Origin: an uncultured Gammaproteobacteria bacterium
GTDB taxonomy: Bacteria > Pseudomonadota > Gammaproteobacteria > Pseudomonadales > Litorivicinaceae
Reading direction: 5' to 3'
DNA: 64,000 nt
Assembly: GCA_913042205.1 (NCBI GenBank)
Contig: CAJWIY010000004.1
Span: 3,911 to 67,910, forward strand
Both the position numbers and the translations under genes were made by a program. This document shows positions 1 through 64,000 of the stretch, in pieces (position 1 is the first letter of the stretch; every line of letters begins with the position of its first letter). The notes under the pieces are model-generated. The model saw nothing but the letters and a program-made list of their open reading frames with translations. It was not told the DNA's origin and ran no database searches.

Positions 1-60
1 GACAGCACGGAAAATTGCAAGCGGTGAAATATTTGCTCACTTAGCACATTAGGAACCAAC

Positions 61-783
61 GTGGAGCCAATTTATTTAGCAGCCATAGCCTTCTGTAGCT
101 CAATGTTCACGGCATGCGCGGGTCTTGGTGGGGGGATTTTATTACTCGCTTTGATGCTACAAATATTTCCGCCAAACGTCGTGATACCGCTCCATGGGAT
201 CACTCAATTCTTCTCAAATGCAAGCCGTGCCCTCATCCTCAGACAATTCATCGTCAGACAATACGTTGTCCCCTTCACCATAGGCTCATTAATCGGCGTT
301 ATCGCATTTATTCCACTAATTGCCCTGTTCAATCAGGTGATTGGATCATTGATTCTTGGCGTCTTTATTCTTATCGCCACATGGAGACCGAGCTATTTAA
401 AACTTAGGTCCGTTCATGCAACAGTCAGCGGAGCAATTACAGGGGGATTGGGATTAATTTTAGGGGCGATCGGACCACTGGCGATGTCAGCACATCCCAA
501 AGAGGCCTGGAGCAAAGAACAAATCGTTTCAAACCATGCAACAGTAATGGCTTGCCAGCATGGATTAAAGGTGGTCGCTTTTACCGCCATTGGAATCAAT
601 TTAATTGATTACACAAAAGAGTTGTTTGGGCTAATCATCGGGGCATCGATCGGAACCTATGTGGGGACACGACTTCTAAAACGGATAAGCGACGACCGCT
701 TTAAAATGGCGTTAAATATTGTTCTAACCTTCTTGGCTTTGCGCATGATTTACGAAAATATTCTGTTATTAGTTATAAATTAG
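61..783 (+). CDS. TSUP / TauE-SafE family (DUF81) membrane permease
   Basis: 240-aa ORF with GTG start. Multi-helix hydrophobic profile with the family-typical glycine-rich first helix (CAGLGGGILLLALM) and a second-half repeat (GAITGGLGLILGAIGP). Ends 4 nt before the TPP-enzyme gene. Confidence 0.8.
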   Translation: MEPIYLAAIAFCSSMFTACAGLGGGILLLALMLQIFPPNVVIPLHGITQFFSNASRALILRQFIVRQYVVPFTIGSLIGVIAFIPLIALFNQVIGSLILGVFILIATWRPSYLKLRSVHATVSGAITGGLGLILGAIGPLAMSAHPKEAWSKEQIVSNHATVMACQHGLKVVAFTAIGINLIDYTKELFGLIIGASIGTYVGTRLLKRISDDRFKMALNIVLTFLALRMIYENILLLVIN

Positions 784-787
784 AGTC

Positions 788-2440
788 ATGAAATATTTTG
801 AATATTTTGCTCACTGTGTTTTTCACCAAGAGGTTAAGCACTGTTTCGCCCTGCTCGGGGACGCAAACATGCAGATCGCTGCAGTCATGGCGGATCTGGG
901 AATTACGTTTACTTATGTGCAACACGAGCATTGCGCGGTTGCCGCCTCAATGGCATATGCCAGAAAAACCAAAACAATTGGTGTATCAACCGTCACCTGC
1001 GGCCCTGGTCTGACCCAGACCACGACCGCACTTCCGGCGGCGGTTCGAGCGAGCATCCCTTTGGTCATTTTCGCCGGCGAATCACCGCTAAACAAAAGTT
1101 GGTACAACCAACAAATAGAACAGCGGCCCTTGGTCGAAGCTACCGGGGCAAGATACCTTGCGCTGCACAGTCATCATAGATTTGAAGAAGGGATTCAAGA
1201 AGCGTTCTTGACGGCGGAGCGGGATCAAATTCCTGTAGTCATCGGGACGCCGTTCGATCTTCTTCATAACAATTGCACCGCGCCGCCGAAGAATGACTAT
1301 CCGTTATTTAAAATCTATCAAGAGTCTGTCAGCTTGCCCTCCGCCAGTAAGGACGATGTTCTAGCTCTTGTCAGTGCAATGACACAAGCAGAGCGACCAA
1401 TCATTATGGCAGGTATCGGTGCATCTGAGCCTGCTACGGTCCACCAACTAGCGGTACTCGCCGAAAAATGTGATGCGTTTCTTGTGACAACGCTGCCTGC
1501 GAGAGGTCTATTCCACAAAGATCCATTTTATTTGGGAGTAGCTGGTGGGTTTGCGTCACAAGTAACCCGCAGATTTCTCGCTGATGCTGATTTGATCGTA
1601 ACCTTCGGGGCTTCGATTTCGAGCCACAACTCAGACCAACAAAAACTCTGGCCCAATGCGTTTGTGATCCAAGTCACGCTCAACCCTCAGCTCTATTTCC
1701 AAGGTAACAAGACATCGAATCGAATTATCGTAGGTGATTCCTATCAGATAGTGAGCGAATTGAACCAACAAGTTGACCAAAAGCCTTTCTCGAACCGGAC
1801 TGCAGAAAATATGCGGGAAATTGAAGAAACACCCATCGATGGATCTGAGTTTTTTGAATATCCGGACGGAATAAACCCGTTACAAGCCGTCAAGCTCATA
1901 AATGAGAAAATCCCCGATGGCTGGCAAATTGTTAACTCTTCCGGTCATTGCTCTTACTTCTTCTCACACATGAAAAATAGAGGCCACGAACAGTTCCTCA
2001 CCATTCGAGAATTCGGCGCAATAGGAAACGGATTATCTTTCGCTATGGGTGTGGCGGTCGCGACATCGCAACCGACGGTACTACTCGATGGTGATGGTAG
2101 CTTTTTAATGCATGTCCAAGAGCTTGAAACTATCCGAAGGACTGGAATGCCAGTGGTCTCATGTATATTTAATGACGGGGGGTATGGTTCTGAGTTTCAC
2201 AAGCTCAGGGCCGAGGGACTTCGCGACGATGGCGCAAATTTTGGTCACTCAGAGCTTCACCAGATCGCACGAGGCTTCGATATCAAGGGGTACCTAGTAG
2301 AGAACCTCAAACAGCTCGAAGATGCACTATCCGAGCTACAGAAATTTCCAGTTGCTGCTGTTCTTGACATCCGCATCTCACCATCTGCGGTATCTCCCGT
2401 AATTACTCGCAGCCATGGTAAGCCCGGGACCCATCGATGA
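788..2440 (+). CDS. Thiamine-diphosphate-dependent enzyme (acetolactate synthase / benzoylformate decarboxylase superfamily)
   Basis: 550 aa. N-terminal PYR domain with a conserved Glu context (VQHEHCAV). C-terminal TPP/Mg motif GDGSFLMHVQELETIRRTGMPVVSCIFNDGGYG. Confidence 0.8.
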   Translation: MKYFEYFAHCVFHQEVKHCFALLGDANMQIAAVMADLGITFTYVQHEHCAVAASMAYARKTKTIGVSTVTCGPGLTQTTTALPAAVRASIPLVIFAGESPLNKSWYNQQIEQRPLVEATGARYLALHSHHRFEEGIQEAFLTAERDQIPVVIGTPFDLLHNNCTAPPKNDYPLFKIYQESVSLPSASKDDVLALVSAMTQAERPIIMAGIGASEPATVHQLAVLAEKCDAFLVTTLPARGLFHKDPFYLGVAGGFASQVTRRFLADADLIVTFGASISSHNSDQQKLWPNAFVIQVTLNPQLYFQGNKTSNRIIVGDSYQIVSELNQQVDQKPFSNRTAENMREIEETPIDGSEFFEYPDGINPLQAVKLINEKIPDGWQIVNSSGHCSYFFSHMKNRGHEQFLTIREFGAIGNGLSFAMGVAVATSQPTVLLDGDGSFLMHVQELETIRRTGMPVVSCIFNDGGYGSEFHKLRAEGLRDDGANFGHSELHQIARGFDIKGYLVENLKQLEDALSELQKFPVAAVLDIRISPSAVSPVITRSHGKPGTHR

Positions 2441-2451
2441 GCGAGGCTCGA

Positions 2452-3699
2452 TCAATTTTTCTGCATCTTTTGCGAGAGATCTGAGATCTTATCTAGCGCG
2501 TAAAGCTCCGGGAACTGTTTTCGGCTCCAGAAAAGGAATCCGAGACTCATGATACCCCCTGCTAACACAGTAAAAGTGGGCCCGATCACTCCGGCTAATG
2601 CTCCCCCGCGCACATCACCCCCCTCGTTACTCGTCTGAATAAATAACATATTCACAGCCGCGACACGTCCACGCAGATTCTCAGGAGTGGCGGCCTGAAC
2701 CATCCCCATTCGAATGTTGACGCTAACCATGTCTGAGGCTCCGTAGAAGAAAAGTGCTAGCAGTGACAGTACAAAAATCTCTGAGACCGAGAACACCAGA
2801 ATAGAGCTCGCGAATACAATCAAAGAGATCCAAAGCTTGATACCCGCACTACTAATTTCATGGCGCCTGGTCGAGAGGAACACGCCCATCAGCACGCTAC
2901 CGATCGCCGGCATTCCTCGCATCAATCCAAGTTCCTCTGGACCCACGTGAAGGATATCCGCGGCAAATACCGGTAATAAAACCATGACTGAACCAAGACC
3001 GACCATCAACAGGTCGATAGTGAGCCCACCGAGGACAATTGGTTTATCGCGAACATATTTGATCCCAGCAAGGAGCGTTTTCAGCCTGTCGCCCTTTTCG
3101 TGAGGAATTTTAATTGACGGGATAAAGAGGTACCCGATCAGGGTTGCTGCCGAGGCTATCGCAATCACATAATAAACCTGTCGATCGATCATTAAGATCA
3201 GATATCCCGCAATCACTGGTCCTACAATGGACGCCCCGTTCCATGAGGTACTGCTCATTGCGATCGCCCTGTCTAGGAGCTTACGCGATACGATATTGGG
3301 AACGATGGCATGAAGCGCAGGGCCGTGAAACGCGCGTCCTGTGCCGTGCAGGAAAATCAGGCCATAAAGAATAAAACGGTCAGGATTTTCCTGTGTCAAA
3401 ACTTGCGCGATGCCGATCACGGCTGATGCCTCTAAAATGGCACAAACCCTGACCACCCAAACTCGTGGGAAACGATCGATTGCGTACCCTGAGATAAAAA
3501 AGAAGACGTAAACTGGGATGATCTGCATGAGGCCAACCAGAGCAAGGCTCCATGGGTCACCTGTGAGCTCATACAGGTGCCAACCAATGGCGACGATCAG
3601 CATTGTATTGGCAATACCAAGAGCAACCCGCGCAGTCAGATAACCGACAAATGCGTTAGACAGAAGACTATTCAATCGGGTGTTCCACACGTCGAGCAA
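2452..3699 (-). CDS. MFS transporter
   Basis: 415 aa with about 12 hydrophobic helices in an MFS-like layout. Converges on the TPP gene with an 11-nt gap. Confidence 0.75.
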   Translation of the reverse strand: MLDVWNTRLNSLLSNAFVGYLTARVALGIANTMLIVAIGWHLYELTGDPWSLALVGLMQIIPVYVFFFISGYAIDRFPRVWVVRVCAILEASAVIGIAQVLTQENPDRFILYGLIFLHGTGRAFHGPALHAIVPNIVSRKLLDRAIAMSSTSWNGASIVGPVIAGYLILMIDRQVYYVIAIASAATLIGYLFIPSIKIPHEKGDRLKTLLAGIKYVRDKPIVLGGLTIDLLMVGLGSVMVLLPVFAADILHVGPEELGLMRGMPAIGSVLMGVFLSTRRHEISSAGIKLWISLIVFASSILVFSVSEIFVLSLLALFFYGASDMVSVNIRMGMVQAATPENLRGRVAAVNMLFIQTSNEGGDVRGGALAGVIGPTFTVLAGGIMSLGFLFWSRKQFPELYALDKISDLSQKMQKN

Positions 3700-4261
3700 A
3701 CAAGCGGGATTTCACCGCGTACTGGGGCTCCTCTACTTCGCCAAAAAAGTCTTCAATGATGACAAATTCGTCTCCAACAAACTTTCTAAGCTCGCCGGGC
3801 TTTAATAAGAAATTTGGGTTGCTGGGTTTGCCGAAACGTTCGTTCCCCTCGCCAAATGTCTCGTAAACCAAAAAGCCTCCCGGGCTGACCAAGTCAATGG
3901 TGTTAATTAGATGAGGTCGGTAAAGGTAATTTGAGACCAGAACGATGTCATAACGATGGCCTTCCATTGGCCAAGCGTCTTGCTCAAGATCGATACACCG
4001 GAAATGAATATGAGTATCTCTAAAATATTTCGATAACTCGGGGTTCCGGTCTATAGCGGTCACATCAGAGACTATATTTGACAACAGAAAACTGTGCCTA
4101 CCTGCACCTGAGGCTATATCAACCGCATGCCCTACAGGACCACCAACAGAGTCCAGTTTCTTCTTTATCCACTCAGATGGTTCGGAGCTTCCATGAACCT
4201 TTGCGTTCACACGAACAGCCAGTAAATTAGTAACGCACCAACAACAAAGCCCTCGATCCAA
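3668..4261 (-). CDS. Class I SAM-dependent methyltransferase
   Basis: SAM motif I context VDIASGAGRHSFLL, followed by acidic post-I and motif II-like stretches (AIDRN, DIVLVSNYL, SPGGFLV). Start uncertain: TTG at 4261 or GTG at 4210. Overlaps the MFS start by 32 nt. Confidence 0.65.
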   Translation of the reverse strand: MDRGLCCWCVTNLLAVRVNAKVHGSSEPSEWIKKKLDSVGGPVGHAVDIASGAGRHSFLLSNIVSDVTAIDRNPELSKYFRDTHIHFRCIDLEQDAWPMEGHRYDIVLVSNYLYRPHLINTIDLVSPGGFLVYETFGEGNERFGKPSNPNFLLKPGELRKFVGDEFVIIEDFFGEVEEPQYAVKSRLFARRVEHPIE

Positions 4262-4325
4262 CAGAGGCCTAGCGCCATGATCGGTCTCTCGTGGATCAGT
4301 TGTCTAAGTAATTCTGCAAACATGG

Positions 4326-5432
4326 TTACAATATTACCACCGATGTACGAGCTAGCTTACCAACTGCAGCGCACACGCGGTGACCGAATTCATCAGTATT
4401 GACGGACCCACCCAAATCTCTTGGCCAGTTTTCTGGATTGCTCAAAACCTGATCAATAGCCATTTCAGTCAAACGTCCGGCTTCGCTCAATTTTGTATTA
4501 CCACGATGGTCGCCGATCCATGTCAGCATCATCGCAAGCGACAGGATAAGGGAAGTAGGATTCGCGACATTTTTCCCCGCTAGATCTGGCGCAGACCCGT
4601 GCTGAGCCTGGGCCATACAGCGACCATTTTCGGCATTAGTATTAATTGATCCAGCGAGACCGAGCGACCCAGACAGTTCAGAAGCCAGATCAGATAAAGT
4701 ATCGCCATAAAAATTGGTTGTGACGATTACATCATAGACTTCAGGCTGGCGAATCAAGAGAGCAGCGAATGCGTCGATCAGGATCTCTTCGGTCTCAACA
4801 TCTGGATATTCGTTCGATACCGCCCTGAAACACTCAAGGAACAAACCATCGGTCATAAAAAAAATATTGGCTTTGTGGATTGCGGCAATTTTTTTTCGTC
4901 GCCTGGATGCTGCATCAAAGGCCTGCCTGCAGATTCTCATACAGCAACGTCTAGAAATTTTTCGCACCGAGAGTGCCATGTCTGGGTCTGGCATCATCTC
5001 ACCAACCCCTTGATACATATTACGATCGGAATAAAAACCTTCTGTGTTTTCCCGATAAATTACCAGATCCATGCCCGGTGCCTTATTTTGAATACTGGGT
5101 CTCGACCTGGCCGGCCTCACGTTTGCGTACAAGTCGAGCCCGATCCTAAAACCTCCCGACACATTTCTTCCACCGTCAGCGACAGACGGATAATCCATGG
5201 TTGACATGGGCCCCAAAATTACACCATCGAAATCAGTCTCGGCCTTTTCTAGGAGCTCTTCACGGAGTGTGATTCCATACTTTTTTAACGAATCAAACCC
5301 GGCTAAATCACGCTCCAGGTCAATGGAGAGACCTAACTCCGAAATAAGAGTGTCGAGTACCGACTCAGTTGCATCGGCAATCTCCGGACCGATACCGTCA
5401 CACGGCACGCAAAGAAATCGTAGATCACTCAA
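4326..5432 (-). CDS. Isocitrate / isopropylmalate / tartrate dehydrogenase family (decarboxylating 2-hydroxyacid dehydrogenase)
   Basis: 368 aa. TTG start preceded by AGAGG. Family signature NFYGDTLSDLASELSGSLGLAGS and N-terminal PCDGIGPEI. Confidence 0.85.
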   Translation of the reverse strand: MSDLRFLCVPCDGIGPEIADATESVLDTLISELGLSIDLERDLAGFDSLKKYGITLREELLEKAETDFDGVILGPMSTMDYPSVADGGRNVSGGFRIGLDLYANVRPARSRPSIQNKAPGMDLVIYRENTEGFYSDRNMYQGVGEMMPDPDMALSVRKISRRCCMRICRQAFDAASRRRKKIAAIHKANIFFMTDGLFLECFRAVSNEYPDVETEEILIDAFAALLIRQPEVYDVIVTTNFYGDTLSDLASELSGSLGLAGSINTNAENGRCMAQAQHGSAPDLAGKNVANPTSLILSLAMMLTWIGDHRGNTKLSEAGRLTEMAIDQVLSNPENWPRDLGGSVNTDEFGHRVCAAVGKLARTSVVIL

Positions 5433-5552
5433 CCAAAACCTCTAAAACTCCGTCAGATTAGTTAAGAAAGAATAACACTGGCTGGGCCCACAATCGTCCG
5501 CCTTAAAAAGTGGCGTGGTCAGTACTCGTGCTATCCCAGATTTTCGGCCTTA

Positions 5553-7076
5553 TCAAGCTGAAATTGCCCGCTTGCCTGGTTTTCGCTTAGGAGGCGCAAA
5601 TCCATCTCGTTGATTTTGAGATCCCCCATGTTTAGCGGATTGTTTTGGGTTATCAGACCAATGTTTTGCCTTCCCTAGTCGTGACTTCTGGCGTTTCTTT
5701 GCGCTAGGAGACGTAGAATCATGACCCCACTGTTTTTGCTTTTCCAGGCGATCATCTCCCCCTGAGGGCGACTGATTTAAACGAGCTTGTGTTTGCTTGC
5801 CAGTCTTTTTTTTCGAAATCATTTCGTCTCCGTAACGATTACGAGTTTTGTCCGTCTGGTTTTTTTGTTTATGGCTGGCATTACCGTTAGTTCGCCCACG
5901 AGATCCGTGTTTCCGTGGTTGAGGTTTATTTTTTTGCTTTTTCACCGGAAACTGAATTGCTGGCTCGAATCCATCAGCCACCTCAAACTCAACATTAATT
6001 TTTAGCAAATGTTGGATCTCTCTCATTAGTCGATGCTCTGTCGCACAAACAAATGAGATAGCGTCGCCTTTTTCGCCAGCTCGTCCCGTGCGACCTATTC
6101 TGTGGACGTAATCCTCTGCCACCATCGGTAACTCGAAATTTATAACGAAAGGAAGTTTCTGGATGTCTAGACCGCGCGCTGCAACGTCCGTCGCCACCAT
6201 CACCCGCGCCGCGCCGCGTTTAAACTTCTGGAGGGCTTTTGTCCGCTGCGCTTGACTTTTATTTCCGTGCATTGCCACCGCGGGCAAACCATCACCTGTC
6301 AGTGCCTTTGCCAACTTGTCGGCACCGTATTTGGTTTTGGTAAACACAAGCACCTGATGCATATCATTGAGGCCTATCATTTGTGTCAGCAGCTCTCGTT
6401 TCCGATGCTGATCCACGTGGACAAAGGTCTGATCGACTGATTCAGAAACGGTATTTCCTTTGGACACAGCCACCTCGACAGGATTAACGAGATATTTAGA
6501 GGCCAGTCTCTTGATGGCGCTGTTGTAAGTCGCCGAAAAAAGTAGCGTCTGCCGTTTCTCGTGACACCTTGATATCACCGTTTCAATGTCGCGGATAAAT
6601 CCCATGTCAAGCATCCGATCGGCCTCATCAAGAATCAACATCTGTACCTTAGAAAGATCAATCGAGCCCTGATTGAGGTGGTCGATCAGGCGACCAGGTG
6701 TTGCGATAACAAGATCAAGACCAGACTTAATGGCTCTGAACTGGCCGCCATAACTGACACCACCGAAGATGCTCGTCTGCTTCAGACCGAGTCCTTTTCC
6801 ATACCTTCGCGCGCTGTCAGCGACCTGGACCGCAAGCTCACGCGTGGGTGCGAGAACAAGTGCTCGAGGTGAGCGAACACTGGTAGCTGCGTATAATTTC
6901 TGTATCACCGGCAGAATGAATGCAGCTGTTTTTCCTGTCCCTGTTTGCGCACCAGCCAAAATATCACAGCCATTGAGGATTGCAGGGATCGATTCAGACT
7001 GCACCGGGGTCGCGGCGCCATAGCCCGCGTTAGAGACGAGTTCAGGCAACAAGCCTAAGTCTTGAAAGCGCATCAT
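5553..7076 (-). CDS. rhlE: DEAD-box ATP-dependent RNA helicase, RhlE-like
   Basis: Q-motif region (GYGAATPVQ), Walker A AQTGTGKTAAF, DEAD, SAT and HRIGRTGRAG. Long Lys/Arg/Gln-rich C-terminal tail. Confidence 0.9.
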   Translation of the reverse strand: MMRFQDLGLLPELVSNAGYGAATPVQSESIPAILNGCDILAGAQTGTGKTAAFILPVIQKLYAATSVRSPRALVLAPTRELAVQVADSARRYGKGLGLKQTSIFGGVSYGGQFRAIKSGLDLVIATPGRLIDHLNQGSIDLSKVQMLILDEADRMLDMGFIRDIETVISRCHEKRQTLLFSATYNSAIKRLASKYLVNPVEVAVSKGNTVSESVDQTFVHVDQHRKRELLTQMIGLNDMHQVLVFTKTKYGADKLAKALTGDGLPAVAMHGNKSQAQRTKALQKFKRGAARVMVATDVAARGLDIQKLPFVINFELPMVAEDYVHRIGRTGRAGEKGDAISFVCATEHRLMREIQHLLKINVEFEVADGFEPAIQFPVKKQKNKPQPRKHGSRGRTNGNASHKQKNQTDKTRNRYGDEMISKKKTGKQTQARLNQSPSGGDDRLEKQKQWGHDSTSPSAKKRQKSRLGKAKHWSDNPKQSAKHGGSQNQRDGFAPPKRKPGKRAISA

Positions 7077-7266
7077 GTTCCCACATTGTTTGACGACAAA
7101 TCGTCTTAAGCAAGCTCCGCCATACGATCCGTCGAGGGATCACTCAACGCGAGCCCGCTATGCGCTGAGAAGTGCGCACAGTACAGACTACTGGGGGCCG
7201 TTTCAAACTTTTTTCAAAACGACGTGTTAGTAATCACATCGTGACTAGACCTTCCTCGAGACCAAG

Positions 7267-8271
7267 TCACGAAAAACGAAACTGTTCCGAGTCGACCTCT
7301 CTGAGAATAGTCTCTGACCATCGCTCACCGATTATTGATTCAGGGCTCAAGATCGAGGCTGCTTTTGAAATAACATTTTCACTTACCACAGCACTTGCGG
7401 CATCAAGATTCTCTTTTGCCCGATCCTCAAAACGTGTGCCCGGTATCGCGAGCACATGGTCACCCTGGGCGATGACCCATGCCAGTGCGATCTGGGCCAC
7501 ACTTAGATCATGCTCGACCGCCAACAGAGTCAATTGATCCAATTTCTCGAGGTTTTTCTTAAAATCATTACCCTGGAAACGGGGCATCGTGTGTCGGATG
7601 TCTTTCTCTCCCAGGGTCGACATGTCTCGTACGATGCCCCCCATAAAACCGCGACCTAATGGTGAGTATGAGACAAACGTGATGTCGCTTTGCTCACACA
7701 ATTCTGACACCGCTACATTGGGTTGCCTTGTCCATAATGACAGTTCCGACTGCACTGCCGCGATCGAGCAAATTCCTAGAGCTTTCTTCAATGTCTCCGG
7801 TGACGGCTCAGATAGACCGATGAACCTGATCTTCCCTTGAGCCCTCATATCAATCAGTGCCCCAAGACTTTCTTCGACCGGTACGTTCAGATCGATCCGG
7901 TGCAGGTAATACAAATCGATACAGTCGGTGCCAAGCCGGCGCAGGCTGTCGTCACAAGTTTGTTTCAGAACGTCCGGCCGGCCATTTATTTCACGTTTAC
8001 CGCTGGCGTCGCGGTATAGGCCACACTTGGAAGCCAAAAAGTACTCTGATCGGCGGTGTCCGATCGCTTTTTTGAGTAACTCTTCGTTCTTTCCAAAACC
8101 GTACAAGGCTGCGGTGTCCAAGTGGTCGTAACCCATGTCGAGGATAGCGTTGAGCGTCCGCACGCTCTGCTCTTCACTACAAGGCTCATAGGCCTGAGAA
8201 AGACCCATACACCCATACCCGATCGCCTTTACACTTATGTCACCTAGTTTCACTGTTTTAGTTGCCATCAC
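7267..8271 (-). CDS. Aldo/keto reductase
   Basis: 334 aa. AKR-type stretches GYGCMGLS, HLDTAALYG, YLHRID and IPGTR. Confidence 0.85.
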   Translation of the reverse strand: MMATKTVKLGDISVKAIGYGCMGLSQAYEPCSEEQSVRTLNAILDMGYDHLDTAALYGFGKNEELLKKAIGHRRSEYFLASKCGLYRDASGKREINGRPDVLKQTCDDSLRRLGTDCIDLYYLHRIDLNVPVEESLGALIDMRAQGKIRFIGLSEPSPETLKKALGICSIAAVQSELSLWTRQPNVAVSELCEQSDITFVSYSPLGRGFMGGIVRDMSTLGEKDIRHTMPRFQGNDFKKNLEKLDQLTLLAVEHDLSVAQIALAWVIAQGDHVLAIPGTRFEDRAKENLDAASAVVSENVISKAASILSPESIIGERWSETILREVDSEQFRFS

Positions 8272-8328
8272 TTACCTTTCTGTTACCAAACTCATCCGTT
8301 ACAGCAGATGAGAACTTAAAAATTCAAG

Positions 8329-9207
8329 TCAAGAGGTCCAATAGAGACGCATCGGATTTTCGATAAGAAGCTTTTTTCGTAGTTCTTCGGTCTCGGCAAT
8401 CAGCGGAATCACATCAACCAGAGTACCGTCGTCAGGAGTGTGCGATTTCATGTTTGGATGAGGCCAATCAGTCCCCCACAGAACCCGGTTCGGGAATGCC
8501 TCAACTAGCGCCTTGGCGAACGGCACAACATCAGAGTAATCAGGCGGCTGCTGGGTCAACCGTTCTGGGCAACTGACTTTGGTCCAAATATTGGTATTTT
8601 CATTCAGTAATGACATAAATGCCCCAAACTCAGCGCTTTCTGGGCCGAGACTGACATTTGGCCGACCCATATGATCAACGACAACCACCTGATCCTTGGC
8701 AAGCGATTCGATAAAGGGCCTAAGTTCCTCAAGATCTGGGCTCTCGAAGTAAACCACGATATGCCAATCGAAAGCTTTGACACGATCGGCAAGATCAATA
8801 AAAACCTGTCGAGGGGTTGAGTCCACTAAACGCTTCACAAAGTTGAAACGGACTCCTCGGACGCCGGCATTGTTTAGTTGGCTGAGCTCATGATCAGTGA
8901 CATCGGACGACAAAACAGACACACCCCGGGCCAGGTCACCAGATGCTTCTAGTGCGTCAACAAGGGCCGCGTTATCTGATCCGTGGCAGCTAGCTTGAAC
9001 AATTACATTTCTCGAAAAACCAAGATAATCTCTTAATTCAAATAACTTTTCTTTTGGTGCATCACACGGTGTGTATTTACGCTTTGGGTGGTAGGGAAAC
9101 CGATCAGCTGGGCCAAACACGTGACAATGCGCGTCAACCGCACCGGCGGGTGGTTCATAAGATGGCTTCTTCGGGTTTGGATGAAATGGTAAATAATCTG
9201 GATCCAT
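8329..9207 (-). CDS. ligI: 2-pyrone-4,6-dicarboxylate lactonase
   Basis: 292 aa. Colinear, as I recall it, with Sphingobium SYK-6 LigI (VDAHCHVFGP, NVIVQASCHG, GVRGVRFNF, VVDHMGRP, WGTDWPHPNM, NPMRLYW). Confidence 0.9.
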   Translation of the reverse strand: MDPDYLPFHPNPKKPSYEPPAGAVDAHCHVFGPADRFPYHPKRKYTPCDAPKEKLFELRDYLGFSRNVIVQASCHGSDNAALVDALEASGDLARGVSVLSSDVTDHELSQLNNAGVRGVRFNFVKRLVDSTPRQVFIDLADRVKAFDWHIVVYFESPDLEELRPFIESLAKDQVVVVDHMGRPNVSLGPESAEFGAFMSLLNENTNIWTKVSCPERLTQQPPDYSDVVPFAKALVEAFPNRVLWGTDWPHPNMKSHTPDDGTLVDVIPLIAETEELRKKLLIENPMRLYWTS

Positions 9208-9214
9208 AGAATTC

Positions 9215-10276
9215 TCACTTCTCTAGAGGAAAAACAGTGCCCTCAAATAGTTTCCTCGCAGTTCGGAGTAACGCAGCACTTATTACTTGATCGCCTTTCG
9301 TGTGAGCAATGACGGTCATTTCTCCAGTCGGATGCTCAATCGGGAGCGTCTTCTCTGCATGGTCAGAAACATTCGCTATTCGGCGCGCCACTGTCCCCAC
9401 GGTAATCGCCGCCGTCGCCACGCTGACCGCGCCAAGTACGCCGATTGATGCGTGGCAACGGTGGGGGATAAATGTACGAGTAGAAATGCAACCACCTTTC
9501 GTTGCCGCACTCACCAAACTCATCTTGGGAACAGATTTCTCTGCCACATCCCCAAGACTCATCATAGGGCCGGCCTGTAATCGAATAGACTCTAGCCGCC
9601 TCTTCAGATCTACATTGTTGTCTAGCTCATCGCGTGGTTCCGTGCCACTTATTCCAAAGTCGGAGGCATTTAGGACAACCACAGGCATCCCATTGTCGAT
9701 CAGGGTGACGTCGATACCGTCGATTGAGTCCACGAGGTTACCACTTGGGTATAGGGCACCACAGGTTGAGCCTGCGGTTTCTTTAAATTCGCAGGTCACG
9801 GGAGCAGATTTCCCGGGCACCCCATCGATTTGAGCATCGCCCTGGTAGGTCACTTTCCCATTCGGGGTCTGGACCTGTAGTACCGCGGTCTGGTTGGTAT
9901 TTTCCATAAAGACAGTTACCGTTGTCACGTTTCCGGTCGCCTTCACCAACCCCTGCTCAACCGCATAAGGGCCAACAGCCGCCAAAATATTTCCACAATT
10001 CTGTGCATCGGTAACGATCGCTTGATCAACAAATACTTGAAGGAAGAGATAATCGATATCACAGTCCGGACGTGATGACTTTTTGACGACACCAACCTTT
10101 GAGGTTAGTGGATCTGACCCGCCCATCCCGTCAATCTGTCTGTGATCTGGAGATCCCATTATCTCCAGGAGCAACTGATTCCTTGTGTTCTCATCGGTTG
10201 GTAGATCAACCGCGTTAAAAATACCGCCTTTTGAGGTTCCGCCGCGCATCCACACGCAGGGAATGCCATTAGACAT
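9215..10276 (-). CDS. ligU: 4-oxalomesaconate tautomerase (PrpF fold)
   Basis: 353 aa. [27 protein letters not shown] and [20 protein letters not shown] match GalD/LigU-type tautomerases. Confidence 0.9.
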
Positions 10277-10946
10277 ACTTCAGGCCTTTTTCAGCGAGCT
10301 TTGATCGCATGTTGTAGATATCAAGACCAAGCTCACCACTCGCGAGCCTCAGCCTCTTATCTTCCTCTTTTGCCTCTCGGTCGAGCGCTGAAGCGAGAAC
10401 CGACTCCGCCTCCTCACGTCTTACCACGCACACACCGTCGTCGTCTGCAATCACCACGTCACCGGGATTAATAAGTTCGTCGGCGCAAACTAGAGGAATG
10501 TTCACAGAGCCAAGGGTTTCCTTTATTGTCCCCTGCGCAAATACGTGCTTTGCCCACACAGGAAAATTCATTTCCCTCAAAATCTTGGTGTCTCTGACCC
10601 CACCCTCTACAATCAAACCCACCACACCTCTAGCCTGTGCCGAGGTAGCGAGTAGGTCCCCAAAAAAACCATGGTTCGACGGTGAGGTCGGAGCAAATAC
10701 CAAAATGTCACCGGCCTGACATTGCTCGATGGCGACGTGCATCATCCAATTATCGCCAGCCGCACCCGAGATCGTGATCGCATTCCCTGCGACCGATACG
10801 TCTTGCTGTATCGGACACATGTAATCAGCCAATAACCCGCGTCGACCCTGAGCCTCATGGACCGTAGCCACGCCGCATCGCGCCAGTCCGTCCCGCACCT
10901 CATTGCTAACACGATCAATATTCTGAACAACCACATTCTTATCCAT
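10269..10946 (-). CDS. ligK: 4-carboxy-4-hydroxy-2-oxoadipate aldolase / oxaloacetate decarboxylase (RraA-like fold)
   Basis: 225 aa. [13 protein letters not shown] and [24 protein letters not shown]. Sits between ligJ and ligU, with an 8-nt overlap with the ligU start. Confidence 0.85.
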
Positions 10947-10947
10947 A

Positions 10948-11964
10948 TCAGTCCTCGAGCTTTAATCTGCTGAACACTCGAAGAGCGTTGCCAGAGAATA
11001 TTTGTTGTTTTTCATCGGTCGTTAGTTTGGTGTTATTGTCGATGTATCGTTTGGTGTCATCGAAGTAGTACCCAGTCTCTGGATCAATACCCCGAACTGC
11101 TCCAATCATCTCCGACGCAAATAAAATATTTTTGACCGGAACGATGTCCAACAATAAATCAATCCCTCGTTGATGATATACGCAGGTATCGAAGTAGATA
11201 TTGTTCAACGCGGACTCCTCGAGTGGAGGATATCCCTGATCTTGCAAGATGCCACGGAAACGTCCCCAGTGGTAAGGAACAGCACCTCCACCGTGAGGAA
11301 TGATAATCTTCAGGGATGGAAAATCTTTGAATACCTCAGACATCACCAGCTGCTGGAAGCCCGTAGTATCGGCACCGAGATAGTGCGATCCCGTGGTATA
11401 AAAGCAGTCATTACACGCAGCGCTGACGTGAACCATCGCTGGAATATCGAGCTCACACATCACTTCATAGATTGGATAGAACGACTTATCAGCTAACGAC
11501 TGATCCTGCCAATATCCGCCTGACGGATCGGGATTTAGGTTGACACCTAAAAACCCCATTTCCTCAACAGTACGACGAATCTCAGGCACTGACTTTTTGG
11601 GCGCCACGCCAGGAGACTGGGGAAGCTGTGCCACCGGCGCAAAGTTCTTAGGAAACAAATCACAAACACGTCGAATGATATCGTTTTGGTGCTCGGTCCA
11701 ATATAAACTTGTCCACTCGTTACCGATATGGTGTCCCATCCAACTCGCGCGCGGAGAAAAAATTGTTAGGTCAGTCCCACGTTCCTCTTGAAGTCTCAGC
11801 TGATTTTTCTCAATCGATTCCCGGATCTCATCGTCGGTTATATCGATCGAACCTTTCTCTCCTTTAAACGAAGGCTCCTTTCCAACCGCTTCCTTTTGTG
11901 CCTCTCTATAGGCTCCAACGCCGGGAGGAGTGGTGGTGTAATGCCCATGGCAATCAATGATCAT
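10948..11964 (-). CDS. ligJ: 4-oxalomesaconate hydratase (amidohydrolase_2 family)
   Basis: 338 aa. Starts [11 protein letters not shown] (HxH metal motif). 1-nt gap to ligK. Lies in the lig operon. Confidence 0.85.
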
Positions 11965-12083
11965 AGTGTTTCCTAACTTTGCACCATCACAATCTATTCA
12001 CTCGGTCTTAATTTCACAAATAACAAGATAACTGCTGAGGTATAAAAAATCCGACTCGAGAGCCAGCAGCATTGCGCACCGTC

Positions 12084-12974
12084 TCAACGATCACCGTTCA
12101 ACTTTTCGTTGATCGATCGGCTGACAATGACCAAGTCATCGGTGTCCAGAGACAACCCTAGATCACCGACACGTTGCTGCCACTCGACTGTGGAACGCGT
12201 CATGTCAGCAGGTAACCCGGCCTCCTCAATAGTCGCAACAGCTTCACGCATCTCAGCAGCTCTACGTATTCCATGCCTGCACATTCGCTCCAAGTTGTAA
12301 CCACCGCACTTCAGCCAGTCCAAACCCTCAAAACTTCTCGTCAGGGACGTAACAATTTCCGGCTGGATTCCTAATCGCTCCGCGGTCAGGAAACACTCTG
12401 CACTCAGGGCCTCAACACCCTTAATCATTATTGAGCGCGTCATTTTTAGAGCAGACGCTTGGCCAACTTTCATCCCACAAAAAGACGCGTTGTAACCGAA
12501 ATAGTCCAAGAATTTCACACAACGCTCTGCCGAGGGGCCTGAAACTAATAGCGGGGTCTCGATCCGTGAGGGGTTCACAGGGCTCATAATCGCGACGTCC
12601 ACTAGTTCGCCACCCGCGTCTGTGACCATTTCAGCGTTTGCGCGTTTTGTTCGGGGTGAACACGAGTTCATTTCGAGATACATAAAACGAGATTTCACGG
12701 TCTTGCATACTGCCTGACAAGCCTGCGCTGCTTGATCAGCGGTTACCAAACTGACAACCCAATCAACGTCAGTCAAGGCATCGGTTAACGAACTAGCAGG
12801 TATAAATTGCGCACGAGTAATGCGATCACGACAGGTCGGTTCGTCTGCCTCAAGTTTCAAGTCCCAAGCCAATGGATCTTGGGAAACGAACCCACCTGAC
12901 AGAGCTTCTCCCGCCTCTCCAAATCCGACAAAGCAAATATTTTGCTTCATAGACAAGTTAAATAAAGCAGTCAT
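12084..12974 (-). CDS. NAD(P)-binding oxidoreductase, 6-phosphogluconate-dehydrogenase-like N-domain with DUF1932-type C-domain
   Basis: 296 aa. Rossmann start ICFVGFGEAGEALSGG. Flanked by spacers of about 120 nt on both sides, unlike the other lig genes. Confidence 0.65.
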   Translation of the reverse strand: MTALFNLSMKQNICFVGFGEAGEALSGGFVSQDPLAWDLKLEADEPTCRDRITRAQFIPASSLTDALTDVDWVVSLVTADQAAQACQAVCKTVKSRFMYLEMNSCSPRTKRANAEMVTDAGGELVDVAIMSPVNPSRIETPLLVSGPSAERCVKFLDYFGYNASFCGMKVGQASALKMTRSIMIKGVEALSAECFLTAERLGIQPEIVTSLTRSFEGLDWLKCGGYNLERMCRHGIRRAAEMREAVATIEEAGLPADMTRSTVEWQQRVGDLGLSLDTDDLVIVSRSINEKLNGDR

Positions 12975-13094
12975 CTGATTTCCCCACCAATCGTAGCGGT
13001 ATTCAGTTTATATTTTCTTGAGCACATGGCGACCATGCCTAGGCTATAAGGAAGGTTGCGAATTGGATGTTTCAATGGGCTCTAGAAAGAGTAA

Positions 13095-14051
13095 TCATTT
13101 CGTCATCTTCTGTTCAATTTCGTGCATGATTCTCATCGCCGGCAAGCACTGCTCCAGGGAGCTATTGGGTTCTCTGTCCTCGAAGATTGCGGACACGAAC
13201 TCGCGGTCGATCAGTTCTATCCCATTTAACGAAACATCGACATCAGAGACATCTATTTGATTATTGTGACCGTCGTATAAGTCATCATAACTCGCGATGT
13301 AAGTTCCATTGTCGCAGATGTATCTGAAGTAGGACCCAAGAGGGCCATTATTATTGAACGATAATGACAACGTGCAAAGCTTCCCGGTCTCCGTCTTCAT
13401 CAAAATCGACATATCCATAGCGATTCCCAGATCAGGGTGAGTTGGTCCCTGTATGGCGTGAACTTCGGTCACCTCTTCACCGGCCTGATATCGAAACAGA
13501 TCGATTGAGTGACAGGCATGATGCCAAAGCAGGTGGTCGGTCCAAGATCGGGGCTCACCCTTTGCGTTCATATTAGTTCGCCGGAAGAAATAAGTCTGAA
13601 TATCCATTTGTTGAACAGACAATTCACCCGCGATAATTTTATTGTGGACCCACTGATGAGACGGATTAAACCGACGAACATGTCCCGCCATCGCCACAAG
13701 CCCTGTCTCCTTTTGTTTGGCTACGAGTACCTCTGAGTCGGCCAATGTATCTGCCATCGGTATCTCGATAAGGACGTGTTTACCGGCAGCCATTGCTTTA
13801 AGACCCTGCTCAGCATGAATCTGGGTAGGGGTTGCCAGTATCACCGCATCCAAATCCGACAAACCAAGCATCTGATCGTAGTCATCGAATCGGTTCGGGA
13901 TTGAATATTTATCTGAGATGCGATCGGCCTTATCCAAGGTAGTAGCCATCGCGGCTACAATTTCTACCTCCTCAATCTGTGCCAACGCATCTAGGTGTTT
14001 CGATCCAAACGCTCCGTTGGCTCCGGCGACGCCGATGCGAACTTTACTCAT
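13095..14051 (-). CDS. ligC: 4-carboxy-2-hydroxymuconate-6-semialdehyde dehydrogenase (Gfo/Idh/MocA)
   Basis: 318 aa. Strongly colinear with SYK-6 LigC as recalled (RRFNPSHQWVHNKIIAGEL, MNAKGEPRSWTDHLLWHHA, LSLSFNNNGPLG, FRYICDNGTY). Confidence 0.9.
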   Translation of the reverse strand: MSKVRIGVAGANGAFGSKHLDALAQIEEVEIVAAMATTLDKADRISDKYSIPNRFDDYDQMLGLSDLDAVILATPTQIHAEQGLKAMAAGKHVLIEIPMADTLADSEVLVAKQKETGLVAMAGHVRRFNPSHQWVHNKIIAGELSVQQMDIQTYFFRRTNMNAKGEPRSWTDHLLWHHACHSIDLFRYQAGEEVTEVHAIQGPTHPDLGIAMDMSILMKTETGKLCTLSLSFNNNGPLGSYFRYICDNGTYIASYDDLYDGHNNQIDVSDVDVSLNGIELIDREFVSAIFEDREPNSSLEQCLPAMRIMHEIEQKMTK

Positions 14052-14068
14052 TAAACGGTTCTCCTGTT

Positions 14069-14908
14069 CTACTTATTCTCGAGGATAATGGCGCCATAGG
14101 CGGTCGCTGATACCGGGATATGATAGAGCCGGAATACTTCATCGACATCGTCTTCCAGTGCCCCTCTCATTACGTTCCACATAATCATCTCCACGCCCTC
14201 ACAGCCTGCCTCACGCATAAATTCTGTGTGGGAAATCCGAGTATTTGCGAGTGGATCTCTACTCAAATTATCAAGAAACTTTTGATCAAATTCCGGGTTA
14301 ACAACACCCACTCGCTCACCTCCGAGCTGATGCGATAAGCCCCCGGTACCCCAGATGCCGACATTGATCTGTTCAGGAAATGACGCCACCGCCCTGCCTA
14401 TGGCTTGACCCAGCTTGTAGCAGCGCAGGGCCGTGGGCAGAGGATGCTGAATAACATTGACGCATACCGGAACCACTGCAGCTGGCCATTCTTTTGGTTG
14501 TCCGTACGCGATCGATAAAGGTACGGTGAACCCGTGATCTAAGTCCATGCTCGCATGTACAGCAAGATCGAACTCTTCGGCCATCGCCGACTCGACAATA
14601 TGCCACGCCAAATCAGGATAGCCGCTCATGCTTGGAACTTGACGAGGACCCCAGCCCTCATCCGCAGGTTCGAAGTTTTCACCAACCCCAACAGTGAATG
14701 TCGAATAACTATCAAGGGAAAACTCTGTAGCGTGGTCGTTGTAGACAATAATATTAACATCTGGAGTATTGGCCCGGTGCCAGGCTCTTAAAGGCTCCAA
14801 ACCCTCGAAAAGTTGCTTCCAATAGGGTTCCTGAGTTTTGCCGTTATCCATGGCCGCGCCCAAACCGGGGACATGAGATGTGCCCATCCCGGCAATTAGC
14901 TTAGCCAT
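14069..14908 (-). CDS. ligB: Protocatechuate 4,5-dioxygenase beta subunit (class III extradiol)
   Basis: Start placed at MAKLIAGMGTSHVP (ATG 14908), giving an 8-nt overlap with ligA. The ORF-track start at 14959 would overlap ligA by 59 nt. Motifs VYNDHA, GWGPR, DHGFTVPL and WGTGGLSHQL. Confidence 0.9.
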   Translation of the reverse strand: MAKLIAGMGTSHVPGLGAAMDNGKTQEPYWKQLFEGLEPLRAWHRANTPDVNIIVYNDHATEFSLDSYSTFTVGVGENFEPADEGWGPRQVPSMSGYPDLAWHIVESAMAEEFDLAVHASMDLDHGFTVPLSIAYGQPKEWPAAVVPVCVNVIQHPLPTALRCYKLGQAIGRAVASFPEQINVGIWGTGGLSHQLGGERVGVVNPEFDQKFLDNLSRDPLANTRISHTEFMREAGCEGVEMIMWNVMRGALEDDVDEVFRLYHIPVSATAYGAIILENK

Positions 14909-15347
14909 CTTTCCACTCCTCAACAGAGCGGTTACCGTCGATTGGACGACCACCATCAATCATCATTTGCTGAAATTCGTCAAATGTCAGCCTAGGCTCT
15001 GCCATCTGCCCATACATCACTTGTGGCGGCTGTCTATCGAATGAAATCAGCTTGAACGCGTAATAAACATTAGCCCCCAACTTCAGGAGATCGAGGAACC
15101 GACGGTCCAAAACCGCGCTCTTCTGATCCTCGGTCATCCTAAAGGTATCCAGGTACGCTTGCTCGTCCTCCGCAAATTTATCTCGACACTCGGCGTCGTT
15201 CAGGCTCATCAGAAACATGTTGACGTGGTAACCCTTTCTATAGGTTCTACTATCAAGGGGATAAGTACCGGGAATGTCGTCGTAGTCTCTTTCCATAAAT
15301 CGTCCAAATCCGAATTGGTATCGGCCTCGCAAATCAGTAAGGATCAA
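14901..15347 (-). CDS. ligA: Protocatechuate 4,5-dioxygenase alpha subunit
   Basis: 148 aa. TTG start with GGAG 5 nt upstream; alternative ATG at 15296. YDDIPGT, KGYHVNMF and MMIDGGRP match LigA. Confidence 0.85.
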   Translation of the reverse strand: MILTDLRGRYQFGFGRFMERDYDDIPGTYPLDSRTYRKGYHVNMFLMSLNDAECRDKFAEDEQAYLDTFRMTEDQKSAVLDRRFLDLLKLGANVYYAFKLISFDRQPPQVMYGQMAEPRLTFDEFQQMMIDGGRPIDGNRSVEEWKDG

Positions 15348-15468
15348 TTAGTCTCCATAGAAACACTATTGCCACTACAGATAAAACAAAAATTGGTCGC
15401 CAACTGTGCCGACTAATAGGTCCACTTATATATAAGCGAGTCAGCAGCAAGATAATAACAAAATAGTT

Positions 15469-15485
15469 CTTAGTGCTGGACTAAG
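15469..15485. promoter_or_regulatory. Perfect inverted repeat CTTAGT-N5-ACTAAG in the lig / kinase divergent region
   Basis: Read directly from the sequence. Same CTTAG/CTAAG half-sites as the N4 palindrome family but with wider spacing. A second perfect palindrome, CTTATATATAAG, lies at 15425-15436. Confidence 0.35.
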
Positions 15486-15561
15486 ATTCAAAATAAAAAC
15501 ACCATGCTGTTGATATCCGTCCTGTCTTTTTAATCAAACCTACTGGGACTGCAACATCGGC

Positions 15562-16192
15562 ATGGTAACTAACTGGGAAGATCAAGTAGATTGTCTCGTT
15601 GACGACATAGAGACCGTGCGAAAACACACTATCCACCGTAAGTTAATTGCGGTGGCAGGTCCCCCCTGCTTCCGGTAAAACAACGTTGGCTCAGACATTA
15701 GCCGACCGACTAAATATTTGTTCATATCTGTCCCTGGACGGGTTTCATTTGGATAACTCGATACTCATTGAAAGAGGCTTAAGAAACCGAAAAGGGTCAC
15801 CAGAAACATTCGATGTAAACGGCTTCGCTGACTTGCTCCGACGACTTGAGAAAAAGGAAGAGATCTACGTACCCGCCTTCGATCGTGACACAGAGCACGC
15901 AATCAACTGTGCATATCCAATTCCCTATCACGATGATTTGGTTATTGTTGAGGGGAACTATTTACTTCTTGACGAACCCATTTGGAGGGATTTAAGCGAC
16001 TACTGGAACCTGACGGTGTTTCTGGAATTAGACCTAAGATCATTGAAACGACGACTAACGAAACGCTGGATCGCCCAAGGTTTTGATGAACAGGAAGTGG
16101 GGGTGTGGATTGAGACAAATGATCTACCAAATGCGCAACGAGTATTGCGAAACCGGATACCGGAGGATATTACTCTCTACGTGAGAGGCTAA
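15562..16192 (+). pseudogene. P-loop nucleoside/nucleotide kinase family (uridine kinase / FrcK-like), interrupted by a +1 frameshift in a C6 tract
   Basis: ATG at 15562 gives MVTNWEDQVDCLVDDIETVRKHTIHRKLIAVAGPP, then stops at 15676-15678. The next frame continues (P)ASGKTTLAQ... to 16192. Removing one C from CCCCCC (15661-15666) restores the Walker A motif GPPASGKT and a protein of about 209 aa. Confidence 0.7.
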
Positions 16193-16330
16193 AACAAAAT
16201 CCACCCTTTAAACGAAATAAGTGTAAATCTATCCCAAAACACGATCGATAATCATTGGCGAGGGGCAGATAAATCAGTTATTTTTCTATCGACGACGAAA
16301 ATAAAAAACTACGTCGATTGGAGAAAACTT

Positions 16331-17356
16331 ATGAAAAATATCCTTAAACTCGTAGGCTTGGCGATGTTCACATTATCAACATCGCAGTTCGCACTAGCGG
16401 AGTCGGTTACGTTAAAGTTCCATACCTTCGTTCCGATGCCAGCCAACTCAAATGCAAAGTTCGTGAAGCCTTGGGCTGATAAAGTGGCCAGCGAATCGAA
16501 CGGCGAAATCAAAGTAGAAATGTATCCATCGATGCAGTTAGGCGGCGCACCTCCTCAACTCGTCGACCAAGTGAGGGACGGGGTCGTTGACATCGTATGG
16601 ACAGTAGCTGGTTATACCCCTGGTCGATTCCCTAGATTAGAGGTGTTTGAATTACCGTTCATGCCTGCAACCGCAACCGCCACATCTCAGGCCATTCAAG
16701 AGTACGTCGATACAGTGGCGGCTGAGGATCTGAAAGACTATAAAGTTCTTGCTGTTCACGTGCATGCGCCCGGGAAAATTCATACAAAAAATCGCTTAAT
16801 CAAATCGGCATCAGATCTTAAAGGTCTAAAAATGCGTGGCCCAACCCGGCCAATTACTCAAATGTTAGAAAAGCTCGGCGCTACACCGGTGGGGATGCCT
16901 GTACCGAAAGTAGCTCCCTCGCTTTCGAAAGGAGTAATCGATGGAATGGTCGTCCCATGGGAGATTATGCCGTCGTTCAAGCTACAGGAGCTGACAAAAG
17001 CGCACACAAATATTGCTGGCTCGCGGGGCTTATATACCAGCCCATTTTTGTTCATCATGAACAAGGCCAAGTACGAGTCCTTGAGCGCAAAACACAAGGC
17101 CATCATCGACAAAAATGCTGGGATGGCATTAGCAAAGCTTGCGGGTGAACTTTGGGATAGTTTTGAAGATCCTGCTCGGGGTCTTGCCGTGAAAGCTGGT
17201 GGGCAATTCCATGAGCTATCAGGGGCACCTTTGAAGGAAATGCAGACAATCGGTGACCAACTCGTTTCCGACTGGATCAATAACTCGGGATCACGGGGCC
17301 TAGATGGAAAGAAACTCGTCGATCAGGCTCGTAACTTAATCAAAAAGTATGAGTGA
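16331..17356 (+). CDS. TRAP transporter substrate-binding protein (DctP family)
   Basis: 341 aa. Signal peptide MKNILKLVGLAMFTLSTSQFALA. DctP-like sequence, followed by Q and M subunit genes. Confidence 0.85.
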   Translation: MKNILKLVGLAMFTLSTSQFALAESVTLKFHTFVPMPANSNAKFVKPWADKVASESNGEIKVEMYPSMQLGGAPPQLVDQVRDGVVDIVWTVAGYTPGRFPRLEVFELPFMPATATATSQAIQEYVDTVAAEDLKDYKVLAVHVHAPGKIHTKNRLIKSASDLKGLKMRGPTRPITQMLEKLGATPVGMPVPKVAPSLSKGVIDGMVVPWEIMPSFKLQELTKAHTNIAGSRGLYTSPFLFIMNKAKYESLSAKHKAIIDKNAGMALAKLAGELWDSFEDPARGLAVKAGGQFHELSGAPLKEMQTIGDQLVSDWINNSGSRGLDGKKLVDQARNLIKKYE

Positions 17357-17891
17357 TCCGGAACCGTCGAGTCCATTGAAAATAATTGGGTCCGGCCCAG
17401 TGAATTGGGTCGGGCTTCTCCTTCACAGATACTCAACCTATGCCGCTTTTTTTGGAGGCTTTACACTAGTCATCCTTGTGGCCGTCAATGCGACGTCTAT
17501 CGCTGGTCGCACCCTATTTGCGAGCCCGCTGGTCGGCGATTTTGAACTTGTAGAGATGGGTTGTGCGATCGCAATTTCATCATTCCTGCCATTGTGTCTC
17601 CTGAAAAAAGGAAACGTAACAGTCGATTTTTTTTCAGCGAGATTTCCCCCAAAACTTATCCACAGCTTGGAAATATTTACAGATCTAATCTTCGTCGTGG
17701 TCTCGGCAACTTTCTCAATGCGCATGACCGTAGGTATTCAAGATTTCTACAAATACGGTGAAGAAACCATGCTTCTTCAGATACCAGTCTGGATTCCGTT
17801 TATCCCGGTCTTAGTCTCTTTTTATTTGTTGACGGCCTGCGCCATATACAGCCTCGTATCCCATTGTCTTCAGGCCCCAAGGACCAGTTAA
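17349..17891 (+). CDS. TRAP transporter small permease (DctQ family)
   Basis: 180 aa with 4 hydrophobic helices. 8-nt overlap with the binding-protein gene. Confidence 0.75.
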   Translation: MSDPEPSSPLKIIGSGPVNWVGLLLHRYSTYAAFFGGFTLVILVAVNATSIAGRTLFASPLVGDFELVEMGCAIAISSFLPLCLLKKGNVTVDFFSARFPPKLIHSLEIFTDLIFVVVSATFSMRMTVGIQDFYKYGEETMLLQIPVWIPFIPVLVSFYLLTACAIYSLVSHCLQAPRTS

Positions 17892-17895
17892 TAGA

Positions 17896-19215
17896 ATGGA
17901 ACGGTTAACAATCGGGATACTGGCCTTTCCAATTTTATTCGCATTGCTCGTGATCAGGGTACCAATTGGTCTCGCAATGCTGATCGTTGGGGCTCTAGGA
18001 ACGGCCACCATCGCTGGCTGGTTACCGCTATTTTCCCAAATGAAAACCAACGCCTGGCATTTATTCTCCAACTACTCTTTATCAGTGATACCGCTGTTTC
18101 TTTTGATGGGGAATTTCGCGACGAAAGCTGGCATGAGTGAGTCATTGTTCAAATGTGCAAGCGCATTCTTGGGTCATCGAAAAGGCGGGGTCGCAATGGC
18201 TGCGATCGGAGGTTGTGCCGGTTTTGGTGCTATTTGTGGTTCATCCTTGGCCACCGCCGCTACGATGGGCAAAGTTGCGCTGCCGGAACTGCGGCGCTTA
18301 GGCTATTCGCCAGCCCTGAGCACAGGCGCGCTCGCCGCAGGTGGCACGTTAGGAATATTGATCCCACCCTCAGTGATCCTCATTATCTTCGCCATTCTCA
18401 CCGAACAAAACATCGCAAAGCTGTTTCTGGCAGCTTTTGTCCCTGGTGCAATGGCAGCAATCGGTTACATGCTTGCGGTCGCAATCTATGTCCGAATTAG
18501 TCCAGACGCGGGACCAGCTTCAATCAGGATCAACTGGCGTGAGAGATTAAAACTATCGGTATCTATTTGGCATGTCCTACTGATTTTTATAACCATGATC
18601 AGCGGTATCTATATGGGATGGTTTACCCCAACAGAGGGCGCTGCCATTGGTGCTTTTGGTACGGGGCTGGTAGCGTCTTTTCAGAAAGACTTCAATTTTG
18701 CGAAGCTCTTAGAGGTTATCGAAAGTACCGCCCTCACGTCTGCGATGATTTTTTTGGTTTTGCTTGGAGCAGAATTCTTTAACTCTCTGATAGCACTCTC
18801 GCAATTACCTGTATTCCTCGTAGATCTCGTTACCGAGGCGAACATAGCGCCAATCTATGTCTTGGTACTCATTCTCCTGTTGTATCTGGTTCTGGGATGT
18901 TTGATGGATAGCCTGGCAATGATCTTGCTTACCATCCCAATTTTTTTTCCTCTCATCATGACACTTGATTTCGGTCTAACTGCAGAAGAGACAGCGATCT
19001 GGTTCGGAATTCTTACCTTGATCGTGGTCGAGGTTGGTCTAATCACACCACCGGTTGGTCTTAACGTTTTTATAATCAACAAAATGGCAGGCGACATTCC
19101 GATATCGGAGACATTTAAGGGTGTACTCCCATTTTTTGCGAGCGATCTGGTCCGGGTATCTATACTGCTACTATTCCCATCAATCACACTTTTCCTGATC
19201 CGGCTTTTTCCTTAG
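17896..19215 (+). CDS. TRAP transporter large permease (DctM family)
   Basis: 439 aa polytopic protein with DctM-like sequence (GHRKGGVAMAAIGGCAGFGAICGSS). Confidence 0.85.
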   Translation: MERLTIGILAFPILFALLVIRVPIGLAMLIVGALGTATIAGWLPLFSQMKTNAWHLFSNYSLSVIPLFLLMGNFATKAGMSESLFKCASAFLGHRKGGVAMAAIGGCAGFGAICGSSLATAATMGKVALPELRRLGYSPALSTGALAAGGTLGILIPPSVILIIFAILTEQNIAKLFLAAFVPGAMAAIGYMLAVAIYVRISPDAGPASIRINWRERLKLSVSIWHVLLIFITMISGIYMGWFTPTEGAAIGAFGTGLVASFQKDFNFAKLLEVIESTALTSAMIFLVLLGAEFFNSLIALSQLPVFLVDLVTEANIAPIYVLVLILLLYLVLGCLMDSLAMILLTIPIFFPLIMTLDFGLTAEETAIWFGILTLIVVEVGLITPPVGLNVFIINKMAGDIPISETFKGVLPFFASDLVRVSILLLFPSITLFLIRLFP

Positions 19216-19294
19216 AAACAAATTCTCTGTTCGGATAAACGTGGTACTTTGTCACATAAAAACAGTGGTTTCTTAAGGTGCAAACCTGAGCATT

Positions 19295-20257
19295 ATGATC
19301 AAAGCACTTAGCTATATCGGAATCAAATCAACCCTCAACGACGATTGGGCCGCTTTTGCAACGAAAGTACTGGGCATGCAGCTATTCGACACAGCTGGTG
19401 GCACCTCAGTCTTCCGTATGGATGATCAGGCACAACGTTTATTCGTATCCGACGAACGCGATGAATCAATTGCCTGCATCGGGTGGGAGGTTGAAACAAA
19501 AGCCGATCTAGAGGTCTTCGGTAGTCGCCTCGAGGCGAACGGGATTGCAGTTTTCCATGGACCCCAAAGCCTCAAGTCAGAGCGGTATGTGAAGGATCTC
19601 CTCTGGTTTATTGATCCTGCTGGATTTCGAGTCGAACTAGTGTGGAGGCCAGAACAAAGTCAGGTTCAATTTGTGCCTGGTCGTCCCATCGAGGGCTTCA
19701 GAACAGGACCGCTGGGCATGGGGCATGTAGTCTTGCATGTTGATAATATTGATCAAATCGTAGTTTTTTACCGTGAAATAATGGGGTTCCAGTTGAGCGA
19801 TTACGGAAATAGTCCAATCCCGCTATATTTCTTTCACGTGAACGAGCGTCACCACAGCCTCGCCTTCGTGGGGTCTAAAAACAGTGGATTCCATCATTTC
19901 ATGATCGAATATGACAACCTTGATGATGTGGGACAGGGATATGACCTAGCCCAAACAGGTCTGGCAGATATCGCGTATACCATCGGGCGTCACACAAACG
20001 ACTACATGATCAGCTACTACGCCTATACCCCATCAGGTTTCTTTGTAGAAAGTGGATGGGGTGGCCGAATTATTGACCCACAAACATGGGTGCCTCATGA
20101 AATAACACTCGGGCCCAGTTTCTGGGGACACGAAAGACTGTATCTGCCAGAAAATGAGCGGAAGACTTTTCAAGACAAGCGTTTACAGATAGCAAAAGAC
20201 GGTCAACGGGCACCACAATTAGCCGACTGTCCGTGGCTTTTTCAAAAGCGGGTCTAG
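19295..20257 (+). CDS. Type I extradiol ring-cleavage dioxygenase (VOC fold, BphC / catechol 2,3-dioxygenase-like)
   Basis: 320 aa. Two-domain VOC pattern: LGMGHVVLHV, NERHHSLAF, and GRHTNDYMISYY, which is typical of 2,3-dihydroxybiphenyl-type dioxygenases. Confidence 0.8.
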   Translation: MIKALSYIGIKSTLNDDWAAFATKVLGMQLFDTAGGTSVFRMDDQAQRLFVSDERDESIACIGWEVETKADLEVFGSRLEANGIAVFHGPQSLKSERYVKDLLWFIDPAGFRVELVWRPEQSQVQFVPGRPIEGFRTGPLGMGHVVLHVDNIDQIVVFYREIMGFQLSDYGNSPIPLYFFHVNERHHSLAFVGSKNSGFHHFMIEYDNLDDVGQGYDLAQTGLADIAYTIGRHTNDYMISYYAYTPSGFFVESGWGGRIIDPQTWVPHEITLGPSFWGHERLYLPENERKTFQDKRLQIAKDGQRAPQLADCPWLFQKRV

Positions 20258-20259
20258 AC

Positions 20260-21768
20260 ATGAAAGTATTCGACACGGCCGTCATTGGCCTAGGCCCAAC
20301 CGGCGCAACACTTGCCAATCTACTCGCGATGCAGGGTCTATCAGTTCTCATCCTAGAACGCGAGGCACAGATCTACGATTTACCGCGGGCTGTTCATTTC
20401 GACGACGAAATTATGCGTGTATTCCAGAATATCGGGATAGCGGATGAGCTACTACCGATGGTTCGGGTCAACCCTGGTATGAGATTTGTCGATAAGGAAA
20501 ATAATCTCCTGTTGGACTGGCCCAGGCCGCAAGACATCACCTCCCAGGGTTGGAACGCAAGCTACCGACTACATCAGCCCGATCTCGAGCGCTTACTGCG
20601 CAAGAAGCTCGAGGGTTATGATTTGGTGACATTGAAGACCAGTACAAGGGCTACTTCGATCGATCAAACCGAGACTGAGGCAGTGATCCGCACTCAAACG
20701 GGATCGACCAATCGTTCGGAAACCTATCGCGCTCGATATGTAATTGGCTGTGATGGGGCCAATTCCCAGACCAGGACAATGATTAAATCAGAAATTGATG
20801 ATTATGGATTCCAAGAGAGATGGCTCGTCATCGACCTAATCCTCAAAAAAGATAGACCCGATCTTGGCGATCATTCAATCCAGTTTTGTCGGCCAGACCG
20901 ACCGATGACCTACTGTCGAGGTCCAGGTAACCGCCGCCGATGGGAGATAACCTTATTGGATACTGAAGATGAGAACCGTGTCACAAAGCCTGATCACATC
21001 TGGTCATTACTGAAACCATGGATTACATCAGATGAGGCGTTACTCGAGCGGAAAGCGGTCTATACCTTCAAGTCCCAAGTCGCAAGAAACTGGCGTCACG
21101 GCCGAATATTTCTCGCTGGTGACGCGGCTCACGTTACGCCACCATTTTTAGGACAGGGGATGTGTATGGGAATCAGAGACGCATTCAACTTAGCCTGGAA
21201 ATTGGCATCCGTTATCAACAAAGATGCAGAACATCCACTGTTGGACAGTTACGAGGATGAGCGAAATCCTCATGCTCGCGCCTACGTCGAAATGGCCATT
21301 AAAATCGGTCAAATCATTCGTTCAATAAATCACAATGACGCCCTAAACGACGTCTCAGGTCATCGGACTCGGTCGGGCGAAATGCGATCAATCACACCAA
21401 AACTGGGTCCAAGTTCGCTCACAGCTCCGCGATCAAACTCAAACACAGATATAGAGGGCCGACCCGCCACACAGTTTCGTGTCCAGCCAAGTGACGATTT
21501 AATGGATGATGTATCAGGTTACAGACACGTGATCATCAGCAACACTCGACCTGAAGGGATTAAAGACAGCATTTTTTGGGTTAACGCCTCAGAACAAGAG
21601 GAGGCGGCCAAGCTGCTCATGGACTTAGATGCTGAGGCCGCATGGATTCGGCCGGATCGATACCTGGGGGCCGCTACAAAATCAATACAAGAACTTTACG
21701 AATATTTACCAAACTTTCTGAAAAATCGCGAAAAATGCGGAGACTTCAATGAAACTAGCTTCTCTTAA
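20260..21768 (+). CDS. FAD-dependent aromatic hydroxylase (MhpA / 3-hydroxyphenylpropionate hydroxylase-like)
   Basis: Start at ATG 20260 (MKVFDTAVIGLGPTGATLANLL = GxGxxG). GCDGANS and FLAGDAAHVTPPFLGQGMCMGIRDA. Confidence 0.85.
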   Translation: MKVFDTAVIGLGPTGATLANLLAMQGLSVLILEREAQIYDLPRAVHFDDEIMRVFQNIGIADELLPMVRVNPGMRFVDKENNLLLDWPRPQDITSQGWNASYRLHQPDLERLLRKKLEGYDLVTLKTSTRATSIDQTETEAVIRTQTGSTNRSETYRARYVIGCDGANSQTRTMIKSEIDDYGFQERWLVIDLILKKDRPDLGDHSIQFCRPDRPMTYCRGPGNRRRWEITLLDTEDENRVTKPDHIWSLLKPWITSDEALLERKAVYTFKSQVARNWRHGRIFLAGDAAHVTPPFLGQGMCMGIRDAFNLAWKLASVINKDAEHPLLDSYEDERNPHARAYVEMAIKIGQIIRSINHNDALNDVSGHRTRSGEMRSITPKLGPSSLTAPRSNSNTDIEGRPATQFRVQPSDDLMDDVSGYRHVIISNTRPEGIKDSIFWVNASEQEEAAKLLMDLDAEAAWIRPDRYLGAATKSIQELYEYLPNFLKNREKCGDFNETSFS

Positions 21769-22729
21769 ATCGGACAGTCGTGATGGAACATTGATGGTAG
21801 TCTCTGGCGACCTAAAGTCCATGCACAATGCTTCGTCTATTTGTCCAAATCTACGGCACGCTATAGAAAACTGGGGGACTAGTTTTCCATTATTAAGGGA
21901 GCTGGCCGCGGAACTGGAAGATGGAGTTCTGCAGACAGAACCATACGATCCAACGCGGTTGTCGAGCCCGCTACCCAGATCATTTCAATGGGCCGACGGT
22001 AGCGCCTATCTGAGCCATATGCGTCTGGTGCGTAAGGCGAGAGGGGCCGAGATGCCACCAAACTCAGAAAGTGAGCCTTTACTGTACCAGGGGGGAAGCG
22101 ACTACTTTCTCGGACCCACCGATGACATCGTTTGTGCTGACACCAACTGGGGCTTAGATTTTGAGAGCGAAATCGCAATCATCACGGATGACATTCCCAT
22201 GGGTTGCTCTGTTTCAGAGGCACCGGACCATATCAAGTTGGTGATGTTGTGCAACGACATATCTCTCAGACTAATCATGAAGCCTGAACTAGCAAAAGGA
22301 TTCGGCTTTTATCAATCCAAACCAGCGAGTGCATTCTCGCCTGTATGCGTGACGCCTGATGAGTTGGGGGGGCAATGGGATACGGCAAAAGTGAATCTCC
22401 CGCTGAAAACAACGTACAACGGTGAAACCTTCGGAAATGTCCACGCTGGGACGGATTTGAATTTCGATTTTGCGCATCTCATCGCTCATGCCGCGAAGAC
22501 TCGAGAACTTCGTGCCGGCACAATTATCGGTTCCGGGACCGTTTCGAATACTAATTATGAGGAGGTAGGATCCTCATGTTTGGCTGAAAGACGGATGATT
22601 GAAACACTTGAAACCGGTCAACCAGTTACGCGTTTTATGGAGCCGGGGGACACGATCCACATCGAAATGATTGATCATCAGGGCCAATCAATTTTTGGCG
22701 CCATAGACCAAAAAGTAACCAGCATTTGA
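21749..22729 (+). CDS. Fumarylacetoacetate hydrolase (FAH) family protein
   Basis: 326 aa with an FAH-family N-terminus (MKLASLKSDSRDGTLMVVS) and C-terminal catalytic domain. 20-nt overlap with the hydroxylase gene. Confidence 0.85.
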   Translation: MKLASLKSDSRDGTLMVVSGDLKSMHNASSICPNLRHAIENWGTSFPLLRELAAELEDGVLQTEPYDPTRLSSPLPRSFQWADGSAYLSHMRLVRKARGAEMPPNSESEPLLYQGGSDYFLGPTDDIVCADTNWGLDFESEIAIITDDIPMGCSVSEAPDHIKLVMLCNDISLRLIMKPELAKGFGFYQSKPASAFSPVCVTPDELGGQWDTAKVNLPLKTTYNGETFGNVHAGTDLNFDFAHLIAHAAKTRELRAGTIIGSGTVSNTNYEEVGSSCLAERRMIETLETGQPVTRFMEPGDTIHIEMIDHQGQSIFGAIDQKVTSI

Positions 22730-22829
22730 GATCAAATCAGCTTGGGACTCCGTTTGATTGGGTTTACCAAATGGTGGTTGTTTATAGCACCTGACATCAA
22801 CCAGTTGGAATAAAAAATATGGAATCTCT

Positions 22830-24023
22830 TTGACCGTCATATTCTCCACAGAACAGCAATGGAAAATTACTGCGACTACCGTTGCTTGTGGTGCTGTGTG
22901 CGGTGTCCACATTGCCAAACTAGGGCCTTCCATGCCCTCAATCATGGATAATTTCAATATATCGCTCACCGAGGCAGGGATACTCGCGTCAACTTTCACA
23001 CTACTCACTATTTTCACAGGCGTATTTGTGGGTAATACAATGTCCAAGCTGGGCATCAAGAGATTGATTTGTTTCGCGATGTTACTATCACTAATTGGTG
23101 GTCTAATTGCCCTAATCGTCAATAACTATATCGGCCTTGTATCGGGCAGAGCACTTGAAGGCATTGGGTTGATTATAATGATGATCGCCGGGCCGACCGC
23201 TGTATCACTATTCACTGACGATACAACAAGGGCCAAGCACACTGGCTTTTGGTCCGCCTTTATGCCACTGGGCACTGCCCTTAGCTTCCTCATGGCACCA
23301 GTCATGCTATCCATCGGCGGATGGCAGGGCCTCTGGTCGTTTTCAGTTCTGGTCTCACTTATTGCACTGATAGCAGCCTCACTCTGGATACCTAACGACC
23401 TAAATCGAGCAATACTGGGCCTTGATAAGACTCTTCTTAAGAAAACTTTTAGAACCTCCACACTGATCTGGATTGGCTGTGTTTTCGCGGTGCACTCCCT
23501 CGTTTTTCACATTATCCTGCAATTCATTCCGGTCTATGGGACGACATCACTAGGATCATCTTTTTCTACCGTCTCCTATATCGTCGCCGGGTATTGCCTT
23601 CTAAATGTTTGCGGCAACTTTTTGGCCGGAAACGCGATCCACCGAGGAACCCGACCCTATCGCCTAATGTCTATCCATTTCATGGCTGTTCCCGTATTAG
23701 CTGTTGCCTTATTTTTCCCCAACATACCCGATGTCGTAAGATTTATCGCTCTGATTATTGGAGCATTTTTCACGAGTCTCACTCCATCTGCGGCCTTCAC
23801 ACTGATCGCTAAATTAACGAAAAAAAAATCAGAAATACCTGCCTTCAACGGTCTAATGCTTCAGGTTCAAGGTGCGGGTATCCTATTCGGTCCGTCGCTT
23901 ACAGGATGGGCGGTAGAGACTTTTGATTCTTGGACTGCTGCCGGCTTCGTTTTAATATTTGCTTCGGTTTTAGTTTTGATAATTATAAATTCAAAAATAA
24001 GGTCGGTAGATCTTTCAACCTAG
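22830..24023 (+). CDS. MFS transporter
   Basis: 397 aa with TTG start and about 12 hydrophobic helices. Confidence 0.7.
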   Translation: MTVIFSTEQQWKITATTVACGAVCGVHIAKLGPSMPSIMDNFNISLTEAGILASTFTLLTIFTGVFVGNTMSKLGIKRLICFAMLLSLIGGLIALIVNNYIGLVSGRALEGIGLIIMMIAGPTAVSLFTDDTTRAKHTGFWSAFMPLGTALSFLMAPVMLSIGGWQGLWSFSVLVSLIALIAASLWIPNDLNRAILGLDKTLLKKTFRTSTLIWIGCVFAVHSLVFHIILQFIPVYGTTSLGSSFSTVSYIVAGYCLLNVCGNFLAGNAIHRGTRPYRLMSIHFMAVPVLAVALFFPNIPDVVRFIALIIGAFFTSLTPSAAFTLIAKLTKKKSEIPAFNGLMLQVQGAGILFGPSLTGWAVETFDSWTAAGFVLIFASVLVLIIINSKIRSVDLST

Positions 24024-24035
24024 ACAGGTATTACC

Positions 24036-24956
24036 ATGAACCTCATTGACCAGCAGCAGCCATATCGCAATGCGCCATTCGAGGGGGAGCACATCCAGAC
24101 AAAACCCTTGGCAGCTGCCATGGGTGGCGAGGTTCTCGATATTCAGATAGCAGACCTAACTGAAAAGTCTTTCCTCGAGATCGAAAAAGCACTGCACCAT
24201 CACAAAATGATATTTTTTAGGAAGCAATCTTTATCGCTTGCTGACCAGGAGACTTTTACGCTCCGCTTTGGAGAGTTTGGCACTGATGCATACACAAAAG
24301 GAATGACCGGTCATCCAGATATTCAACCGGTAATAAAAGAGGCCTCAACCAAATCAAAGATGATTTTTGGTGGAGGCTGGCACACCGATTCTCCATTTCT
24401 TGCACAGCCCCCTTCAGTGAGCATACTTCATGGCGTAGAAATACCACCATACGGAGGGGACACCATCTGGTACAACTCTGTACTGGCCTACGAGAGCCTC
24501 TCGCCCACCATGAGAAGTATCCTCAGCCCCCTACGTGTCCACATGTCCGCACAAAATGTGATCGGGTCTATGAAAGCTCTTGCGCAAGATTCTCCATCGG
24601 GACCAAAGCTGAGTGATATGGAGTTAGAGCTCGATGTTCAATCAATGCTTGATGGGTCTTACCACCCTTTAATCCGAAAGCATCCCGTTTCTGGTGAGGT
24701 ATCGCTATACTGCGACGCAGTTTACGCGGTTGGCCTCCAGGGAATGACCGACAGAGAATCAAGACCATTACTCGAATTCCTCGTCGCTCACCTGACCCAA
24801 GAAATGTTTAGCTGTCGCTTAAGATGGGAGCCTCATACAGTCGCCGTCTGGGATAACCGTATATGCCTTCATCGAGCATTTAACGATTACGACGGATATC
24901 GAAGAGAAATGCATCGGACCACGGTCAAAGGGGAGACACCCATCGCTGCCTTCTGA
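24036..24956 (+). CDS. TauD/TfdA family Fe(II)/2-oxoglutarate dioxygenase
   Basis: 306 aa. HxD facial-triad motif GGWHTDSPF, distal His in CLHRAFNDY, and GGDTIW. Confidence 0.85.
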   Translation: MNLIDQQQPYRNAPFEGEHIQTKPLAAAMGGEVLDIQIADLTEKSFLEIEKALHHHKMIFFRKQSLSLADQETFTLRFGEFGTDAYTKGMTGHPDIQPVIKEASTKSKMIFGGGWHTDSPFLAQPPSVSILHGVEIPPYGGDTIWYNSVLAYESLSPTMRSILSPLRVHMSAQNVIGSMKALAQDSPSGPKLSDMELELDVQSMLDGSYHPLIRKHPVSGEVSLYCDAVYAVGLQGMTDRESRPLLEFLVAHLTQEMFSCRLRWEPHTVAVWDNRICLHRAFNDYDGYRREMHRTTVKGETPIAAF

Positions 24957-25019
24957 AGATGCAACACTGGGGAAGTATTCAAATTGAACCCGCCATAAAA
25001 AATAAACAGCTGATCAAAT

Positions 25020-25823
25020 CTAATGCTTCCACGACGGATCACTCCGGTCGACCAGCCTCACTAAGGCAGGCCATTCAGGGTGTCTGACCTTCGCACCAGC
25101 TTGAGCCGCCCCACCCTCGAACTGTTCGCGTGTCTTGATCATGACATCCTCTCGAATATAGTTGATCTGGCCCGCGGCCATGGCCCTGAGCTGTACCTCG
25201 GCATTACGGATGAATGCCTGATGCCTGGTCAACGCCCACGCGCAATTTTCACCAGCCGTTAACAATCCATGGTTCTTCAACACCAAGGTATGGTTCTTCT
25301 CTCCCAAGGCCTTGGCAATTAATGGACTCTCCGACCCATCAAGCACGATCCCCTCGTAGTCATGGTAGCCCACCCGCTCGAAGAACTGGCATCCCTCCTG
25401 GGTAAGTGGAATGACCTCGTGATCCAGCGCACAAATAGACTGTGACATAGGTTCATGAGTGTGCAGCACACAGTGCAGATCGTCACGACAACTGTGGACA
25501 GCAGAGTGGATCACATATCCAGCCTGATTCACTGGCCACTCAGATTGTGAAATTGGATTTCCTTCTATATCAATCCGTATGAGATCCGATGCCCTGATTT
25601 CTTCGTACCTCATCCCAAAAGGATTAATCAAGAAATGTGATGTTCCTGGAATACGAAGGGTGATGTGGTTATAAACCACTGATGTCCACCCATAACACGC
25701 GACAATTCGATAGCAAGCCGCTAATTCGAGTCGGGCCTCCCACTCAAGTGGATCCATCCCCTCTGGCGCCGTTGGAACAACTACCTCAAATCGGTCCGAC
25801 ATAACCTGTGTATATGCATTCAT
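25020..25823 (-). CDS. Class II aldolase / adducin N-terminal domain family protein
   Basis: 267 aa. His-rich metal region HSAVH...VLHTHEP. Starts 14 nt after pobA ends. Confidence 0.8.
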   Translation of the reverse strand: MNAYTQVMSDRFEVVVPTAPEGMDPLEWEARLELAACYRIVACYGWTSVVYNHITLRIPGTSHFLINPFGMRYEEIRASDLIRIDIEGNPISQSEWPVNQAGYVIHSAVHSCRDDLHCVLHTHEPMSQSICALDHEVIPLTQEGCQFFERVGYHDYEGIVLDGSESPLIAKALGEKNHTLVLKNHGLLTAGENCAWALTRHQAFIRNAEVQLRAMAAGQINYIREDVMIKTREQFEGGAAQAGAKVRHPEWPALVRLVDRSDPSWKH

Positions 25824-25837
25824 CTCAGTATCAACTC

Positions 25838-27016
25838 CTAGTAGGGCAACCCAACATAATTTGTCGCGAGTACTCTTTGATAATCTTCAGATTGGCATAA
25901 ATACTTGAATTCGGCTCGTCTCATGCGCTCGGCAAATCCATCCTCATTATCAAATCGATGTAAAAGCGAAGTCATCCACCAGCTAAATCGCTCAGATTTC
26001 CAGATCCGGTCCAGAGCGCGGTCAGAGTACTCTTTCAATAGCTGCTCATTTTTATCTTTAAAGAAAGTAATAAATCCCTTCGACAAGTAATAAACATCTG
26101 AGAATGCAAGATTCAATCCCTTAGCGCCTGTCGGTGGAACAATATGACCGGCATCACCCGCAATAAAAAGCCTCCCAAAAGAAAGTGGCTCGCAGACAAA
26201 ACTACGAAGAGGAGCGATTGATTTTTCAAGCGACGGACCCGTCTCCAGATTATTGGCAATCGCTGATGGTATTTGATGTTTCAAGGTATCCCAAAAACGA
26301 TCATCTGACCATTGTTCAACAGAGTCTCCTGCAGGACATTGCACGTAATAGCGACTCAGACGTTCGTTCCTCATTGAACACAGCGAAAAACCATCCTCAT
26401 GGCTCGCGTAAATGAGTTCATGATCAGCAGGTTTCGTTTCAGATAAAACACCCAACCAGCCAAATGGATAAACCCGCTCAAATTCATTCTTTTTATCCGC
26501 GGGAATCGCCTGACGTGAAATTCCTCTGAAACCGTCGCAACCAGCGACGAATGTTGGATGGACCTCAAACTCCTCATTCTCATGCGAGCCAGTGATCTTG
26601 ATCTGATCCGAGTCAAGGTTGTGTACTTTTGCATCGGTAACTGACTCCAGAATCTTGATTCCATTCCCAGAAACCGCCGCAAATAAATCCTTGGTAACCT
26701 CGGTCTGCCCATAGACTGTTACTTGTTTACCAGTCAGCTTCTCTATATCGATACGGAGCTCATCGTCCCCATAGGTGATTCGGAACCCACTGTGTCTTTG
26801 ACCCTCTTGCGAGACACGATCACCAAGACCAACGTCCTGCATTAATTTAACACTGCCTTCCTCCAAAACACCTGCTCGTATTCGCTCCAGAACGTGTTGC
26901 ATCGGCTGTCGCTCGATAATTACTGAGCTGATACCCTCAAGAAATAATAGTCGTGACAGCATGAGGCCCGATGGACCACCCCCAATGATTGCTACGTCTG
27001 TCTGGTATTTGGTCAT
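25838..27016 (-). CDS. pobA: 4-hydroxybenzoate 3-monooxygenase
   Basis: Start at MTKYQTDVAIIGGGPSG (27016). Colinear with Pseudomonas PobA as recalled (RIRAGVLE, VTVYGQTEVTKDL, AGCDGFRGISRQ, ERVYPFGWLG, SLEKSIAPLRSF, GDAGHIVPPTGAKGLNLA, ERFSWWMTS, NYVGLPY). Confidence 0.9.
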   Translation of the reverse strand: MTKYQTDVAIIGGGPSGLMLSRLLFLEGISSVIIERQPMQHVLERIRAGVLEEGSVKLMQDVGLGDRVSQEGQRHSGFRITYGDDELRIDIEKLTGKQVTVYGQTEVTKDLFAAVSGNGIKILESVTDAKVHNLDSDQIKITGSHENEEFEVHPTFVAGCDGFRGISRQAIPADKKNEFERVYPFGWLGVLSETKPADHELIYASHEDGFSLCSMRNERLSRYYVQCPAGDSVEQWSDDRFWDTLKHQIPSAIANNLETGPSLEKSIAPLRSFVCEPLSFGRLFIAGDAGHIVPPTGAKGLNLAFSDVYYLSKGFITFFKDKNEQLLKEYSDRALDRIWKSERFSWWMTSLLHRFDNEDGFAERMRRAEFKYLCQSEDYQRVLATNYVGLPY

Positions 27017-27090
27017 AACACTCTTGCCGTACCTCGAAAACCCCATCCATCATACTGTTTCTGTGACTAGAATTAGTCTTGAATTTTCAA

Positions 27091-28659
27091 TTAACTGGCT
27101 CCGTAGCCTCCTCCACCCGGCGTACCCAATCGAAGAATATCGCCAGGATTCAAGGTGACACCGGACTGCATAGATGCAAGCGTCTTTTTTCTACCCGACA
27201 CCTCGACCTCACAAAATCCACCGCGGGCATCGCCGCCACCATTCATTCCAAGCGGATAGATACCATGCTTACTTGATCGCAAAGTGACCGAAGTAACTCC
27301 TTCGAGTATCCGATACGCCCTGACAAAACCATTTCCACCATCGAATGCTCCGCGGCCCCCTGAGTCTTTCAGGATTTTAAATTCCTCTGTTCTAACCGGA
27401 AATTCTGTCTCCAGCATCTCGACTGATGCAACTTTTCCGTTGGTCTGGTTACAATGACAGCCCGTCTCCCCGGTGTATCCTTGCATTGCACCTACACCAC
27501 CTGCAAACAGTTCATATTGAATGAGTGTCCTCCGATCTAAATCGTGGGCCAAGGTCATGGCTCGACCACCTCCACCGTCTGCCCGAGCGAATTGAGGCAC
27601 ACTCTCGCCAAAAGCCGCAAATATCGACTCAATAATTGCATGTAACGCTGGGTTGTATGTATTAACCGGCGCAGGGAAGTAAGGATCAACAACCGTACCT
27701 TTGCGCGTCTTCAGAGTGAAGCAGTCAAATACTCCCTGATTCACGGGTGTATCGATCCCGGTAATCGCAATCATCACATAGGAACACGCCGCTTTCACCA
27801 GATGTGGTCTTACATTTATTGGCCCAGCGCCCTGTGGGTCTGTCTCTGAAAAATCAAAAGTAATTGATTTACCTATTTTTGTGACCTTGACGCGAATACC
27901 CTTAGGTGTGTCTAGATCAATGCCGTCGTGATCAATAAACCGTTCAGAACATTTTTCGAAATCATCTAGATCTTCTAACCGCCCCTCGATAAGTTGCTGG
28001 GTAGATCTCCTGTGATATTCAAATGCCGAAAATGTCAAATCGATCCCAAATCGATCAAAGAGTTTCTTGACCCGACTTGCCCCTTGATTACAAACCCCGA
28101 TCTGACCCTCCAAGTCTCCAAGGACCAGCTCTGGGCTTCGACTATTACCCCGCAATAGAACAAATGCTTCGCGATTTTTTTTACCAGCACTTATGAGCTT
28201 TACTGGCGGTATGTGGAGACCCTCAAAAAAAGTGTCTTTAGCTGTGGCCGGGCAGCTCCCAGGAGCAGCGCCGCCAATGTCCGGCTTATGTGCGATCGAG
28301 GCCACAAAGCCCACGAGCTGCTCCTCACAAAAGACCGGAACAGCAACGGCAAAATCAGGACTGTGTGGGCTACCACCCTCCCACGGCGAGTTGCTGAGGA
28401 ATACGTCACCGTCTCGTATATCCTCAACAGGGTAACGCGCAAGAATTCCAGAGATAACCGCGGGAAATGCACCGATGTGTATAGGAAGAACCACCTTTTG
28501 CGCGGCCAGCGAACCATCATCCAGCAACACAGCACAGCTAGCGTCGTGACTTTCTCTGATGATTGATGAATAACCTGAACGGAATAAACCAGCTTGCATG
28601 TCATCTACAATTCCACGGGCCATTGATGCGATCATTTCAGCCTCAAATTTAGTCATCAC
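27091..28659 (-). CDS. Hydantoinase B / oxoprolinase family protein (HyuB-like)
   Basis: 522 aa full-length HyuB-type sequence. No adjacent HyuA-type gene. Confidence 0.85.
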   Translation of the reverse strand: MMTKFEAEMIASMARGIVDDMQAGLFRSGYSSIIRESHDASCAVLLDDGSLAAQKVVLPIHIGAFPAVISGILARYPVEDIRDGDVFLSNSPWEGGSPHSPDFAVAVPVFCEEQLVGFVASIAHKPDIGGAAPGSCPATAKDTFFEGLHIPPVKLISAGKKNREAFVLLRGNSRSPELVLGDLEGQIGVCNQGASRVKKLFDRFGIDLTFSAFEYHRRSTQQLIEGRLEDLDDFEKCSERFIDHDGIDLDTPKGIRVKVTKIGKSITFDFSETDPQGAGPINVRPHLVKAACSYVMIAITGIDTPVNQGVFDCFTLKTRKGTVVDPYFPAPVNTYNPALHAIIESIFAAFGESVPQFARADGGGGRAMTLAHDLDRRTLIQYELFAGGVGAMQGYTGETGCHCNQTNGKVASVEMLETEFPVRTEEFKILKDSGGRGAFDGGNGFVRAYRILEGVTSVTLRSSKHGIYPLGMNGGGDARGGFCEVEVSGRKKTLASMQSGVTLNPGDILRLGTPGGGGYGAS

Positions 28660-28812
28660 AGATATCTCCCATGTAGAGCCACCAAACCTAGCCTAACCAA
28701 GCTTACCCGGCCCATCTAAACCAAAATAGATTGGACCAAAAACAATGTTTGTTGTTATCCGATTGACGATCCATCTGATAGATGTTCGTGTTATGAAAAG
28801 AGGTGTTGCTTC

Positions 28813-29406
28813 ATGAAACTTATATGCTCCCTAACAAGTCCCTATGCTCGTCGGGTCCGAGTCTTGGCTTATGAGCTTGGCATCGGAGATCGACTCAAGA
28901 TTCAAGTGGTCAGACCAAGGGAATCATCGGATTTTTTATGGACGATTAATCCGATAGGTAAGGTCCCGACACTACAGCTCGATGACGGGTCTAGCATCTA
29001 CGATTCGCTAACAATATGCGATTATTTGATCGCTACTTACTCGCCAGAGTGGGGCATAAAACAACAAAATAACTTTTGGGAGTACAGAACACGACTCTCG
29101 ATGCTAAACGAGATGAGTGATGCAGGAACACAGGCCCGGCGATTGCTCATTCAAGAGCCACCGCAACAACAGTCAGCAGATTTTCAGCTCAGCAAAATCC
29201 ACCGCGGTCTAGCGCATATCGAGAATACTTGGATATCACTGGAATCCGAAATATCCTTGGTTTCGATTGGCCTCGGGTGCACATTCGACTGGTTGTTGAA
29301 CCGGTTTCCAGAAATCAATTGGGTCAGTTCGTGCCCGAGGATTACCAATTGGTTCAACGAATTTAAATTGCGCCAATCAATGGAAAAAACACAGATTCCG
29401 GGATAG
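28813..29406 (+). CDS. Glutathione S-transferase family protein
   Basis: 197 aa. Thioredoxin-like N-domain (SPYARRVRV, GKVPTL, IYDSLTICDYL) plus a helical C-domain. Confidence 0.7.
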   Translation: MKLICSLTSPYARRVRVLAYELGIGDRLKIQVVRPRESSDFLWTINPIGKVPTLQLDDGSSIYDSLTICDYLIATYSPEWGIKQQNNFWEYRTRLSMLNEMSDAGTQARRLLIQEPPQQQSADFQLSKIHRGLAHIENTWISLESEISLVSIGLGCTFDWLLNRFPEINWVSSCPRITNWFNEFKLRQSMEKTQIPG

Positions 29407-29418
29407 GTTTCTCGGGAT

Positions 29419-30489
29419 CTATGGGTGCTCTAATTGTGTAAAAATCTCGGTTGGTAAGTCTTGTCCAACCCCAGCAGATAGAGCGAGCCGCATTGTGATT
29501 CCAGCAACGACAGCAAACTGAAGCCCTAACCCAAGATCATTCACGAAACACGTTCGCTCTTGAGCACTGACTCGCCCTTTAACCGCGCCCGAGATCAATT
29601 CTGGAAGCGTTGGACAAGCGGCAAAATCGAATTCATCAGAAATCTCCCAACCACGGCCGCCGGAATGATCAGGAACGATCAGATCGTCGGCCTGCGTTAG
29701 CAACGGCTTCCCATGCCCGACGTGCACACAGACGCTGTCAGCAAGCTGGAGGGCCTGTCTTGAGATTTCAGGGGGCTTAATTGAGCCTACGTGCATGCCC
29801 GCTTCAAAATGTCCGACCTCGAACAATGAATCTATCGAGCTGGTTGCGCACAGAACAATATCAGCTCCCTGAACTGCCTCTACCAAAGAGTCGACAGCGC
29901 AGAAGTTCTGATTAAATTGTTGACTCCAATCGCTACAAAACCGTCCCACATTCTCGGGATTTGGACTGAATACCCTGACTACCTCGACTTCGGGGCGTAC
30001 GGTTAACAACCCCAACAGTTGGGAACCGGCCTGCCAGCCAGATCCAATGATCGCTGCCGTCCGGCTATTAGTTCGCGCCAGATAGCGCGTACCAAGGGCA
30101 CTGGTTGCTCCGACCCGCATTCGCTGAACAACCCCGTCAGGCATTATCGCTAACGGCTCACCTGTTTCAGTTGAGAATACCAAAATCAAACCTGTATAAC
30201 GGGAGCCGGGAGCTGCAGGAACCTTAACCCGGCGGTAGCTATCCCCAACTTTAGGCCAGGTGACGATATCTGAGTTGATCCGCACGGCCCCTACGCCAAG
30301 GCTGGGCGCTATGCCATCCATCGTCTTCAAACCGTAAATAGATTCTCCGCTAGGAACAAGTGTGTCAGAACGTCTTCGGGTGACAGCGACCCCTGACACG
30401 AAATCGAGATAGGCATCTGTCAGGGCATCGATACACTCATCCATGCTGAGGATCTTCGTAATTTCTCGGTTATTTAAAATAAGCGTCAA
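29419..30489 (-). CDS. Ornithine cyclodeaminase / mu-crystallin family protein
   Basis: 356 aa with TTG start. OCD-type N-terminus and Rossmann region (AAIIGSGWQAGSQL). 20-nt overlap with the upstream TauD-like gene. Confidence 0.8.
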   Translation of the reverse strand: MTLILNNREITKILSMDECIDALTDAYLDFVSGVAVTRRRSDTLVPSGESIYGLKTMDGIAPSLGVGAVRINSDIVTWPKVGDSYRRVKVPAAPGSRYTGLILVFSTETGEPLAIMPDGVVQRMRVGATSALGTRYLARTNSRTAAIIGSGWQAGSQLLGLLTVRPEVEVVRVFSPNPENVGRFCSDWSQQFNQNFCAVDSLVEAVQGADIVLCATSSIDSLFEVGHFEAGMHVGSIKPPEISRQALQLADSVCVHVGHGKPLLTQADDLIVPDHSGGRGWEISDEFDFAACPTLPELISGAVKGRVSAQERTCFVNDLGLGLQFAVVAGITMRLALSAGVGQDLPTEIFTQLEHP

Positions 30490-31333
30490 GTTTTTGTCCT
30501 TTGATAATATTCCGGCGCAGCATCCTGGTCTCTCCGGCCGGGAAATCGTTCCGCGCGTGGCATGTCGACCAATTATCCCAAATCACGAGATCACCCTTGG
30601 CCCAACGGTGCGAAAAGGTAGCCTCACTCTGATCGATGGCATCAAACAATAGGTCTAGGAGCCTCTTGTTATCAGACAGATTGGATCCGTCTCCCTCGAG
30701 ACCAACGGTACAGAGCGGGTTAAGATAGAGAGCGGGCCTTTGCGAATTTGGGTGCTTTATCACGCTGGGATGTGTCGCGCTTTTTGCGAGACCGTTGAAG
30801 GTAGCTTGGGTAGGTCGCTCAGCGATATTACGATAGTCAAAGGAGTGGGTTCCTCTCAGATGCTTGATACGACTGATCAGATCATCCGGGAGCGAGCAAA
30901 ATACTGCACGCATATCGACGAACCGGGTCTCACCTCCTACTGAGGTGACTTCAAGGGCATAAAGAATAGTCGCTCGGTATGGTTCGTCTATGAAACATCC
31001 GTCATGATGGAGCCACATCTCACCGTCAGGTAACGAGCCTATCGGGACACCATCCTTACGGACGTTTGTAACCAGGCCCATGTAGTCTGCGTAGGGGGAA
31101 CGCTCAGCGCGGTCGGCTGCGGGCCTCGAGCGTTTCGATGGCTCTCCGAAAACCTTTGCCAGCTCGAGCTGCTGGGATTCGGTCAAATCGAGATCTGGAA
31201 AAACGAGCACCCCGAAACGGTCGAGTGCATCGTTGAGTACTGGCTTATCTGACGCTTGTACATCGTCCACATGAAAACCATCGACGATGGCCCCAAACGC
31301 TGGGGATATCGCCTTGAAGTTGATACTACTCAT
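30470..31333 (-). CDS. TauD/TfdA family Fe(II)/2-oxoglutarate dioxygenase
   Basis: 287 aa. WLHHDGCF (HxD), GGETRF, and distal His in WSTCHARNDF. 4-nt overlap with the bicupin gene. Confidence 0.8.
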   Translation of the reverse strand: MSSINFKAISPAFGAIVDGFHVDDVQASDKPVLNDALDRFGVLVFPDLDLTESQQLELAKVFGEPSKRSRPAADRAERSPYADYMGLVTNVRKDGVPIGSLPDGEMWLHHDGCFIDEPYRATILYALEVTSVGGETRFVDMRAVFCSLPDDLISRIKHLRGTHSFDYRNIAERPTQATFNGLAKSATHPSVIKHPNSQRPALYLNPLCTVGLEGDGSNLSDNKRLLDLLFDAIDQSEATFSHRWAKGDLVIWDNWSTCHARNDFPAGETRMLRRNIIKGQKLDAYFK

Positions 31334-32439
31334 GGGTTAGGTATGAATTTTTCCATCTTTGCATCTACCCCGTTCTTATGCATTTCTTCCAACCAGATAC
31401 GGTGAATCTTAGGATTCTGATCTTCGTATTCGATCTGATCACCACCGTCTTTTAGGCTGGTCGACACTGCACCCTTTTCGCCTGGCTTTATGCCGAGCAG
31501 TGAGCGCCTGTTCGCTGTTGTAAACGGATACCGGGTGCCACCGATCCCTGTAGCGAGATACCGCGCAGGGTTCGTCGATGTATTAAAGTGTTGATGGAAC
31601 TGCTGATCGGCTGGGGGGAATACGACACCGTGTTTCCAATCGACCCTCGTGAAGTCAGGATCACCGTCGTACCAAAGCAAAGAATATCCGTGCCCTGTCA
31701 CACACATGACATGAAATCCTGGACCATGTCGGTGACCTTTTTTGTAGGTCCCAACAGGCATTTCAGATATGTGTGCGTGCATTACCCCGTCAGCAAGAAC
31801 AAACATGATATTGGTCCCACCTGCTCCCCGATCTCCCCACGCACGCAGTTCGATTTCGGCGAGATCTGGAACAAAATTAGTTTCCCACATATGGTTTCCT
31901 TGGCGGATCTCATGGAAATCGCCATCACCGGTAAAATAGCCATCCTTGCCCGCTCTGACCGAAAAATCGTATGGCTGATCGAACACAAACGACTCGTCAT
32001 TAAATAAATTCATCACTGTCGCACAGTTTGTTGTAGCAACAATCAGGGCCCTATCGGTGCCACTTCCATTGAAATGACGATATTTGGCATTTAAAGGGAT
32101 TGCGAACAGACTGCGGGGACCCCATTCGAACAAATGTTTTGACCCATTAGCCAGCTCGACCTGCGTCGATCCGTGCCCTTCCAAAACATAGATCACCTTC
32201 TCAAAGAGATGCTGTTGCACCGCGGTTGATCCGCCTTTGGAAATCTCGAGCAGGAACATGCTCGAAAAATCGCCACGTCCTTTGAGATGAACAGCTGCAC
32301 CATCACAACCAAATCGATTCCACGGCTTGACTGGGACCTCAAATAGATCAATCCCGACATCTTCAACAACAGGAATACCCTCTGCATTTACCCACTCCAA
32401 GTAGGGATCAACACCATACCGGGGCTCACCAACATTCAT
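31330..32439 (-). CDS. Bicupin protein (gentisate 1,2-dioxygenase-like fold), function unknown
   Basis: 369 aa with two cupin barrels. The C-terminal barrel has a full His set (GHRHGPGFHVMCVTGHG ... FHQHFN). The N-terminal barrel is degenerate (QQHLFEKVIYVLEGHG). Confidence 0.7.
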   Translation of the reverse strand: MNVGEPRYGVDPYLEWVNAEGIPVVEDVGIDLFEVPVKPWNRFGCDGAAVHLKGRGDFSSMFLLEISKGGSTAVQQHLFEKVIYVLEGHGSTQVELANGSKHLFEWGPRSLFAIPLNAKYRHFNGSGTDRALIVATTNCATVMNLFNDESFVFDQPYDFSVRAGKDGYFTGDGDFHEIRQGNHMWETNFVPDLAEIELRAWGDRGAGGTNIMFVLADGVMHAHISEMPVGTYKKGHRHGPGFHVMCVTGHGYSLLWYDGDPDFTRVDWKHGVVFPPADQQFHQHFNTSTNPARYLATGIGGTRYPFTTANRRSLLGIKPGEKGAVSTSLKDGGDQIEYEDQNPKIHRIWLEEMHKNGVDAKMEKFIPNP

Positions 32440-32447
32440 AATTCCTC

Positions 32448-33980
32448 CTAGTGCTCTATTTGCTGAGCTGAGTCAAATACTAGCGACTTGATAACCAACG
32501 GAATGACGCCGGGCGGATTAATCATTTCCCCGACATCAATATAATCCAAGTCAGACAAGACGATGCCATCTAACGACAGTAAATAGTCGCCCTTGTTCAA
32601 TTCTTTACTCAATATACGACCCAGTAAACGACCAACGTCTCCGTCAATCACCACGACCAGTGGTGCAGTTCGCTCCGGACAACACAATGCCCCATCGATC
32701 GCGTCGGCTACTGCCTTGAGACGCTGATAACTTGGTTCTCCGCTCCAAGAAAATGCGAGAGCAACGGGACCGTTTTTATCGACATCCCTCATCTGACATG
32801 CATCAATGATCTCCTCAGTAACCAACTCTGATTCAACATCTACTTGGGATAGATCGATGTTTGGGTGGACTACGGGAACGTTCCTCAACGGCAAAAATTT
32901 AAGACTGTTAGAAAAAATCGTCTTACCTGAGACTTGAACAGTGAACTGGGAGGCACCGATCACGGTCGCTCGAATACCGTGTTGTACATCAACAGTAACC
33001 GGGACACCCAGAGCTGCTCTTAGCTGCCGATTTAGTTCGTTTGCTAGATCGTATGAGAGATCGCCCAAGGGTTGGCTCTCTCGTCCATAGATGAATTCAG
33101 ACACGCCACCAGAAAAACTCAACTCCTCCGGAACAACAGACCAAGACAGTGGTTCAGTCAGAAGTAAAGTATCCAAAAGCGAATCGGGCTCAGATCCTGA
33201 AATCACCGACACTAGAACTTCGGCCATGCATACAACGATTTGCTGTCTTTGCGAGTCAGAGATATCAGATACACGGTCAAATACAATTCCCAAATGATTT
33301 GATACTGTTAAGATCGAATCATCACAACGCACCCAATTTCCGCTGTCGTCAGTGGCCATCAGACGCCCACCAATAGCGCACGCAGCTATAGACACTATCG
33401 TCCCTGCATCAATGAGCGCGACCTTTGTCGTGCCACCACCAATATCGACGTGCAGAACCTTTTTTTTGTACCGCTTAGACCGTTCAACAGCCCCAGAACC
33501 GTGTGCGGCCAGAACGCATTCGAGCCGATGTCCGGCCGTCGCGCAAACAAACTTCCCCGCCTGTTCCGCAAACAACTCGTCTATAGACTTGGCGTTGGAC
33601 CGCTTAATCGCTTCACCGGTAAGAATAACCGCACCAGAATCCACATCATGCTTATGCAAGCCAGCGTCAAAATACGCCTGCTCAATAGACCTACCTAAAG
33701 CATCGGCGTCAATGAGTCCGTTGTTTAAGAAGGGTGTAAAGTGGATCGGAGATTGCCACAGGATTTCCCGCTTAATAACTTCGTATCGACTCGAAAGTCC
33801 CTGCGCCCTTCGCTGTAAATGAACCTTCGCAAAGATCAGATGAGACGTTGATGACCCGATATCGATCCCAACCGTGACCAGTTCGATGTGCTCCTGCTCC
33901 CAAATGGAGTCAGCGACGGCTTTCTTGGTCTGGACAGATGGATGATGGTCGTGCCCTTCATGGGCTCTAACTGGGTTCAT
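32448..33980 (-). CDS. EutA-like ASKHA-fold ATPase (ethanolamine ammonia-lyase reactivase family) with His-rich N-terminus
   Basis: 510 aa. VGIDIGSSTSHLIF, DSGAVILTGEA, CATAGHRLECVLAAHGSGA and VDIGGGTTK align with EutA as recalled. N-terminal HEGHDHH is encoded at 33942-33962. Confidence 0.75.
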   Translation of the reverse strand: MNPVRAHEGHDHHPSVQTKKAVADSIWEQEHIELVTVGIDIGSSTSHLIFAKVHLQRRAQGLSSRYEVIKREILWQSPIHFTPFLNNGLIDADALGRSIEQAYFDAGLHKHDVDSGAVILTGEAIKRSNAKSIDELFAEQAGKFVCATAGHRLECVLAAHGSGAVERSKRYKKKVLHVDIGGGTTKVALIDAGTIVSIAACAIGGRLMATDDSGNWVRCDDSILTVSNHLGIVFDRVSDISDSQRQQIVVCMAEVLVSVISGSEPDSLLDTLLLTEPLSWSVVPEELSFSGGVSEFIYGRESQPLGDLSYDLANELNRQLRAALGVPVTVDVQHGIRATVIGASQFTVQVSGKTIFSNSLKFLPLRNVPVVHPNIDLSQVDVESELVTEEIIDACQMRDVDKNGPVALAFSWSGEPSYQRLKAVADAIDGALCCPERTAPLVVVIDGDVGRLLGRILSKELNKGDYLLSLDGIVLSDLDYIDVGEMINPPGVIPLVIKSLVFDSAQQIEH

Positions 33981-33986
33981 AAAAGC

Positions 33987-33998
33987 TTAGGTATCTAA
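33987..33998. promoter_or_regulatory. Palindromic operator-like site TTAGGTATCTAA (CTTAG-N4-CTAA family)
   Basis: Exact 13-mer CTTAGGTATCTAA is shared with 49161-49173. Lies 6 nt upstream of the EutA-like start codon. Confidence 0.5.
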
Positions 33999-34008
33999 CT
34001 AATATAAG

Positions 34009-34039
34009 AAAAAAAACGCCGGCATTACCGGCGCTTTTT
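34009..34039 (-). terminator. Rho-independent terminator after the TTT binding-protein gene
   Basis: All-GC 6-bp stem CGCCGG / CCGGCG (34017-34022 and 34028-34033) with a 5-nt loop. On the minus strand it is followed by T8 (A8 at 34009-34016 on plus); T5 lies on the plus side. Confidence 0.65.
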
Positions 34040-34043
34040 CCAC

Positions 34044-35072
34044 TTACCTGATCGCAGAAATGACTTCTTGAATCACGGCGTCAGGAGTACCGTATGCGGT
34101 ATTCACCAGCCCCGCGACTTCGTCGCCAGAAATCGGAGACAAATCAAACCCACCTTTTTTGGCGTCGGCCAGAAAATCGGGATCACTCATTGTCGCGGTA
34201 AATGCGGCTTTAAGCGCTGCCGCGCGATCAGCAGGCACTCCTGGAGGTGCGACGTAAGGACGTCCAAGACCTTGGCGAGCAAACATCAGGTTAAGCATTT
34301 GGGTCTGCTTTTTCGAGTTGTAGGTTTTGACGAGATCCATAACTAATGGTACGTCTGGGAGCTCAGGATGCGCGACCGTTGACATTTGCATTAGCAGAAC
34401 GAGATCACCACTCGCTAGCAGGTCCTTACTCTTGGATTTGATCGATGACCAAGACCAGCCACAGCGAGCATCGAGCTCACCGGCGATCATAGCTTTCACT
34501 ACATCCTTACCGCCGCCATATGGGCCTACCACCTTGAACTTGGTGTCAAGAACATAGTTAAGCAATTTCGGGAATTGATCGGTATCAGATCCGCTTCCGT
34601 TGCCCCCTGCCAACACTTCCCGGGTCCGCAAATCTTTCCATGACTTGATACCGGTTTTCTTGGTCGTGGCGCAGATAGATACCTCGTTGTTTGCTGACCC
34701 TATCCATTGAAACTTGTCGGCTGAAAACTTTGCCTTCTTGTTTCCGAGTAGTGGCTCAAACGGAACACCTCGTGATACAGCGCCAATCGCAGTACCGTCC
34801 TGAGGGGCACCCTCCCATAGCCAATTGGTGAGCTTAACGCTTCCCGCTCCGGGCATATTCTTTGGAACGATATTTGGATTACCTGGGATATGCTTACCCA
34901 TATGACGAGCAATCAATCGTGCGTAACCATCGTATCCACCGCCTGGCTTGTAACCAATGTAGAGCTCGACGTCTTTTCCTTTATAGAAGTCTGCTACGGC
35001 GTCCGCTAGTACTCCCGCTGAGGCGGTAACACAAGCCAGACCGATCACTGCAGATTGAAGAAGTTTTTTCAT
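34044..35072 (-). CDS. Tripartite tricarboxylate transporter (TTT) substrate-binding protein (TctC / Bug family)
   Basis: 342 aa. Signal peptide MKKLLQSAVIGLACVTASAGVLA. KPGGGYDGYARLIARHMGKHIPGNPNIVPKNMPGAGS is typical of the Bug family. Confidence 0.85.
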   Translation of the reverse strand: MKKLLQSAVIGLACVTASAGVLADAVADFYKGKDVELYIGYKPGGGYDGYARLIARHMGKHIPGNPNIVPKNMPGAGSVKLTNWLWEGAPQDGTAIGAVSRGVPFEPLLGNKKAKFSADKFQWIGSANNEVSICATTKKTGIKSWKDLRTREVLAGGNGSGSDTDQFPKLLNYVLDTKFKVVGPYGGGKDVVKAMIAGELDARCGWSWSSIKSKSKDLLASGDLVLLMQMSTVAHPELPDVPLVMDLVKTYNSKKQTQMLNLMFARQGLGRPYVAPPGVPADRAAALKAAFTATMSDPDFLADAKKGGFDLSPISGDEVAGLVNTAYGTPDAVIQEVISAIR

Positions 35073-35195
35073 TATTTTTCCTCGTTTATCTGTTGCATAT
35101 TCTGCATGTACCAGACTAGATAATTCGATTCAAAATGTAAGTCCTATCTCAGACCATTTTAATATTGGCCAGAATATTACCCAATCTTACTGAGA

Positions 35196-37223
35196 CTATA
35201 TCGTGGGAATGATTCCTCTGAGTTCGGGGAATATCGCCCTGATTAATGACTCCGGCCAGGCTATATGGAACCCTTGGTCGAATACGAAATAAATCAAACA
35301 ACCAATCACAACGACATACGCTGTCGTCATCCTAAACGACTCATTCCCGCGGACTCGCATGTAACCTATCACAAACAGAGTAGATGCGACCAAGATACCA
35401 CCGACCCACCACGCGAATAGGAAGCCGCAGAGCCACAAAAAAAACTCGAATACCCGGAAGTTATATGATGCGCGGGTGAGACTGCCTAGATCAGACGATA
35501 AATCCAGCGCCGAGCCTTCTGAGTAGCCTTCATTACCTCGTCGAAGAATTGCGTTCGATAGGTTAATCAATATGATCACTAATGTGACGCCGATGATAAC
35601 CTGCGGCGCTCCCTGGGAGTCCTCGTCCCACCCAAATGAGCTGGCTAATGACCAAATCAATAGACCGAGAAGACCAACCGGAAACAGATCAGTCAGCCGA
35701 AACTGTGGCTTAGAAAATGCGAAGATATCGACTTTCTCTTTCTTAATGAAAACCCGAGTAAACAGAGGCTGCAGTAAACTCAGAGCCGCGAGCACAAGCA
35801 TGACAGTGCACACTGGTTTCAGAACCCACGCCCACTCATAGATCTGATAGGAGATCCGCATGTAGTCCTCGACGATCCCACCCAGAACAAATCCTAAAAT
35901 AAGTGGGGGACGAGGCCACTTGAGGTGCTTCATCGTCCAGCCGACGATACCAAAAATCAGTAGCGTAAACAGATCCCCCCAGTCGGCAGACGCTTGATAC
36001 GCACCCACCATCATGATTGAGATGATCGCCGGGATGACTAGCGTGTATCGCAACGTTGCGATCTTAGCGAACTGACCGCTGAAGGCAAAACAGAGCCCGG
36101 CGCCTAGGATATTAGCCAACGCGATTGACCAAACCATAGTGTAGGTCACGTCTAAATTATCAGTCACCATCGACTTGCCCGGGACTAGACCATGAATCAT
36201 GAAGCCGCCCAACAAAAGGGCCATCGACGCTGAACCGGGCACACCAAAAGCGATTGTTGGCACCAGAGATCCACCCTCTTTTGCGTTATTTGCACTCTCA
36301 GGCGCAATGACTCCTCGCACATCTCCCTTTCCAAAAGTCTTATCCGCATCCTTGATCGACTTAGCTGCGTATCCGTAGGCAAACCAATCGACAACAGCCG
36401 AGCCTAGTCCAGGGATGGCTCCGATCATCGCTCCCAGCGATCCACACTTGGCGACAAGCCACCAATTTTTAAATACGTCCCGTAACCCTACTAACATGCC
36501 TTCTTTAAGCTCGTACTTACTCGTGTCAGAGATCGCGGTCCGACGGGCCGCCACGTCACAGATCTCGGGAAGTGCAAACAGTCCGAGTGCCACCGGTAAT
36601 AGAGGTAAGTCATCGACTAAATACAATGTATCGAACGTCCAGCGCTCTTGCCCCGTTTGCGGATCTCCACCGACCATCGACAGCAAGATTCCAAATCCGG
36701 CCATCGATAGCCCACGCAGTGGCATCGAGCCAGATAATGCAGAAACCATCGAAAGGCCAAAAATTGAAAACGCGAGCAATTCTGGCGAATTTATGTGTAG
36801 CAGTATTGGACGGAGCACTGGAATCGTTAAGCCAAGGAGGAATGCACCCCAGAGCCCTCCGATCAGAGACGCGGCATATGCTGCGCTCAAGGCCCTGCCC
36901 GCCTCACCATTTTTTGCCATGCTGTGGCCGTCTAAGACCGTTGCCTGCGAAGCCGATGTTCCAGGAACACCGAAGAGAACTGCTGGGATCGTGTCACTGG
37001 TGGACGTGACCGCTCCCAGACCCAGCATAAACGCAAAGGCTGAATACGCGTCTAAATTGAAAGTGAATGGTAGAAGCAGAGCGAGGCCAGCTACTCCGCC
37101 GACCCCTGGCATAATGCCTAGCGCAAGTCCAATTATGGTGCCCATGCCCAGATAGAAGAGTCGCTCTGGCTCTAACAAAACCGAGAGTGCTGTTATGGCG
37201 ACGTCTAGGAGTGAAGCATCCAT
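35196..37223 (-). CDS. TTT large permease TctA with a C-terminal TctB-like four-helix extension (apparent TctA-TctB fusion)
   Basis: 675 aa, versus about 500 aa for typical TctA. The first 500 aa or so are TctA-like (GIMPGVGGVAGLALLLPFTF). The last 170 aa or so form four extra helices ending in a TctB-like ...FDQGFHIAWPESL. No separate tctB gene is present. Confidence 0.75.
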   Translation of the reverse strand: MDASLLDVAITALSVLLEPERLFYLGMGTIIGLALGIMPGVGGVAGLALLLPFTFNLDAYSAFAFMLGLGAVTSTSDTIPAVLFGVPGTSASQATVLDGHSMAKNGEAGRALSAAYAASLIGGLWGAFLLGLTIPVLRPILLHINSPELLAFSIFGLSMVSALSGSMPLRGLSMAGFGILLSMVGGDPQTGQERWTFDTLYLVDDLPLLPVALGLFALPEICDVAARRTAISDTSKYELKEGMLVGLRDVFKNWWLVAKCGSLGAMIGAIPGLGSAVVDWFAYGYAAKSIKDADKTFGKGDVRGVIAPESANNAKEGGSLVPTIAFGVPGSASMALLLGGFMIHGLVPGKSMVTDNLDVTYTMVWSIALANILGAGLCFAFSGQFAKIATLRYTLVIPAIISIMMVGAYQASADWGDLFTLLIFGIVGWTMKHLKWPRPPLILGFVLGGIVEDYMRISYQIYEWAWVLKPVCTVMLVLAALSLLQPLFTRVFIKKEKVDIFAFSKPQFRLTDLFPVGLLGLLIWSLASSFGWDEDSQGAPQVIIGVTLVIILINLSNAILRRGNEGYSEGSALDLSSDLGSLTRASYNFRVFEFFLWLCGFLFAWWVGGILVASTLFVIGYMRVRGNESFRMTTAYVVVIGCLIYFVFDQGFHIAWPESLIRAIFPELRGIIPTI

Positions 37224-37330
37224 TACTTGTTCCTTATTTTTAGCTCACTAGCTACGCTAACACGGCTATTGGCACTGGAACTAGGGTTTCAGACAGAGCG
37301 TAATCGTCTTGTGCAGATAGAAAAAGACAC

Positions 37331-38173
37331 CTAGGTCGGAAAATTATATTCCTCCAAATCAGGGGATCGCTCTAGATGCCGGTCGACCTTAAAAAGCTTT
37401 ATCGCTTCCCTGACTTGCCCCGCAATGGGAACTGAGAATCGTAACCTGTCAGCCTCAGACAGAAATAGAGCCATATCTTTCTCAGCCCAAAGTGCCGGTC
37501 GATCATCGGCGCGAGTAGACATGGCCCAGTTCGCGCCGCTACTTTTCTCGAGCGCAATTCTCAGCCTCTCCTTATCGATGCCCATCCTTTCACCAAAATC
37601 AAGACCCTCCGTTGATGCTGTGAGACAGGCCCATAGCAGGTAGTTGTTCACAGCCTTAGCGACCTGCCCACACCCGATGGGACCCAGGAATTCGATATCA
37701 CTGCCAAAATGAGCCAATAGTTGTTCTAGCGAGTCCAACAGACCACGATCACCGCCAACAAAAAGCAACAGATCACCCGACTCTGCCGCCGTCTCACCTC
37801 TGGCGATAGGACAGTCGAGCAGCTTTGTAAATTTATTTTGAGACAGCCGCTCGGCCAAGGCACGCATATAACTGGGCCGTACCGTTGCGCAAACCACAAT
37901 TGTCGTATCTGAATCGATACCGGAGATCAGGCCTAGTTTACCGAAGATAATTTCCGTAACCTCGTTCTCAGTGCCCGCGACAACGAAAATATGACGACAG
38001 ATTCTTGCGAGAGATATCGAATCGTCGACCCAATTTACACCTTTCTCTTGCACCGACTGTTTGAGAGATACCGACTTATCTGTCCCATAGACCGGATAAG
38101 AATTAATAAGCCGGAGCGCCATTCTCAGACCCATGCGGCCCAAACCCACAAATCCGATTTTTTCGGCATTCAT
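37331..38173 (-). CDS. NAD(P)-dependent beta-hydroxyacid dehydrogenase (3-hydroxyisobutyrate dehydrogenase family)
   Basis: 280 aa with Rossmann start KIGFVGLGRMGLRMALRL. Confidence 0.8.
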   Translation of the reverse strand: MNAEKIGFVGLGRMGLRMALRLINSYPVYGTDKSVSLKQSVQEKGVNWVDDSISLARICRHIFVVAGTENEVTEIIFGKLGLISGIDSDTTIVVCATVRPSYMRALAERLSQNKFTKLLDCPIARGETAAESGDLLLFVGGDRGLLDSLEQLLAHFGSDIEFLGPIGCGQVAKAVNNYLLWACLTASTEGLDFGERMGIDKERLRIALEKSSGANWAMSTRADDRPALWAEKDMALFLSEADRLRFSVPIAGQVREAIKLFKVDRHLERSPDLEEYNFPT

Positions 38174-38252
38174 TCCTATCTCCCCTATGCTTGTAAATTG
38201 TTTTACCCGGTCCGATATTGTGTATCACAGTTCAACTGATCGTGAGAAGTCG

Positions 38253-39686
38253 ATGCAATTACAGTCTTTCGGTGCGGACGATATTCCAAGCACAGATACC
38301 ATAGATCTCAGAGACCCTGCTGATCGCCGACTGATAATCGGAAATATGCCGGTGTGTTCGAGCGAACATCTAGACATGGCAGTCGAACAAGCAAAAAAAG
38401 CCCAGAAAATATGGGTTAAGCAATCGGTCGATCAGAGGATCGCAAGTATCAAAAGCTTCATTCCGCGTCTCCAAGAAAATTTGAATCACATTGTTGAGGT
38501 GCTCAAAACTGAGCAGGGGATGCTTGACTCTGTTGTCAGACGGGAAGTTCAAGAATCAGTTGGACAGATCAATCACACATGTAGCGTAGCCTCCGAAGAG
38601 TTGGCGTCGTTACATCACAGTGACGAATCCTTCAAGGCTCTGGTTCGGAAGGTTCCCTTTGGCGTCGTCGGCGCCATCGTTCCTTGGAACGCACCGGTCT
38701 CGTTAGCGACTGCTAAGGTTGTCCCGGCGCTTCTCACAGGCAACGCCGTCATCATCAAGCCATCCCCAAGAGCTCCTGCCGGAGTTACTGTCTTCCTGCG
38801 GTTATTGAAAGACTGCTTACCGCCCGGCCTCTTGAGTCTCCTGCACGGACTGGACGATCTTGGAGAGGCCATGATCAGACACCGCGACCTCAGGAAAATC
38901 TCCTTCACCGGCAGCACTGCCGTTGGAAAGCGAGTAGCTGCATCGGCCGCGGCCGAGTTAAAATCTGTTCAACTCGAGCTCGGCGGGAACGATGCGGCAA
39001 TCGTATTCAAAGACGCAGATATTGATACAACCGCATCTCAAATCGTTGACTCGGCCTTCCGTCGATCGGGTCAGTATTGCTACGCGACCAAACGTGTTTA
39101 CGTGCATCGATCGATTAAAGAACAAATGATTGAGGCATTAACAAAACATGCCGACCGCCTAAAGATAGGCGCCCCGTCAGATAAGAACTCAACCATTGGC
39201 CCGGTAATAGACAAAGAGGCTCAGCAGCGATTAAGCGCACTCATCGACCAGACCCGAGCTTGCAATGCCGTGATAAGGTCATGTGGCTCAATTTTAGAGT
39301 CAGCTGATTTAACCAACGGTTGCTATATCCAACCGACACTTGTCTGGAATATCGTCCATTCTCATCCTCTGGTTGTTGAGGAACAGTTTGGGCCTGTCCT
39401 ACCAATACTCGGGTACGATGATCCATTGCAGCTAGTCGACAAGTTAAATAGCGAGGATTATGGGCTCAGCGGCTCTGTTTGGGGTGCAAACCTCGAGGAA
39501 TTAAGTGCAGTCGCTCACGAAATTGAAGCCGGGCGAGTTTTCATAAACGCTGCTAGAGCTATGGGAGGTTTTTCTGGCGAGCTTCCGTCGGGTGGCCACA
39601 AGCACAGCGGAATTGGCTGGGAGAAATCTACATTTGGATTGAGAGAGTATTACCAATACCAAACGATCAACGGTCCAGTCTGCTAG
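38253..39686 (+). CDS. NAD(P)-dependent aldehyde dehydrogenase
   Basis: Start moved to ATG 38253 (MQLQSF...), because the ORF-track start at 38133 overlaps the divergent gene. ELGGNDAAIV, catalytic Cys context GQYCYATKR, and VPWNAP. Confidence 0.85.
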   Translation: MQLQSFGADDIPSTDTIDLRDPADRRLIIGNMPVCSSEHLDMAVEQAKKAQKIWVKQSVDQRIASIKSFIPRLQENLNHIVEVLKTEQGMLDSVVRREVQESVGQINHTCSVASEELASLHHSDESFKALVRKVPFGVVGAIVPWNAPVSLATAKVVPALLTGNAVIIKPSPRAPAGVTVFLRLLKDCLPPGLLSLLHGLDDLGEAMIRHRDLRKISFTGSTAVGKRVAASAAAELKSVQLELGGNDAAIVFKDADIDTTASQIVDSAFRRSGQYCYATKRVYVHRSIKEQMIEALTKHADRLKIGAPSDKNSTIGPVIDKEAQQRLSALIDQTRACNAVIRSCGSILESADLTNGCYIQPTLVWNIVHSHPLVVEEQFGPVLPILGYDDPLQLVDKLNSEDYGLSGSVWGANLEELSAVAHEIEAGRVFINAARAMGGFSGELPSGGHKHSGIGWEKSTFGLREYYQYQTINGPVC

Positions 39687-40780
39687 TTGCGAATATCCTG
39701 CAGAAATAACTCGGTCGGTATTTCGTTGCTTACGCCCGCCTCAAGGGCTTTTTCGTAGAGTAACCCGGCGACCGCGTGGAACTGGTTCCCTTGCAGGTTG
39801 CCCCGCTCAGAATAGGTCACATCGTCTGGCTGGCGATCAAAATATCCAGTTTTCATCACTTCAGAAAGATAGGTCAGCCGGTCACCGCCCACCGCACCAT
39901 GTGCTCGCTCTTTTGACGCCATCGCTTTCTCAGAAAACCCAGATCTTGCTTGCCACGTCAAGTGTTCGTCATCAAACGGAACATCTGACCAACCGACAGG
40001 CGAGTCGGTGTTACCAAAACGTAAGAATTTGGATACTTTTTTCTGCACCTCGCGAGGGATACCACCGCCACCACCAACATTCAACAGGTGATGACCCGGC
40101 TCGATATACTCTGGCTTGATTACCGGGACAGCTGAATCCGTCAGTCCCATAATGATGTCGACTTCACGAACAGCGGCTTGTGGTCTGTCAACCGGCTCAA
40201 TATCGACCTCCAACTCAGCTGCCATCGTCTTGGCGAAAATCTCACGGTGGTCCTTGGTCGGACTGTAAACCTTAACATTTTGTATATCACGGACATGAAC
40301 AACAGACCTCAAATGATCTTTCGCCATTCCCCCTGATCCAAGCAGCCCGACGGTACTAGAATCTTCTCGACTCGCGTACTTCACACCAATCGCACCGTCA
40401 GCGGCGACGCGCATGTGCTGGATAACGCCATCATTAATTAAGGCTAGGGGCTCACCATTCTCGACCGAAAATAAGAGTATGAAACCACAGAACGTTCCGG
40501 GTTCAACGCAGTATTTCTCTTGCGTAATTGAGGGTCCCGATTTCTTATGATAGATCATGTCGGATTTGCAACGGATAGCAAAATACCGACCGGTGCAACC
40601 TCCCTCCATGGTCCCCCACCGATAAAAACGATCAGGATCAGATGACGGAATTTCTACATCAACTCTTGGACGACAGACGGCCTTACCGGAAAATAAATCC
40701 TGATAGGCAGTCTCCAATGTCCGGGTTACCTCATCTTGGCTGACTAGTCTTGCCACATCGGAATTGTTGATCACCTTCAT
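39683..40780 (-). CDS. Ornithine cyclodeaminase / mu-crystallin family protein (second copy)
   Basis: Start at ATG 40780 (MKVINNSDV...), 10 nt after the nadC stop. Rossmann region VGLLGSGGMAKDHL. Its stop codon overlaps the ALDH stop in CTAG. Confidence 0.8.
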   Translation of the reverse strand: MKVINNSDVARLVSQDEVTRTLETAYQDLFSGKAVCRPRVDVEIPSSDPDRFYRWGTMEGGCTGRYFAIRCKSDMIYHKKSGPSITQEKYCVEPGTFCGFILLFSVENGEPLALINDGVIQHMRVAADGAIGVKYASREDSSTVGLLGSGGMAKDHLRSVVHVRDIQNVKVYSPTKDHREIFAKTMAAELEVDIEPVDRPQAAVREVDIIMGLTDSAVPVIKPEYIEPGHHLLNVGGGGGIPREVQKKVSKFLRFGNTDSPVGWSDVPFDDEHLTWQARSGFSEKAMASKERAHGAVGGDRLTYLSEVMKTGYFDRQPDDVTYSERGNLQGNQFHAVAGLLYEKALEAGVSNEIPTELFLQDIRN

Positions 40781-40790
40781 CTCAAAAGCC

Positions 40791-41636
40791 TCATTCGAGT
40801 TCGATATCAAGCCCGATATCAAATGTTGAGGCAGACATGGTTATCTGAGAAGACGATATATAATCAACACCGGACTCGGCGATAGCCTTTACGGTGTTGA
40901 GCTTCACACCACCAGAAGCTTCAAGAATAGCCCTATCCTGATTAATAACGACCGCCTCGTGAAGGAGGTCGGTCGAAAAATTGTCTAACAGTATGCAATC
41001 AGCTCCCGATGAGAGCGCTTCCTCGAATTGCTCTAACGTATCGACCTCGATCTCTATCTTCACCAAATGCCCGGCAAATGTCTTCGCGGCCTTGAGCGAC
41101 TTTGTAACACCTCCTGCAACCGCAATATGATTATCCTTAATCAAAATAGCGTCATCCAAACCAAAACGATGGTTAGAACCACCACCGCAACGAACCGCAT
41201 ATTTTTGTGAAGCCCTGAATCCTGGAATAGTCTTCCGGGTGCAGCATATTCTGGCTTTCGTATGGGCGATTTGTGAGACAAACTCAGAAGTCAGAGTCGC
41301 AATTCCAGACAGATGGCACAAAAAATTTAATGCTGTACGTTCTGCCGATAGGATCGATCTCGCGTTACCCGACACTGATGCGATCACGGTACCGGCTGCC
41401 ACTCGAGTACCATCAGGTACCCGTCGCTCAAAATCGAGATGAGGATCTATCCGTTCGAAAGCCTCTGTAGCGTGTGGAAGACCACAGACAAAGCCATTAT
41501 CGCGCGCCACGAATAATGCTGTCGCGAACTTATGAGGTTCAATCGTCGCCTGCGTTGATAGATCACCCGCCCTTCCCAGGTCCTCTAATAATGCCCGCTT
41601 GACCTCTTCTTGTATGAGAACCTTAGGCAAATCCAA
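40791..41636 (-). CDS. nadC: Nicotinate-nucleotide pyrophosphorylase (quinolinate phosphoribosyltransferase)
   Basis: 281 aa with TTG start. LLEDLGRAGDLST, CTRKTIPGFR, GGGSNHRFGLDDAILIKDNH and IEIEVDTLEQ. Confidence 0.85.
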   Translation of the reverse strand: MDLPKVLIQEEVKRALLEDLGRAGDLSTQATIEPHKFATALFVARDNGFVCGLPHATEAFERIDPHLDFERRVPDGTRVAAGTVIASVSGNARSILSAERTALNFLCHLSGIATLTSEFVSQIAHTKARICCTRKTIPGFRASQKYAVRCGGGSNHRFGLDDAILIKDNHIAVAGGVTKSLKAAKTFAGHLVKIEIEVDTLEQFEEALSSGADCILLDNFSTDLLHEAVVINQDRAILEASGGVKLNTVKAIAESGVDYISSSQITMSASTFDIGLDIELE

Positions 41637-41675
41637 TGGAATCCGCTCCCTCTCTGGAAAACCCTAATAAGAGCC

Positions 41676-42836
41676 TTAAATGAAAACCGGCTCTCTCCGC
41701 TTCGCTGAATCTAACACAGCATGGCAAACTTGCAGCGTACCAAGGCACCAATGCCCCGTTTGAACTGGGTCCTTACCCAACCTGATTGAATCGTACAGGG
41801 CCTTAAAGACAGGCTCCCTCGGACCAGCTGTTAAGGGAACTGGGATGACTTCCTTTTCAAAATCTTTGTACACGATTATCTCTCTTGGTCCAATTTTTAG
41901 ATCAGCACGCTCACACTGCACGATCAATGGACCAAAGTGCTCATTATTTGCGGCTGTTCCGCGTAAATTCTTAGCACTAAACGTCCTGCCTCGTTTGGCC
42001 CTTACCTCGTCATCACGTGACAAATCTGCCAACGCTTTTCTGGAGCCTCCATAGTTGTCAGGATCTTTTGGATTTCCAGTCTCTCCGATCCAACCCTGTA
42101 ATTCGTCAGAGTCAAATCTGGCGTATCCCGAGTATGTGCACTGAGCAGTGACCCCATTGCTAAATCTTAGCATCGCCTGATAAGACATCTCTGTATCACG
42201 GAGCCTGTCCCAGCGCCCCGTGTATGCATAGACTTCGGTAACCCGCCCGCCGGCCAGGAGACGGACAACATCGAACTGATGGGCTCCCTGCGAGAACAAT
42301 ACACCTCCACCATCGACTGTACTGAGCTCCTCATCCCGACGTGGTCTGTACATGAAATCGGTGTAGTTGAGGGTATTGATCGCCAAGACCCTCCCAAACT
42401 GATCGCTTTGAATTAGCTGCTTCGCTTTGAGTATAGGTCCATCAAAAGAATGCGCGGGACCCACTATCAAGGTTACTTCATTGATCTCACACGCGGAAAT
42501 CATCCGTTCAGCGTCAGACAAGGAAATCGCAATAGGTTTTTCAACAAGCACATGCTTACCATGTTCGGCTGCCTGCACCGCCATCTCTGCGTGGAGCTGA
42601 TGGGGGGTAGCGATATGAACCGCTTCAATAGACGGGTCGTCAAGCAACTCATCGTAGGAAAGATAGGTGACCCCTTGGAAAATATCTTGAAACGCAGCTC
42701 GTGACTCTTCTCGAGGCGCAGTAGCGGCCAGAAACCGAACAAATTGGCTGACAAGAGCAGATGGCGCTGTTAGCGCAAACCCTCGTCCAAGACCCACAAC
42801 ACCGACTCGAATTGGATCAGTAACCTTCGAAGTCAA
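41676..42836 (-). CDS. Gfo/Idh/MocA oxidoreductase, phthalate 4,5-cis-dihydrodiol dehydrogenase-like (Pht4/OphB type)
   Basis: Rossmann start IRVGVVGLGRGF. TTG at 42836 is preceded by AGGTGAT. The ORF-track start at 42908 would overlap the reductase gene by 92 nt. Confidence 0.75.
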   Translation of the reverse strand: MTSKVTDPIRVGVVGLGRGFALTAPSALVSQFVRFLAATAPREESRAAFQDIFQGVTYLSYDELLDDPSIEAVHIATPHQLHAEMAVQAAEHGKHVLVEKPIAISLSDAERMISACEINEVTLIVGPAHSFDGPILKAKQLIQSDQFGRVLAINTLNYTDFMYRPRRDEELSTVDGGGVLFSQGAHQFDVVRLLAGGRVTEVYAYTGRWDRLRDTEMSYQAMLRFSNGVTAQCTYSGYARFDSDELQGWIGETGNPKDPDNYGGSRKALADLSRDDEVRAKRGRTFSAKNLRGTAANNEHFGPLIVQCERADLKIGPREIIVYKDFEKEVIPVPLTAGPREPVFKALYDSIRLGKDPVQTGHWCLGTLQVCHAVLDSAKRREPVFI

Positions 42837-43770
42837 TCTCGATATCACCTTTTCCGCGGGACACGCACACCATGATCGCCGACTCATATTCATCTGACTC
42901 GAGAACAAAATCGCGGTGCTCTACCGCCCCAGACAACAGCTTCATCTTACAGGATCCACAGGTACCACTCTCACACGAGCTCGGCACCCTTAGACCGTTG
43001 CTCCGCAACGTCTCCAGTATCGTTACGCTCTCATCGACCTTAAACGATTCTCCGGTTGATTTTATAGAAACGGTAAATGGTGCATTTATGTAGTCACGAC
43101 CGCTCTGCGGGTTAAAGTCTTCAAAGTGAATTTGTTGTTCTGGCCAGTGACCGCTCAACGCTTTGATTTCATCCATCAGCGGTCGCGGCCCACAGCAATA
43201 AACGTGGTTCGTATTGGGAATCATGAACTCATCCCAAAAGTCATAAACTTTTTCGGGGTCACCGTCGTCAAAATGAATGACAACACTATCATCAAACAAA
43301 TTCTTCAGATCTTGCCAATAAGCAGCATGTTCCTCTGAGCGCGCGCAATAAATCAGACGAAACGATTTTCCACTAGATTGACAGGATTTCGCCATACCGA
43401 TTAATGGTGTGATACCGATACCCCCTCCGATAAATAGATACCCAGAAGCATCCAACAAAGGAAAGCTATTATCGGGTTGTTGCACCACAACCGTTTGCCC
43501 TACATTCAGCTGTTCATGCAACGATTGAGACCCGCCGCGGGATTGGGGCTCCAACTTTACTGCGATCTGATAGAACGTCGGCTTGTTACCATCGTTAATC
43601 AAGGAATACTGACGATTGGCCCCGCATGGTGTCGCTATTCCTATGTGTGAACCAGGCTGGAAAGGGGGAAGTTCTGATCCATCCCCTGCAACGAATTGGA
43701 ACTCGAGGATGTCCTTCGCCACTTGTTTTTTTTGACTGACCAGTAAGTTAAGTTCGTTGAGCTCGTTCAT
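42817..43770 (-). CDS. Phthalate-dioxygenase-reductase-type oxidoreductase (FMN / NAD / C-terminal 2Fe-2S)
   Basis: 317 aa. RQYSL flavin motif, GGGIGITPL NAD motif, and plant-type ferredoxin CESGTCGSCKMKLL. Colinear with PDR as recalled. Confidence 0.85.
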   Translation of the reverse strand: MNELNELNLLVSQKKQVAKDILEFQFVAGDGSELPPFQPGSHIGIATPCGANRQYSLINDGNKPTFYQIAVKLEPQSRGGSQSLHEQLNVGQTVVVQQPDNSFPLLDASGYLFIGGGIGITPLIGMAKSCQSSGKSFRLIYCARSEEHAAYWQDLKNLFDDSVVIHFDDGDPEKVYDFWDEFMIPNTNHVYCCGPRPLMDEIKALSGHWPEQQIHFEDFNPQSGRDYINAPFTVSIKSTGESFKVDESVTILETLRSNGLRVPSSCESGTCGSCKMKLLSGAVEHRDFVLESDEYESAIMVCVSRGKGDIEIDFEGY

Positions 43771-43774
43771 TGAT

Positions 43775-43786
43775 TTCGATATCTAA
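43775..43786. promoter_or_regulatory. Operator-like site TTCGATATCTAA (one-mismatch member of the CTTAG-N4-CTAAG family)
   Basis: The reverse complement ACTTAGATATCGAA differs by 1 nt from ACTTAGATTTCGAA at 52316-52329. Lies 4 nt upstream of the reductase start codon. Confidence 0.4.
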
Positions 43787-43796
43787 GTAAATATAA

Positions 43797-43808
43797 TTAG
43801 AAATCTAA
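43797..43808. promoter_or_regulatory. Palindromic operator-like site TTAGAAATCTAA
   Basis: Exact 13-mer TTAGAAATCTAAA is shared with 57470-57482. Sits in the divergent reductase / oxygenase control region. Confidence 0.5.
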
Positions 43809-43867
43809 ACGTTTGCCTGATTCGTGTAAACACGCGACCGAAAAATTAGTATAAATGAGGGACTAAC

Positions 43868-45124
43868 ATGCTGACCCCGGAAGAGAACGAGCTTTTAACA
43901 AAAGTTACCGATGGTGCTCCCATGGAGCGAATCATGCGCAGCCACTGGGTTCCGATCTGCTTAACCGAAGAACTCCCAGAAAACGATGGCACCCCTCTTC
44001 TGATCGAGGTGTTCGGTTGCCGGTACGTGGCTTTCCGTGACACCAATGGGTCGGTCGGGTTACTTGATGAGTTATGTCCTCACCGCCACGCATCCCTGCT
44101 CTATGGCCGAAACGAGAACTGTGGACTGACCTGTCTCTATCATGGTTGGAAATTTGATGTTGATGGCAAATGCATCAGCATGCCCTCCGAGCCGGAGAAT
44201 AGTGATCTGATCACAAAGGTTAAGCACAACGCCTATCAGACACGAGAATGGGGTTCGTTCGTATGGGCATGGCTCGGGGACGAGACTGAGATATCTGAAT
44301 TTCAACCGCCAGCTTTCGCGCCAACAGAAGACACAAGAGTGTCAGTAACGAAAATCCGCATTCCAGCTAATTGGGCCCAAATAATGGAAGGCCAAATCGA
44401 CTCGTCCCATTCCTCGAGTCTCCACTCCTCTGATATGGTGCCCGCGAAGGTTGAAGGCGCGGCGGCGGATGATAAAGCATGGTATCGGCCCTCCACAGAC
44501 CGATCGCCAAGGATGCAGGTAGAGCGGACTGATTACGGATTTCATTACGCAGCCATTCGGCATCCAATCAAGCAACCGGCCTTGAATGAATATTTTCGAG
44601 TCACTGAATACATTGCCCCGTTCACGTGCCTGATTCCGCCAAATTCAAGCTACAACGTCACGACGGTAGTTGTTCCCATCGATGACGAAAATTCAATGTT
44701 CAATTTCATAGCGTGGGGCGGTGAAACTTGTCCCGACACCGACGAGTGGAGAAAATTTAATTACTCGGTGCCTGGAGAGGATCTTGACGAGCGGTGGGTA
44801 TCAAAAAGACAACCACAGAATAAATTCCTACAAGACCGAGAACGGATGAAACAGGGTAACTTCACTGGGGTCCCAGGGATCCCTAACCAAGATATTATTA
44901 TGTGGGTTTCGATGGGCGCGATTGTCGACCGAACCACGGACCGATTAGGGGCGTCTGATATGGCGGTAGTCGAGTTTCGAAAATTAATGGTCGATGCGGC
45001 CAAAACAATGCACACATCAAGTCAAGCTATCGGATCGAGTTCTGATCTCAAACATATTGAAATCAAGTCCTATGAGGGAGTTCACTCAAAAGAGACTGAC
45101 TGGAAGACCCTCTGCAGAAACTAA
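43868..45124 (+). CDS. Rieske non-heme iron oxygenase, phthalate 4,5-dioxygenase family
   Basis: 418 aa. Rieske motif CPHRHASL...CLYHGWKF. Mononuclear iron motif QIDSSHSSSLH. N-terminus (EENELLTKV..APM) is typical of the phthalate family. SD GAGGG is present. Confidence 0.85.
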   Translation: MLTPEENELLTKVTDGAPMERIMRSHWVPICLTEELPENDGTPLLIEVFGCRYVAFRDTNGSVGLLDELCPHRHASLLYGRNENCGLTCLYHGWKFDVDGKCISMPSEPENSDLITKVKHNAYQTREWGSFVWAWLGDETEISEFQPPAFAPTEDTRVSVTKIRIPANWAQIMEGQIDSSHSSSLHSSDMVPAKVEGAAADDKAWYRPSTDRSPRMQVERTDYGFHYAAIRHPIKQPALNEYFRVTEYIAPFTCLIPPNSSYNVTTVVVPIDDENSMFNFIAWGGETCPDTDEWRKFNYSVPGEDLDERWVSKRQPQNKFLQDRERMKQGNFTGVPGIPNQDIIMWVSMGAIVDRTTDRLGASDMAVVEFRKLMVDAAKTMHTSSQAIGSSSDLKHIEIKSYEGVHSKETDWKTLCRN

Positions 45125-45149
45125 GAAGCCCGGAAAAGAGCCGGGCTTC
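45125..45149. terminator. Perfect 9-bp hairpin between convergent genes (terminator-like, no clear U-tract)
   Basis: GAAGCCCGG-aaaagag-CCGGGCTTC, immediately after the oxygenase stop and 22 nt before the TAXI gene stop. Confidence 0.5.
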
Positions 45150-45170
45150 TCGTGGTGATCGTTTGCAGAT

Positions 45171-46163
45171 CTACATCAGGCCAGCTTCTTTGTAAGCCTT
45201 CACCGCTCCTGGATGGAAGGGAATCGCATTTTGCTTGACCATCATCTCTTTGTTGAGAGATCGCATCGCCTTGTGGACGCCCTGAATTTCGCCCAAATTG
45301 GTCACGAGCGCCTTCGTTATTTTGTATACCTCGTTGTCAGAGGTATCGGCATTAATCACCAACATCGCGGTCAGGGCAAGGGTCGGATGGTCTGCTGACA
45401 AAATGTCATATGCCTTCCCAGGTATCACCATCTGGCCAGTGCCCATAGCAGAGCTCACTTTATCCCTCACCGCCTGTGAGACCGGCATCATGACCATAGG
45501 CATCGAGTTCAGAACCTCTCGAATCGAAGAATGGCCTACGAAAATATTATTCATGACCATATCTGCCTGCCGATTTTTCATCAGCTCAACCGAACCCTTT
45601 GATCCTGAGTACTGGACGCTACCGCCCCAAGACTCGATATCCTTCAATGAAATTCCATACGCGGCCAAGACCTCAACAGCCTGATTGTGCGCAATATTTC
45701 CTCTCTTGTTTATGATCAACCTGACAGGCGCTTTCTTTGCCTTCAAATCCTCGTAAGAAGCAATTCCATACTTGTCCGCAAAACTCTTGGTCACCATCGG
45801 CTGAAACGCAGCGAAGTTGTACATGACGGCCAGGGCCCGAAGGTTAGAGATCGGCGCTTTGTATGGAGCACCGCCCTGAGCTGCGATTTTCGCCTCAGCG
45901 TCATGCATCAGACCAAAATCTACTTTTTTTGACGCTATTTGTGCGGCATTAGCGAATCCACCACCAGACGTTTGGTATGTAACCGTCGCGTTAGGGTGGC
46001 TGGCCCGCATGGCCTTATCTACTCCGGCCCCTAGAAGCGACCACAGCCCACCAGGGCTGGCTCCGGCCATTATATAATTATCTTTTGCAACCGCACTCAT
46101 CGAACCGAGACCAATACAGACCCCTATAACTGCGGCTTTAATGGTATTTTTCATGGTAAGCAT
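45171..46163 (-). CDS. TAXI-family TRAP transporter solute receptor
   Basis: 330 aa. Signal peptide ...GLGSMSAVA. TAXI-type C-terminus HPGAVKAYKEAGL. Confidence 0.8.
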   Translation of the reverse strand: MLTMKNTIKAAVIGVCIGLGSMSAVAKDNYIMAGASPGGLWSLLGAGVDKAMRASHPNATVTYQTSGGGFANAAQIASKKVDFGLMHDAEAKIAAQGGAPYKAPISNLRALAVMYNFAAFQPMVTKSFADKYGIASYEDLKAKKAPVRLIINKRGNIAHNQAVEVLAAYGISLKDIESWGGSVQYSGSKGSVELMKNRQADMVMNNIFVGHSSIREVLNSMPMVMMPVSQAVRDKVSSAMGTGQMVIPGKAYDILSADHPTLALTAMLVINADTSDNEVYKITKALVTNLGEIQGVHKAMRSLNKEMMVKQNAIPFHPGAVKAYKEAGLM

Positions 46164-46194
46164 AATCGCTCCTTATTATTATGGTGTAGCTTTT

Positions 46195-48108
46195 CTACAC
46201 TGTGTCCACATTAATTCTGCCGTTAAACCAGAACCAAAACAAAATTCCAATACCAGCGATAGTTCCAAGAGTTTGGTACCCAAGATGGGGCGCTAGTAAC
46301 GGTATAACGGTAGTGAATGCGATCAGTCGTTGATGCGCTTTTAGGGGACTCATAAAGCAGCCAGCCGATGCCACTGAAATCAGTGCAAACGCCAGCACGG
46401 CTCTGACTGTTGCCCAAATAACCTCTAACACCGAACCCTCACCGAGTAGCGCCGGGTCAAGCACAAAGAAAAACGGGAGCAGAAATGCGCCTACCGCAAA
46501 CTGAACACCCTTAAACGAGATCTTCATAGGATTATCATTGGCGATCGAAGCAGCGGCAAAAGCAGCTACCGCCACGGGTGGTGTAATCGCTGACAGCACT
46601 GCGTAATACAATAAAAAAAGGTGCGCGGCCATTTCTGGAATACCTAGCTTAATCAATAATGGCCCGATCAGCACTGCAGCCAGAATATAGGAGCTAACGG
46701 TTGGCATACCCATACCCAGAATAATCGTCATAATCGCCGCGACGATGAGAGTTAACCACACTAGATTACCAGTCATCAGAAAAACCAGAGCTGACAGTTT
46801 CGCTGCGAGCCCTGTCATGGTTATACCACCGATCACAAACCCAGCCGCTGTGCACGCACCTACCACAGGAGCCAACCGTTTAGCGGTCTCGGCGAGACTT
46901 TCTAAGACGCGCTTGGGCGACAGTCTGGTCTGCTTTCTGATGAAGGAAATGCCAATAACGGCTACGGCACCAAATAATGCAACAAACGTCGGGCTGTACC
47001 CCTCAAATAATGCCCAAACAATTGCCGCTAAAGGAACCAAAAATAATCCCCCGTTTTTCATTGTTTCGGAGAGTGGTGGGACAGCACTCTTGTCTAACCC
47101 CTTCAGACCCAAACGGACAGAGGTATAGTGGACCTGCGAGTAGACCGAAAAGTAATACAGCATCGCAGGAATCGTTGATGCCACAACGATCTCTAGATAA
47201 GGAATGCCTGTATACTCTGCCATTATGAATGCTGCCGAACCCATCACTGGCGGTAAAATGCTACCTCCGGTCGAGGCAGCCACCTCCACAGCCCCAGCGA
47301 CAGTTGCCGGATAGCCAATTTTTTTCATCATCGGTATGGTGATCGAGCCCGTGGTTACCACGTCCGAAGTTGGGCTACCAGAGATCGTCCCATATAATCC
47401 GGAAGATACCACAGCTATCTTCGCGGGACCCCCGACACGAGCCCCAGCAACAGAGGCAGCCAAATTATTAAAGAACTCGCCGCCCCCAGCGTTGGCCAAA
47501 AACGTACCGAAAAGGACAAACAAAAGAACATAGGTAGCTGCCACCCTTAACGGTGTACCAAACAACCCATCGGTCGTGAAAATCATGATATCTAGGAAAT
47601 GTTCGTAACTGATATACCCATGACCGAAAGGTGTTGGCAATACGTGTCCGTATAGGTTGTATGCCATGAAGCCGATCACTATACCTGTCAACAATAATCC
47701 GACGGTTCTCCGGCAAACCTCCAGACATAGCACGATCAATATTGTGGCAAACCCGATATCAACCGTTGACAGTGGATCCAAAAGGGTGATCCGTGTCGCA
47801 ATCGCCTCGGAGTTAATAGCGAAATAAAAACCGCAAGCAATGCTCGCGATAACAAAAATCCAGTCATACGCAGGAACGGAGGATTCCTCATCAGGCGGAG
47901 GCTCAGAGCTCGCAGCGATCGTAGAGAACACCAAGACCAACATAAACGACAGAAAGAGTGTCACAAGGACCAACGCATCTAGACGAGAAAAAACCGCAGC
48001 ATAGGTAGACCATAGAATAAAGCTAGCACCGTAAATGGTCAGCAAGTATCCAATCTTGCCCTCAGGTCTACGCGTATACCCAGAGCTAAAAAAGCCACCA
48101 AAACTCAT
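46195..48108 (-). CDS. TRAP transporter fused permease (TAXI type, 4TM/12TM fusion)
   Basis: 637 aa highly hydrophobic protein. Immediately upstream of the TAXI receptor gene. Confidence 0.8.
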   Translation of the reverse strand: MSFGGFFSSGYTRRPEGKIGYLLTIYGASFILWSTYAAVFSRLDALVLVTLFLSFMLVLVFSTIAASSEPPPDEESSVPAYDWIFVIASIACGFYFAINSEAIATRITLLDPLSTVDIGFATILIVLCLEVCRRTVGLLLTGIVIGFMAYNLYGHVLPTPFGHGYISYEHFLDIMIFTTDGLFGTPLRVAATYVLLFVLFGTFLANAGGGEFFNNLAASVAGARVGGPAKIAVVSSGLYGTISGSPTSDVVTTGSITIPMMKKIGYPATVAGAVEVAASTGGSILPPVMGSAAFIMAEYTGIPYLEIVVASTIPAMLYYFSVYSQVHYTSVRLGLKGLDKSAVPPLSETMKNGGLFLVPLAAIVWALFEGYSPTFVALFGAVAVIGISFIRKQTRLSPKRVLESLAETAKRLAPVVGACTAAGFVIGGITMTGLAAKLSALVFLMTGNLVWLTLIVAAIMTIILGMGMPTVSSYILAAVLIGPLLIKLGIPEMAAHLFLLYYAVLSAITPPVAVAAFAAASIANDNPMKISFKGVQFAVGAFLLPFFFVLDPALLGEGSVLEVIWATVRAVLAFALISVASAGCFMSPLKAHQRLIAFTTVIPLLAPHLGYQTLGTIAGIGILFWFWFNGRINVDTV

Positions 48109-48111
48109 CTG

Positions 48112-49098
48112 TTAGACCTTAAATGACTCGAACGTATTTTCAAAAAAAAGCTCCTCCGGGGACATTAAACTGTCTGCGATACCCTGTTCAAAACAATACC
48201 TCGTAAAAGTCTCGAGGGTCGCGCGATTTTCCTCGATGCCGTAAGCCCAGATATCATGATCACCATATAAACTTCGTGAGTCCCCCAATGCTGAAAAAAT
48301 CCATGGCATAGGAATAGCCGAGGCCGTTGCATCCGAGAGGCGTGTCACACAGCGTTTCCTCGCCTGGTCGAGCCCTTTGTAAATTGTTTGAGCGACCCAC
48401 GGATTTTCATTCAATACATCATTACGAATGACAATCGTGTGCATGATCGGAAAACATTGAGTTTTCTCAAAATAATCGCGCTCTACGTCACGCGGATCAT
48501 CAAACATCCTTGCGATCCGAGGATCTTGGTCTTTAAAGGACTGAATGGGATGAGCCGTGATCACCGCGTCTACTGCGCCCGAAAGAAGCAGATCGTCGAG
48601 ATTATGGTCTGTGTCTGGCTGGAGATTGACCCATTTCGGTAGATTAAACTTCACCTTTTCAGACCTACCCGGCTGACGGACACCCGATTGTATCCAAGTT
48701 ATCGAGCCTAAATCGATGTCAAACTGGTCTGCAAGAGCGCCTCTCACATAGACCCCCGCAGTTTGGCCCCACTCTGGTATTCCGATCCGGCAACCTTCAA
48801 GATCTTTCGGATGTTTGATTGCTGAATCTGTTCGGACATAGATTGCTGAATGACGAAAAACCCTCGACGGAAATACCGGGATGGCCACACCACGGGCCTG
48901 ATTTTTGGATCTGAGGCTGACATATTTGGCGAAAGAATGCTCAGAGATTTCAAACTCTCCGAACTTGATAAATCTAAAAAAAATCTCTTCAACCGGAAGC
49001 TTGAGTTGCGTTAGCTCTATCCCCTCGGTGATTACCTCCGGCTCAAAAATATCTCGAACGTGGTCATAGTCGTGGCAGGCAAACGTAAGTTTCAGCAT
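48112..49098 (-). CDS. 4,5-dihydroxyphthalate decarboxylase-like protein (Pht5/OphC family, periplasmic-binding-protein-like fold)
   Basis: 328 aa. MLKLTFACHDYDH, EEIFFRFIKFGEFEISE, IPVFPSRVFRHSAIYVR and CFPIMHTIVIR resemble Pht5/OphC as recalled. Confidence 0.75.
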   Translation of the reverse strand: MLKLTFACHDYDHVRDIFEPEVITEGIELTQLKLPVEEIFFRFIKFGEFEISEHSFAKYVSLRSKNQARGVAIPVFPSRVFRHSAIYVRTDSAIKHPKDLEGCRIGIPEWGQTAGVYVRGALADQFDIDLGSITWIQSGVRQPGRSEKVKFNLPKWVNLQPDTDHNLDDLLLSGAVDAVITAHPIQSFKDQDPRIARMFDDPRDVERDYFEKTQCFPIMHTIVIRNDVLNENPWVAQTIYKGLDQARKRCVTRLSDATASAIPMPWIFSALGDSRSLYGDHDIWAYGIEENRATLETFTRYCFEQGIADSLMSPEELFFENTFESFKV

Positions 49099-49161
49099 AA
49101 ATGCCCCGTAAGCTAGATCAGTTTTTATTATTAAAATAGTTGACTTGCAGAACGCTACTAC

Positions 49162-49173
49162 TTAGGTATCTAA
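49162..49173. promoter_or_regulatory. Palindromic operator-like site TTAGGTATCTAA in the decarboxylase / TSUP-MarR divergent region
   Basis: Identical to 33987-33998. Starts 16 nt downstream of a TTGACT -35-like hexamer (49140-49145) facing the TSUP-MarR operon. Confidence 0.55.
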
Positions 49174-49227
49174 TCGTCAACGAAGCTGGGGAATGTAGGT
49201 GATCAAATTGATGAGGGATGCAAACTA

Positions 49228-50004
49228 ATGGACGCACTGGTGTCGCTGTCTTTTGAAGCGCTTCTCGCGATCACACTCATCGTATTTCTCGGTGGTTTGA
49301 TCAAGGGATTCCTTGGGTTCGGGATGCCTCTTTTTGCCACACCCCTACTGGCGTTGTTCATGCCACTACTCAGTGTGATCCCAATGATGGCTGTCCCGGT
49401 TCTGGCGTCTAATATTTACCAAGCTAAATTTTCTCGCAAGAGCTTCGAGTACATCAAAAGATTTTGGCCGCTAGGAATTGGGCAAATCATCGGGGTAAGC
49501 ATTGGCGTGCAGGTTTTGGTCAGCGCGAATTCAGACGTGCTCAAAATTTGTCTTGGCCTCATCGTTCTGATCAATATCATATTGCGGACGACGAGATGGA
49601 AATTGAGGATCCCACCGAAACAAGAATCGATCAGTGGACCAATTGGTGGCGTGGCGGCCGGTGTTGTTGGGGGCACCACCTCCTTCGTTGGGCCGCTGTT
49701 GGTTCTTTACTTATCGTCACTTGAAAATCTAAAGAAGGACGATTTCGTGAAAGCCATCGCATTATTGTATCTCGGAGGTTTCCTTCCCATGTACGGCGGC
49801 TTGGCTATACTCGGATCATTCAGCTGGACACAACTGATCGGCTCATTCGCGATCTGCTTGCCTATGCTGATTGGAATTTGGCTTGGTGAGAGAACGAGAT
49901 CGAGAGTTTCGGAAATATTGTTTGAAAGAGCTGTGATGATTACGTTAGGTCTCATTGCGGTATCCCTCATCTATCGTTCATCAATCAGCATACTAGGATG
50001 GTAA
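49228..50004 (+). CDS. TSUP / TauE-SafE family (DUF81) membrane permease (second copy)
   Basis: 258 aa. GGLIKGFLGFGMPLFATPLL and GGVAAGVVGGTTSFVGPLLV repeats. SD GAGGGA. Confidence 0.8.
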   Translation: MDALVSLSFEALLAITLIVFLGGLIKGFLGFGMPLFATPLLALFMPLLSVIPMMAVPVLASNIYQAKFSRKSFEYIKRFWPLGIGQIIGVSIGVQVLVSANSDVLKICLGLIVLINIILRTTRWKLRIPPKQESISGPIGGVAAGVVGGTTSFVGPLLVLYLSSLENLKKDDFVKAIALLYLGGFLPMYGGLAILGSFSWTQLIGSFAICLPMLIGIWLGERTRSRVSEILFERAVMITLGLIAVSLIYRSSISILGW

Positions 50005-50011
50005 AACCAAA

Positions 50012-50482
50012 ATGTCAGACAAGACGCAAGGCGAACCAAATAACCTATCAACTTTCCCTACTGACCAGTCGATTGCATACCTAGCCCGTGAAATAACGCG
50101 GATCTATACACGAGACCTACAAAATGCGATCGCAGTGCACGGCATCCTAATTGGCCAATATCATTTCTTAAGGGTCCTCTGGGAAAAGGATCAAATTACG
50201 CAGCGCGAGCTTGCGAATGCGGTTGGCATGAAAGAATCAACGACCTTTACCGCGCTTGCCGGGATGGAAAAACAGGGCCTACTCACCCGGAAAAGGGACT
50301 CAGATGATCGACGGAAGATGACCATCAAGCTGACTGACAAAGGTCGAGCGCTAAGATCAACGCTGATCCCCATTGCGAAAGCCGTAAACGATCGACCATT
50401 AAAAGACCTCAACACAAACGAAATTTTTCATCTGAGGACGGCGCTGGAGAAACTGAGAGATAATCTGGTAGGCGAGGTCTAA
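50012..50482 (+). CDS. MarR family transcriptional regulator
   Basis: 156 aa. Winged-HTH pattern (ITQRELANAVGMKESTTFTALAGMEKQGLLTRKRDSDDRRKMTIKLTDKG). Confidence 0.85.
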   Translation: MSDKTQGEPNNLSTFPTDQSIAYLAREITRIYTRDLQNAIAVHGILIGQYHFLRVLWEKDQITQRELANAVGMKESTTFTALAGMEKQGLLTRKRDSDDRRKMTIKLTDKGRALRSTLIPIAKAVNDRPLKDLNTNEIFHLRTALEKLRDNLVGEV

Positions 50483-51267
50483 TGAGCGCTTCACCGCCCC
50501 CAACCATAGTCGTTACTGGAGCAACAAACGGAATAGGTAAAGCCACGAACGAGCTCCTCAAGGAAAACGGTGTATCAACCATTCCGTGCGACCGAGAGCC
50601 CTGCGCAGATACTGACTATGTGTTCCTCGATTTGATGAGCCCAACCTCGATCACTGAGTGCGTGAACACAATCCCAGACAACATCGAGGGTCTTATCAAC
50701 TGCGCCGGTGTGGCCCCCGTCAGTCATCCCAATAACGCTGTCCTAGAAGTCAACTGGTTCGGAACGAGATCGTTTACCGAAAAAATATTGACAAAAATCA
50801 AACCCAGTGGCTCAGTCACAACTGTCGCATCCCGTGCTGGCGCGAACTGGGAAAACAACATCAGGAATCTGAACCAATTCATAGATAGCACTCACGACGA
50901 AGTGGCTAACACCTTTGACATTGAAAATCTTACACCCGCGCGGGCATATGAATTGTCGAAAGAACTTCTGATTTTTTGGTCAATGATTAACGCAGCATCT
51001 CACGCTTCGATACGATTCAATACAGTCAGCCCGTCCTCAGTAGAGACCAGACTGACTCCCAGTTTTAAAGAGGCGTTCAAGGAGCGACGTGTAAATAACA
51101 ATAAACTCCGCACACGAGCCACAACACCAAATGAAATCGCTAAAGCAATATGGTTTCTGGCGGACCCATCAAATGTGTCGATCAACGGCGTTGATTTGAA
51201 GGTGGACCAGGGAATTACCGCTAAACGACAGATAGAAGAAATCAACAAAACCAAACAAGGAACCTAA
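50482..51267 (+). CDS. Short-chain dehydrogenase/reductase (SDR)
   Basis: 261 aa. TGATNGIGKAT cofactor motif and catalytic YELSKELL (YxxxK). Start overlaps the marR stop by 1 nt. Confidence 0.8.
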   Translation: MSASPPPTIVVTGATNGIGKATNELLKENGVSTIPCDREPCADTDYVFLDLMSPTSITECVNTIPDNIEGLINCAGVAPVSHPNNAVLEVNWFGTRSFTEKILTKIKPSGSVTTVASRAGANWENNIRNLNQFIDSTHDEVANTFDIENLTPARAYELSKELLIFWSMINAASHASIRFNTVSPSSVETRLTPSFKEAFKERRVNNNKLRTRATTPNEIAKAIWFLADPSNVSINGVDLKVDQGITAKRQIEEINKTKQGT

Positions 51268-51268
51268 G

Positions 51269-52258
51269 ATGAGTGAACTCAACCTCACTATCGCGACTGG
51301 AAACTATGACCGTACCCGGCCAATTTCTGATGGGAGGGTCAATATCGAGGGTGTTGATCCAAATCATTTATTCTTCTCTCCAGAGGAAATGTTCTACCGT
51401 GCATTTAGATTTCAGTCGTTCGATGTGTGTGAGCTATCTTTATCCTCATACTGTGTTGGCGCCTGTGATCCTGATTTTCCTTACATTGCGATACCAGTAT
51501 TTCTGTCACGCTCATTCAGACATGCTGCGATTTTCACCCGTAACGACGCCAACATCGTTAAACCAAGCGACCTTATAGGCAAGACGTTAGGTGTCACAGA
51601 ATATCAACTGACAGCTAACGTCTGGGTCAGAGGAATTCTCGAGGATTATTATGCTGTTCCACAGATTGACATCCATTGGATCCGAGGAGGTCTGTTCGAC
51701 CCAAAAAGACCAGAAAAAATCAAGGTTAGATTACCTGACGGCCTGGACTATCGCGAGGCACCAGAAGGATCCACACTGAACGACCTAATGGAAACTGGTG
51801 AGATTGAGGGGCTCATAGGGCCTAGACCACCAAGAAACTTCTACCAAAACCCAAATTATGGGCGTTTATTCCCAGACACTTACGGGGCAGTCGCTGAGTA
51901 CTATCAGAACACGCAAATATTTCCGATCATGCACGTGGTCGGGATAAAGAAAGAGCTAGTGGATAATTACGCTTGGTTACCTGCCTCGCTTTACAAGGCA
52001 TTTGAAGAGGCTAGGAAGATTGCACTGGAAGCAATTCTAGACACCTCTGCCAGTAAAATGACAATACCTCTGATCGACGAGCAGATTGACTTTGTGCATA
52101 AAGAGCTTGGTCCGGAATTGTGGACTTATGGTTTTCATAATAATCGTCATGTAATTGATAAATTTCTGGAATATCACCACGCGCAATGTCTATCAAGCCG
52201 TCTCTTAGATGCCGAAGAACTGTTTCATCCCTCTTCGATGGAGTCCTATTCACTGTGA
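51269..52258 (+). CDS. 4,5-dihydroxyphthalate decarboxylase-like protein (second paralogue)
   Basis: 329 aa. LTIATGNYDRTRPISDGRVNIEGVDP, EEMFYRAFRFQSFDVCELSLSSY, IPVFLSRSFRHAAIF and IFPIMHVVGIKK. Confidence 0.8.
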   Translation: MSELNLTIATGNYDRTRPISDGRVNIEGVDPNHLFFSPEEMFYRAFRFQSFDVCELSLSSYCVGACDPDFPYIAIPVFLSRSFRHAAIFTRNDANIVKPSDLIGKTLGVTEYQLTANVWVRGILEDYYAVPQIDIHWIRGGLFDPKRPEKIKVRLPDGLDYREAPEGSTLNDLMETGEIEGLIGPRPPRNFYQNPNYGRLFPDTYGAVAEYYQNTQIFPIMHVVGIKKELVDNYAWLPASLYKAFEEARKIALEAILDTSASKMTIPLIDEQIDFVHKELGPELWTYGFHNNRHVIDKFLEYHHAQCLSSRLLDAEELFHPSSMESYSL

Positions 52259-52317
52259 ATGATTTGTTCCTTTTTAACTCATACTTTAGTTGAATTTTGG
52301 TGCCTCGCAACATATAC

Positions 52318-52329
52318 TTAGATTTCGAA
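52318..52329. promoter_or_regulatory. Operator-like site TTAGATTTCGAA (one-mismatch family member)
   Basis: ACTTAGATTTCGAAG, about 30 nt upstream of the ATG of a 54-codon ORF in an otherwise empty 315-nt convergent spacer. Confidence 0.3.
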
Positions 52330-52359
52330 GTTACACACCGTTTCGAGGGTCAACTACTA

Positions 52360-52524
52360 ATGACAGCCACTGCCGCTGACTACGCATCAGACGAACGCAA
52401 AGGAATATTTTGCAACATCGCGGACTCTATACGCCTTGCACTTAAACTCAAGGATCAATTCGAAAGGATTGACGATCCACAAAAGCGCCAAGAGGTGGTT
52501 TGTAAAATCATATCAGGTCAGTGA
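52360..52524 (+). CDS. Hypothetical 54-aa protein (weak call)
   Basis: ATG at 52360 with GAGGG 10 nt upstream. No recognisable family. Could be non-coding. Confidence 0.25.
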   Translation: MTATAADYASDERKGIFCNIADSIRLALKLKDQFERIDDPQKRQEVVCKIISGQ

Positions 52525-52573
52525 TTGATGCATTCGTTGGCGCACCCAACACGCCAAGCACATTCCTCGGAGA

Positions 52574-53149
52574 TTAGTCTTCCGGCGGGACCCAACAGTC
52601 TTCGAAACCTTTAGCTGGTTCAAGCTGGTCAAACCAGTCGAAACCCATCAACCTGGGCATACGGCTGTTCATCACCACGATTCGAGCCTCTGTTTCAGAG
52701 GTGTTGAAGCGCTTGTGAGCACAGTATGGGGGTATATAGACAAAATCGCCGGCCTTCCACTCGAATACTTTCGGTGTTGTCTCCCACTCCCATACAAACT
52801 CATCAGCACAATGGAAGTTCACATCGAAATGGTGGTCGTAACCTTCACCCTCAATGATAAAAGCGACTTCCTCGGATAGGTGCCGACTCGTTCCGGTCGC
52901 CCTTCCAGACTCAATAAACTGCATATACAGATCTAAACAGCACTCTTTGGTGTTCATCTCTTCACGGATAATGTGCTTAATCAGGCCATCAGCTGACCGC
53001 TCCATCGGCATCTCATCCGACTTAACAATATTTTTCCGAGTCACATACTCTTTACGAAACTCTTTTGAGGCCTCCAACGCCTGACTATAGAAATCCGCAG
53101 ACATTGAATCATTTTTCGCCCGAGCTCTCTCAGTTGGATCAACAAACAT
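52574..53149 (-). CDS. Monocupin protein, gentisate-dioxygenase-like half (copy 2 of a tandem pair)
   Basis: 191 aa. Cupin motif 1-like GTSRHLSEEVAFIIEGEG and motif 2-like GDFVYIPPYCAHKRFN. Confidence 0.7.
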   Translation of the reverse strand: MFVDPTERARAKNDSMSADFYSQALEASKEFRKEYVTRKNIVKSDEMPMERSADGLIKHIIREEMNTKECCLDLYMQFIESGRATGTSRHLSEEVAFIIEGEGYDHHFDVNFHCADEFVWEWETTPKVFEWKAGDFVYIPPYCAHKRFNTSETEARIVVMNSRMPRLMGFDWFDQLEPAKGFEDCWVPPED

Positions 53150-53163
53150 TCACGTACTCCTAC

Positions 53164-53730
53164 TTATATCGACGTTGGGGGAGCATAATCCTCATGACCC
53201 GGTACCGGTGTCTTGGGGGGGTACTCGACCATTTTCTGGAAAATCATGTGCATGAACAGGAACAGCGGCTTAGCTTTCATTATCAAAACGATACCCTCTT
53301 CATCTGGATCGTCATTGAAATGCTGATGGACACAGCCATTCTCGACGATCAAGGCGTCTCCCGCCTCCCAGTCGATCCGGCGACCGTCGTGTACGTCATG
53401 GCCTTTACCTTTCAACACGAAGAAGACAGCCGAATTCATGTGCCCATGCTTTTGGCCGTACCCGCCGGGAGCGTAAACATCGATATGCGTCTCGATTGAC
53501 TGAGCCACTTTTGCTGCCTGGGGATTAATAACCTTCTTACCGTAGTTTTGTGGACCGCCTTTCCATTGCATATCGGGAGTACGATAGACCCTCGGCTGAC
53601 TGAATAGTTCTGACATTAATTCGCCGTACGTACCCTCGAGAGCTCTTACGAAGACACGTTTCTTCTGCCACCGTTCCCAGACAACTTCACCATCGGAACC
53701 ACCCGCAACCAAGTCAGTTTTTTCAGCCAT
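53164..53730 (-). CDS. Monocupin protein, gentisate-dioxygenase-like half (copy 1 of a tandem pair)
   Basis: 188 aa. GQKHGHMNSAVFFVLKGKG and GDALIVENGCVHQHFN. Ends 14 nt upstream of the second cupin gene. Confidence 0.7.
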   Translation of the reverse strand: MAEKTDLVAGGSDGEVVWERWQKKRVFVRALEGTYGELMSELFSQPRVYRTPDMQWKGGPQNYGKKVINPQAAKVAQSIETHIDVYAPGGYGQKHGHMNSAVFFVLKGKGHDVHDGRRIDWEAGDALIVENGCVHQHFNDDPDEEGIVLIMKAKPLFLFMHMIFQKMVEYPPKTPVPGHEDYAPPTSI

Positions 53731-53876
53731 ATAGTCCTCCTAAATACGCTTGGAATATTAAGCCATCTTTGCTTTTCGCTCTTCTAACAAATGACACCTA
53801 GGCCCATAACAAAATCTTCTCACTTTGAGAGTGAACGTTATTCATTTAAAGAGTATACGTATTAACTGTAATTCAG

Positions 53877-54461
53877 ATGCCACCATTATCCGATTTAAAT
53901 AAAGACATGAGTCACGAACAGCCGAAGAAAACTCGCTCAAAGAAAAGAACCTTCGAAATGATTGCCTACTCGGCTTTTTGTATCGTTGGGGCCTACTATT
54001 GCTACCATTTAAAAGGGACGGCCGGATTCCTTTCAGCACTCGCGTTTCAGCAAGAAATGTTGATCGGATTACTGCCAAGGATCATAATGGCGCTCGGTAT
54101 CGCATCCCTTCTGTGGGTGTTACTTGATCCAGAAAAACTCAAAAAGACAATTCAAAAACGAAAAGGCTGGGTAAAGCTTGTCTACGCGACAATCCTAGGC
54201 GCTGTGACGCCTGGCGGACCATCAAGCTCCTTCTCTATTCTGAATATGTTCCTGAATAGTGGCCTTGGCTACCTGATAGGCATCACATATATAACCGCTT
54301 GGTCCATGCTGGGCGTCCAGCGAATATTGATATGGGACATACCGTTGCTGGGAACCGAACAAGCCGGTCTACGGTTTATCTCTGGTTTCTGGTTGCCCGC
54401 GTTCGCTGGAATTTTCGCCGCCTGGATCTTTGGTAAGTACGAGGACGAAAAACGGCCATGA
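53877..54461 (+). CDS. Half-size predicted permease subunit (two-component permease type)
   Basis: 194 aa with about 5 helices. GAVTPGGPSSSFSIL loop. ATGA overlap with the next gene. Confidence 0.55.
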   Translation: MPPLSDLNKDMSHEQPKKTRSKKRTFEMIAYSAFCIVGAYYCYHLKGTAGFLSALAFQQEMLIGLLPRIIMALGIASLLWVLLDPEKLKKTIQKRKGWVKLVYATILGAVTPGGPSSSFSILNMFLNSGLGYLIGITYITAWSMLGVQRILIWDIPLLGTEQAGLRFISGFWLPAFAGIFAAWIFGKYEDEKRP

Positions 54462-54952
54462 TGAGTCCGTCCCTTCTGATCCTTGTCGCCTTACTTTTCA
54501 TACTTGGATACAAAGCGAAAGAACGCAATGATGGTTCGATCACGAAAGCCTATGAGCGTTTCAAACAACAAATCGCTCAGTTTCTACCCCGTATGATTCT
54601 CGTGGTTATCGGTACCGGCTTCCTATTGCAGATTATCCCAGCAGATCTAATCTCAACACATTTAGGGAAAGACGCCGGCTGGCTACCAGTCCTTTATGGC
54701 GGTTTCGCAGGTATGTTGGTCCCGGCCGGGCCCGCGGTTGCGTTCACCACAGCCGCAACATTAGCCGGCTCTGGCGCGGCACCAGCGGCTATGGTGGCCT
54801 TCATAACCGCGTGGTGCATCTTCGCAATCCACAGAATTTTAATTTATGAAACGCATTTGGCGGGACCTCGTTTCTTATTAATCAGATGTGTAGTCGCTGC
54901 CCCAATACCCTTTATCGCCGGATCCCTTACACATTTGATGACTAACGTTTAG
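54458..54952 (+). CDS. Half-size predicted permease subunit (partner)
   Basis: 164 aa with about 4-5 helices. The analogous loop GMLVPAGPAVAF suggests a paralogous half. Confidence 0.55.
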   Translation: MMSPSLLILVALLFILGYKAKERNDGSITKAYERFKQQIAQFLPRMILVVIGTGFLLQIIPADLISTHLGKDAGWLPVLYGGFAGMLVPAGPAVAFTTAATLAGSGAAPAAMVAFITAWCIFAIHRILIYETHLAGPRFLLIRCVVAAPIPFIAGSLTHLMTNV

Positions 54953-54962
54953 GAGTAACCAT

Positions 54963-55589
54963 ATGGAATTAAAAGCACACCTTTCTGTACCTGAAGCACC
55001 TCATGGCTGTCTGGTCATTGTTCATGAAAATCGTGGTCTCGATGACCACATTCGCGATGTAGCGAATCGATTTGCCAGTGAGGGTTTTGCAGTAGCTGCG
55101 CCCGACTACCTTTCGCCCATCGGTGGCTCGGTGAGTGACGTGGATACCAATATCGCGGAAATAAAAAATATTTCCCGTGACCAGGTCACTGAGATCAGTA
55201 GATATTGGCTCAGTAGCTTGTCATTAATAACGGACATCTCAGTCAGATCCATACTCGGTTTTTGCTGGGGCGGTGGCGTGGTGAACCATTGCGCGACCCA
55301 ACTTGAAGAACTAGAAAAAGCCGTGATGTTTTACGGGACAGCACCAGACCCCTCACAAATTTCCGGTATCCGAGCATCCCTTCAACTTCACTATGCAGAA
55401 AATGATGACCGAATTAACGCTGGACGTGATGACTATCTCAATTTGCTTAGTCGAAGCGGTATCGCGCACGAAGTGCACATTTACGAAGGTGCAGAACATG
55501 CATTTTTTAATAACACGCGGGATGACCGATACCATCAAAAGTCAGCAGAATTAGCCTTCGAACGAGCGCTAGGCTTCCTAAAAAATTAG
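54963..55589 (+). CDS. Dienelactone hydrolase family protein
   Basis: 208 aa. LVIVHENRGLDDHIRDVANRFASEGFAVAAPDY, nucleophile context GFCWGG, and C-terminal GAEHAF. SD AGGAG. Confidence 0.8.
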   Translation: MELKAHLSVPEAPHGCLVIVHENRGLDDHIRDVANRFASEGFAVAAPDYLSPIGGSVSDVDTNIAEIKNISRDQVTEISRYWLSSLSLITDISVRSILGFCWGGGVVNHCATQLEELEKAVMFYGTAPDPSQISGIRASLQLHYAENDDRINAGRDDYLNLLSRSGIAHEVHIYEGAEHAFFNNTRDDRYHQKSAELAFERALGFLKN

Positions 55590-55592
55590 CGG

Positions 55593-56105
55593 CTAAGAAA
55601 AAAACCGCAGCGCAGTCAGGACCTCTTTCAGATCGCGACCGTCACTTACCCACACCACCTGAGATGATATACGTCTCAGGTCGCCTATCAGCTCGCTCGC
55701 CATGTGTTGCCCTGTCTCGGCGTCATCACGAGAACATATGAGGGTCGTTATGAAGCGATCTTGCATCCAACGATCGACACGGGAGATGATCGAAGCAAAC
55801 TGCTTATCGTCAATTTTGCTGTCAGGGCAGACGAATGTCAGAAAGTCTGGCGGCTGGATCGTGAATAAAAGATCGATCTCGCCGAAGCCTTCGTGAGAGG
55901 TGTATAAAAGAGTTTGAGTGGTTGAATTGGCGCGGGAACACTGAATAGTGTGGCTAAATAAATCCACCAACAGGGGATGAACAATGAACGCAAATGACCT
56001 GGCAGAACTGTTAGGTTTTTGTATCCGAAAGGCGGTGGCCTGCGCCGAATGTCGCTCGGCACAAAACCCACCCGTACCGCTAGCCTGAGATCCTCCGCCA
56101 GTCAT
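55593..56105 (-). CDS. Hypothetical protein, stop/start-coupled to the Rieske oxygenase
   Basis: 170-codon ORF. Its ATG overlaps the oxygenase TGA (ATGA). No family recognised. The N-terminal 45 aa or so are low-complexity, and the true start could be internal. Confidence 0.4.
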   Translation of the reverse strand: MTGGGSQASGTGGFCAERHSAQATAFRIQKPNSSARSFAFIVHPLLVDLFSHTIQCSRANSTTQTLLYTSHEGFGEIDLLFTIQPPDFLTFVCPDSKIDDKQFASIISRVDRWMQDRFITTLICSRDDAETGQHMASELIGDLRRISSQVVWVSDGRDLKEVLTALRFFS

Positions 56106-57388
56106 ACGGAGGTCTGCTTAACACCCTCGCGTACTTTGAAGTCCTCTTTCGCTGCCTCGAGGAAATCCTCGCTACGCGGGATCAATTTGGACACTGAACG
56201 CACACGTTGCTCCTCAACGGCTACGCCGGGTGGTGTCTGTCCCTTATCCCGAAGCGCCACCACAGCCCGTTTAAGTACTTTGCGAGCCATGATGATTCCG
56301 TTGTCGGTAGAAACAAGGTTCTCCTTGGTTCGATCAACGATTGGCCCCATCGATTCCTGAACCGAAGCATCTTGCATAGCGAACCCCTCGATTCCACTAT
56401 ACGACTCACCACGCTTTTGGGCTTCACGGTCCATCAAATAATCATTGTCCTTATTCTGCAAGGGTCGAAACGTCCCAGGCACATAGGGCACGTGAATTCC
56501 CTCACCGCGCTCCATCGCATCCCGTTCGTCCTTGGTCAAAGCCCTGACCGGATGATAATCATAGGACCACGCCATACAATTATGATCGTCAATCGGAATC
56601 CAGAAGTGCCCATGGATCGGGTGGTCACCCCGCGGAGGAATAGAGGTGAAACATGGAGCAACAAAGGGGGTCACTCGCCAATAGTACTGGTCGTTTTCAG
56701 CGTTGCGTCTTGCACCGATCAGAAGCCCGCCATCGATTTGCTTAACCTCGAACGCGGGCTTGGAGTCTTTGAGGTTATATTTATTACCTTCGGCACCCTT
56801 GAACAGTGGATCCGTGTTCATCGTAAAGCGGTGTAGAAAGGAAACATGCGACGAATCGATACCACCCTCCATCGCCTGTAACCAGTTGCATTCCTGGATA
56901 CGTTTTGAACTAAATGTTTGTTCCAACGGAACGCTGGCGAACTCGTACTCTGGCTCAGGCGGCATATTCTCCTGAGGTCCCATATATACCCAAATAACCC
57001 CACCCTTTTCGATCATAGGATACGCAGTCAGCTTAATGCGGTTGCATAACCCACTTTCTTGTGGTTCAGAGGGAATCTCCACGCAGTCCCCATGCACATT
57101 ATATTTCCATCCGTGATATGGACACCGTAAGCCACCCTCTTCATTACGCCCGAACCACAAACTAATGCCCCGATGCGCACAAAATTCATCGATCAGACCG
57201 AGTTGGCCGTCACTGTCGCGAAACGCGATTAATCGCTCGGCGAGGACCTGAACCCGGACAGGAGGACAATCATTCTCAGGCAGCTCGCTCGAGAGTAAAA
57301 CAGGTAACCAGTAGCGACGAAACATTTCGCCCATAGGTGTGCCTGGGCCCGTTTGAGTCAGCAGGTCATTATCTTCGCGTGAAAGCAT
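56102..57388 (-). CDS. Rieske non-heme iron oxygenase, phthalate-family (second copy)
   Basis: 428 aa. CAHRGISL...CPYHGWKY and GIDSSHVSFLH. N-terminus (EDNDLLTQTGPGTPMG) parallels the first oxygenase. SD GGGAG. Confidence 0.85.
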   Translation of the reverse strand: MLSREDNDLLTQTGPGTPMGEMFRRYWLPVLLSSELPENDCPPVRVQVLAERLIAFRDSDGQLGLIDEFCAHRGISLWFGRNEEGGLRCPYHGWKYNVHGDCVEIPSEPQESGLCNRIKLTAYPMIEKGGVIWVYMGPQENMPPEPEYEFASVPLEQTFSSKRIQECNWLQAMEGGIDSSHVSFLHRFTMNTDPLFKGAEGNKYNLKDSKPAFEVKQIDGGLLIGARRNAENDQYYWRVTPFVAPCFTSIPPRGDHPIHGHFWIPIDDHNCMAWSYDYHPVRALTKDERDAMERGEGIHVPYVPGTFRPLQNKDNDYLMDREAQKRGESYSGIEGFAMQDASVQESMGPIVDRTKENLVSTDNGIIMARKVLKRAVVALRDKGQTPPGVAVEEQRVRSVSKLIPRSEDFLEAAKEDFKVREGVKQTSV

Positions 57389-57469
57389 AGTTTTTCTTAC
57401 TCCCTTACAGCCAAAAACGATTTAGATTTAATCGTCTAGCACAGCCTGACGATGGTACGATATCAATAC

Positions 57470-57481
57470 TTAGAAATCTAA
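57470..57481. promoter_or_regulatory. Palindromic operator-like site TTAGAAATCTAA
   Basis: Identical to 43797-43808. Lies 18 nt upstream of the Rieske ferredoxin ATG, in the divergent region shared with oxygenase 2. Confidence 0.5.
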
Positions 57482-57499
57482 AGGTAATTCAATTTCATT

Positions 57500-57808
57500 A
57501 TGGCTCTAATAGAATTGTGTTCCGAATCCGATCTAGATCATAACGAGGCCAGACTCTTTTCAGTAAATGGACTAGATATTGCCCTTTTCAAGGTCGAGGA
57601 TAATTTCTACGCGCTGGATGATCTTTGTAGCCACGGTCCAGGCTCATTAAGTGAAGGTTATCTAGACGGGTTTAACATTGAGTGTGATTTCCACAACGGG
57701 ATGTTTGATATTCGTACAGGCGAGGTTACGGCACCGCCATGCATGGATCCCGTTAAATCTTACGTTGTCTGCAAGCAGGACGGCAAGGTCTTTATCGAGA
57801 TAGATTAA
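57500..57808 (+). CDS. Rieske-type [2Fe-2S] ferredoxin
   Basis: 102 aa with CSHGPGSL ... CDFHNGMFD (CxH / CxxH). Confidence 0.85.
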   Translation: MALIELCSESDLDHNEARLFSVNGLDIALFKVEDNFYALDDLCSHGPGSLSEGYLDGFNIECDFHNGMFDIRTGEVTAPPCMDPVKSYVVCKQDGKVFIEID

Positions 57809-57826
57809 ACATAGCAAGGAGGCGAT

Positions 57827-58840
57827 ATGCGCAAGGTTGATATGTTCAATCACATCTGGCCGACCGAGTTCTTTGACGCGTTAGTCGGACATATCGGCCA
57901 GATGACCGATATCACTTTGCGAAGTGGTGCTGTTCCCATGATCACGAATCTTGACCGAAGATTCGAGGTTATGGACATGTTTGGAGACGATTATCAACAA
58001 GTGTTGACACTGGCGTCACCACCCCTAGAGAAGATCGCCGACCCTGGAAAAGCTCTTGAACTCAGCCAGATCGGATCAAATTCGATGGCTTCTCTCTGCG
58101 CCAAGTATCCAGAGCGTTTCCCCGCGTTCGTTGGAACCGCACCGATGAATCATCCGACTGGAATGGCTACCGAGTCACGGCGGACGATTGAAGAACTCGG
58201 AGCGGCAGGGATGCAGATTTATACCAATATCAAAGGCCAACCGCTAGACCACCCAGACTTTCAGGCCTTCTTCGAGTACATGAACGAGAGTGGAAAGCCT
58301 ATCTGGATGCATCCCGCCCGTGGTCAAGGGTTCCCAGATTATCAATCCGAAGATCGCTCAGAATACGAAATTTGGTGGACCTTTGGCTGGCCCTACGAAA
58401 CCTCAGCAGCCATGGCGCGATTAGTTTTCTCGGGCGTACTAGACCGATACCCGAACCTGAATATTATCACCCACCATACCGGTGGTATGGTTCCATTCTT
58501 CGAGGGTCGAGTGGGCCCCGGTTGGGACCAGATGGGTAAGCGAACCAGTGACAGAGATCTTGGCGCAGCAAAAGACGCGTTGAAAAAACCACATCTGCAA
58601 TATTTTAGAGAGTTCTATGCGGACACAGCGAGTTTTGGATCAAGGAAAGCTATTGAACACGCCATTGAATTTTTTGGTACAGACCGTGTGGTATTCGCAT
58701 CGGATGCACCGTTCGATCCCGAAGGTGGGCCCATGTATATCCGAGAGACAATCAATGCCATTGATGAAATAGAACTCGATACGAAAATAAAAGAAAAAGT
58801 GTTCTATAAGAACGCATGCAAACTGATGGGAATTGATTGA
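57827..58840 (+). CDS. Amidohydrolase_2 (ACMSD / LigW-type non-oxidative decarboxylase family)
   Basis: 337 aa. The N-terminus VDMFNHIWP aligns with ACMSD IDIHSHILP. WMHPARG, ITHHTGG and VFASDAPF. Confidence 0.8.
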   Translation: MRKVDMFNHIWPTEFFDALVGHIGQMTDITLRSGAVPMITNLDRRFEVMDMFGDDYQQVLTLASPPLEKIADPGKALELSQIGSNSMASLCAKYPERFPAFVGTAPMNHPTGMATESRRTIEELGAAGMQIYTNIKGQPLDHPDFQAFFEYMNESGKPIWMHPARGQGFPDYQSEDRSEYEIWWTFGWPYETSAAMARLVFSGVLDRYPNLNIITHHTGGMVPFFEGRVGPGWDQMGKRTSDRDLGAAKDALKKPHLQYFREFYADTASFGSRKAIEHAIEFFGTDRVVFASDAPFDPEGGPMYIRETINAIDEIELDTKIKEKVFYKNACKLMGID

Positions 58841-58867
58841 CTAACTTGAGATGCTAGGGGACCTGTT

Positions 58868-60499
58868 TTGGACGCGAGTGTAATAATCGTAGGCGCGGGG
58901 CCCGTCGGTCTCTCACTTGCCATTAATCTTGGTAGAGCAGGTATTAAAACTATTCTTCTTGAGCAGAATCCTGAACCGCAATTCTTACCCAAGATGGAGC
59001 GTTGTAACGCCCGTTCAATGGAATTGTTTCGGCGTATCGGATTATCCAAAAAGATCCGTGATGCTGGGCTACGGGCTGACTGTTCGATGGATGTTTTCAT
59101 CGTTGAGGATCTCACCAAACCGCCGCTTCTTGAGGAGAAACATCCATCAATAGAGGAATTCCAAAAAAAAATTCGCGACTGTAATGATCTAGCAATGGCG
59201 CTTGAGCCGTATCAACTGATCTCTCAATACACTCTAGAACCTCTATTGAAAACAGAAGCCGAATCACTCAAATCCGTGGACGTTCGGTTTGCGCACAAGT
59301 TTATCGAGTTCGAACAAAAAGATACCTCAGTTACTGTCCGCTGCATGGGTTCAAACGGCGACTTACTTTCTTTTTCTGCAGACTATCTGGTCGGTTGCGA
59401 CGGAGGCTCAAGCCCGATACGCAAACAACTTGGGATAAAGCTCCGCGGCGAAGGAAGGATCCTCGAACTCCAGCAAGCGCTCTTCTATTGCGAGGAATTA
59501 TTCGACCGTCTACCTCAAGGAGACGGCCCCGGGAAGGGCCGACATTACCACCGGGCAGACACCGAGCATACTTTTTTAATTATGCAGGACTCAACCAAGC
59601 ATTGGAGTCTGCACGCGACCGTTCCAGACAGCGAAGCCATGAAGCATAAATTTGAAGAGATCGTAGGATTCCCGGTCAACTATGAACTAATTTCTTGTGC
59701 GCCCTGGCGTCAAAACCTATTACTTGCAGATCGTTACAGGGACGGGCGTGTTTTCCTCGCAGGCGACTCAGTTCATCTGGTGATCCCCACGGGTGGGTTG
59801 GGCATGAATACGGGCGTCGGCGATGCATTTGATTTGGCGTGGAAGTTAATAGGAACTCTCAAAGGCTGGGGTGGTCCTGAGCTCTTAGATTCGTATGAGA
59901 TTGAGAGACGGCAGGTTGGGGAAAGAAACGTGGGTGCCTCACGGTATGCCAATATCGGCCGCCAACAATGGCGATCAATCGCCACGCAGGATATTTTCAG
60001 TGGCACACCCCATGGGGAAGCCTCAAAACAAGCACTTGTTCAGGTCGCCGACTCAGAGCAACGCAAAGGGAACCGTATGATCGGTGCGGAACTCGGATAC
60101 AGGTATGTCGACTCGCCCTGTATCGATAACATACCCGGGGGACCCGAGCACAGGGTGGGCGAATATCATCCGAACGTTTGGCCAGGCTCGCGTCTTCCGC
60201 ATTGCTGGTTAGATGACGGTACCGCGATTCAAGATCATCTACCGGAAACATATATTTTGTTAAGTCTCGGACCTAAACCACCAGACACGACAAGGATACG
60301 CAAGAGCTTCGAAGCGACAGGCGCGCCCGTAACAGAGGTGAGGGTTGAATCGGACAGAGTTCGGGACCTGTACGGGTTTGATTTTCTTGTTCTACGACCC
60401 GACATGCACGTTGTTTGGCGAGGGACTCAGGTACCACGAAATGCTGCAGAAATAGTATCAATCGCAACAGGACATGGCCGACCTGATTCAACTAAATAA
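58868..60499 (+). CDS. FAD-dependent aromatic monooxygenase (PheA/TfdB/MhpA-like)
   Basis: 543 aa with TTG start. IIVGAGPVGLSLAINL, GCDGGSSPIRKQLG and FLAGDSVHLVIPTGGLGMNTGVGDAFDLAWKL. Confidence 0.85.
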   Translation: MDASVIIVGAGPVGLSLAINLGRAGIKTILLEQNPEPQFLPKMERCNARSMELFRRIGLSKKIRDAGLRADCSMDVFIVEDLTKPPLLEEKHPSIEEFQKKIRDCNDLAMALEPYQLISQYTLEPLLKTEAESLKSVDVRFAHKFIEFEQKDTSVTVRCMGSNGDLLSFSADYLVGCDGGSSPIRKQLGIKLRGEGRILELQQALFYCEELFDRLPQGDGPGKGRHYHRADTEHTFLIMQDSTKHWSLHATVPDSEAMKHKFEEIVGFPVNYELISCAPWRQNLLLADRYRDGRVFLAGDSVHLVIPTGGLGMNTGVGDAFDLAWKLIGTLKGWGGPELLDSYEIERRQVGERNVGASRYANIGRQQWRSIATQDIFSGTPHGEASKQALVQVADSEQRKGNRMIGAELGYRYVDSPCIDNIPGGPEHRVGEYHPNVWPGSRLPHCWLDDGTAIQDHLPETYILLSLGPKPPDTTRIRKSFEATGAPVTEVRVESDRVRDLYGFDFLVLRPDMHVVWRGTQVPRNAAEIVSIATGHGRPDSTK

Positions 60500-60515
60500 A
60501 AAAAGGGACCAGACA

Positions 60516-61274
60516 ATGAGTGAGTTTTCAAATTATCTCGAAGCCAAGCTGGACGAGCTCGTGACGGCAAACAGAATCCTTGGTCGCGAAAACGTGTGCG
60601 ATGCCTTTGGACACGTCAGTATCAGGCATCCAGATCGTGATGATCGGTACTTTCTATCGAGGTCTCGTGCACCTGAGCGGATTGAGGTAGACGACCTCAT
60701 GGAATTCACGCTTGACGGAGATCCGATAGACCAAAAAGGAAGATCTCCCTACGCGGAACGGTTCATCCATGGTGCGATTTACGCGAAACGGCCTGATGTC
60801 CATTCAGTGGTTCATAACCACAGTATGAACGTCATCCCTTTTGGGGTAACTAAGACCCCCATCAAACCCATACTTCATATGTGTGCATCCATGGGATGTG
60901 ATGTACCTATATGGGACTCACGCGACAAATTTGGGGATACCAATCTGTTGGTCCGCTCGATGGATATGGGTTATGACTTGGCTGATTCTCTCGGTAATAA
61001 AAGGGCCGCGTTGATGCGTGGTCATGGATGTGTGGTGGTCGCCGAGTCACTCAGATTAGCTGTGTTCGCTTCGGTGTATTTAGAGATGAACGCCGAGATT
61101 CAATTGAAATCACATATGCTCGCCGGTGAGAATGTTACCTTCCTTAGTGAGGGCGAGGTAGAACAAATCATCGGGACTCGTACCTCGTTCACGATTGAGC
61201 GGGCCTGGGAAAGATGGGCTCGACGCGCGGACCGACCCTACGACCCTGAACCGAATCAAATGAGCTATAACTAG
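60516..61274 (+). CDS. Class II aldolase / adducin N-terminal domain family protein (second copy)
   Basis: Start at ATG 60516 (MSEFSNYLEAKL). GHVSIRHP, and His cluster HGAIY...VHSVVHNHS. Confidence 0.8.
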   Translation: MSEFSNYLEAKLDELVTANRILGRENVCDAFGHVSIRHPDRDDRYFLSRSRAPERIEVDDLMEFTLDGDPIDQKGRSPYAERFIHGAIYAKRPDVHSVVHNHSMNVIPFGVTKTPIKPILHMCASMGCDVPIWDSRDKFGDTNLLVRSMDMGYDLADSLGNKRAALMRGHGCVVVAESLRLAVFASVYLEMNAEIQLKSHMLAGENVTFLSEGEVEQIIGTRTSFTIERAWERWARRADRPYDPEPNQMSYN

Positions 61275-62167
61275 GCGGGTGAATGGGCCACCCGCTGCAA
61301 GCGGGTACTATCACTACACAGCACGGTCGTGCGGTTAATCCGTCTGATATCGGGATAACTGTAACCGCCCATGGCGCAGTGCAAGACACTTCTGTTGTCC
61401 CACATCACAACGTCTCCCTCGGCCCAGACATATTCTAGCTTGGCTCTCGTCCTCTCAAGATACGCGAAAAGTTCATCAAGAATTGACTGCCCCTCGTCCT
61501 CGGGAATATCAGCGATACCAATCGTAAACCTGGGGCTCGCGAAAAGAATCGTTTCCTTACTTTCAGGATGCTCATAGATGAGGGGATGTTTCACGGGAGG
61601 ATGTTTTTCCAACTGCTGGGCATAAAACTCGCGGGCATTGACTCTATTTTCTGAGATTGTTACACGTCGATTTATCAGTTTACTGACGCAATGTACTCCC
61701 TCCAAACTCTGAACGGTTTTTTTCAGATCGTCCGAAAGCTCTTGATACACCACAGCCATATTTACAAAACCGGTATTTCCCCCACTATCTGGCGTTTTCA
61801 GACAGTGAAGAATGGATCCGAGGGGAGGATCAATCTGCCAGGAAAGATCAGAGTGCCATTCCACGCCGGCGTCAACGACACCGATCGGTTTTCCATCCTT
61901 CAAATCGTTTGACAACACCAAAATTTCGGGAAATCCATCCAATAAATACTGATTGTTACTATGAACATCGCAAGCACCAAAGCGCTTAGAAAATAAAATA
62001 TGCTGTTCGGGGGACAACGTTTGGCCGGAAAAAGCAATAACTTTATTCATAACAAGGGCGGTATAGATAAAATCAAAATCCTCAACGCTCAATATCTCAG
62101 AAAGATCGATCCCGTCGATCCTTACACCGATTGCATCTGATAACGGTTCAACTGACGGCTTCATCAA
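61271..62167 (-). CDS. TauD/TfdA family Fe(II)/2-oxoglutarate dioxygenase (third copy)
   Basis: 298 aa. EWHSDLSW (HxD), GGNTGF, and distal His in SVLHCAMG. Its stop overlaps the convergent aldolase-like stop in CTAG. Confidence 0.8.
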   Translation of the reverse strand: MMKPSVEPLSDAIGVRIDGIDLSEILSVEDFDFIYTALVMNKVIAFSGQTLSPEQHILFSKRFGACDVHSNNQYLLDGFPEILVLSNDLKDGKPIGVVDAGVEWHSDLSWQIDPPLGSILHCLKTPDSGGNTGFVNMAVVYQELSDDLKKTVQSLEGVHCVSKLINRRVTISENRVNAREFYAQQLEKHPPVKHPLIYEHPESKETILFASPRFTIGIADIPEDEGQSILDELFAYLERTRAKLEYVWAEGDVVMWDNRSVLHCAMGGYSYPDIRRINRTTVLCSDSTRLQRVAHSPA

Positions 62168-62173
62168 GTCCCC

Positions 62174-64000
62174 CTATTTATCTCTAATAATAATATTTCC
62201 CTGCGCGTCCAGCTCGGCAGTCTGGAGAGGAATGACCAGCGTCGTGGTATCCGACTGTTCTATCACAACTGGACCCTCGTACGTTCGATTCGACTCCATC
62301 ATCTCGCGTTGCATGACCGCCACCTCAAAACATTGTGAAGATCCATCAACATCAAAGGTTGCAGTTCGAAGACGAGGATCTTGTTCTAACGCTCCTGTCG
62401 CGGGTAGTACATCAAAGACTGACTGGTCCCTATCCGGAGCAGCGCTACCTACCAATCGATAAGACATAATCTCCACAGGCTGGGTATCAGCTGCATGACC
62501 AAATTTTTTTGCATGCATATCATCAAAATCAGACCGAACAATCTTTGTATTTAAATCGTCAGTGGTTACCGCCACAGATAACTCGTAACCCTGCCCCTGA
62601 TATCTCAGGTCCATATATCGCTCGACTGTCAATGTAGACCGAGGGAAACCCTCGTCTTCAAATTTGGTCACTGCGTCTTGCTCAAGATCTCTGAAGATAT
62701 CTTGTACCGATTCAGATGTCGCTTCCGACAGGGCCTGTGGCTTGGTACTTATAAACTCATGTTTAACGTCAGCTTGTAACAAGCCCAAAGCTGAAGTGAC
62801 ACCTGGTCTGGCCGGAATCAATACCTGTCTGAGACCAAGTTCGCGCATAATCCTCGATGCATGTAACGGCCCGGCTCCACCGAATGCGACTAGCGTGAAT
62901 TCCCTCAAATCTAATCCTTTGCTCGTCGCTAGCGCCCTAACGGCCTCAGCCATTTTAATATCAACCACCTTGAGAACACCGAGCGCAGCATCGTCCACAG
63001 AAAGATCAAGAGGTTTTGCTAGCTTTTTATTTATTGCATTTTTAGCGGCTTCGACATCTAGGGTGAGATGATCTTTAACCTCTTCTCGGTTATCCAAATA
63101 TCCGAGGATTACATTACAGTCTGTGACAGTAGGAGTCTCCCCACCCCGTCCATAAGCTACAGGACCAGGGACCGCACCCGCGCTCTCGGGTCCGACATGT
63201 AACAGGCCCCCATCGTCAACCCAAGCAAGGGTGCCTCCACCAGCGGAGAGGGTCTCGACCTGAACCGAGGGAAGACAGATGTGGCGGCCATCAATATCGA
63301 AGCGATCCCGTATCTCGACGGAACGGCCTTCTGTGACCGCGACGTCACAACTGGTGCCTCCCATGTCAAATGAAATGCCATGCTCGAGCCCTGCCTTGTC
63401 AAGAATGGACAACGATGCCATAACACCACCGGCAAGACCCGACATCAGCGTAGACACGGGACGCTCTGCGGTTGTTTCAAGGGAACCAACGCCCCCGTTC
63501 GATTGCATCACGTAACGCTTTTTCGTGGTAACTCCAAGACCCGAAATCGCACGATCCAACTCGGATAGATAACGGTCCATTTTTGGTCTCAAGTAGGCAT
63601 TGATAACCGTCGTCGATAGCCTGTAATACTCTCGAATGAATGGGCAAATTTCGTTCGATAGGGTTACCTGAACACCGGGCAGTACCTCGTTAGCGATGCG
63701 CCGAACCGCTCGTTCATGTTCTGGGTTTACAAAAGAGAACAAGAGACATACAGCGATTCCCTCGACATCCTCATCCTTAAGATTTTCCAGCCTAGATCTT
63801 GTCAACTCGAGATCAATCTCTCGGACGATCTCTCCCTTCGATCCAGTTCGTTCTGGGACCTCAACAACATTGGATCTATCCACCAACAGCTTTGGTCTCT
63901 GGTAACGGATGTTAAAGATCTCTTTTCCGTATGGTCTCGCTTGTTCCTGAACCTCATAAATGGCGTCAAAACCTTCAGTAATAACAAGCGCCGTTTTGCT
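62174..64000 (-). CDS. Hydantoinase A / oxoprolinase family protein (HyuA-like), 5' end outside the window
   Basis: The reading frame stays open to the window edge (...SKTALVITEGFDAIYEVQEQARPY...RPKLLVDRSNVVEVPER...), so the ORF-track start at 63886 is internal. ASKHA motifs DMGGTSCDV and AFGGAGPLHA. Confidence 0.85.
   Translation of the reverse strand, partial: SKTALVITEGFDAIYEVQEQARPYGKEIFNIRYQRPKLLVDRSNVVEVPERTGSKGEIVREIDLELTRSRLENLKDEDVEGIAVCLLFSFVNPEHERAVRRIANEVLPGVQVTLSNEICPFIREYYRLSTTVINAYLRPKMDRYLSELDRAISGLGVTTKKRYVMQSNGGVGSLETTAERPVSTLMSGLAGGVMASLSILDKAGLEHGISFDMGGTSCDVAVTEGRSVEIRDRFDIDGRHICLPSVQVETLSAGGGTLAWVDDGGLLHVGPESAGAVPGPVAYGRGGETPTVTDCNVILGYLDNREEVKDHLTLDVEAAKNAINKKLAKPLDLSVDDAALGVLKVVDIKMAEAVRALATSKGLDLREFTLVAFGGAGPLHASRIMRELGLRQVLIPARPGVTSALGLLQADVKHEFISTKPQALSEATSESVQDIFRDLEQDAVTKFEDEGFPRSTLTVERYMDLRYQGQGYELSVAVTTDDLNTKIVRSDFDDMHAKKFGHAADTQPVEIMSYRLVGSAAPDRDQSVFDVLPATGALEQDPRLRTATFDVDGSSQCFEVAVMQREMMESNRTYEGPVVIEQSDTTTLVIPLQTAELDAQGNIIIRDK

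Follow-up and report, generated by a model that had tools for sequence, protein, structure and literature searches.

EutA is the ATP-dependent reactivase of the adenosylcobalamin-dependent ethanolamine ammonia-lyase, and DdrAB and GdrAB are the reactivases of diol and glycerol dehydratases. Powered by ATP, EutA and DdrAB exchange the damaged cofactor of their partner enzyme. What, then, does a EutA-like ATPase do when the gene beside it encodes a bicupin? The question is raised by a locus of an uncultured gammaproteobacterium of the Litorivicinaceae, in a stretch of DNA of 64,000 nucleotides that we analyzed as a whole (hereafter the window). Searches for EutB and EutC found nothing in the window at a threshold as lax as E<=10, and the Pfam annotation of its 63 non-shadow ORFs of at least 150 aa turned up neither B12 enzymes nor shell proteins nor cobalamin genes. 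This bears out the lack of such genes noted in an earlier interpretation made without database searches (hereafter the sequence-only reading).

The locus and its conserved pair

The ORF list and the sequence reveal four translationally coupled genes on the minus strand. The first encodes a EutA-family ASKHA ATPase of 510 aa (EutA-like, 32448..33980), for which we propose an accessory role and whose match to PF06277 (378 bits) spans the full length. It is followed by a stand-alone bicupin of 369 aa (31330..32439), the proposed catalytic metal enzyme, by a TauD/TfdA-family Fe(II)/2-oxoglutarate dioxygenase of 287 aa (30470..31333; PF02668, 187 bits), and by an OCD/mu-crystallin-family NAD(P) enzyme of 356 aa with a TTG start (OCD1, 29419..30489; PF02423, 96.5 bits). 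The spacer between the first two genes (32440..32447, minus strand) has 8 nt and reads CACTAGGAGGAATTATG. The TAG stop of the EutA-like gene sits within a perfect AGGAGG Shine-Dalgarno sequence, 5 nt ahead of the bicupin ATG, and because of this overlap the two genes are considered translationally coupled in the window. The bicupin and TauD-like genes share 4 nt (ATGA), and the overlap of the TauD-like gene with OCD1 is 20 nt. These junctions and the ORF coordinates are exactly those of the sequence-only reading. Its family assignments were recovered by profile for EutA, TauD, and OCD. The bicupin missed Cupin_2 (19.7 bits versus a Pfam cut-off of 27.2); its homologues do pass this profile, and an AlphaFold2 model searched with Foldseek confirmed the fold. 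No NCBIfam equivalog passed for the TauD-like ORF, and the best PDB match of OCD1 is the delta1-pyrroline-2-carboxylate reductase 6T3E (107 bits).

To study the pairing across genomes, we retrieved species-level loci through the bicupin, 73 of which were testable for an upstream EutA-like gene. These loci come mostly from MAGs, and those that combine the pair (hereafter the cassette) with a phthalate 4,5-dioxygenase (PDO) show phylogenetic clustering in Hyphomicrobiales. By script, 67 of the 73 loci have an intact EutA-like gene immediately upstream of the bicupin and in the same orientation (68 with the manual correction of L066). Among the remaining loci, three have fragments of a decayed EutA-like gene (L051, L085, L086), and two have no EutA-like gene at all (L059, L074). 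Look-ups starting from the EutA side found an adjacent bicupin in five cases out of six. The pair even persists with inverted gene order in Phyllobacterium and in L094, where the bicupin identity is 45%. EutB and EutC gave zero matches in more than 85 loci. The bicupin family comprises 291 clusters (50% identity, E<=1e-30), and no EutA fusion to the bicupin was found among the best 150 of them.

Hence, the co-occurrence of a EutA-like protein and a bicupin away from eutBC, suspected from the window, is conserved. The same survey does not support the idea that the four genes form a module. A TauD gene follows the bicupin only in loci of Litorivicinaceae (L001, L002, L008-L015), OCD1 occupies the position after TauD in this family only, and Litorivicinus has an oppositely oriented ArsC gene within the set. 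The conserved unit is restricted to the first two genes, EutA-like and bicupin.

Upstream of the cassette, on the same strand, the window encodes a TctC-like solute-binding protein of the TTT family (34044..35072) and a fused TctA/TctB permease (35196..37223; PF01970, 410 bits, with TctB at 21.5 bits in the C-terminus). The full-length PF03401 match of the former (26.4 bits) narrowly misses the cut-off of 27, and its orthologues carry a precomputed TctC label. A GC-rich hairpin followed by T8 (34009..34041, minus strand) separates the tctC stop from the EutA-like start. It had been taken for a palindrome shared with other sites at the 5' end of the operon. It is a canonical intrinsic terminator immediately past the tctC stop codon, and no second copy of its core was found in the window, so that the sharing is not confirmed. 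In 39 of 80 loci, the cassette is flanked by or embedded among components of TTT transporters.

A divergent ATPase and a conserved bicupin

The EutA-like protein is 36% identical to E. coli EutA and remains far under the cut-offs of all four NCBIfam EutA equivalogs, the best score being 306 versus a required 598. Its AlphaFold2 model adopts the ASKHA fold (pLDDT 79), and the motifs DIGSSTSH, DIGGGTT, and SGGVSE are invariant in 32 EutA-like homologues. The N-terminal HEGHDHH tract is encoded at 33942..33962 (minus strand), as the sequence-only reading had it, within a tail that is predicted to be disordered (pLDDT <50 for residues 1-17). The 32 homologues, the most distant of which has 53% identity, share the consensus MHDxxFxHEH, with H7 and H10 invariant and H12 kept in at least 90%. 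The motif is absent from E. coli EutA by sequence comparison. It is present in both clades, including the distant Phyllobacterium/Sinorhizobium clade, whose bicupin is just 45% identical, and the His-rich segment is thus a feature of the orthologues. Four further residues beside the ASKHA phosphate loops, H47, C146, H151, and H177, are invariant in EutA-like proteins, whereas E. coli EutA has Q, V, P, and N at these positions. Taken together with the models, this ATPase is divergent within the EutA family and has a putatively flexible M-H-D..H-E-H tail.

The bicupin, a cytoplasmic protein, is kept at 70-75% identity among alpha- and gammaproteobacterial proteins numbering in the thousands, whereas the ATPase is conserved at 53-55% over the same species range. 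As the bicupin is more conserved, and is found alone or beside a decayed EutA-like gene, we regard it as the likely enzyme and the ATPase as its likely accessory. The full His set that had been read into its C-terminal barrel is indeed there: H221, H223, H236, H238, H243, H270, H282, and H284 are invariant in both clades. This pattern suggests that the barrel probably holds a His-rich, mononuclear, 4-His metal site. We found no sequence-level relative in the PDB. The AlphaFold2 model, of moderate quality (pLDDT 67), matched generic bicupins with Foldseek (oxalate decarboxylase, MncA, gentisate dioxygenase), with TM of about 0.45 and 10-16% identity.

The best of these matches, OxdC and MncA, share with the bicupin the two-barrel architecture and a similar length and, by analogy, may share a His-rich cupin site metallated in the cytoplasm. 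However, identity to them is 11-14% (TM about 0.45), the N-terminal barrel lacks their full 3His+Glu site (Q/V75, H77, E80), and the C-terminal barrel has an H-x-H-x4-H...H arrangement with four extra invariant histidines. We know of no dedicated ATPase partner of OxdC or MncA.

A phthalate-type setting

The conserved partners of the cassette hint at the substrate. In the window, on the minus strand, are encoded the quinolinate phosphoribosyltransferase NadC (40791..41636; TIGR00078, 320.6 bits versus a cut-off of 198.4), the 4,5-dihydro-4,5-dihydroxyphthalate dehydrogenase Pht4 of the Gfo/Idh/MocA family (41676..42908; a full-length match of 344 bits to PDB 7WZD, '4,5-dihydroxyphthalate dehydrogenase'), and a PDR-type reductase with FNR-like and 2Fe-2S domains (42817..43770; Pfam FAD_binding_6, NAD_binding_1, Fer2). 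The oxygenase PDO lies on the plus strand (43868..45124) and matches PDO_KF1 over its full length (PDB 7FJL/7V25/7V28, 553 bits). It keeps all the substrate residues S179, S182, R207, R231, R244, F278, and F280, among them every residue that binds a carboxylate, and has Ile in place of F339, as do canonical roseobacter PDOs. This pocket is identical in 30 of 30 cassette-linked PDOs and in canonical PDOs. A 4,5-dihydroxyphthalate decarboxylase orthologue, Pht5, is also present on the plus strand (51269..52258; 411 bits to the annotated Marinibacterium pht5), within a TauE-MarR-SDR-Pht5 operon, and a paralogue of 34% identity to it lies on the minus strand (48112..49098). A complete protocatechuate 4,5-cleavage pathway is encoded 15 kb from the cassette, and the oxygenase-rich window includes LigB-type and extradiol dioxygenases. 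Judged by this gene content, the whole window is an aromatic-acid island.

Across loci, the dominant partners of the cassette are phthalate genes, NadC, MarR, Pht5-like genes, and TPP enzymes. NadC accompanies it in 28 of 71 loci, and an accessory role of NadC in phthalate clusters is described in a passage of PMC6051330 that cites Chang & Zylstra 1999. Like the canonical pht/oph pathway, cassette operons hold orthologous PDO, PDR, Pht4, MarR, and NadC, and the window has all of these together with Pht5 and the protocatechuate pathway. From the neighboring genes, the context of the cassette is phthalate-type catabolism of aromatic o-dicarboxylates, and the imino acid or simple carboxylate first suggested as substrate does not fit it. 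Unlike the canonical pathway, the cassette also occurs in operons of TTT transporters that lack PDO, and many loci, among them those of Marinobacter and Pseudomonas sp. SST3, have the order TTT-EutA-like-bicupin-TctC-OCD. There, the substrate is therefore not made by a PDO and Pht4 encoded nearby.

In contrast to cassette loci, canonical pht/oph clusters have Pht5 and no cassette. No Pht5-family gene lies within +-10 kb in 24 of 30 cassette-bearing PDO loci, a view that leaves room for a Pht5 elsewhere in those 24 genomes, whereas Pht5 is near PDO (within about 10 kb) on at least 35 of 40 PDO plasmids lacking the cassette. This complementarity is significant (Fisher p=1.4e-8; 2.3e-8 per genus). 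However, the window holds both, so the cassette is not simply a substitute for Pht5 there. A Pht5-family gene adjoins the cassette in 19 of 80 loci, 13 of which lack PDO, an arrangement that sequential action explains no less well than replacement does.

Possible roles of the pair

We tentatively propose, as quite possible and the best explanation at hand, that the metal-dependent catalyst of the pair is the bicupin, and that the EutA-like ATPase serves this one enzyme by maturing or reactivating it. The substrate would be 4,5-dihydroxyphthalate or a close analogue, and the simplest fit for the reaction is a decarboxylation that yields protocatechuate. We infer this chemistry from the predicted fold, whose top Foldseek matches are Mn oxalate decarboxylases. 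It counts against the decarboxylase reading that there is no evident reason for a non-oxidative decarboxylase to require ATP. By analogy with EutA and DdrAB, the EutA-like protein would use ATP to load, exchange, or re-activate the metal center of the bicupin. In the window, the cassette appears wired to the TTT importer, the TauD-like oxygenase, and the OCD-like dehydrogenase, and probably handles a related imported substrate, feeding the protocatechuate 4,5-cleavage pathway.

A chaperone or reactivase role is suggested by analogy with known systems. The EutA-like protein has the intact ATP-binding motifs of EutA and, like it, is encoded beside one specific partner enzyme, presumably its target. 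Unlike EutA, its partner is a bicupin, with no neighboring B12 enzyme, and its context is aerobic aromatic catabolism rather than a eut microcompartment. A dedicated helper adjoining the gene of a metalloenzyme also recalls HypA/HypB and UreE/UreG for Ni, HscA for Fe-S, and XylT for Fe(II) dioxygenases. Metallochaperone systems share the His-rich flexible tail, and we take the N-terminal M-H-D/E to recall the MHE Ni site of HypA. HscA, an Hsp70, is an example of an ASKHA ATPase that works in cofactor delivery, and XylT-type ferredoxins rescue catechol 2,3-dioxygenases after oxidative inactivation. To our knowledge, the dedicated metal-insertion NTPases known so far are G3E-family GTPases and not EutA-type ASKHA ATPases, and we know of no dedicated helper of this kind for any cupin.

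Alternatively, the two proteins could be subunits of one ATP-dependent enzyme that transforms the ring or a carboxyl group of an imported o-dicarboxylate at the expense of ATP. The EutA-like protein would be a catalytic subunit that activates the substrate (a carboxylate or enolate), by phosphorylation or in another way, and the metal site of the bicupin would carry out the rest of the reaction. The HyuA (ASKHA) subunit works with HyuB in hydantoinases and oxoprolinases, and these enzymes and acetone carboxylase likewise pair an ASKHA ATPase with a metal-containing catalytic subunit, but the ASKHA subfamily is Hydantoinase_A and not EutA, and the partner is HyuB and not a cupin. HyuA/HyuB-type genes recur in the same islands, the pair is the sole conserved enzyme content of the TTT-EutA-like-bicupin-TctC operons, and strict adjacency with translational coupling suggests a 1:1 complex. 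The nucleotide motifs are intact and invariant, and H47, C146, H151, and H177 may together make up a catalytic site for a metal or the substrate. We nevertheless consider this rather unlikely. The bicupin occurs with no ATPase in two loci and with a fragmented one in three, and the ATPase evolves much faster, more as a helper than as a co-catalyst. Furthermore, the flexible His tail is better suited to metal handling than to substrate phosphorylation, and the only biochemically established function of PF06277 known to us, that of EutA, is to act on a partner protein and not on a small molecule.

It is unlikely that the bicupin is instead an Fe(II) ring-cleaving or otherwise O2-dependent dioxygenase of 4,5-dihydroxyphthalate or another hydroxylated aromatic acid, with the EutA-like protein rescuing its oxidized Fe(III) form. 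Cupin dioxygenases typically have His-only metal sites, as suggested here, the bicupin ring-cleavers gentisate 1,2-dioxygenase and quercetinase are among the Foldseek matches, and there is a weak NCBIfam match to 5-aminosalicylate 1,2-dioxygenase. The wealth of oxygenases in the island also suits this reading, and Pht5-family genes beside the cassette fit a decarboxylation followed by cleavage. However, the bicupin has no significant sequence similarity to any characterized dioxygenase family, the LigB-type and extradiol dioxygenases of the window already provide for ring cleavage, and in operons made up solely of PDO, PDR, Pht4, MarR, the cassette, and NadC the cleavage product would be unusually polycarboxylated, with no obvious downstream genes at the locus.

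A self-contained system of all four genes for an imino acid or aliphatic carboxylate imported by the TTT transporter, as the sequence-only reading proposed, is improbable. The genes are tightly coupled in the window and its closest relatives (L008-L013), and OCD-family genes also trail the cassette in gammaproteobacterial TTT loci, but TauD and OCD1 join it in no more than about 10 of 71 loci, every one from Litorivicinaceae, the Litorivicinus quartet is interrupted, and both the main conserved partners and the window as a whole point to aromatic acids. That the protein is an ordinary EutA, reactivating a B12-dependent enzyme encoded elsewhere and adjacent to the bicupin only incidentally, is very improbable: its full-length Pfam match, its identity to E. 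coli EutA, and its database name, 'ethanolamine ammonia-lyase reactivating factor', favor it, but the adjacency is kept at about 95% of loci across Alpha-, Gamma-, and Deltaproteobacteria and through the inversion of gene order, eutBC is found at no locus, every equivalog cut-off is missed by about twofold or more, and E. coli EutA lacks the clade-specific His and Cys residues and the N-terminal motif.

An ATP-dependent helper for a cupin enzyme remains the most economical reading. Our literature search found no publication describing the EutA-like/bicupin cassette, and the pair suggests an undescribed enzyme-plus-helper system for the degradation of aromatic dicarboxylic acids.

Gene organisation and conservation of the cassette

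Calling of the ORFs reproduced exactly the four minus-strand genes described in the sequence-only reading: a EutA-like gene (32448-33980, 510 aa), a bicupin gene (31330-32439, 369 aa), a TauD-like gene (30470-31333, 287 aa), and an OCD-like gene, OCD1 (29419-30489, 356 aa, TTG start). The HEGHDHH tract is encoded at 33942-33962 on the same strand, in the N-terminus of the EutA-like protein. The junctions, checked in the sequence, also match their earlier description. The TAG stop of the EutA-like gene is embedded in a perfect AGGAGG Shine-Dalgarno sequence, 5 nt ahead of the bicupin ATG, the bicupin and TauD genes share an ATGA overlap, and the TTG start of OCD1 sits 20 nt inside the TauD gene. 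The palindrome at the 5' end of the operon (34009-34041) had been presented as a shared element, which is not supported: its core is present only once in the window, and it is a canonical intrinsic terminator immediately 3' of the tctC stop. The 63-nt gap between tctC and the EutA-like gene (33981-34043) is mostly occupied by this strong hairpin, and a simple scan of the gap found no sigma-70-like promoter. Hence, expression of the cassette operon may come from transcription of the genes of the tripartite tricarboxylate transporter (TTT) that partly reads through the terminator. In other lineages, the cassette sits between tctB and tctC. The window comes from a marine gammaproteobacterium of Litoricola/Litorivicinaceae type, its bicupin being 98% identical to that of MAGs.

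To place this organisation in a broader frame, we fetched 80 species-level loci via the bicupin (the relative loci carry handles from L001 to L095) and labelled their ORFs with reference proteins. In the 73 loci with enough upstream sequence, an intact EutA-like gene lies directly upstream on the same strand, usually at 8-100 nt, in 67 cases identified by script and in 68 when L066 is added from its listing. The adjacency of the two genes without eutBC, proposed from the window alone, is thus conserved. Fragments of the EutA-like gene precede the bicupin in 3 of the 73 loci, and the gene is missing upstream in 2 (L059 and L074). A 481-aa ORF upstream of the L074 bicupin was considered as a substitute partner; it has no family match, overlaps an antisense ORF, and is probably spurious. 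Seen from the EutA-like side, the bicupin is adjacent in 5 of the 6 proteins that were looked up, and a EutA-like gene without adjacent bicupin was found at L093, beside a transposase. The pair is also kept in a distant clade (Phyllobacterium, Sinorhizobium, and L094; 45% bicupin identity), in the inverted order of bicupin then EutA. Searches for EutB and EutC were negative both in the window (E<=10) and in the fetched flanks of the related loci, which number more than 85 (E<=1e-5). The window, where nearly every real ORF could be annotated, also lacks any B12-dependent enzyme, microcompartment shell, or cobalamin gene, as had been noted. These results show that the EutA-like and bicupin genes are a functionally coupled pair and that this cassette is unrelated to B12 metabolism.

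The four-gene operon itself did not hold as a unit. Only in the Litorivicinaceae relatives (L001, L002, and L008-L015) is the cassette followed by TauD and OCD1, and in Litorivicinus an opposite-strand ArsC gene lies between TauD and OCD. The functional unit is therefore the two-gene cassette. Profile searches nevertheless upheld the assignment of the EutA, TauD, and OCD/mu-crystallin families. The TauD-like protein matches PF02668 over its full length (187 bits), has the HxD...H facial triad in LHHDGCF and STCHARND, and passes no specific NCBIfam equivalog cut-off. The OCD-like protein matches PF02423 (96.5 bits), scores far under the cut-offs of all 13 NCBIfam models, and has a Pyr2C reductase as its nearest structure in a PDB sequence search (107 bits). 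All three TTT components are found at the locus: the TctA permease (410 bits), a TctB-like C-terminus fused to it (21.5 bits), and the TctC receptor, which scores 26.4 bits over its full length, slightly below the cut-off of 27, and whose orthologue at L001 is precomputed as TctC.

The 64-kb island contains several sets of paralogues. There are three TauD/TfdA genes (24036-24956, 30470-31333, and 61271-62167), none of which reaches any tested NCBIfam equivalog cut-off, two class-II-aldolase-like genes (25020-25823 and 60474-61274), two LigXa_C-type Rieske oxygenases (43868-45124 and 56102-57388), and two adjacent monocupins within 52574-53730.

The EutA-like ATPase and the bicupin

The EutA-like protein matches PF06277 with 378 bits, its residues 33-502 covering positions 2-474 of the 475 of the model, and its full-length identity to the E. 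coli EutA is 36%. The protein shares this Pfam membership with the reactivase of ethanolamine ammonia-lyase, but neither the equivalog score nor the association with eutBC and B12. The best NCBIfam EutA equivalog, NF007992, gives 306 bits for a cut-off of 598, and the other three EutA models give 215-281 bits for cut-offs of 769-952, so that all are missed by a factor of two or more. Relatives at 53-55% identity number in the thousands. The ASKHA motifs are invariant (D40/G42 in phosphate-1, D179/G181-G183/T184 in phosphate-2, and G291-G292 in the adenosine motif), and the AlphaFold2 model (pLDDT 79) has the ASKHA fold. The nearest solved structures found by Foldseek are the HgdC activator ATPase, MreB, EutJ, and PPX/GppA, all of them generic ASKHA matches. 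There is no structure of the EutA family in the PDB, and the sequence search against it was uninformative.

Two features set this clade apart from the E. coli EutA. The N-terminal tail (residues 1-17) is disordered in the AlphaFold2 model; H7 and H10 are invariant and H12 is kept in at least 90% of the sequences, with a clade consensus M-H-D-x-x-F-x-H-E-H that mostly starts at residue 1. The histidine motif is kept by orthologues, those of the distant clade included, and is lacking in E. coli EutA. The positions H47, C146, H151, and H177 flank the phosphate loops and are invariant in the clade, while E. coli EutA has Q, V, P, and N. EutA-family proteins are labelled "ethanolamine ammonia-lyase reactivating factor" everywhere in the databases, a name under which the clade should not be filed: with its thousands of sequences, it is almost certainly mis-annotated.

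The bicupin had been recognised as such in the sequence-only reading. Pfam alone does not support this, since Cupin_2 scores only 19.7 bits for a cut-off of 27.2, but the architecture is recovered by the AlphaFold2 model (pLDDT 67, pTM 0.73), with two barrels at residues 24-137 and 209-298, and by Foldseek, with more than 600 matches at E<=0.001 and bicupins on top. Many homologues are precomputed as PF07883, and the members at L074 and L091 reach 34.5 and 31.8 bits. The protein has no signal peptide by inspection. It is 70-75% identical across Alpha- and Gammaproteobacteria and is better conserved than the EutA-like protein. The N-terminal barrel keeps only H51, H77, and E80 in both clades, position 75 differing between them. 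The C-terminal barrel contains eight invariant histidines (H221, H223, H236, H238, H243, H270, H282, and H284), with an H-x-H-x4-H...H pattern where cupins canonically bind their metal.

A sequence search of the PDB found no relative of the bicupin, and the Foldseek matches are generic: Mn oxalate decarboxylase, MncA, gentisate dioxygenase, quercetinase, and ureidoglycine aminohydrolase, with TM ~0.45 and 10-16% identity. The oxalate decarboxylase OxdC, which gives no match in the PDB sequence search and is 11-13% identical to the bicupin in Foldseek, has a 3His+1Glu Mn site in both barrels, whereas the N-terminal barrel of the bicupin holds only Q75/H77/E80. At 50% identity and E<=1e-30, the family comprises 291 clusters, all of ~360-400 aa, and divergent clusters reach 33-45% identity. 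No natural fusion of EutA and bicupin was present among the best 150 representatives, the longest match having 554 aa. The bicupin is outside every characterised cupin enzyme family.

Phthalate catabolism and the relation to Pht5

The genes upstream of the TTT in the window encode an aldehyde dehydrogenase, a second OCD, NadC (TIGR00078, 320.6 bits for a cut-off of 198.4), a Gfo/Idh/MocA dehydrogenase, a reductase of the type of the phthalate 4,5-dioxygenase reductase (PDR), whose domains are present in the cluster, and a divergent Rieske oxygenase. The latter matches PDO_KF1, a phthalate 4,5-dioxygenase oxygenase (PDO), over its full length (PDB 7FJL/7V25/7V28, 553 bits) and keeps the iron ligands. 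The pocket residues S179, S182, R207, R231, R244, F278, and F280 are all conserved in the window and in the 30 cassette-linked PDOs; R207 and R244 determine the phthalate specificity of PDO_KF1 (PMC8649396). The Gfo/Idh/MocA protein (Pht4) matches the solved 4,5-dihydroxyphthalate dehydrogenase 7WZD with 344 bits. In the passage of PMC6051330 that cites Chang & Zylstra 1999, an extra nadC is a classic accessory of phthalate operons, since phthalate mimics quinolinate. This known role better explains NadC near the cassette than catabolism of homarine or another N-heterocycle, a candidate prompted by NadC, OCD, and TauD and discarded on comparison with the proteins of the published homABCDER operon, which are quite different.

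The window further contains a Pht5 (4,5-dihydroxyphthalate decarboxylase) orthologue at 51269-52258, with 411 bits to an annotated pht5, a Pht5-family paralogue at 48112-49098, and PobA. A complete protocatechuate 4,5-cleavage (meta) pathway lies at 8.3-15 kb (8329-14959), with LigB (14069-14959), a LigC-like Gfo+OxRdtase_C protein (13095-14051), a DUF1932 protein (12084-12974), two LigI/LigJ-like Amidohydro_2 proteins (10948-11964 and 8329-9207), a LigK-like RraA-like aldolase (10269-10946), and a LigU-like PrpF (9215-10276). The cassette sits in the middle of this island, which leads from phthalate to protocatechuate and meta-cleavage. The association extends to the other loci: PDO and PDR accompany the cassette in 30 of the 71 census loci each, Pht4 and NadC in 28 each, and MarR in 26, whereas TTT components, counted over all 80 loci, are found in 39. 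Other recurring partners are TPP-dependent decarboxylase-like, HIBADH-like dehydrogenase, Pht5-family, class-II-aldolase-like, and arylmalonate-decarboxylase-like genes. The imino-acid substrate suggested earlier is thus not supported; the cassette belongs instead to phthalate-type aromatic acid catabolism.

Several further observations concern these neighbourhoods. The F339 of PDO_KF1 (C. testosteroni) forms a pi-stack with phthalate. All PDOs examined, whether alphaproteobacterial or marine, that of the window (43868-45124) and the canonical Pht5-linked ones of roseobacters included, have Ile at this position (two have Val), perhaps because the alphaproteobacterial and marine lineages prefer a slightly different substrate. 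Pht5 is of a periplasmic-binding-protein-like family, and matches nothing in Pfam here, while PGAP calls it an "ABC transporter substrate-binding protein"; its paralogues (34-44% identity) are frequent beside the cassette, also in loci lacking PDO. A module of a small Rieske protein (~121 aa), a hypothetical protein (~100-136 aa), and an Amidohydro_2 protein (~411 aa) recurs beside phthalate genes and the cassette (L089, 16784-18694; L093, 10937-12984; L095, 9844-11758) and might be another aromatic decarboxylase system. In six Beijerinckiaceae-type loci (L060, 11245-12054, and five others), a gene of the arylmalonate-decarboxylase/Asp-Glu-racemase family (PF17645, 65.6 bits) is directly 3' of the bicupin; two tctC genes come next, and then a divergent HIBADH-HyuB-HyuA operon. 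In the window, HyuB (Hydantoinase_B, 27091-28659) heads a HyuB-PobA-class II aldolase operon without adjacent HyuA, an arrangement conserved in L008-L013. The sole HyuA (62174-63886) is 33 kb away, runs off the end of the window, and is followed by a TauD paralogue rather than HyuB. For a HyuA/HyuB system, to be split or re-partnered in this way is unusual. We also considered whether the EutA-like protein partners with the lone HyuB and dropped the idea, since in Beijerinckiaceae HyuB comes with a HyuA of its own.

The pocket residues of the 30 cassette-linked PDOs are identical to those of the canonical Pht5-linked PDOs of roseobacters, and hence the product of PDO and Pht4 should be 4,5-dihydroxyphthalate. 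Yet, in 24 of the 30 loci, the cassette is in the operon and the surrounding +-10 kb hold no member of the Pht5 family. The typical layout is PDO, then PDR-Pht4-MarR-EutA-like-bicupin, then NadC; Terripilifer ovatus H3SJ34-1 (L036) has such an operon, with Pht5 absent within 10 kb. For comparison, this bicupin was found on none of the PDO-carrying plasmids (the only four plasmid matches are all of the distant clade), and at least 35 of the 40 listed cassette-free PDO plasmids have Pht5 within ~10 kb of PDO. The difference in Pht5 presence between cassette loci, where only +-10 kb were counted and which, when carrying PDO, are concentrated in Hyphomicrobiales, and plasmids is highly significant (Fisher test, p=1.4e-8; 2.3e-8 when the plasmids are counted per genus). 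A Pht5-family gene adjoins the cassette in six PDO loci and 13 PDO-less loci, and the window has both cassette and Pht5. The complementarity between them therefore holds only across loci: in the window, the presence of a Pht5 orthologue and a paralogue rules out the cassette as a simple Pht5 replacement.

Proposed functions and their implications

We propose that the bicupin is the catalyst, as it is better conserved than the ATPase, can occur alone, and has a His-rich metal site. It would act at or near the 4,5-dihydroxyphthalate step, where decarboxylation to protocatechuate would be the simplest chemistry making Pht5-less operons self-sufficient. The EutA-like ATPase would be a helper dedicated to the bicupin that loads or exchanges its metal, a role suggested by the cofactor-exchange activity of the family, by the flexible and conserved His/acid tail, and by its being dispensable or decayed in a few lineages. 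To our knowledge, the sole activity in the EutA family is the ATP-driven exchange of a cofactor on a partner enzyme. A helper ATPase for the adjacent cupin, with no B12 system, stood up to every refutation check that we ran. The main rival is that the two proteins form a true two-subunit ATP-dependent enzyme, like HyuA/HyuB or acetone carboxylase, a reading to be set against the solitary bicupins and the decayed ATPases just mentioned. The second rival keeps the EutA-like helper and makes of the bicupin an O2-dependent ring-cleaving dioxygenase; with the gentisate/1-hydroxy-2-naphthoate/5-aminosalicylate 1,2-dioxygenase family, the bicupin has no family-level match, a partial match to NF049978 (16.9 bits for a cut-off of 650), and a Foldseek TM of 0.44 to GDOsp.

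Marinobacter and Pseudomonas sp. SST3 have loci with TTT, cassette, and OCD without PDO, which show that the substrate of the cassette can also be imported directly. The frequent decarboxylase-like genes nearby hint, speculatively, at aromatic polycarboxylates. In the window, the cassette, TauD, OCD1, and TTT would probably process a related substrate alongside the canonical Pht5 route.

What is new about the cassette, in our rating, is the class of partner that it gives to a reactivase-type ATPase; the pathway is a known one. A full-text literature search, with most subscription journals outside its coverage, returned no paper that links EutA homologues to cupins or phthalate, or that describes ethanolamine-type EutA homologues in contexts other than B12. 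With more doubt than confidence, we suggest that the whole EutA clade, carried by several hundred or more species of Proteobacteria from soil and the sea, might have been re-purposed from the repair of B12 enzymes. It would then be the first known case of an ATP-driven metallochaperone or reactivase of ASKHA type that serves a cupin enzyme with a mononuclear metal, and the cassette would be a new alternative to Pht5, acting on 4,5-dihydroxyphthalate and on natural aromatic polycarboxylates related to it.

Among the pathways for pollutants, that of phthalate degradation serves as a model. The canonical decarboxylase appears to be absent from many phthalate operons of the environment (in Beijerinckiaceae, Xanthobacteraceae, and Hyphomicrobiales), which carry the cassette in its place. 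Predictions from metagenomes that require pht5 would thus under-count degraders. The correct acquisition of metals by cupins is a recognised problem, of which MncA is the textbook case, and we know of no dedicated ATP-dependent helper for any cupin metalloenzyme; a genetically obligate one would make metal acquisition directly testable. The association with TTT, TPP decarboxylases, and Pht5-like and class-II-aldolase-like decarboxylases hints that natural aromatic polycarboxylates are catabolised in ocean and soil by way of the cassette, and the clade would widen the known reach of reactivase-type ATPases beyond B12 enzymes.
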